A DNA stretch of 64,000 bases from Lingula anatina. Its lineage: Eukaryota > Animalia > Brachiopoda. Of the stretch, positions 1 through 64,000 are shown one piece after another. A program made the position numbers and the translations under genes. Under the pieces are notes generated by a model, which was given only the letters and a program-made list of their open reading frames with translations, did no database searches and had not been told where the DNA came from. Within the stretch, counting starts at the first letter, position 1. Each line of letters starts with the position of its first letter. The DNA lies in NCBI GenBank assembly GCA_051362555.1, contig CM120643.1, forward strand, positions 19,720,848-19,784,847, written 5' to 3'.

Positions 1-120
1 TTAATTTTTATTGAATTCATTGAATCATCTTGTGACATAAATAAGACCCAAACCTAACAAACCTGAGCATTGGCTATTTGAAACACAAAAATTATTCTTT
101 GGATTTTTGGTAAGATTTTT

Positions 121-350
121 GTCACCTCCACCAAGGAGGTTATGTTTTGTTACCGTTTGTTTGTGGGTTTGTTAAGTATTGTGCAGATTTTGTTGACATT
201 TTAATAGTAGGTTACCAATGGCTCAAGGAACAAGTGATTAGATTTATTAACTAAGTCATTAATTAAGTAATATGGTACAGTTTTTGATGAAATTTTCAGC
301 TTAGTTGAACGGGAATAAAACTGTCTGAGGGTGGTGGTATCTGTGATATT
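121..350 (+). mobile_element. Degenerate Helentron-associated (HINE/DINE-like) repeat
   Basis: CACCTCC-ACCAA-GGAGGT short hairpin followed by TATGTTTT and a (GTTT)n tract, the usual 5' layout of such elements. Recognised from architecture only. Confidence 0.4.
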
Positions 351-2607
351 TGGCGACCAGTGTGTTAAAGTCGAGTATCGGTATGATCAAGACCAAGGTT
401 TTTAGTTACTGGTTAGCAGAAAAGTTTCCCTGAAATTAAGTTTTAACTCTAAGAAAGAAGCAAGTGTTCTCAGTCCTGTGTTGCAGTCTCCAAGATAGTG
501 ATATATTACAAAAAAGTATCCCGCATTGTGCATTGTCTTTAGTGAAAACAAATTGCCTGTAACATTTGGGGAGATGTGGACGTGCAAGTTTGTGTTTGGA
601 GTCAACTTTTTGTGGCTGTTTATACCTATTAGTGGGTTGCCAGGTGTCACCTTGTCTGGGACGGACACACTAACGTAGTCAACCCGTCCCAAATGCCAAT
701 TTTAGCTTTTCTAATTCACAGTATTTAATGTCAGGAGTGATAGTTGATATTATTATGTCATAGCGGGAGTCTGGTATTTAGCTCAAATGTCGGATTGTTT
801 CCGAGTTTGAAGTCAGTTTCATTGTCAAAACGTGAATGTTGTATTCTTTGAAAACAAGCACTGAAAATGTAGAACAAAAGAAAAATGCTTTGATGATTAT
901 CAATAGTATAATATTTATAAATATATACAGGAGTGTTTATTATGAAAGTCTATAAATAACTTAATTGATGTTGTGTGTCTATTTTGTAAAACCAGGAACA
1001 AGTGTTCAATTTAGAAGTTTTCGTGTTGAAAATTTATGTTATGCCTTAATTACACAGTTGTTAATGTTCACTAAATAATATAAAATATTAACACTGCATG
1101 GATATTGCACAGTGAGATAAAAATACATGTCACAGACAGGACCACAGGTGAACGTTTCTCTCCTTTTTCTAGAATCCCACCTTTTGCTTTGGAGAAGATA
1201 GTTAAGATCTTTTATTTAATTATCCACAAAAGCAGGGAGAATGACAGTTCAGGTTAAGGGGGGGGGGGGGGGGGGATGACGGTTTTGTTCCCACCCTCAT
1301 CTTTGTTCTTGTTCCCGTCTGTGGCCAGTACACATTGCATGCCCAGTGTCCATCAGCTGTCCACTCCCAGGTCACACTGGTCAGTCAACTGTATCTAGCC
1401 AGCTTAATTTGAGAGCAGAGAGGTGTAATTCAGCTTAGTTATCAGACACAATTTATGAGCCCTGCCCTCTTATCTCTGCTAGGTGGGTCCTGTATGCTCT
1501 TTAAGGGTTGACTTTAGGTGCAGGTGCTTTGGCCTCCTTATGATGCCTGTGCATGTTTGTGCATGTGCATGCATGCAGAGATGCTGACGGTTGTTACGTT
1601 GTCGTAAACTCACAATAACAAATAAAGGCTAGTGCTCATTACACGATATCTCACTTTGTTTGCTCAAATACATTTTTTTGCTTGCTCATTTATGATTTGA
1701 CTTCAAATTTTAAATTGGGCAAATAATTTAGCTATTTGACTACAACAGAAATTATTCTAGAGAGAAGGGCTATTGTTGACATTAAGACGATAGATACATA
1801 TACCAAAATTGCTCAAGTTGTTGAACATTTCACTTATTTTCTATTTTTATTTATTTGTTTATTTATTATTATTATTTTTTAATTTTTATTATTATTATTA
1901 TTATTGTTATTATTATTATTATTATTTTTGAGACACAGCATTTAACATTGTACGAAAGCACTGTCTGAAATGAAACATCTCTCTCAATTTGTTACCTGAA
2001 CATAATGTTGTGAAATCTTATTCACAGGCCTTGTTTATTTAAGTGGAGAATGTTTAGTCAATTAAAATACATTTGAAACTTAAAATAAAAATTTAAGAAA
2101 TAGTAAAAGTTAGAAGCTCCAAGTTTTGTATGTCTATTTCTCTAAATTTAGTCATATAAGGCAAAAAATTATGATGCAAAATTAATAATCAAGAAAAAAT
2201 ATTATTAATTGTTATTGACCATTATGGAAGGACATCAAATTGACATGGATTTTTAATTTTCAACTTTCAACATCTTGTTTTTTTTTTTTTTTTTTTTTTT
2301 CAAAAAATAAATAAACACAGTTTTTTTTTTCTCTCTGTGTAATAATAATTTTCCTTCAAAGATGTATGTTTTCAAATTCACAATTTATTCATTTGTTTTT
2401 AAGTAGAATTATCAGTTGCTTGTTAATATACTGGGCAGAAAAAGGAATTAATTTAATGTCACTCTTATTGTGCTAAACTTTTTCTTCTTGGGTGTCAAAA
2501 TTTTGTTGATGATTTCAGATTTTTGTTGCAACTTTTTTGTCAATTTTCATCTTAAATTTTGATAAGGTGAAGTAAAAAGGTTTAATAATATGTATTTATC
2601 ATTTCAG

Positions 2608-24985
<22,378 letters not shown>

Positions 24986-26776
24986 AGCCAATGGGACTGC
25001 TACTGCAGCAACTTCTGTAAAGTTATTATTGGACAACTAGACTTGAACTTGAGATGATGTTGTTGTTGATGATGACAATGATGATGTTGATGCATCACTG
25101 TTGATGAAGATGAAGAAGAAGAAGAGGATGGTGGTGGTGATAATGCCGTCACTGCCTCTGCCCAAATGGAAAAACTTGCCTGTGATGTGCACTGTGTTGT
25201 TGTGAGCAAGCTTGTCTGTCAGTCAACTGGACATCAAGGATTTGATTGGCTGGATTCAGTGAATAGGATGGAGCCATTAGAGGTCAAAGGTGAAGGTCAG
25301 GGGTTGCCATAATGTTGGAGGGAAACAAGAAGCGTAAGAAGACTGTGGAACAGCCTAGTGTACAAATAGTGTATATTCTTTTCATGGTACCAAGATTAAC
25401 TGCAGTTTGTACATATTTTGTGTCCATTTTGCCAATGTATAAAGGAAAATAATTACCACATTGCAGCAGCAGTAGTAGGTTCCTGCATTAATAAGTAACT
25501 ACAAGGGGCTGTAGAATCAAGCCAGTGACTGTGAGAACCAACATCACATAACGTAACAACGTAACATTTTGTTGACTTATTACATGTGCAGAAATGTGGA
25601 CGTGTGAGCAAGCACACGCACATGCATGCACCCACATATCCAAAAACAGTTGAATGTAGTAACTTGATAAACTGGGGTATGTGAAGCAAGCCAGCTGTTT
25701 GACTCCCGTATATATATATATTTATATATAAGTATATATGTGAGTATATTTATATCTATATATATATTTATATGTATGTATATATATAGATAGATATATA
25801 CACTTACAAGTAGTCTTATGTATTCATAAGCTTTTGTTAGCTTGTCTTTGGTTCTATCTCGTATATATATCTATATCTATTAGATCATATGCAGAAAGCT
25901 CTATGGTGATGTCACACAGGAGACATGCTTGGTTCATAATCTATAGCAGTGCTGTCTGTGCTCTTCTTGTACTAGTCGCCGTATCAACTAGATTACGACC
26001 AGGTTTCTAGGCTGAAGGGGGCAAAACAGTATTTATTGAAAGCTGCAGAAATAGACAAGATGTACGTGTACCTGCTCAGATTTGCTCTTGCAAGTTGGTT
26101 TATTTTTGACAGAAAAGGTTTTTAGCTGAAACATACCTATTGACTAAAAAAATTTATTTATGTGTTCATTTCTGCCACTGAACTAATTAATTTAGGTCTT
26201 GAGAAGATGTACTGAGTCGGGACTGTGACAGTGCACTCTGGAATTCTATATGGTATAATAACAGTGCTTGAGTTGACCAATACTAGCATTAACAGCCTTA
26301 AAGTTACATATTCTGTTGCATTTTCATTTCACTTAGCTGACATATGTTGTGTATCTGAAGCTTTGATCTTGTTATTGAATTCAAAGTGAAAGATTTACAC
26401 ATTTTTCAACTTTTAAAAAGGATCAGATAAGCATTCAACATTTTATTTTTCATCAAGTAACAGTTGTACTTTATGCCCAAAACCTAATCATTACTCACAT
26501 AGGGTTTCAGTGCCTTTGTTGAAGCACGTGACAGTTGATGTTACTGAAAGTTCATGTTTATTGTGTGAGAAATGGAAAAGATTGACCTTTTAAAAACTGC
26601 TTCAGCTTTTTCTGTGTTAACAAGCATATGATAGAAGAAAGATGTTGGATCTTGTACAGCATTAGTTGTACTGAAGTTAGAGTCAACAGTAAGCAAGGGA
26701 AAGAGTGCACCATTTAATATAATATTGTCATAGCTTTACATGTAATGGCAAAAGCAGCAGTCTCACCACTAAATGA

Positions 26777-27027
26777 ACATACAGATATCACCATCGTACT
26801 AGTGTGGTCTGTCCAACTCGAGGTAGAGGGGGGCGGGTCTGGCTATTTGCAGTCAGTTTAATTGTATGGCATGCCTCCTTGAGCAGCTACTTAAAAGTTA
26901 ATTACCCCTTAGCTGCTCGAAGAGGCTTGTTAGACAATTACGCTAATTCCACTGATTGCACTTAACGAGAATCCTTCACGGAGTTTGGACCAGCCCAAGT
27001 AGAACGATGATTCTATCTGAATGGGGT
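26777..27027 (+). mobile_element. Degenerate MITE related to family 1, downstream of the GNAS stop
   Basis: Shares AGTTAATTACCCCTT and the terminal GAATGGGGTC-TAA, with degenerate inverted ends. Confidence 0.5.
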
Positions 27028-30000
27028 CTAACACTTCACTAGACAATTATTGGGATAATGTTGTTTAGGTGACCATTGTATTGAATCACAAACTTCCTGG
27101 TTCTTCTCAATGAGCATCTGTTGATCAAGTCAAGCTGACCTTTGACATCTGGTCTCTTATTGACAGAGGGCTCTTCAATAATGAAACAAAGGGATAACTA
27201 TTTTCCTCGTTGATTGACTGGTCATTATCACAAGCAGTGAGATGTATCAAGGAAATTGTTTATGTTTTGTATCTTTCTTTTTTGAACATCTGGCAGCATT
27301 GATCTCTTTAAGAAGACCTGTGATGTGGAGGCTAGATGACTTGGATTGATTCAGATTGTTGCCGAGCTGAGCATATCTATCTTCTAATTCTGACTCTTAG
27401 TAAGTTTGGCTATAACATTTTGGTTGCAAGTAAATCTGGCTTAAACAGATTACATGTAACTACCTGGACAGTGGATGTGATTGTTTTCAGCACAAAATGG
27501 TTTAAATACTTGGAATTACCAGTAGGCAGAATACAAAATAAGGGCATTTTTCATGTGTCTATGTATTTCAGTTCATTTTTAACAAGCTACCCAAGATTGG
27601 TATTGTATGAAAAAAAAGATAATGGTAATATTGATCGTTTTATTTTATAGTACAGTTAACAGTTGTAGGTGCAGGAGTCACTGGGTATATGATGATGATT
27701 ATGAGGAGATTTTTCACTTGGATGAGGTATATAGTTCACTGAGAATTGAGAGCAGTACCAGTTGGCTGAGAAGTCTTAAATATTCAGTATAATAATGATA
27801 CAGATTTCAGAAGGTTGTATGGGTTTGAGTATTTTGGTAAAAGGATTATATTGATGAAAAAATTAGTTCCGTCTAACAGTGAAAGATACTTTTGTTATAT
27901 TACTATGGAAGTGTATTATTTTATGTCTTTTTCTGTTGCATTTCATGTTTTTGTTTGCACAACATTTGTGTCACAAACCTCAAGTGGTGGGTGCAAGTAT
28001 GCTCCACTGCCCCCTAGCATCAGGAAGCCCGTCTACTACTGCTGCCCCCTATAGACTGATTATGTCACTCATAAATGCTGTCCAAAGTAATGTCTAGATC
28101 ACAACAGGCTCTTATAGACCTCTTATTCTGTTTGAATGAAGTCAGCAGACCTAATCAAGAGAGAACCTACACAGTTCAGCAAAGATAATTTCTTTTTAGT
28201 TTCTGTATTCTGCCAAAAGTTGCTTCTATGGAGCATTGCCTTGTGGGTAACTGTATGGTTACAGTGAGAAATGTTGATGCCATGTAGGCCAAACTGATGT
28301 AGACCTGAGCATTTGATCTTATTTACTACAGGACAGATCTTTTACCTGCTGACCTTCACAACACATGGGAAAAGAACAAGTGTTAGCGTGGTCTGTGCCT
28401 TTTGGCATTTCCTGCTGGTTTTTATCTGTTGCCATCCCAGCCTGTTTTCCTTTTATATGAACCTAAACATTGTACAAGTATCTTGAGCAAAACAGTGCTT
28501 AGGAATCCGTTTCAACTCTAATATTGAAGTGAATATTTTTCTGCTTTTAGCTTGTATTTTTATGCTAGTCAGTTCTGATACTAGGCAAAATGGCATGGCT
28601 TTCTTTGGTAGGGCAGTGTCAGATTGTTAAAATAAATAATCAGGTCACATAAGACCGTGGTCACCAAAATCTTACACTCATCATGCTTAGAGCAAACTTG
28701 AAATTTGAAGTCTTGAGATCTCTTACTTTCTTGTACTACACTTTGCTCTTGAAATGACATGTAATGACCTAGGAACATCATTTGCAAGGTCATGTAAGTC
28801 GACTGACTAGTAATTAGTCTCGATTTAGGCCAGACCTCATCCTCGTCCAATCAGCTGTGCTTTTACATTTTTGTATAGATAGATATATATATTTTGTCAT
28901 GCATTTATAGTTCTGCATTTCTGCTTTACTACAGAATCAGCACATGTATTTGCTTAAAAGAATACTCCCAAGAAATGGAACCATTTTGTGTATGATGAAA
29001 AATAGATTCTCAAGTGGAGGGCCTTTGGTTTCATCTTTACTTACTGTCATTTTGGAAAAGATCTGGGGGAAACCTCTGAATACTACAGCTGATTCCATTC
29101 CCTGGTTTTTGCAATGAATATTTGCTTGTTGGTTCTTGTGTAGTGCTATGATATCTTGGCACAGTTCAAGGTGATTTGATGGGCTGCTTGAGAGGGCTAC
29201 AATTCCCTGTGTCTCTTAGTGTGGCAACTTCAATTTGATAACACAATGTCAGTTTCATAGAAAGAGGAGAACGAAACTTAGCATTTGTGTAGTGGCAAGA
29301 AAAGAGGGGGGGGGGGGGGATGGTCCCCTTTTTAACAATTATTTTCTTTTGCCGTGTTGGCAGGTTGGAATTTATTCAAAGATTTATTCTTAGTTATTTT
29401 CTGTATTTGAAGGAGGTCAGTACTGCTAATGTGTTCAGCTCTATCTCCAACTTTTACATAAGATGTTTGATTTTTGGGGGAAGTACTATTGAACAGCAAC
29501 AGCAGTATCCACCATTACTTACTGTGGAAAAAATACTTTCAGAATTGCTTTTATAAAACGTGGCCTGACTTTACTGTAATTAATATGGTGAGATGACCAG
29601 TTGAGCTCTACAGTGCATTTTATTTCACACACTGACATATTAGATTAAGTATTCTTATCAACTTCAGTGGAATGCTAATTGATGATTCTACATTGGAAGC
29701 ACATTTTATTACTTGTGTTTTGTACTATGGTCCTGGCAAGGTACATCAAATGTGATGTATATGTATAAGGTATATGTAAAGGCACAGCCATTCTAAATTA
29801 TTTTAATGAGTTTCCTGCATTGATTTGAATTTTCAAGGTAATAGGGATACGATGTTCACTGCAATTTGCCAAGTGTGCCCCAGTATGTGCAAACAAAGGA
29901 AAAATAAATAAATAAAATGACTGTAAAATCACCCAAAACTGTAATTTGGAAGACAAGCCCCGTACCCATCAAACAGGTGAATTGCAATCAACAAAGTTGA

Positions 30001-30895
30001 ACTTGACCTTGACAATTCAGCTCTAATATAAGTTCTAATATAATCGGAATAAGATTGCAATGGATGTGCCCAGTTTTGTCTCTGCTGCTTGGACTGGCGA
30101 TAGGGACAGCACATACTGGCTAGAAGAACTTTGACGTTCCATAGTTATTATTACTATTATTATAATGATCATACAAAAACACAAGGCAGAGCAACTGCAA
30201 GGTACCAATGTTCTGTATGTATCCATACAATGTCATGATATTCCAGCCACTTGCTCTGCTGGATCTGCTTCAAGTTGACTTTGTTCCACTATGTGCTGCA
30301 GTCAAATAATCAATATGTGTTGATGTTTCTAGTTAGCAGCTATACTACTAGCTATACCAGGCCCATGCTGGGAGGAGATTCTTCAGCCTTTGTTGTCTGT
30401 CTTTTTTAAAGTCTAATTATTATTAGTAGTAATATTATTACTATCTTATTATGAATTTCTTAATTAAAATAAAAGCCTTGGTCTATATAGCATTGTTGTG
30501 GTTTCTTGATTTTATTGGTTTAATTTTACATGATGCATAAATGCTATTTTAGGATAAACAAAATGTTTACGAGTAAGACTGACAAGCCGTGTTGGAACAT
30601 TCTGAACTTTTGGATTTTTTTATGATAATGTATATTTTATGATAATGTATAATTTCAAGTCTGACGCTATTCAGAACTTCATGTTTATGTTCCACAATCA
30701 TCTGCAGATGAAGAAGCTGCTGAGGAATTCTGAAATTTATCAATGCCTGTAATATGTTCCATTATAAATGTGTTTACCTGCAAATTTATTCCAAATTATA
30801 CACCGGCACCTGCAATCTGCAACATCCATGCAAGGCCTGCAGCCAGCAATTCAAAAGTTTTTTTCCAGAAAAAAATGTAGTGTTTTGTTCCCTTA

Positions 30896-31110
30896 GACCC
30901 CATTCCCACAGATTTTAAATCGATCTATCCCTGTGGGGAGTCTCACTAGATTACTGTTAGCTTAGCCGGTTTAAGCATCTGTCCCACCTACTAAAAGCTG
31001 TAAGGGGGTAATTAACTACCGTGCGCGCTCGGCTGACAGCAATTTAGCATAAACCCCCAGGGAGTTAGGTCGATATAGATGGATCGATCTAATTTTATGG
31101 GAATGCAGTC
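30896..31110 (-). mobile_element. MITE family 1 copy (reverse orientation)
   Basis: Reverse complement of the 15516-15730 element, with a TTA...TTA target-site duplication. Confidence 0.9.
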
Positions 31111-31338
31111 TTAGTTAACCCAACTTCAAAAATGGCATTGAACCTAGGTCTATTGTTGTTTCCGTGTAGTCCTTTTCTCTCCCAAAGGGCAGCTATTTGG
31201 AACCCCTGTCTAAGGTTCTGCACACTTGAGCTCATCCTTCATAATTTTCGACCAAGGTACAAACTGAATTGCTGCCCTGTTGAAATTCTCCTGTTTGAAA
31301 AATAAATCCAATTCATCCATTTATTCCACTTCCTTCCA

Positions 31339-34300
31339 TCAAGGTCTGCAACCTTCATGATAAGGTTTGAGATTTCTGAACTCCCGCCATGTTGGAGGTA
31401 AATTGTCCTGCAGGTAAGTCTCACATTTGGCACAGGGAATAGTGAACAGAGATGTGTAGCTGTTTAACCAAGTCTGGAAAATTGAGTACAACAATAAACT
31501 AATTATCTGAATTTATTTAAATTGATTAATTATAAGAAAATATTGTGAACTAACTGGACAATATCACTTATATGAAGAACTAGATCTACACCAAATATAA
31601 ATTAGTTCAAAACAAGATCAAACATTTGGACCATCTTTTATCCACTTAATAGAACAAATTCTCGCTACTTATCAGGATGATTTGTGACACATTCAGACAG
31701 GATTTTTCCATCCGATTTAAACTGAAAAATCAATATTTTCCTGGCATTTTTCTGTCTTAAGCAGCGCCAAGTTGTAGGTAACTGAGCCATTTCTTCTTAC
31801 TATTCCTAGCAAACCAAAAGCACTGTGTGATCTTTATGATGTATACTCACCAAGAATGATCTGAAAGCAATGTCTGGTCTATGTGGCATGTAGAAATGGA
31901 GTAAAGCAGCACACGCATGCTCTGTGATCTGAAAGAAAAGTAGTTTTACTGAATTACTAAGCACTAAATCAAGATACAGTAAACTGTGCACAACACAAAA
32001 ATTTTAGAACTGAAGATATGTTCGAGAATTGCGAAAAATTCAATCAGGTAATGTTTATAAGTTTTGGCTATTACAAAAACTATTCCACAAGATTTGCTCA
32101 AGTCAAACAAAACAATTTTAGTCATAAGTGTAACTCTTGAGATAATGAAATTCATTTCTGTACTTAACTCTCTTCCACACATCACACCATTTTACTAATT
32201 AGGGCCAACATTTTCTTTTGCTACGTCCATGCACTAACCTATATGAGCATTTCAAAATGGGAAAACTTACCTTTAAGTAAACTAAGTACTTTGACTTTGT
32301 CCATATATCCAACTATAAGATAAAAAGATTATATGTCATTAATATTTGTTTGTGATTGAACAAAAACATAAATACAAAATAAAAACCTTAATTAAGGAAT
32401 TTTCATAGGCTCAGTAATACCACTGGTAATAATTATGGTGTTTGTACTTTGAAGAGAGCTGCAGTTTTAATAATAACTTCTTTTCAAATGTAACTGTCAC
32501 AATTAAAAGTACATCAATTTTTTTTTTCAAATTACACAATCTCAGACTCTTAACTTACCTCTCCGTTATCTTTAAAACTTTGTTCGTCTAACCCTCTTAC
32601 ATTAACTGTCTCCAAAATAAGTCCCCGTAATACTATAATAATTTTCATAGCTCGCCCAACTGTAACCTAGAAACAGTTTTAGGTATTATTTCAACATGTG
32701 ATATTAACATCTTCTGAGGTATATTTACATGAAAATATTTTTAACATCTGTTTACATTAAAACAACCACAAAGGTAATTTGTCTTAAGTTCATATGCAGT
32801 GCTTATATCACTGATGAGACTTTTTTGACTTTGTAAGGGTCATTTGAGTCATTCTTGTGAATTGTGTACCCTGGACCCCCGGCCAATTTCCCAACTTTTG
32901 TCGGAATTCCTACTTTTTCAGGGTCATTTGAGTCATTCTTGTGAATTATGTACCCTGGACCCCTGGCCAGTTTTCCTACTTTTTCAGTGAGGACTGGTCT
33001 CATCCCTGTTACATGAAGCCAACCCTCAACAGAAAAACCTTCAATGAATTACATACCTTTTCATGAGACATGTTTTTGATCTGTGCCTCATTTAGTCCTT
33101 ATTTAGAATGCCTAATATTGTTCACTTTATTTATAGCATGATGGTACCTGTACTTTTATTATCACAATTAGAATATTTCAAAGTGTCAGTATTCCTGATA
33201 CCCATACCTCTAGTACCGCTGCTGTTCCTTGAGGCCTGTGGATCTTAATATCCAAATCTGGAAACATTCTTTTCTGAGTATCAATGACAGCATCAATTTG
33301 TCTGGAATTACAAATTTTCACAGGGAATACACTGACAGGAAATTTTTGATTGTAATCTTCCCTATCACCCTATCATATCACTTGACCATTTACAGTATCC
33401 TGTTATGAATTAGGAAAAAATGAAGTTATATATTTAAAAGAAATATATCAATCAACTAGATTAAAAAATAGAAGAAATGCATATATTTACAAAGCTGTGT
33501 CAAACCAATACTTAAGACTGAAAATTAGACTGTCATAATTTTGGGACATCCAAAAGCACTTTTTCCCCCTCAGCAAAATCCTTTTCCTTCATAATCCTCC
33601 TTGTCCCTTCAATATCTTCTAATTTAGGACTGGGAACAACTGCTCATCTTAATGAAAGGATGTTAAAAAGAAGAAAAACACTTTAGACTGTCTCAGAATC
33701 ATGACAGTGGGTTACCCACTTACTGTGGAGGCAGTTTGTGGAAGTTCTGTTGGGCAGTGCGCAGTCTTTTGGCTGCGGGGCCACCTGAAGGCAACGTGGA
33801 ACGTTTTAGGGAGTTTTGATTTAGGAGCACAAAGGCATGGTTTGCCACATCATGAACCTGAAATGTGAAAATAAAAAAAAAATAAATGAACAAACAAATA
33901 GATAGATAAATAAAAATATTCATATGAAGAAACTGTCTGATGTTACCTGGTTGTGAACCCCAAAATAATAAAACAAGTTTTTTTTTTTTGTGTGTGTGTG
34001 TGTGTGTGTTTGCGTTTGCATGTCATCACAGTGACTTACTTCACATTTTGAAATTGCCCAATTGAATTTCTTAGGATAATGGGTAGATGGAGTGGGTCAA
34101 CAGAGTGACAGACAACTCACATCACATGTACAATCTTGTAAGCCTCCAACATCTCACCTAATTGGACCACTTGTAAGCCTGTAACATCTCACCTTATTGG
34201 ACCACTTGTAACCTGTAACATCTCACCTTATTGGACCACTTGTAAGCCTGTAACATCTCACCTTATTGGACCACTTGTAAGCCTGTAACAACTGTGAGTG

Positions 34301-35274
34301 GAGGGGTGTCTTGTCCAGCACAGGGTCCAAACTGAGCAGTGCAGAGTTCCCTGACAGGAGAGGACCAGCTGGGGCTGTTATCACACTGCCTAGCTTCTCT
34401 ACCTCTCTGTGATGTACAGAAAATATTGATAAGTACAATTTAAATCATATATAAAACCCATTACTTGACAGAGTAGTGGAGCACTTTATGTCTTTTCACG
34501 ACCAGTACAATTTTCTGTTTCGCACCATTTTTTTTTTTTTTTGGGGGGGGGGGGGGGGACAGAGATATCTTCTAACAATCTTCCAAATTATCTTTGTTGA
34601 TCCATCCTCCATCTTGACTGTTTATGACAGAAAGAAATTAGATGCCCATCTAAGTAAACTTTAAAAATTCTAAGCCTCTTCTGGAAGACCCAGAAGACAG
34701 CTTCTGTTTGCCCCTGATTTTTTACTGGCCCTAATATGTAATTACTCCCTTTCACAAGTTTGCTACCAACTGTTTGGTCGTCTCTAAATCAATTTGGTTA
34801 ACTGGCTGTGCAGAGTATGGGCCCTGTTTACAAAACTCTATTATGTACTAGTAATGGTATTAATTTCTCAATCTATCAAAATCTATCTGTGAAAAGTGCC
34901 TTTTAATTAAAATTCTCGGAATATTACAATTTACATCACCCACATAATCCATTACTTAAAATCGTTTCAAAATAAACCGGGAAGAAAATTCAGATAAACA
35001 TCGTAGACAGAAGCGTACTACGTTTTTTTTGGTGAATAAATTAGCCATAAGAAATAAGAATCATTACATGATTAGGATGTATTTACCCAAGGTTTTGATT
35101 CACTGACAACAAGCCTTGCTGCAACTCATTAAGGAATGACCGTTCTTTGTTTTCATTGCTGATGTATTCCTTCATTCCATTTCTGAATCTTTCGAATACT
35201 TGGTTAACGCTGGATCGGAGAGTTCTTACTGCTAAAAGCGACCTTGCTAACAAATCTTGAATGTCTGTAGCCAT
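31339..35274 (-). CDS. MED27: Mediator of RNA polymerase II transcription subunit 27, complete spliced CDS (8 exons, 307 aa)
   Basis: Minus-strand exons: 35274-35087, 34406-34262 (..LLSLDPVLDKTPLHSQLLQAYKWSNK), 33857-33724, 33301-33208, 32666-32559, 32312-32271 (LDIWTKSKY), 31928-31851, 31473-31339 (TWLNSYTSLFTIPCAKCETYLQDNLPPTWREFRNLKPYHEGCRP*). They sum to 924 nt in one open frame and match MED27 motifs recalled from vertebrates, including the C-terminal CxxC...H..C. Confidence 0.96.
32820..32987. repeat. 84-bp tandem duplication in MED27 intron 4
   Basis: GGGTCATTTGAGTCATTCTTGTGAATT.TGTACCCTGGACCCC at 32837 and 32921. Confidence 0.85.
34148..34290. repeat. 35-bp tandem repeat spanning the MED27 exon 2 donor site (4 copies)
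   Basis: Units 34148-34182, 34183-34216 (34 bp), 34217-34251 and 34252-34286. Confidence 0.95.
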
Positions 35275-35944
35275 TGTGTAGTTTATGTTATCGGAGTCTA
35301 GTTGCACTGCTTTTCAGTATAGCTATTAGCCAAGAAAAGATTTGCCTGTGCTGACCACAAAAACATTAATCGTTTCATCACTGAAAATGTAAAGAAACAG
35401 ATTCAAGTTTGTATATAGTTACGAACTCTTCAAAACAATTTAACATAAACACGTCAATTCCATAATTTTTTACACTTAGTCTCATCTTGGGTAATATGAT
35501 ACGTTAAGCTTCCTACCCGAATCTCCTTCTTGTGAAATAAACGAAACATCTTTAAACATCTTTAAAAGAGTGAAATAAATAAAACAATTCTAAATTGACT
35601 TTAAACAATGTCCCTTTTGTTTACTGAAATAAATTTTGAAAATACTAATTAATTACTACCCCACATCGTTACTCCATTATGTGATAAGCGTGTCTTACCC
35701 TAATTTTGGGATATTTCACATCTATTTTTTTTCTCAAATGAAAAAATGGTTTGTGTATTGGTGTTGTAAATTGGAAAATTACAATTTGTGGCACCGCCTT
35801 TGATATGATGCTCAAAAATCGCTCCCACTTTGGATTTCATCTCCCCAAGGCTGAGCTCTTCTCCCCTTATGTAAATTTGATAACAAATAAATAAATAAAT
35901 TAATTAATTAATTAAAACTAAAAGAAAGAGAGAAAGACTAATTG

Positions 35945-37420
35945 AAAGATAATTTTTGAAACAAGTATTCACCTAACTACCGGTAGGATTTGGACTCCCA
36001 TAGCCTATCATAGGAGTGATTGGGTGGAAAAATACACATTTTTAATTTACTTATTTTCTCTCATGAAAAATTTCAAAAAGTGCCAATGTATCCTCCATTA
36101 TGCATACTCCAAGATAAAAGTTATATACTCAAGTAAAATAAGATATATAAAATTTATTTAGGGGAGTCAAAATTTCATGTGGGGAGTCAGATTTTCATTA
36201 TGAAATTTAGACCTGGAGAGTCAGATTTTCATGTACCGGCACTTATGAAAATCACTCAAAATCACCAAGAAACGACCCGTCTCCAATTTTTTTCAAACGT
36301 GATGAAAATCAATCTACCACACCTGTCATTCATAAAAAAATGTGTAAACGTGCACGGATCACTTCATTAAATGCCCCCAATTCCAGCTTTAAAGATCAGC
36401 TAAACATAACCCCGTAAAACATTTTCAAAATGTGACGAAAATTAATCCACAACACCTGTCATTCATAACAAAAGTGGAAACGCGCCCGGATCACTTCATT
36501 AAAGCCCCCAATTTCAGCTTTAAAGATTGTCAGAAAGCACACTTGAGAACAGGATTAGGAGAGAAGGGGGTTGGAGAGAGTTTTTGCTCTATTTCTTCCT
36601 TAATAATGACACAACCACTCTTCCAGTACTTTACCCTCACTACAAATGACCAAACACACCTACCGGTCACTATATTTTTTTTGGCCACCTACCTGGCCAA
36701 AATTGAAGAAAACTGACAGTGCAGGTGTACCATGAAAACCTGACTTCCCCAAAATGTGACTCCCCAGTCAGATTTTCATTATGAAAATGTGACTCCCCAG
36801 TCAAATTTTCATAATGAAAATGTGACTCCCCCCATGAAATTTTGACTCCCCCCAAAAAACTTTATAAATCTTATTTTATTTGAATACATGACTTTTATAT
36901 TGTGGTATGCATAATGGATACGTTTGCACTTTTTGTTAGTTTGCAGGTGGACATTTTAATGAGAAAATAAGAAAATTAAAAATGTGTATTTTATCACCCA
37001 GTGACTCCCCTATGAAAAAAGCTTTTTATTTGATATTTACACGGTGATCATTTCAACATTTGTCCCTTTAGTATTCTTTATGAAGAATGTATTGGAAATG
37101 TTTGAAGTTTGGTGGTAAAATATTGGGTGCAAAAAATGAAAAAAATAATCATGAAAAATCTTTATATTCATACCCATGGGATTTTGGACTCTCATGAAGA
37201 AAAGGCACTATTTTATATCAAGTCACCATACCATTGTTATTCACATGGTTTGCATTGTGACATATATTTTGTTTGTATTTAAAAATTTGGTGGTGAAAAT
37301 TTTGGTAAAACTGGATAATTTTTGAAACAAGTATTCATCTTACTAACTGTAGCCTTTTTATAGGAGTCATTGGGTGAAAAAAAATATTTTAATTTTCTTA
37401 TTTCCTCATGAAAATTTTCA
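35945..37420. repeat. Foldback-like element with long inverted arms upstream of MED27
   Basis: ~36010-36240 (GGGGAGTCAGATTTTCAT subrepeats) is inverted at ~36725-37015 (ATGAAAATGTGACTCCCC). The spacer has an internal direct duplication (36290-36400 vs 36420-36530), and 37310-37420 is a further direct copy. Confidence 0.7.
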
Positions 37421-37739
37421 ATGTAAGTGGCTTAGATGTCTGTCACACTTACTGAAGTTGGCGTGTCAGAATCCTAAGCCACTTAAGCTGAAAGCAATTT
37501 AGTGAGAAACCCCTTGGAGGTGGATCGATCCTGTTAGATTGATCTATGTATGGGAACTCAGTCTAATGCTTGTTAGATATTTGACTTTCATCCTAATTAA
37601 CTGTTGGATTAAAATTTGATGTTGGCTATGCAGTTAAGCATAATGCATTATTGCATCAGTATTGACAGCATCCTATTTTGTGCAGTTTTAATTTTCTGCT
37701 TTTTATCTGTACATGTGACAGCTTTGCTGCCTTGTTTCT

Positions 37740-38940
37740 AGTAAGTTCAAGCTGTGACCAAGCAGGATGAAAGCATGTATGGGGCCATGAGGTTTTAAAG
37801 ACTGAACCTTCATTAAAAAAAATCCAGGCACTAAGCAGGTGAGATTATTAATTAATAAAATTATTTCAAGAGTTGTAGAATGAAAGGCACTGAATATGCT
37901 TCCTACTTGTAGATAGTTTTATATGACCAGGGCTGTGCCAGTTCTATTAAATCAGCACTTCCTTTGTATACTTCTAAATCATGAAGATCTTGCTAGTATA
38001 TTTACCACTTTGTAATAGGGTACATGTCAAGTATTCTTTTGTTACAATTGTTGATGATAACATCCTCTGTAATTAGAACCGACTAGATGCACACCTTATT
38101 ATGGTTGCAATTTCTATATGGGCAATTCTTGCTATTGTCTAAAACACTCTACCTGTGATTTAATTGTCTGACTGTTTTTATACCTGTAAAATTTACCTTA
38201 TGGGTAAAATGGCATGTCCAAACAGGGGACATTATGAGCTATCTGAAACATAGACTATGATACTTGTAGAAAAAATGTCTTGTTAAATTTTTGAATGATC
38301 ACAGTGGGGAAATGTACAGTTAATATTTTTAACCTTTTCAGGTCTGTTGTGCCCAATAAACATGGCCTTTCTACTGCTTAAGTACCATTATAGAAAATCC
38401 AAGGTGAGGTTTTAATAAATTTATTTTAAATGAAAGGCATTTATACTTCCCAGTTGAAGATATATTGACATTAGCATGGATGTGCCAGATCTATTAATTT
38501 TCATGTTATTTTACTCTTTATCTTTCAGGCAGATGAAATGCCAGTAAATGCCATACTTTCCAATGTGACTGTTCATGGAGAGATTGTAGTATGTAAACAT
38601 ATCCAGGATCATCAGTGAACCTGCTTCTGTCACATCTATACACAGGTTGCCTTCTTCTTCTCCAGGCAGACAGAGTTTACTGTTATCACAAAGAGATATG
38701 GCATAGAATTTTAAATAGAAATATACTAATTAAATCCATCCATTGCAAATTAGACTGCTGTCTGACATCAAATCCTTACATGTATTATACAGTTGTAATC
38801 TCCATCAAAATCCTATAATACTGCTACTTGTACTAGCAAATGAATGAGGTACAGGATTCAAATAATATCTATAATACAAAAAAAGGTATACACTTAACAT
38901 GTTTTACCCTCTTTAAATAAAGTTTATTTTCATTTATTAT
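37740..38940 (+). ncRNA. Putative spliced long non-coding RNA
   Basis: Strong + strand splice signals: donor CAG|GTGAGA at 37839, exon 38342-38403 (ttttcag|...AAG|gtgagg), acceptor tctttcag| at 38528, AATAAA at 38916-38921. No convincing ORF. The 5' boundary is uncertain. Confidence 0.4.
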
Positions 38941-39357
38941 TATTATTATAAATATTCTTTTTTTCTGCAGTAGGTTAACCAACATCAATGGCTTTTTTTT
39001 AAATCATGCACTACACTTCTCTGTTAAACACCTAACACAGTTGTGCTTCAAAGGACTCTACTCCAAGTTTTCACACTGAGAGTTCCTTTTATGACCTTCA
39101 CAAAAATTCCTCACTTTCTGATCATTTTAGGCAAAATCCATGGTGTAACGTACCAGAACACGATAGATATGATCCTAAATGTTCAGTAATAATAACAGAA
39201 AGCACTAATAAACTCTTCTCTTGCAGTTTTTTGATAAAATTCCTCCATCTGAAAATTTTCACAAAATTCAGCAACTTCAAAAAATTTTCTTCTCTGAGTA
39301 AGAGTGAGGAAATCTATACCAAAGGAGAAGAAAAAAAAAATCCAATCCCTTATAATG

Positions 39358-42300
39358 TTACAGCACAGACTTGTACTTGCAGGCAAACATCAGCCATGTT
39401 GCACAGGCTGACTCCGGGTAGGGAAAAACCCGCACGCGCACTGCCAGACGAACATGGTCTCCACGACACTGAATGATATCTTCACAAACTGGAGATCTGA
39501 AAAGTAAAATGAAGATAATTTCTGAAAAGATTTTTGCATCAAATACAAATTTGATAATTTCAAAAAGAAAAAGAAAAACTAGGTTATAAAACATTTTTGT
39601 ATTGCTGACTTTGTCCACTAAACATTGTCTTCCTAATATTTAATCACTCTGATCAAAGCATTGCATGTATTTTTCAAACTACACAAGTAAGTTCAATGTA
39701 AGTGCAAGCATGTTTGCAAAGACAACAACTAAGCCAGTTTCAAAATCAACTACAAACCATGATCAATTTAAAATTGCGAACCTTAAACAAGCAGCAAAGG
39801 CTCTCTTGGCGTTCCTGTGTATAAACTGTACTGGGTATCCTTTGAAAGTATGGCCATCAGGAACAGCCCGCCTCACTGCGTCCTGGAAGTCCTCATTGCC
39901 TGCTGGGACTCCTGGATGTGGAAATGTAAAGTTTTTTAATACTGCAACATTTATATAAACCGAGGGTTTTTCCCAGCAAACTGTCCAGCCATCATTAGGA
40001 CAGTCGCCATCATCACCAGACAGCCTTTATTTTCAAAGATGGCTGGATAGCTTATATTTTTTGGAATTATGACAGCTTTAGGCTTATTTGGACTCCCTGA
40101 AACTTTGTATGAAATTACAGGTGGTAATTTTGGATGGCCTGTACCCACAATCCTGGGAGGCGCCTTGATATAAAGATACTCCAAGGGTGCATTCCCAGAG
40201 ATTTAGATCGATCTAGAAATTTAGATTTAAATTGACCCAACTCCCTGGGGATTCACGCTGAATTGCAGTCAGCCGAGCGTGCACCATAGTTAATTACCCC
40301 CTAAAAGCTTTTAGTAGGCAGGAAAGACGCTTAAGCCAGCTAAGCTGACAGTAATCTAGTGAGACTCACTACAGGGAAAGATTGATCTAAAAACTATGGG
40401 AATGGGGTCCAAGAAGGCCAATAAGCACTGGTATCAATATCATACAATAAGAACTTCGAATTCTCTTCCATCCCTTGTTGAAGGTCTATATGAACCAAGC
40501 TTGAGTGGAGTGTGGATTCCTAGTAATACATTTAAGCTACTTCTACTATTTTCTTATAAGACTGAAATAAAGTCAAGGGATAAACTGAATATATCACTCA
40601 ATCAACCATAAAAGAGCTGCTCATTTCTTTAAATTTTTGGTCATAAATTTGACCTACTTATCTGACCTACAGTGTACTTATCTTCCTTTCTAAGTCAGAC
40701 CACCTGGCTGTTTTGAACATCTAATCAAAGATTCAAGTTATGATCTTAATGTCAAGTCACACATTTCAATTTACATATCTATTAATATTACTGAAGCTGA
40801 TAACCTATGCAGCTTTTTAGACACCAATTGTGTTCAAAAGTACATGACTCAGAAAGCAAGAAAAAGTAACACAGTACACCCATCTTAATTCTATGACCAA
40901 ATAAATAAAACAGTTTTCATGTTTTAAGTTTACATTTTGATTGACTTGAATACTGCTTTTTTTCCCCTTTTGACAAAAATGTAGTATGTTAATTATGAAT
41001 TATACATTGGTACATTTTGTTTCTATATAGAAACCCACTTCAAATATTTCACTAGTTGTTGCAGGAATCGCTTTTAATGCTTCAAGTGCATTTCCTCTGT
41101 TTCTCTTGAATAAACTTTGTTTAAAAAAAGTTCAAATATAGTTATATTGTATTTATTTATTAAGGTGACATGTGACATAGATATAGAAATCATCTGGTAT
41201 CGTGGGCCTACAAGTCACCAATCTTTGAACATATATTAGAAACAAAACAAAAATAAACTATGATTAAGGTTGAAAGTTATATTAAGCAAACACTATAATT
41301 TATGGTACACTCAACTCTTGAGTCCTGAATAGAGCTGACTGCCTTTAACTAAATATTACTATCCAGATCATTTTACCTGTCAGTCGTTCAGTTTCATAGG
41401 CAGCCAGTGCTGGTGTAAGGAGATAGCTCATCTGGTCGTCCCAGGACGTGTTAAGTCCTTGTTCCTACATACAACAATAGATGATAGTTAACATAATATA
41501 TAAAACTCAGTTCTGTATGAGAGTATTTAATTGGGCCTGGCTTTCGGGGGAAAAAAAGACAGCAATTCCTATAAATACTATAAATATAACATGCAGTTCT
41601 ATCTGTCGTAATTCAATAAAGCCTTACTCCTCAATGTCAAAAGAGTGTTTAAATCAGTTTAACATGCAGTTCTATCTTAAGTATTACTAGTACACAAATA
41701 AAATTCCAAATATTTTGAAATGCAATTCAAAGAAGTAAGCTTAAGATTTACTCAGGTATTTTGTGTCAAAGTAACAACTCTAGTCGATAATAAATAATTG
41801 TGGTAAAAGTGCATGAGAAACCAGTACTGTGTGGAGTATAAATTGAAGACAAACCATATTGAAATGGAATGATTAGGCCTCAGGAATTCCAAAATGAAAC
41901 ATTTTGCTACCCTAACAGTTATGAATCATCTTATAATTCATTCCTTCAAAAATCATCTTAAAATTCATTTTCTTAAAGAAATAACAACTTTTGATTTTGG
42001 TAGATAATTGGATTTTCCTGGGGAAAATGTCAATTTTCCCATACTTACCAATAGTTAATGAATCTATTCCGAAAATCCAAGTTTTTTTTTCTTAAAAGTT
42101 TGGTTCTATGTAATAATCTCTTAAGAGCAATCTGTGGAGGCACAGTGGTCTGTTGGCAAATACAGATTTCAGAATACTTGTGATAACTGCCTTATTGGTG
42201 GTAAAATAGAATTTATCATATTTCTACATAATATTTATTGTGAAATATGGACCTCATACAAAGAGATTTTATCCTTTAATCTATGTACAAAAAAGAAAAA

Positions 42301-45300
42301 AAAGAATTGCACTGAGAGACATATAAGACATAGAGCGCATTCTGAACAGCAGATTACCAGATCCACAGATCAAATATGGCGACCAACTAAAAAGCTTGCC
42401 CCTTAATATACACTAAATACACTAAATACATTCCCTGCAGAGTTTACACAACAAGCATTCAAGTGGGTTGGTCACATTGATCTGTGTATCTGTTAGTCCG
42501 CTGTTCTGAATGCGCTCATAGATGTAACTGACCCTCCTATGTTCAGTGACCAGTGCCCTGAGTTCCAGTTCCAGGCTGTTGCTGACCATTCCAGGGTCCA
42601 GTGTGGAGGCACACAGGGGCGGCAGACCTGGCCAGGACGGCATGGCGCCCGCGCCACACAGGGACAAGATGGCGTCTTCAGACATGCTCTTCCAGCGAGC
42701 CTCATTTTGGAGATCAAAGTGGCAAGTTTGGACAGAATCATTGGGCTGCAAGTATTGAAAGTACCTCAATTCAATGTATTACTTATTAATATAATTTTAA
42801 TGACTCTCCTCTCTTACTAGTGTACTGTGTAAACAACGTTATTTCTTTCTCTGGTTAGACTGTGGAAGCTTAATTTCTTTAGCTGAGACACACAAAACTG
42901 TGTCAAAATCAAGTAGCAGACGTTAATGAAACAACATGAATAAAAATAATATATAAAAAATATTTTCAAATTGTTACCTGAAGGCAGAAAATTTTACAGG
43001 GGAAATAAAGTTACAAAAGAAACCAAAAGACCAGTATCTGTTTTATTCAATCATTTTCCTGGACCCTATTTCCAAACAATACAGGTCAATCCTGGATATA
43101 AAGCAGAGGGGACGGGAGGGGGGTAAGTGTCCCAATTTGCGCCACCCCCTCCCCCTGAATTCTGCCTTCTGTAATTCTTACCTGGCTATTGGCATAAAAA
43201 CTCTGGTGGTTGAAGACAGCCCCCACTGTTTTATAAGGGTGTTGGACCTTGGGGGCGGTGCCAGGCAGGTCATCTGGGTTGGACGGTCTGTGAATATACC
43301 TAGGAATATATCAACAAAATGTGAGGTATTTGTAGATTCACATCCCCAGGGTTGGTACCTCATGTAATTTTTTTTTTAAGAGAAATATTTTTAATTTTTA
43401 ATTTTTTTTCTGTCTATGCAAAGTCAAAGGACTACAATCCTAGCAGCCTTACAAAATTAGTACGTTTAATTTTTATTAAACATACATCATTGACGAACAG
43501 TTCCAATTTTCTCTCCAGAAAAAGAGAAAATGCAATATAGTTTTTAAAACCAAGATAAGTCAATGCCCTAAACGTCAAACATTTCAATATAACTTTTTCA
43601 TTAATTAGCTGGCATCATCAAAGAATTTTGTAATCAACAGCATGCAGAGGTTAACTGATAGCCCAAAGAGTATTCCTGTGTCAGGGCAGATCCAGAGATA
43701 TTTTCTGCTGGTCTTCCTAATTATCTTTGTTGATCCATCTTCCAATGTTGACCATCTTCTGTCAGTTATTATTATTTATTAATTTTATTTATTAATTTTA
43801 TTTATTTAATTACATTAATTATTTAATTAGATGCCTGTCACTGAAACTTGAAGAATTCTAATTGTCTTCCGTCCACCCCCATGTGCCCTGTGTACATACC
43901 TGTGTCCAGTCAAGCTTTCCCAGAAAGTGACCAGTCCATCTGTGTTAATGGTGACCACCCAGGCATGTGCTGCCCCCTTGGACTTGGTCCCCACACAGAC
44001 ATAGGAGTCCAGGCCAAAGCCCATTAATAAGCTGCATAATAATACTGCATGGTCTTCACTGTCCTGAAATCATACGTACAGTACATATAAAAAACCTTTT
44101 TTAAGGTGTCTTGATATTTCAAATACTGTCACAGAAATTGTCAAAGAGTTCAAAATATTTTCAGAAAATTCAAAATACATATGAAAGAAGCAATACAAGA
44201 GATCATCATTGTGCTATGATATACCCATTCAGAGTAGCTAGCAAATATGTCCCATTGGCAGAATATTAAAAGAAAAAAAAAAAAAACATATGAGTGAGCT
44301 GAGAGAATAAGTGACAATAAGCCTTCAAAGAGGTTGAAAAGGTGCCTTACAACTCACCAATAATTCTATCTCAAGGAAAACCAAAAGAATACTGAGTAGC
44401 TTAATGTGTCCTAACATTTTGTCTCTTAGACCCTGTTCCCACAGATTTTAGATCGATCTATCCCTGTGGGGAGTCTCACTAGATTACTGTCAGCTTAGCC
44501 GGCTTAAGCATCTGTCCCGCCTACTAAAAGCTGTAAGGGGGTAATTAACTACCATCTGCGCTCGGCTGACTGCAATTTAGCATGAACCCCAGGGAGTTAG
44601 GTCGATCCAGATGGATCGATCTAAATATCTGGGAATGCACTCTAACACAGGTTCACACAGTATTCTCAAAACAATATGCACACAGGGTAACTAATATCTT
44701 GGCTTTCTTCTTCCCTAATGTAACCATAAAATATTTAAAAGGCACATTGGTTTCAGGAAAAGCCAGATATGTAATTACTCTGTGAATGCATCATTTTGAG
44801 TGTATTTCTTGTCTATACAAATGAAAAAAGGCAAAATGTCAAGACTCACTTACTAGTACCTACACAATCTTCTTCCCCTTCAGGCGTTCAACCCCTTGTA
44901 TCAGTATATGTGGTATACACTCGAATCAGTATATGTGGTATAGTCTCGTATCAGTATATGTGGTATAGTCTCGTATCAGTATATGTGGTATACACTTACA
45001 AGTATCAGTATATGTGGTATACACTCGAATCAGTATATGTAGTATACATTTGAATTAGTACATGTGGTATACACTTGTATCGGTATATGTGGTAGACACT
45101 TACAAGTATGGTTATGTGTGGTATATACTTGTATCAGTATATGTGGTATACACTTGTATTGTTATGTGTGGTACACACTTGTATCAGTATATGTGGTATA
45201 CACTTGTATCGGTATACGGGGTATACACTTACCCCTTTGTTTCTACACAGAAAAGTGTGCATATTAGCCCACTGCTCTGCCCTTTCTCCTCCACCCAACA

Positions 45301-46587
45301 CAGGGACTTTCTCATAACCAATTAAGCTAACAAAACGGCTGGCTTCTCTGGGTGTGTCCAGTAGACGTCCGGCTCGCAGAGGACGGACAAAGGAACAGAC
45401 TGGCTTGTTCACACAATTCTCGTCCTGAACAATGATCAAATAAAGTTCACAATTTCTGACATTTCCTCTATTGCGTACAAAGATTTGCCTAATTCTGTTT
45501 CTGTGCATCAAATACCCATTTGTTACCATAAGACAAATATACTGAAAATGTGTACAAAAGACAGACTATATTGAAAAGCATTTGTTATACGCATTTCCAC
45601 CATACCCGTGAACAAAACTGAAACCCAAAGGACAACAACAGAAACTAACTTAAAACAATACAAAAGAAATAACTTCATAAAACTATCGTAAAAACACTTT
45701 CCCCAGAAACCACCAAACAAAATTGCTACCTACAGGGCGACTACAAAAACAAAGGATAAACATAAGTTACTTAATATCCTAATCTTATTTAACTGTCTCA
45801 TTTTCTTTTCTCCTTTATCACAATACCTGTGCAAATATCTTGACCATCCTCTGCCCATGTGACTGTCTTATTTGTAGGAACTCTCTCCACCACTGTTTAG
45901 CATACACCAAAAAGAGACGCTCCTTTTCTGCTTGCTTACTCTTTTCTAAACTCAACTGTGCTGAGATGACATCTTCTGCTAAAATGTGTTGTGTCTTTGG
46001 TATCAATTCTATTTGCACATCTAAGATACCTACTGGTACTTTATTCTCTGTTCCTGTCCAAAAAAAAAAAAAAAAAAATTGAAATAGTTGTCACTCTATA
46101 TCACACATCAGTATGTTTTCAACCTTAAATCGTATACAGCAGTCAAGGGATCTCTTCTGGGAAAAACCTTCCCAATATTTCTGCTATATATCTGCTTGCT
46201 ACAGATGTGATTGAGGTGAGTTTTCATATTAAACAGACACTAAGCATTCTATGCAAACTTTAAGAGACCATCCTTGTGGAATAACAGATAAGTATATATT
46301 AATGATTATCTTGCAACAAAAAAAGTTACTCCACATATGCAATGCTTTAAATGCTGTCAATTTAGTTCAGTTAGTTCCATAAATCTATTTCATTCATATC
46401 TGTCCTCATCAGGAGTTAAATAACATTTTACACAATGGAAGAACTAAGGACACCAGAGCTGGTTTCTTTAATGATCTAGATGTATTATTTACAAAGACTT
46501 ACAGGGTTGAAAAATGAAATAAAAAAAAAAGAAAAAAGAAAACAGCTGTCCCTCAAATGAAAAATGCATCTCTCCAGTAGCAAAGAA

Positions 46588-46618
<31 letters not shown>

Positions 46619-48960
46619 CTCCATTCTGTTCCTGGCAATATAAGCTCTGACCTACCTACTCCCATGAGTTCTAAGGACATACTAACTCTGCCTGCCTGTG
46701 AGGCTAGTACAGTTCTCCATTCAAGGAAATGGGATGACAGCAGAGTTCTGTCCCCTGAGGAGTCTGTCTTTATAAGGACAAGATGGAGAGGATCACACAT
46801 TGACAGCATGGCTGTAGGGTCTGCCATGCGGGCTGCATCACCTGAAAAATAGAGACATTTCTCTCATCAATTAAACTTTGGACTGTAAAATAAATCAACA
46901 TCTGTCATGCGGGCTGTGTCACCTGAAAAGAGACATTTTTCTCATCAATTAAACTTTTGACAGTCAAATAAATTATCAGCTTAAAAGTTGCAAGAATATG
47001 AAGAATAACCATCCATTAAAATTGATTTTGAAGACAAAAGTCACAGTTGACATTATATATTTTTAATTTATTTACTTTTCACATTGTGAAAAAATATAGT
47101 GGGTTTACTCAGTTAAATAAAATTTTTCACATAAAAATTAGTGAAAAATTCAAGCCTTTTTTTTTTTACCCCCCCCCCCCCCGACTATCACTTAAATTCA
47201 ATGACAAAAAATTAAAAACTTAAGCTACTCTTTCAACATATTACCTGCATTATCTTTGTGGAGTTCAAGCAAAAAGCCTTCCTTTAAATCTGGTTCACAG
47301 GCACAAGCCACTGGCCTTGAGCTGAACCTTTGACCTCTAAAGTTAAGGTGCAATGTGAAGGTCGCTGAAGCATGACCTTGAACAGGCTGACCTTCATGTA
47401 AGTGCTCCAGAAATGCCTTGCCACCAAGTATTTGGAAATAGATATAGCGCCGAGTAGGATCAACTGGAGCTGAGTACAAAGAGGGAGAAAATGTATCAAT
47501 CAACATGAATATACAAAAAGATAAATTAGAGAATAATAAAACCATGGTAAGTTACATGGAAATCTTAATCTCTCTGTATGTGAACCACGTAGAACAAAAT
47601 CAATTTGAATTATGAAAATTTTACATTTTATAGTACTAGGCCCAGTTTCATCAACACCGGATAGTGCTATCCTCTGGATAACACTATTCATTAGATAAAA
47701 TTGTTATCCTCTGGACAATTATCCTTTGGGTAAAATAATGTTTACCAAATCCTAGATACTTATTTTTGTCTCTGATATTGCCTTCCAGTGGATAAAAATG
47801 GCTGATATCATCAGGATAACTGTCCAGGCGATAAGGATTTTATCTGATGGATATTGTTATCCATAGGATAGCGCTATCCAGTGTTGATGAAACATATATG
47901 ACAAACTTTCTGCAATAAAATTATAAGGAATTATTTTCTAATTTGGGAGTTGACTAATGCTCCAAGGGCAGTCTTTGCCAAAAGAACTTACTAGTACTCA
48001 ATCACCTTGCTAAAAAATAACAGAGAATTTCAAAACTAGCTTTCTGTTAAAAAGGTAAATCATATCACAAGCAAAATTTCAAACATACTTTTCTTAGAAG
48101 CACCGCCCTTCACATTCTCATCCTTCGTTACCAATCTTGCAGCTGGCCTTAGGGGGCTTTGGCGAGATGTTCCGTCGAATGCCAACTGCTGCATAATATC
48201 ATCAACCACCCCCTGCCTACGCAGTGCATCCAAGATTTCATTTTCACCAATCTGGTCTGGGTCATATACTGTTTCTTGGTGGCCAAAATTTTGAGACAAT
48301 ACATCTTTTATTCTGGACTGGATATCATGCTGATATGAAATGAAATAATGATGACTTAAATTGAAATTGTGCAGTGATTTTAATAGAAGTATCATTGGAA
48401 TTCCAACTACTACCTTATGTGTGCCTCACCTACATTGTTCTAAATGGGTCCTAATCACACAAATATCTTTTATACTCATTTTAAACTTGAAGCCTGCCAG
48501 GTATTGTGATATTTTAAAGCAAAAGAAAATGTTACCAAACCTACATTTCTCTTTGTTTTTCAGGAAAAAAGTTTTCAAAAACCCATACATTCCTGATGCC
48601 TATCAAGCTACCAGACCGAAGCTACCACTGTACACTGAATGTTACTATATCAGTAAACTTTGATGAATTTGTAGCCCTACCATATAAACACGAGATGACC
48701 ATGCTATTCCAAATAGAGGAGATCAAACATACACTACTGTTAGTCCACTGAATCAGAAATAGATACATATAACATGTATACTGAGAATAAACTAGACTGT
48801 ACCAATATGCAAAGCTTAGACAAATTAATCAGAAACCAACTTGCGGCGGGGTGGCACAAAATTGTAAATAAAAAATCAAACATATTTTCTTAGTTACCTG
48901 TGAAAGATGATTATGAATTATTTGCTTCAGTTCTCCTATCTTTTCTGGTGGTAAGCTCAT
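39358..48960 (-). CDS. CEP76: Centrosomal protein of 76 kDa, complete spliced CDS (12 exons, 661 aa)
   Basis: Minus-strand exons: 48960-48898 (MSLPPEKIGELKQIIHNHLSQ), 48329-48089, 47469-47245, 46841-46656, 46053-45827 (..KERLFLVYAKQWWREFLQIR..), 45424-45233, 44063-43900 (DSEDHAVLLCSLLMGFGLDSYVCVGTK..HAWV), 43299-43182, 42745-42533, 41464-41377, 39911-39782, 39496-39358 (..RLAVRVRVFPYPESACATWLMFACKYKSVL*). They sum to 1986 nt and phases are consistent. Confidence 0.97.
40185..40409 (+). mobile_element. MITE family 1 copy in a CEP76 intron
   Basis: Same internal sequence as the other copies, flanked by a CAA...CAA 3-bp duplication. Confidence 0.9.
44429..44642 (-). mobile_element. MITE family 1 copy in a CEP76 intron (reverse)
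   Basis: Same internal sequence as the other copies, flanked by TTA / TAA. Confidence 0.88.
44895..45232. repeat. ~25-bp minisatellite abutting the CEP76 exon 6 donor
   Basis: Unit GTATCAGTATATGTGGTATACACTT, ~13 copies. Confidence 0.92.
47637..47893. mobile_element. Palindromic MITE with GGATA/TATCC subrepeats in CEP76 intron 2
   Basis: GTTTCATCAACACCGGATAGTGCTATCC ... GGATAGCGCTATCCAGTGTTGATGAAAC; the inverted symmetry extends inward. Confidence 0.8.
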
Positions 48961-49029
48961 TTTATATTAATCATGCCATAACAGTTGAAGTACAAACACC
49001 TTTCAATTTTCATAAGTTTCGAAACTATC

Positions 49030-49075
49030 CCCAGTTCGAATATGGCGGATATATTTAACCACTATGTGGCGCTTC
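49030..49075. promoter_or_regulatory. Probable CEP76 core promoter region
   Basis: Lies ~70-115 nt upstream of the CEP76 ATG. Contains YY1-like AATATGGCGG (~49039-49048) and CTCF-like CCACTATGTGGCGC (49059-49072), with local CpG enrichment. Confidence 0.45.
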
Positions 49076-49819
49076 AGTCAAGAAAGTCTGTCTCCAAAAA
49101 AGAAAAGTAAGACATGACCTCAGACAGTCAGAAAATCAATATGTTGATATGAGTATTTAAATTCTCACTTAATGATTTTAAAAGTTAGCGATGATTGTCT
49201 ACCTACTTATGCAATTACGCTGTTGATTCGAAGCGCAGATAAAAAATATTTGATTATTTTCAAATTTAAATTTGAAGCGTCACCTATCGGGTATTGTAAA
49301 ATTGAAAGCGAAAGAGAAAGTAACCAAACCCGTGTTAAATTTCTTTCTTTTTTAAAAAAAGTTTTGGTACTAGGATGTGACAACATACCAAAAAGTCAAA
49401 TAAATTGCTACATGCTCTATACCACACTCTTAACGTGCTGAGGAAAAATATGACGAGTTATAGCTAGCTGGGTTTTCCCGAAGGTGTAAAATTAGATCAA
49501 ATGCATCCAATCACCCTGCCCTAACCATACCTTAAAAGGTTATATATATTCATTGAGAAGGAAATTTCACATAAAACAAAATTTTAGATCTGTGTCATGA
49601 TATTCAAAATTTATCAAAATATTGGTGGCATTTGTCAGTTCCCCTGAAATAAATGCAACAGACGATGCGTTTTGACTTAAATATTCTATTGTACGATGTA
49701 GTGATATTATTGGCATCAACAAAACCGTTGTCATAGAAGGAAGTAAAGTTTCTTTCATTTATACGGACTACGGGGAAGTGAAAGAAAGAGCAGTAGCCAT
49801 GACCTTTTTCTTTCTACTC

Positions 49820-49856
<37 letters not shown>

Positions 49857-51697
49857 GGTCAAATGATAGGGGAACGTTACTATATACGTTATATTCTGTG
49901 TGAATCCAGCACCTAGTGGCAATTTCAAACGTTTCAATTGGACCCATATGCTTGATTTTTTCGAATCTCTTAAGATCCTCTCAGGTCCTCCTTGGCTTTT
50001 CAAAGTACATTTTAAATGGGTTCTCATTGTGAATCAAAAGCGCCATCTGTGGCACTTTCAGGCTGACTTCCAAAATTAAAACATATCCGACTATGTAATT
50101 TAAATACGAAGATGTTGTTTAAACTTTATTTTAATATATTCCATATGTAGAAATACCCTAGGTTCTAGATGTCAGTTTTGCCAGCTCGTTCTTGATTTCA
50201 TTTATATCCCATAACAAAAAAGATGACTGTGAAGCTATCCCCTGAAAAGGTTTGAATAGTTAACAAACTAGCTTCACAATGGCCCTGACACTCAGGGAAT
50301 ATAGAAATGACTTACAGGCAAAATATGCCTGTTATGTGGAACCATCAGAAAAACGGATAAAAACCCTTTTACACAGAAAAACAACCTTTGTTTTTTATAT
50401 GTCACGACCCTTACTCAACAACACAATACAATATTTGTAATCTCGTAAAATTGATATTTTTAATAAAGGTCATAGCAGGACGTACATCAATAGGCAACTC
50501 TTTATTTTTTATTATTGTGATGTTCAATAATAATTAATATAAAATATATGCAATATAAAAAGTTCTTAAATTCGGCCTTTTTATTAGCTTAATTGATTTT
50601 TTAGTATTTGGAGATTAAAAACACAAACGTTGTCTAGTTTCATATCGAGGCACCACGTATTGTTCGTGTGCTCCCTTACTCATTCTTTATAGGTATATAT
50701 TGCTCAGACTATTATACTCATGTGCCTTTTTATGTTTAATAAGACACTTAAACTGTAAGCTAGCTGTAATTAAATTAGCTGATATTTTCCCTGTCATTAG
50801 TTATCACTGGCCAATACAGCATAGAAACAATTAAAAATTTCGGCCCCACTCACCCAACAACAGTTACTTTTCTTTCACTTTTGGGATAATTTAATTATTG
50901 ATTTATTTTAACAAAGCTTGAATATCAAAAAGAGTTTGACATATATGGAGAGTTACCTTTGAACTAGCTGAGTGATGCCTCAGTCAAGATAGACCGCGCC
51001 ACCTTATCACGGCTGTTATAATACTTAACCTATCCTTGTCAGAAAATCAACACATGTAAGCGTTTCAATTGGACCCGTATGCTTGATTTTTTTAATCTCT
51101 TAAGATGCTTTCAGGTTCTCATGGGCTTTTCAAAGCATGTTTTAAATGGGTTCTCATTGTGAATCAAAAGCGCCATCTGTTGTGAAAATTGAAAGCCAAA
51201 GTGAAAGTAACTGAAGCTACAGTTTGTTTGATAATTTATCGAAGTATTTTGGCCATGAAAGCTGAGTAAATGCCAGATATATCCCACAAATCAAAATTTG
51301 TTTTATATTACCTTTTTAACCACAATAACGTGATGAGAAAACTAATAATTTTGAATATTTGACGAGGATTCTGATAGCCGAACAAGATGGGGTTTTCCCA
51401 TGCCCCTGTAATTAGATCAACATAACTTAAGTCAGTTACCTTAAAAGGTGATCCTTTCAATGAGAAGAAGATTTACATAAAGCACAAATAAAGAATTCTA
51501 TCATGATGTTAGAAAATTATGAAAATACCCATGACATTTTTTTAGCTCCCTTCAGAACAATACAACTAGAAGATACGTTTAAACTGACATATTTCACCAT
51601 GTGAATGTATTGTGATTATTGGCATCAAGAGGACCACTGAAATAGATGAATCTTATTGTGACATTATAAATATGTAAAACGTCCTCGTATGATACTA

Positions 51698-51801
51698 GGA
51701 GGGATGAGTGGAGGTGTTACTGATTCGCGGTGAATCGCTCGGAAACGAAATGTGGCATTTCTCTCATCACTCAATGAACAATGGTCATGATTCTCCCTTT
51801 T
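51698..51801 (+). ncRNA. Putative ~104-nt structured Pol III small RNA (cassette B), family unknown
   Basis: PSE-like GGACCACTGAAATAG at 51631 and TTATAAATAT at 51664-51673. A G start lies ~65 nt after the ACC core and TTTT ends the unit at 51798-51801. It folds into a long GU-rich stem with two inner hairpins and is identical to the copy at 54802-54905. Confidence 0.55.
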
Positions 51802-52506
51802 GATTCTTTTTATGTTTTAAACTACTAAGTCATTGCATTGCTCCAGAGTTGTATCATATTGGTCCAATCTCTTGATATCTGTTTCTGTATGCATCCCCTG
51901 CGTGATACAGGTTCTTGATATAAAGCGGAGAGCTCTGTAGGTCAGCAGCACTTTCAAACTGTATGTTACAACTAAGGAACGGGGAGTGGCATGGAAACGC
52001 CTGGCCACCGTTTCACAAAGAATCTTAAATACGAAGTTGACTAGAATGTGTGCATATGTCCATGACAGTGCCGTAACGCTATCCCTGTAAGGGTAAGATG
52101 TGTGCTACGTGTGCTCATGTTACGTTGGTATATGTAACAAAGATGTTAGCCATAGAACGTGACTGAGATTTTTGTGCAACCGGGGCTGGCCACCTGTTTT
52201 CGAAATAAGATCCACCCTTCTCTTTATAAAATGTGACTTTTTATATGAGTAATATTTTCTGATTAGCCTTTTTTATTTTGTCATAATCTCTGTTGGGTAT
52301 AATTATCGATTTATTTTTCACATTTGGAGCTTTTCAAACATCGCAAATTTAAAAAATGCGTACTGTATATGTCAATGTGCATGGCGCTTGACTCCAGACA
52401 CACTAGCCTTTGTAGAAAATGTCATTGTACTGTCATGGAATTGATACTTGGGTTTTGACTTGCATGTTTTCACTAAGTCAATTTTATTTTAAAAATCAAT
52501 CGATGC

Positions 52507-52510
<4 letters not shown>

Positions 52511-52571
<61 letters not shown>
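52511..52571. repeat. (TA)n microsatellite
   Basis: Perfect dinucleotide run. Confidence 0.98.
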
Positions 52572-52575
<4 letters not shown>

Positions 52576-54801
52576 CAAACTTGGCGTGAAGCTTCACAAT
52601 GCTCTTTTATCGTCAACACATATAACGCAAACAAGAAAATACCCGAAACACTAATGCCGAATTGTTTAAAAGAAAAAACTCAAAGCTAGGAGCCCCGGAC
52701 AACGAACAAACGAAGTCATATGAACTGGATATTTCATATTGCACTCTTGCCCTCGATATTTTATTTCTAGGAAGATGATTGACCACCCTGTCACCGAGTT
52801 CTCCATAGACCTGCTGAGGTCTCCGAAAGGTTTAAGGCCACTAATGCTTATGTTTAAAATCTTTATTTATGAAACATACGACTGGGTGACTGTTAAAAGT
52901 TTTGTGCCGCGAATGCGATGCCAAAAATTAAAATGAATAACTACATGTTCAATATTACACTTTTATTACACAATAATGAGGCAAGGAAGGGGAAAACGTG
53001 TTGAATAGGTGACGAGCATTCTAAAATAACATAACAAGTTGGGGTTTTCCCATGGGTCTAAAATTAGAGCAACACACCTTCAATATTCTTTTTGTACCTA
53101 AAAAGGTTACTTTTTGAACGGGAAATGAACTTCACAAGAAATAAATGCATGGGTTTATATCTTAGTGTCAAAGAATTATGGAAATATTTCTGAAATTTGT
53201 TAGTTTTCTTCAAAACAATAAAATTAGAAGATACGGTTTGATTGAAATATTCTATCAAATAAATATAAGCTAATTATTGGCATCAGCAAGACCGCGGTGA
53301 TAGAAAAGAGTACCGCTGACAGTATTTATATGCAGTATTTCAACCTACTAGACGTAGTTTACAAGACCATTTTTCTTTTTCTGTAGTAAACTTTGTTAGA
53401 TATAATTGACTTACCCTTTTCGGGTGTGGAACCAACACCTGGATTTCCCCGAGTAACTTCTTCATCTACCACTATCCTTGCCTGGTACAATTTAGTCCCG
53501 CTCACCTAATACAATGGAAAAAACAGGGTTTGGGTGAAGGGAGGTTGGAGTCTGGCCTCCTTTATCAAACTAAAATGGCAGATGAACAAACTAAATAGAA
53601 ATACAAAAGAGGTTCCTGAAATCACAACAAAATCACTACATCGCACAATGTCAAATAAAGAAATGAATAGATAAAATTATTTGAAAGAAACTATGACATA
53701 GGTAACTAACAATAACGATGACAATGATAATTGATAATTGATAATGATATATAGATGCTTATTCATGTAGCGTATGCATTTATATCGGTAAATGAAAATG
53801 TACAATAGAAATGTAATAAGAAATACGTGTACTATTTATTTAGCAATCATACAGCATGACCACTCTTATAGGAATAATGCATATACAATATAATGATGAT
53901 AACAACAATGAAGCTTTAAAACTTTGCAAACACCGGGGATTTAGCATTTTCATTGTAATTTCATTACATTACATTTATTATCTAAAGAATCTGTATATCA
54001 GCATTCTTTATTTTAAGAAGTAATGACTACGGCTACAGACTCTTTGATTGTGCCATTCTCTTGCCCAATATCCCTATAGGTATAGCATCTCACATGTATT
54101 TTCATTGTCAGTATCGTATGTTTATTAAACAAGGTGCCTGGATACATCTAGGAGGTATGAACGTTTCTATTGGACGCATACGCACGCTTGATGTTTTTGA
54201 ACCTGAAAAATGCTTTCCAGTTCTCAAGTACTTTTCAAAGTACAATTTTAAATGGATTCTCTTTGTGGATCAAAAGCGCCATCTGCTGTGAATATTAAAA
54301 GCCAAAGTGAAAGTAACCGAACCTCCAGTTGTTTTGATCAAATATGGCAAGATTTCGGTCACGAAAGCTGAATGAAAGCAAAAAATATCCAACATAGCAA
54401 AAGGCGTTTTATATTACGCTTTTAACCACAATAACTTGCTGAGAAAACCAATAATTTTGCTGTTTGACGAGGATTCTGATAGCGTAACGAGCTGGGGTTT
54501 TCCCATGCCCCTGTAATTAGATCAATACCGCTTAAGTCAGTTACCTTAAAAGGTGATCGTTTCAATGGGAAGAAGATTTACATAAAACACAAATAATGGT
54601 TTCTGTCATGATGTTAGAAAATTATGAAAATACCCGTAACATTTGTGAGCTCCCTTCAGAACAATACAACTAGAAGATACATTTAGACTGACATATTTCA
54701 CCATGTGAATGTATTGTGATTATTGGCATCAAGAGGACCACTGAAATAGATGAATCTTATTGTGACATTATAAATATGTAAAGTGTCCTCGCATGATACT
54801 A

Positions 54802-54905
54802 GGAGGGATGAGTGGAGGTGTTACTGATTCGCGGTGAATCGCTCGGAAACGAAATGTGGCATTTCTCTCATCACTCAATGAACAATGGTCATGATTCTCC
54901 CTTTT
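54802..54905 (+). ncRNA. Putative ~104-nt structured Pol III small RNA (cassette D), identical to cassette B RNA
   Basis: Same promoter geometry (ACC core at 54737). Identical to 51698-51801 while the flanks diverge; TTTT at 54902-54905. Confidence 0.55.
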
Positions 54906-55069
54906 GATTCATTTTGTTTTAGAGTAGTAAGTCGCTTCTGAGCTGTGTCATATTAGTCTCAACTGTTGATATCTATTTTTGAATGCATTCACTACGCGAG
55001 TCAGGTGCCTGATATAACGTGGAGATCTCTGTAGGTCAGCAGCACTCTCAAACTGCACGATACAATTAA

Positions 55070-55288
55070 AGTCCCCTTTACACTGGACGACGTACTTTCT
55101 GCGTCCTGTAGTACGGTCCCGCTTGAGAGTAAAAAAAAAATACTGTACGTGCTCACAACTGGCCGATCTTTGAGCATTCATTCTAAAACCAAAGCAATGC
55201 TTGTGCCTCCTTTATAGGATCACAGCGATGCCAGTTTCATAGTCGCACAAAGGACGCACAAAGGACGCCGTCCAATGCTAAGGGTGAT
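55070..55288 (+). mobile_element. Harbinger-type MITE family 2
   Basis: TIR CCCCTTTACACTGGACG..; TAA...TAA TSD. Absent from the paralogous site near 51972; homologous to 62147-62368. Confidence 0.85.
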
Positions 55289-56759
55289 TAAGGGACAGGG
55301 CGTGTGGAATAAGAACGCCTGGCCACCGTTTCACAAATTAAAGTATCTTAAATCCGAAGTTGACTACCAATGATTATCTTGAACTGAACAGACCAAGTAC
55401 GGAGTTTAAAAGTTGGGCCAAATTTTAGGCTTGTGCTTTTATGAAACGGCCACTGCCTTTTCTTATTGCTCTTACATGTATCTTAATACTCATGTGACTT
55501 TTATATATGCTTAAAGGTATCCCAAGTGGGATTTTCGCGCCAAATCAAAATGCACCCGAGAGTACAGTTCTTTCTTCTTCTCACAACTCTTTGTTCTACC
55601 CAATTGGATGTTTTATACCTTTTATGCCATTTCTTATAAAATCATATGATTTCAAGCTATTGGTCTAATACTTATACCCTAATGTTTACCTGTACATTTC
55701 AAAGGAAAATTGACATCAGATACTTTGATTTGAGGGGTTTTATCGTTCTTGAGATCTGAACTGGGACGGATAAGCATGTACTGTTACGCAGGATACGTAG
55801 TCATACGTAAAAGGATTTTGGGATATTTTCAAGCACTAGTATACCGTATGTCATAATATGTAAATTGGCTTCTGTAATTTTTCTCTAATCATCATTGGAA
55901 GATACAGCATAGGAACAATTTCTCTGCCCCACTCGCACAAAATATGTGCGTCATTTTTTCTACCACTTTCAGAGAGCAATTAATAATTTTGTTTCTCAAA
56001 CTTGGATAAATCTCAAAATTTGGTCGTTTGAAATATATAGCGGGTATACCTTTGCACTGAGTGACGCTTCAATCAAGATAGGCCACCCTTTTATTAAATT
56101 CAAATCCAGAAGAGCAACACTTTACCGGCCATATTTCAAGTAGTCTCCTACCTTTGATATTTTAGAAATCCTGAAATGCTATCGTGTACTCAAGTGTTTT
56201 TCGAAGCACAGTTTTAAAATGGTCTCCTTTTGAATATGAGGCGACATCTGTTGTAAGAATTATAGACCAAAGTAACCAGACCTCCAGTTTATTTTGGACA
56301 AATGCCAAAAGCTTTGGACCACGAACACTGCATTAATGACAAAGGATCAAATAAATAACCGGTTGTATTATATTACACATCAATCACAATAACGTGCTGA
56401 GGGGGAGTCCCTGTTAAAAACTGTACGTGACAGCATTGTAATGCATAACAAGCTGGGGTTTTACCGAAGCTCTAGAATTAGATCAATAGTTTTCAGTCGC
56501 CTTAAAAGGCAATCGTGCCAATGGAAAGAGAGTTTTGACATATTTCAAAACTAGGTATTTATGTCATCGCATTTAAAAATTATGAAAATATTTGTGGCAT
56601 TTGTAACTTCTCGCCGAAGCATACAGCCGGATGACAATCAATCAAATTGAAATAATTCATCATGCGAATGTTCTGAGATTATTGGCATCAACAAAACCGT
56701 GATCACAGAAGAAAGAAATATTGACGTTATAAATATGTAAGGTGCATGTTAAGTGGACA

Positions 56760-56849
56760 GAATAAAGCCACCGTAGCGTCTCTACAATCAATCAATCGAT
56801 CAATCAATCTAGCAATCAACAATCAATCAATGGCCTTGTTCTTCATTTT
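56760..56849 (+). ncRNA. Putative ~90-nt terminal-stem Pol III small RNA (cassette E)
   Basis: PSE-like AAACCGTGATCACAGAAG (ACC at 56696) and TATA at 56727-56736. The 5' GAATAAAGCCA pairs with TGGCCTTGTTC (56831-56841), followed by TTTT at 56846-56849. Confidence 0.5.
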
Positions 56850-59800
56850 GCCATTTCATCATCATGTAGTCTTGAAGGCTGCAAAATTGTTATCCTCTTT
56901 TGTGCAGCATCCTCATAACCGATTTTGTTTCCACCCAAACCACTCCAGATATCTGTTGCAGTATTAATTTTCTTGAATGAGGTGCCAGTAGTTCTCCAAT
57001 CGAATCATAGCGTAACCCGAATGGCACAATGTAGCTCAACATTTTAAAAATTTATTTCCAGAATTTATTCGAGTGAACAAATACATTTTATATTTAACAT
57101 GCACACTTAACTAGTCACATCACTCCCATACATTTACACACGCCTCTCACATCTGGAGCAGCTACATTATATTCATCTTATGATTTCGTCATTACTAACT
57201 ATAAAAGCAGAAAAAAGTAATATTACTGCCACCATTTACCAAAAAAGTAACCAATAGACTAAGAATAAGGTTTTAAGAGCGGCATTAGACTGTAGTAAAT
57301 ACAGGGGCGGATACTAAAGCTCTAAGATTAGATCAATAGTTTTATTTGAACATTGATTAGACAAGGGTCGTGGCACAGACTTTAAATACACCATTCTCTT
57401 GCTTAGTCTTCCCTATACCTTTAACATTTCCATGTAATTTCATTATCGGTTTCATTTGTTTTCTTTCATACGGTGCGTGGATACATCTGAGGCCAGTGCA
57501 CTTACTGGCAATATTCTATTATATTATTGATGGCAATATTCTATCATATTAACAAATGGAAATTATTGGCATCAATAAGGCCGAGGTGAAAGAAAAAAAG
57601 TAGCGTTGACAGTATTTATACGCAGTATTTCGACTCACGAAACGTAAGTTACGAGACCATTTTTCTTTTTCTGTAATAAAACTTTGTCAGATAGAATTGA
57701 CTTACCCTTTTAGGGTGTGAAACCAACCCCTGGATTTCCCCGAGTTACTTCTTCATTTATCACGATCCTTGCCTGGTACAATGTCGACCTGCTCACCTTA
57801 TACAATGGAAAAAAACAGGGTTTGGATGAAGGTAGGTTGGGGTCTGTCCTCCTTTAACAAACTAAGATGGTAGATGCACCCCAAAACAGAAATACAGAAG
57901 ACACTCCTGGAATTACAAAAAAGAGGAAAAAAAACAACCCGCAATGTCAAATAAAGAATTGAATAAAATTATTTAAGGAAAGAATGACACAGTAGAATAA
58001 CAATAACTATGACAATAATAATGAAATGATTATAATACATAGATGCTTTACTCAGTGTAGCGTTTACATCTACATGGGCAAATGAAAATGTACAACAGGT
58101 GTACTATTAAACAATGATAAACTTTGAGTACATATACGAAAATAAGGAATACATATTATATAATGATGATAATAATAATGAAACCTTAAAATTACGCTAA
58201 CACGGGATATTATATCATTTTATTGCAATCTCAGTTTATTACATTGATTATCTAATGAATCTGTATATCAGCATGCATTCAATATTTTAACAGTTTTGAG
58301 AAGGAATGTCTACGACCAGTGTTGTGATACAGACTCTTTGATAGCGCCATTCCCTTGTCAAATATCTCTTTACTTATAACATCTTACGTGTATTTTTTAT
58401 CGTATGTTTTATGAAATACGGTGCGTGGATACCTATAGGACCGATTTCAGAAAACAACTTTAGCGTGAAAATTGGCCTGGGTTCTTAGACTAAGACTTAA
58501 GTTTAATTTTACCCAAAATATATCAGTTATAATACAAAAATTTATTTAAGACCAACACTGATTATCATGAACTGAATAGACCAAGTACTGAGCCTAAAAG
58601 TATGGGCAAATTTTAGGCTTGTGCTTTTATGAAACAGCAACTGCCTTTTCTTGCTCCTACGTGTATCTTAATACTCATGTGACTTTTATATATGCTTAAA
58701 GGTATCCCATGTGGGGTTTTCGCGCCAAATCAAAATGCACTACATTTTTTTTTTCTTCTTCTTCTCACGACTCTTTGTTCTACCCAATTGGATGTTTTAT
58801 TAATACTTATACCCTAATGTTTGCCAGTATATTTCAAAGGAAAATTGACTTCAGATACTTTGATTTGAGGTTTTTTATCGTTCTTTAGATCTGAATTGGG
58901 ACAGACAAGTATGTGCTGTTACGCAGGATACGTAGTCATACGTAAAATGATTTTGGGATATTTCAAGCACTAGTATACCGTATGTCATAATGTGTTAATT
59001 AGCTTCTGTAATTTTTCGCTAATCATCATTGGAGGATAAAGGAACAATTTCTCTGCCCCACTCGCACAAAATATGTGCGTCATTTTTCCTACCACTTTCA
59101 GAGAGCAATTAATAATTTTGTTTCTCAAACTTGGATAAATCTCAAAATTTGGTCGTTTGAAATATATAGCGGGTATACCTTTGCACTGAGTGACGCTTCA
59201 ATCAAGATAGGCCACCCTTTTATAAAATTCAAATCCAGAAGAGCAACACTTAACCGGCCATATTTCAAGTAGTCTCCTACCTTTGATATTTTAGAAATCC
59301 TGAAATGCTATCGTGTACTCAAGTGTTTTTCGAAGCACAGTTTTAAAATGGTCTCCTTTTGAATATAAGGCGACATCTGTTGTAAGAATTATAGACCAGA
59401 CCTCCAGTTTATTTTGGACAAAGCCAATAGCTTTGGACCACGAACACTGCATTAATGACAAAGGATCAAATAAATAACCGGTTGTATTGTATTGTGTTAC
59501 ACATCAATCACAATAACGTGCTGAGGGGGAAACCCTGTTAAAAACTGTACGTGACAGCATTGTAATGCATAACAAGCTGGGGTTTTCCCATCAGTTTTCC
59601 AATCAGTCGCCTTAAAAGGCAATCTTGTCAATGAGAAGAGAGTTTTACATATTTCAAAACTATGTATTTATGCCATCGCATTTAAAAATTATGAACATGT
59701 TTGTGGCATTTGTGAGTTCTCTCAGCATAAGCTGGATGACAATCAATCGAATTGAAATATTTCATCATACGAATGTTCTCAGATTATTGGCATCAACAAA

Positions 59801-59864
59801 ACCGTGGCCACAGAAGAAAGAAATATTGACGTTATAAATATGCAAGGTATCTGTGAGGTAAATC

Positions 59865-59964
59865 GTTGACCAAGACCGACCGTAGCGTTTCTACATTCAA
59901 CCTTACTATCAATCAATCAATCAATCAGATAACAATCAAACAATGGTCTTTGGTCTTCTTTTTT
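59865..59964 (+). ncRNA. Putative ~100-nt terminal-stem Pol III small RNA (cassette G)
   Basis: ACC core at 59801 and TATA at 59832-59841. The 5' GACCAAGACCG (59868-59878) pairs with TGGTCTTTGGTC (59944-59955), followed by T6 at 59959-59964. Stem differences from cassette E are compensatory. Confidence 0.55.
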
Positions 59965-60481
59965 CTATTTCATCATCTTGTTGTCTTGAAGCTTGCAAAA
60001 TTGTTATGCTTTTCTGTACAGTATTCTCATTGCCGATTTTGTTTCCATCCAAACTACTCCAAGTATCTGTTGGAGTATCAATTTTCTGGAATGAGGTGAC
60101 AGTAGTTCTCCAATCGAATCATAGCGTAACCCGAATGGCACAATGTAGCTCAACATTTTAAAAATTTCTTTCCAGAGTTTATTCGATTAAACAAATGCAT
60201 TTTATATTTTACATAAACATTTAAATTAGTCACATCACTCCCATACATGCATACACGCCTCTCACATTTGGAGCAGCTACATAACATTCATTTTATGATT
60301 TCTTATTACTAACTATAAAAGCAGAAAAAAGTAATACTGCTGCCACCATTTACCAAAAAAGTAACCAACAGACTAGAATAAGGCTTTAAGAGTGGCATTA
60401 GACTGTAGTAAATACAGGGGCTGATACCAAAGATCCATAGTTTTATTTGAAGGGGGAGGGTGCACAAGCGTCTCGATTCCA

Positions 60482-60553
60482 TGGCCCCGTATCTCGAAAT
60501 AGACACTTGCGCACGTGCGCAACATAGCGAACCTTTCGAGATACGGAGCCCAG
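60482..60553. mobile_element. ~70-bp miniature inverted-repeat element
   Basis: GGCCCCGTATCTCGAAA ... TTTCGAGATACGGAGCC around a central palindrome TTGCGCACGTGCGCAA. Confidence 0.55.
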
Positions 60554-62146
60554 GTCTATTAGGCTAGCTCATTATTACAATGTGTTCACCTGAGTTTATG
60601 AAAAGTATTCAGAATGTGCAACTAATGTCATCGAATGTCATAAATGTTAAAAGTTTAAAAAAACATCTTTTTCCCCATAGAATAATTAGACTGTCATTTT
60701 TTGCTAGTGGTTACAAAATGTTGAATTTGACCGAAAATTTCAAACTTTCTCTGGGAAGCTGTAATTTTGCGATGTGATAGCTACACCATCACAGTTTATC
60801 ATTTCATAAAAAGGGAAACAGCAGCTGCCCTTTTTAGGGCACACAGGAGAGTTGAACAGCTATACCCACCAAATCCAAGACGCGTTACCCTGGGTAATAT
60901 ATTTTGCACAAACTAATGAAAGTCTAATGGAATGTTTTCAGTTTTAGTTTAAATCATAAGGGGTGTTGTCTCAATGCTTCAAAACTGGGTTTGAAGAATT
61001 TAATCCACATTTCATAATTAATAAAAATGGTGAATATGTGGGTCACGGTAACGTTATTGACGCGGGTACAAAAACTTTTTATAATCATGTAAATAATAAC
61101 AATATTTTTGCTATTATCCATACACACTTCAATCATGAGGGGCACACCACTTTCACATGCTTTTAAAATGGAATTGACAAACACAGAGGAATAATGCACA
61201 TATTTTATTTACTGTAACTCTGTCACATGGGACACACACTGAACAAAGTTGATCTAAAGAATGTTCCAGATTGTAGTTTTTTATCTGAATTATTATTATT
61301 TTTTTATTATCATTTTAACACAATAAAGTTCAGTTAAATACAAAATTTAACAAAATGAAGTTCAGTGTAACACAAAGTTCATAATTATAACATTCTTCCT
61401 GACATATGTGGACCAATGGTGATATCTGTTTTGTGCTCACTAAGGCATCCACTCTTGGGATTCTGAAAAAAAATCACACAAAGAATCTGTTAACTTTGAT
61501 AACGAACAATGGATAACCTAAGATCACAAATAGTTTATTGCTTATTCAAACAAAGTACAGTGCATTATGAGTGGCAAACACGCATTACTGAGACACGTTT
61601 TCTTCACCCATTTTCGGTGCTTCATTGCGTAACGTAAGTGTTGCGAGTAATCCATTATTGATGTTTTTACAGACGGTTAAATTTTAAACGCACGGAATAC
61701 AGTGTAGCAGCTTAATTTAAGACAAAACTAAAAAAAAGTAATTCAATTTCGATGATTGAGTTTCGAGAACAAGAGAACATGAATACGGTATCACCGCGTC
61801 ACCATGTTCAATAAGACTTTTAGTCCCCCATGTGACACAGACGCAAAACGAAAGTTCAGACGAAGTCACCCTACTTATAGAATGGTAAAAATCAATCGGT
61901 ACACAAATATGTTGAAACAATTGAAGAAAAATGAAACGGAACTCATTATTTCTCACCTTCATACAAAGAAGATCCCTATAAACAATCCTGTGGCGGTTAA
62001 ATCGAGGGAATTACACCTGTGCCCTGCATCCTTCTCGACAGCGTCACTGACATGACATGTTATCAGAATGGGATACGCGCCAGTTTGAGCTGGTTTTTCA
62101 GTGTGCAAAAGAAGCCATTCGTGTACACGTAAGACGTCATCAGTTA

Positions 62147-62368
62147 AGCCCCCTTTACACTGGACGGCGTCCCTTCTGCGTCCAGCAGTTCGGCCCCATT
62201 TGAGAGTTAAAGAATTATAATACTTTATGTGCCGACAACTGGCCGACCATTGAGCATTCATTCTGATACCAAATCAATGCTCGTGCCTCCTTATTAAGAC
62301 CACAGCGATGTCAAATTTCATGGTCGCAGAAAGGACGCAGAAAGGACGCCGTCCAGTGTAAAGGGGGT
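62147..62368 (+). mobile_element. Harbinger-type MITE family 2
   Basis: TIR CCCCCTTTACACTGGACGGCGTCC / GGACGCCGTCCAGTGTAAAGGGGG; TTA...TTA TSD. Confidence 0.9.
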
Positions 62369-62580
62369 ATTAGTGAGGATGGAAGAAGATCGCTATCGAT
62401 GTATAATTTTCACGCGGCATTTTAAAGTCGTCTGATAAAAATCGATCTCTGAACTTTCAGCGTTGCGAACGTTATATTGGGACGCGGTGAAGAAAAATCG
62501 ACCTTGCTGAGCAATAAATGTGAAATTCTTAAGAAAACTGATATTATCATGGACTTCGTGACACAAACTAACCGACATAC

Positions 62581-64000
62581 TAGGGGAGACCGGGGCTAGC
62601 TGGACCCCGGGGTAAGTTGGCCCCCCGTCTATTTATGAAAAAGTAACTACGAGGTAAAAAAATTGGCCACATACTCTTGTAAAGTGACCGTAGCCTACAA
62701 TGCTAAGGAAGTGTCGGGCGTTAAAAAGTTTTACTTAAGCGGTGAGTCGAAATAAACGATTTTTGCACCTAAAAGTAGGGGAGACCGGGGCTAGTTGGCC
62801 CAGTTAGACACTTTTGGCCTTGTAGAGCCAACTAGGAATGGGTTAGAGTCACAAAACCGGTTTCAAAGTAAGCCCCATGAACTAAGCTACGTATGCAACG
62901 CCATTATTTTTCAAATATAATGCCAGACGACTCACAATTTGACAAAAACGCAGTTGACGTCAAGGGGGCCAACTTGCCCCGCCACGGGGCAAGTTGGCCC
63001 CAGGGTCGGGGCAAGTTGGCCCCCTATACGAAAATGAAGTATATATCCCATGTAAACGCCTTGAAATACATTTTTATACATTTTTAATTTATTAAATTGA
63101 ATTTTGAGACTCTTTGATGAATAAATAGTTCGAATGAGGCAGATTTTATGAGGTTTCCGTACGTCACGTTGTGGGGGGGGGGGGGGGGGGGGGGGGGTAT
63201 GTGTTGCAAGAACCAAAAAAATCTATCAATAAAATTTGTTTTGTTTTAGTTTAGAATAAATTAATAATGTTATAAAGCAGGTTTTTAATGAATGAAAACG
63301 AATAATCAATTTACATTTTAAAAGAAAGTAACAAATTCAGTTTTAAACCATTGAGTTTGTTTCAACAATGGTCTCTATCTAGGGAGGGGTGGAGAATCCC
63401 CTTGGGGCCACATATAACACTATAAATACAATAAAATCACCTTACAATGAATTAATGCAAAATAAATGTTTTTCTAAGAAAGTCCAATGGATTTGCTTTC
63501 TAATATATACAATCAACAGAACATTTCTAATATAAATTTTCGAAAAGACACCAGAGAGCAAATTTTTAAAAAATCAATCAGACGGTAAACACCGGCAAGC
63601 TTTGTCAATTTCACCAACTTGTTTATTTCAAACAGCGTTGCGCACAAAGGATTGTGGGTAATACGAGGGTCCAACTTGCCCCGAGTCAAGGGGGCCAACT
63701 AGCCCCGGGTGCACATTATTTATTTTAAAGGATGGTAGCCATTTATGGTGATAGAATGAACAACGATGATACATCTCTGTGAAACTTGAAACAATGAGCT
63801 TCAGTTTGATGCGATATACATATCTTATATTCGATCAAAAGCCTATGAAAATAGATTTTTAAATCTCTTAAACAAAATTTGTTACTTTCTTTTTAAAAGA
63901 AAATTTATTATTCTTTTTTTTCTTAATTTTTAATTTTTTCTTAATTAAAACAAAACAAATTTTTTTTATAGATATTTTGGTTCTTACAACACATGCCCCC
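62581..64000. mobile_element. Non-autonomous DNA transposon (TA-start, Tc1/mariner/pogo-like end), probably continuing past the window
   Basis: TA-GGGGAGACCGGGGCTAG at 62581, repeated at ~62776. Many direct and inverted GGGGCAAGTTGGCC subrepeats (62966-63024, 63668-63708). No transposase ORF. Confidence 0.6.

Follow-up and report, generated by a model that had tools for sequence, protein, structure and literature searches.

Results

A seven-cassette promoter array beside CEP76

Beside CEP76 in Lingula anatina lies a genuine array of seven promoter cassettes, A to G, all on the + strand of the 64-kb stretch of DNA analysed here (the window). Each carries an exact copy of an invariant 13-mer (at 49706, 51615, 53273, 54719, 56678, 57562 and 59783), which opens a proximal promoter of 13-mer, CC-core (a candidate PSE) and TATA block at 49706..49765 (A), 51615..51674 (B), 53273..53332 (C), 54719..54778 (D, with 0 differences from B), 56678..56737 (E), 57562..57622 (F) and 59783..59842 (G). 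The full pattern matches seven times in the window, as against 0 matches in 100 dinucleotide shuffles, and a promoter profile HMM run on the 64 kb recovers the same seven cassettes and nothing else below E 0.65; we found no further copy in the window. A preliminary description had listed seven same-strand cassettes with a shared sequence, core and TATA block; that list, its core positions and its core-to-TATA distance of 33 nt (34 in F, whose spacer is 1 nt longer) all hold. The first T4–T6 run follows at core+79..81 in A, C and F, and at core+150..165 in B, D, E and G. Outside the cluster, spliced reads define the first exon of CEP76 on the − strand (48898..49146, 99% identical to Lingula), with its 5′ end within the bin 48970–49146; cassette A and CEP76 are head-to-head, ~600 bp separating A from the CEP76 5′ end.

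The cassettes are duplicates that fall into four lineages: A, B/D, C/F and E/G. The twins are 86% identical over 920 bp (B/D), 76% over 956 bp (C/F) and 87% over 2 kb (E/G). Upstream DNA of 200–900 bp is common to A–E and G at 65–70% identity, and F shares only its last ~100 bp; the preliminary description makes no mention of this homology. Because the flanks are duplicated, the seven cassettes are not independent copies. The E/G flanks are 97–99% identical over 600 bp, so gene conversion or recent duplication is at work, which could produce a signal like some of the B/D footprint described below.

Architecture of the cassette promoters

The PSE of human U6-1 spans −65..−48, within which human SNAPc reads CC at −62/−61, GT at −60/−59, G at −53 and AA at −52/−51 (PMC9652321); PSEs differ from taxon to taxon (PMC9841428). 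When the cassette CC is set at −62/−61, relative to an inferred start site, TATA falls at −31..−28 in 7/7 cassettes, which bears out the U6-like spacing proposed earlier. Read in the human register, a reference for elements that are taxon-specific, the cassettes carry CC in 7/7, G−60 in 5/7 and T−59 in 3/7, and in the 3′ half G−53 in 0/7, A−52 in 7/7 and A−51 in 0/7; sliding that half by 2 nt yields G in 7/7, A in 7/7 and the second A in 5/7. By its sequence, the candidate PSE resembles the bases read by human SNAPc in part only.

Conservation peaks in the 13-mer that precedes the core and is lower in the core itself. Between deep lineages (nine pairs), identity is 100% in the 13-mer, 67% in the core, 47% in the spacer, 80% in the TATA block, 33% after TATA and 24% in the body. 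The invariant run of 13 columns has a P of 0.0001 under column permutation, and spacing is held although 28 of the 29 upstream gaps have lengths not divisible by 3. Divergence was said to set in just after the TATA block, which is true between lineages but not within twins. Read from the minus strand, the TATA block again gives a TATA box.

A conserved distal block lies at core−190..−254 in six of the seven cassettes (all on the + strand; 49470..49539 in A, 51389..51448 in B, 53041..53106 in C, 54494..54553 in D, 56455..56509 in E and 59579..59619 in G) and is absent in F. In cassette A this candidate distal enhancer holds GGGTTTT, AATTAGA and CC(A/T)6GG motifs; AATTAGA is deleted in G. The CC(A/T)6GG motif lies at core−191..−196 in 6/6 long cassettes, and these six are among 12 sites of this type in the 64 kb. 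A motif of GGGGTTTT(C)CC type is likewise present in 6/6. Among the cassette motifs are what we take to be a kappaB-like site, a CArG-like box, a reverse CCAAT and a TATA box. The distal blocks contain no exact octamer; a one-mismatch octamer sits inside the 13-mer.

A pyrimidine–purine step occurs at core+63..65 in 6/7 cassettes. The start purine proposed about 64–65 nt after the core is present in 7/7 (at +64 or +65), but the surrounding region is 50% purine, so one is expected in about 3/4 of random places. Similarly, the oligo-T ends are found as T4–T6 in 7/7 at the distances first given, yet 29% of random positions in the region have a T4 run no more than 25 nt away and 73% have one no more than 110 nt away, and such ends alone therefore carry little weight. 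The T runs fall where the stems end and where identity between B and D stops. The terminators of B, D and E are T4 only, the minimal Pol III terminator (PMC5725217).

Predicted products of the cassettes

Cassettes B and D are predicted to encode the same 105-nt RNA (51697..51801 and 54801..54905, + strand), for which folding and comparison give a long stem with two small hairpins on top, a three-way junction, a 5′–3′ closing stem and a final T4. B differs from D at 0/60 promoter positions, 0/105 body positions, 3/22 positions of the TATA–start spacer and 86/564 flank positions (Fisher p 2e-7 for body versus flanks; p 0.0014 for promoter plus body versus spacer), and identity stops 5 nt past the T4. 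This footprint over promoter and body suggests selection, with an RNA as its predicted object. The folding z-score of B is a modest −1.5 on the + strand; bodies taken with flanks score −0.8 to −1.6. B and G have a 10-mer in common, placed 15–16 nt before the 3′ end (p 0.012, uncorrected, one of 11 pairs tested). We rejected B/D as a box C/D snoRNA: its only match is to an archaeal sRNA model at 10 bits (gathering 42), and its C-like and terminal D-like boxes are, by eye, each one base short of the consensus.

Folding predicts a 90-nt RNA from E (56760..56849, + strand) and a 100-nt RNA from G (59865..59964, + strand), each with a 5′–3′ stem, the same 4-bp hairpin and a CAAT-repeat loop, ending in T4 and T6, respectively. 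The two bodies differ at 18/88 positions and the flanks at 60/712 (p 0.001). The terminal stem nonetheless keeps 10/11 pairs in E (with an A–C mismatch) and 11/11 in G (with one bulged U on the 3′ strand) despite two double and three single changes, and random placement of the changes yields equal retention in 0.04–1.1% of trials, a test that compares two sequences in an alignment picked by eye with structure in mind. Folding z-scores on the + strand are again modest, at −2.1 (E) and −2.5 (G); E on the minus strand scores −2.8.

The three remaining cassettes reach a T run early. The predicted product of A is ~22 nt to the end of a T5 (49788..49809, + strand), with no pyrimidine–purine step at core+60..67 and an A32 run beyond it (49823–49854). 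C (53355..53374, + strand) has a predicted ~20-nt unstructured product ending in T5, judged from T-run position and folding, with a second T5 6 nt on; its twin F (57645..57664, + strand), judged from T-run position and comparison, would give the same kind of product. From its sequence, A is likely non-productive, or else the source of a tiny RNA, and birth-and-death turnover has most likely left A, C and F as truncated copies that are non-productive. C can pair with E over 10/11 bases and with G over 9 contiguous ones, and F with 9 of G (p 0.015–0.06 for four C/F–E/G pairs and 0.09–0.6 for the other five, uncorrected). We regard it as highly improbable that all seven cassettes are active in a two-part system, in which ~20-nt A/C/F RNAs would pair in trans with AAUGG(U/C)C near the 3′ end of the B/D, E and G RNAs and switch the terminal stem or protein loading; inheritance from the 5′ strand of an ancestral stem that was truncated explains this complementarity more simply.

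Family membership, coding potential and reads

The bodies were originally described as unlike U6, U6atac, 7SK, vault, tRNA-Sec or canonical Y RNA, and our searches agree. Rfam returned 0 matches on the window at the gathering threshold; covariance models gave no match at E<=10 for U6, U6atac, 7SK, RNase P/MRP and tRNA-Sec, nor for Y_RNA and vault with 113–128-nt stretches included; and ARAGORN found 0 tRNA or tRNA-Sec genes. An internal B box and UUAUC were each found in 0/6 bodies tested, and a template-like hexamer for telomerase is absent from 6/6 bodies, taking TTAGGG to be the Lingula telomere repeat. Terminal stems carry no bulged C (the Ro60 site) in E, G or the B closing stem. A GUG-CAC helix in B has a probability of 0.02, 2.3 kcal/mol above the minimum, and the E/G stem has no such pair. 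The size and paired ends of Y/sbRNAs (100 ± 20 nt, variable loop) are seen in the predicted folds of B/D (105 nt), E (90 nt) and G (100 nt), not in A, C or F.

A decayed exon, an alternative raised at the outset, finds no support: 0 of 89 open frames match Pfam, 16 gap-free blocks show no synonymous bias, and no shared ORF or exon was found downstream of the cassettes in the window. Within the conserved block, the longest stop-free run is 51–73 aa, 1/29 gaps is a multiple of 3, and consensus folding reaches −15.5 (+) and −11.0 (−) versus about −58 for single sequences. None of the 25 longest pairs of inverted ends listed lies at the cassettes, and we found no target-site duplication at the A32 run. 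A metagenome scan for the promoter pattern gave eight loci with neither Rfam matches nor DNA similarity to the window, in which the pattern lies inside open frames of 104–842 aa.

The read sets are poly(A)/oligo-dT or unspecified libraries in which CEP76 depth is only 0.3–15, so the read test is weak both ways. The C–G bodies have 0 reads in four runs at 90% likeness (E/G CAAT loops skipped), A has 0 in four runs at 80%, and B has 0 in 3/4 runs at 80%. In the fourth run, one of eight run mappings, B has a depth of 0.75 in the bin 51625–51801, equal to ~133 letters or one fragment of undefined start and strand. Diverged copies contribute tens to hundreds of reads to the adjacent MITEs and none to the cassettes, which argues against a high-copy dispersed repeat.

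Discussion

We consider it probable, on the sequence evidence, that this locally duplicated array of seven cassettes is a lineage-specific cluster of type-3 (U6-type) Pol III genes with predicted expression. The duplicated, diversified small-RNA cluster first proposed is upheld by the geometry, promoter-like conservation, lack of coding or high-copy signal and selection-like footprints on four long bodies, but it shrinks from seven RNAs to at most two long classes, comprising three distinct sequences, and three short cassettes. According to the predicted folds, B, D, E and G likely drive 90–105-nt stem-closed RNAs outside Rfam families.

In such genes, the CC-core (about −63 to −47) would be occupied by SNAPc and the TATA block by TBP (at about −31). 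The invariant 13-mer would be covered either by an activator or by SNAPc with a more extended footprint, and the upstream block, near −255 to −315, by distal factors. Transcription by Pol III would begin around core+63..65 and end within the first T run, releasing B/D (105-nt) and E/G (90–100-nt) RNAs closed by a 5′–3′ stem and bearing an oligo-U tail. These would most likely be bound by La and act as protein-binding riboregulators in the manner of Y/sbRNA, vault or snaR RNAs, with a terminal stem and variable loop, while lying outside those families.

The cassettes share with type-3 genes (U6, U6atac, 7SK, RPPH1, RMRP, Y RNA) an external CC-core and TATA at U6-like spacing, a candidate distal block and a predicted oligo-U end (PMC9652321, PMC3499247, PMC6023835), but the 3′ half of their core is 2 nt out of register, their 13-mer abuts the core and their bodies match none of these families. 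Vault RNAs, reported from two lophotrochozoan lineages (PMC2770079), are also ~100-nt Pol III RNAs in small clusters (PMC7904556); the bodies here differ in lacking an internal B box (six tested) and an Rfam match. The primate-restricted snaR genes offer a parallel of recent expansion, divergence and lineage-restricted stem-loop RNAs (PMC10498592), although snaR has internal A/B boxes and an Alu origin, whereas the cassettes have an external promoter and no recognisable parent. Insect telomerase RNA was likewise a missed RNA behind a type-3 promoter (PMC9841428), but the bodies here have no template-like hexamer.

It is unlikely that the cassettes are dead or incidental regulatory copies, for example of the far side of the CEP76 promoter, spread by segmental duplication, with patches conserved through recency and gene conversion and nothing functional transcribed. 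The head-to-head position of A ~600 bp from the CEP76 5′ end, the large duplicated blocks with 97–99% identical tracts, the near absence of cassette reads from mRNA-type libraries and the unstructured A, C and F stubs fit such an origin. However, conversion should also have erased the 3/22 B/D spacer differences between two invariant segments (p 0.0014), the 13-mer and spacing are fixed across lineages only 65–70% alike, and the E/G changes preserve the stem.

We find it rather unlikely that the long RNAs are highly diverged members of a Pol III family already described, of which the missing Y/sbRNAs of lophotrochozoans would be the most plausible, a question of identity only and compatible with type-3 promoters. 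Length (90–105 nt), a 5′–3′ stem, a variable loop, type-3 promoters and multiple copies fit descriptions of nematode sbRNAs and vertebrate Y RNAs (PMC4726728, PMC10498592), and B can form the GUG-CAC helix. That helix is disfavoured, however, and neither a bulged-C helix, UUAUC nor a Y_RNA or vault match at E<=10 is present; further, E/G has a CAAT-repeat loop and B/D a three-way junction.

Quite unlikely, in our judgement, are Pol II promoters of short non-coding or unannotated stress-inducible genes, for which the T runs would be irrelevant. The CC(A/T)6GG and GGGGTTTT(C)CC-type motifs occur in all six long cassettes, and type-3 promoters can recruit Pol II as well (PMC6023835, PMC3499247). 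Against this stand the lack of a common downstream ORF or exon, the absence of + strand poly(A) reads from data that do show CEP76 mRNA, the loss of B/D identity just past the T4 and closing stems that span predicted start to T run. It is scarcely likely at all that the element is the conserved 300–500-bp block as such, whether as a transposon remnant, decayed exon or minus-strand RNA, since the block's homology over hundreds of bases and minus-strand TATA are outweighed by the short stop-free runs, the gap pattern, weak consensus folding, the empty Pfam search, the lack of diverged-copy reads at 80% (cassettes A and B) and the absence of an extra copy in the window or a target-site duplication at the A32 run.

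The spiralian Pol III small-RNA repertoire is poorly charted. The accounts consulted here describe Y-like RNAs in vertebrates, nematodes, amphioxus and a few insects, although most animals have Ro60 (PMC2770079, PMC4726728), and a type-3 promoter search was the route to insect telomerase RNA (PMC9841428). The defined Lingula cassette offers a handle for retrieving type-3 genes from brachiopod and related genomes; it is also a candidate native promoter from which guide RNAs could be expressed in brachiopods. B/D and E/G are candidates for new RNA classes, and the array, if expressed, would be a case in which new RNA bodies have arisen downstream of an external promoter that was duplicated.

A duplicated promoter array upstream of CEP76

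The exact 13-mer that opens each of the seven promoter cassettes (A to G, 49270..59964) occurs seven times in the window, always on the + strand, and the pattern of 13-mer, CC core and TATA block at the shared spacing matches 7 times versus 0 in 100 shuffles. The array is thus present as the preliminary description had it, with the same distances from core to T run, and scanning the 64 kb with a promoter HMM turns up no further cassette. Upstream DNA is common to A-E and G at 65-70% identity, and the cassettes are, on sequence grounds, duplicates in four lineages and not seven independent loci. Because the twins (B/D, C/F and E/G) are 76-87% alike and interleaved, they are unlikely to be an artefact of haplotype duplication. 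Just behind A, 124 bp from the far-upstream block of the cassettes (49927-50050, corresponding to 51058-51180 and 90% identical to B's copy) lie without the rest of the promoter and are to all appearances the remnant of a deleted eighth copy.

The neighbourhood contains a G-alpha gene (~6300-25000, +), which we take to be Gs-like, MED27 (~35100-35300, −), whose exon matches solved Mediator chains, and CEP76 (~41400-49100, −); exons of both G-alpha and CEP76 are recovered by Pfam. Among 111 hits to the CEP76 exon, Lingula anatina CEP76 is 99% identical and no other exceeds 78%. Spliced reads start the first exon of this minus-strand gene in 48970-49146, so the array begins ~600 bp upstream, head-to-head with CEP76. 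A G-alpha-s family gene near CEP76 presumably recalls the vertebrate GNAL-CEP76 linkage. Introns of CEP76 carry a minisatellite (44895-45230; 25-bp unit, 13 copies) and, by eye, a repeat in two copies of opposite orientation (40190-40370 and 44440-44640).

The shared block resembles a promoter

Pairs from different lineages (9) agree at 100% of 13-mer, 67% of core, 47% of spacer and 80% of TATA-block positions; agreement then drops to 33% after the TATA and to 24% over the opening 16 bases of the body, bearing out the divergence past the TATA described earlier. Aligning A, B, C and E gives 134 invariant columns out of 412, including a run of 13 (P = 0.0001 by permutation) and shorter runs at core-243, -223, -190 and -110. 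All six cassettes that retain the upstream block have a CC(A/T)6GG box at core-191..-196, with one change, within its A/T part; we label the motifs CArG, kappaB, CCAAT and octamer. Short invariant boxes held at fixed distances amid indels are promoter-like, and the shared block therefore reads as a promoter. A coding origin is ruled out by the gaps (1 of 29 in frame), the frames (0 of 89 with a Pfam hit) and the absence of synonymous bias.

We then compared the cassettes with human U6-1, whose PSE is placed at -65..-48, with the SNAPc-read bases named, in PMC9652321. With the cassette CC set at -62/-61 of human U6-1, the TATA occupies -31..-28, and six of seven cassettes, all but A, have a pyrimidine-purine step at core+63..65. 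Among the SNAPc-read bases, CC is present in 7/7, the next G in 5/7 and T in 3/7; the 3' GAA is missing in register and occurs 2 nt further downstream (G 7/7, A 7/7, A 5/7). The cassette geometry therefore fits a human U6 promoter and its sequence fits in part; PSEs are taxon-specific, according to PMC9841428. The small-RNA cluster proposed in the preliminary description is partly supported. Its purine starts and oligo-T ends add little, as the region is itself 50% purine, and 29% of positions have a T4 run within 25 nt and 73% have one within 110 nt. No spiralian PSE consensus was found in the literature searched, which left out most subscription journals. A promoter scan of metagenomes for a U6 gene returned 8 matches with open prokaryote-like frames, no Rfam hit and no BLAST similarity, and we judged them chance.

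Two predicted classes of long bodies and three short ones

The predicted RNA bodies of B and D are identical (0 differences in 105), as are their promoters (0/60), whereas the spacer from TATA to start differs at 3/22 and the flanks at 86/564, leaving out the 37 nt directly upstream of the 13-mer (1 difference); Fisher tests give p = 2e-7 for body versus flanks and p = 0.0014 for promoter plus body versus spacer. Identity ends 5 nt past the T4. The predicted fold of B is a long stem rich in G-U pairs that carries two hairpins at its apex and is closed by a short stem (energy -30.6 on the + strand, -21.2 on the − strand; z -1.5).

E and G show the opposite trend, their bodies differing at 18/88 versus 60/712 in the flanks (p = 0.001), and the near-identical flanks reflect conversion or recent copying. 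Their 11-pair terminal stem is nonetheless kept, with 10 and 11 pairs, respectively: five changes fall on its 5' strand, the two on its 3' strand are compensatory, and random placement retains the stem in 0.04-1.1% of trials, for two sequences with the stem aligned by eye. The sole change in the small hairpin falls in its loop. Folding z-scores are modest, and for E the minus strand gives an equally good fold. B and G have a 10-mer in common close to the 3' end (the best of 11 pairs, p = 0.012 without correction), a hint that they go back to a single ancestral family.

The short cassettes A, C and F reach a T5 after ~15 nt, and their predicted products are unstructured; A lacks the start step and F the distal block. 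All three end in GACC(A)TTTTT, the complement of a motif common to the long bodies, with duplex p values of 0.015-0.06 where C or F pairs with E or G and 0.09-0.6 in the remaining five combinations. A 7-mer of G's 5' stem strand also occurs in C, its spacing from the core almost unchanged (p = 0.10), which points to a truncated ancestral stem gene. Such truncation is the simpler reading of the short-long complementarity; trans-pairing of short with long RNAs is the bolder one.

A purine-rich/pyrimidine-rich inverted repeat (49774-49820; z -2.8 for 49780-49815) spans the predicted A start, and no target-site duplication was found at the A32 run behind it. Behind C (53416-53505, −) lies an exon-like piece of 30 open codons that ends at a GTAAGT donor, twinned behind F (~57707-57797, −). 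The twin is interrupted by a stop codon, and C and F are more alike here than elsewhere (22 differences in 206); the piece has no Pfam match, and a weak search found no homologue.

That the cassettes are dead duplicates we consider unlikely.

Known RNA families and sequencing reads

Rfam assigns no family to the region at gathering thresholds and gives weak unrelated hits at E<=10, including for B, E and G singly; a tRNA scan finds no tRNA genes. The long bodies are like Y/sbRNAs in size and overall shape, as described in PMC4726728 and PMC8477234, but they lack the bulged C and UUAUC, and GUG-CAC pairing is disfavoured. Vault RNAs require internal boxes (PMC7904556), and the bodies have no B box. 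Pol III terminators range from a minimal T4 to a full T6 (PMC5725217); further comparison drew on PMC3499247, PMC2770079, PMC6023835 and PMC10498592. On motif grounds, we dropped SL RNA after an Sm-site pattern scan, telomerase RNA after a template pattern scan, hammerhead by eye only, and box C/D.

Nine runs bear the species label (six poly(A)/oligo-dT libraries, three unspecified; 6-26% of each was read), and seven of them (X1, X2, X4-X8) were aligned, four to 53000-60300 at 90% and four to 47200-52480 at 80%. Within 53000-60300, reads fall solely on a MITE at 55067-55290, with the E and G loops skipped. Within 47200-52480 they cover CEP76 exons (depth 0.3-15, some 99% alike) and several repeat elements; none fall on A in these four runs, and the bin holding B has a depth of 0.75 (~133 letters, run X8 only) between empty bins. 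Repeats resembling MITEs, marked by inverted arms or by numerous diverged reads, lie at 47640-47893, 50154-50280, 52000-52105, 55067-55290, 62137-62379 and 63216-63978, the 55067-55290 and 62137-62379 elements being one family in opposite orientation.

These results count against a well-expressed polyadenylated gene at the cassettes, and we hold it quite unlikely that the cassettes are Pol II promoters. A repeat or minus-strand element is very improbable: the reads also count against a high-copy dispersed repeat, and the upstream copies form no common fold on the + or the − strand, so we rejected a minus-strand structured RNA there.

No description of this Lingula cluster was found in the literature searched, with most subscription journals and invertebrate 7SK papers outside it. 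We consider it probable that the array is a lineage-specific type-3 Pol III gene cluster, which would encode two classes of stem-closed RNAs of 90-105 nt alongside three truncated copies.
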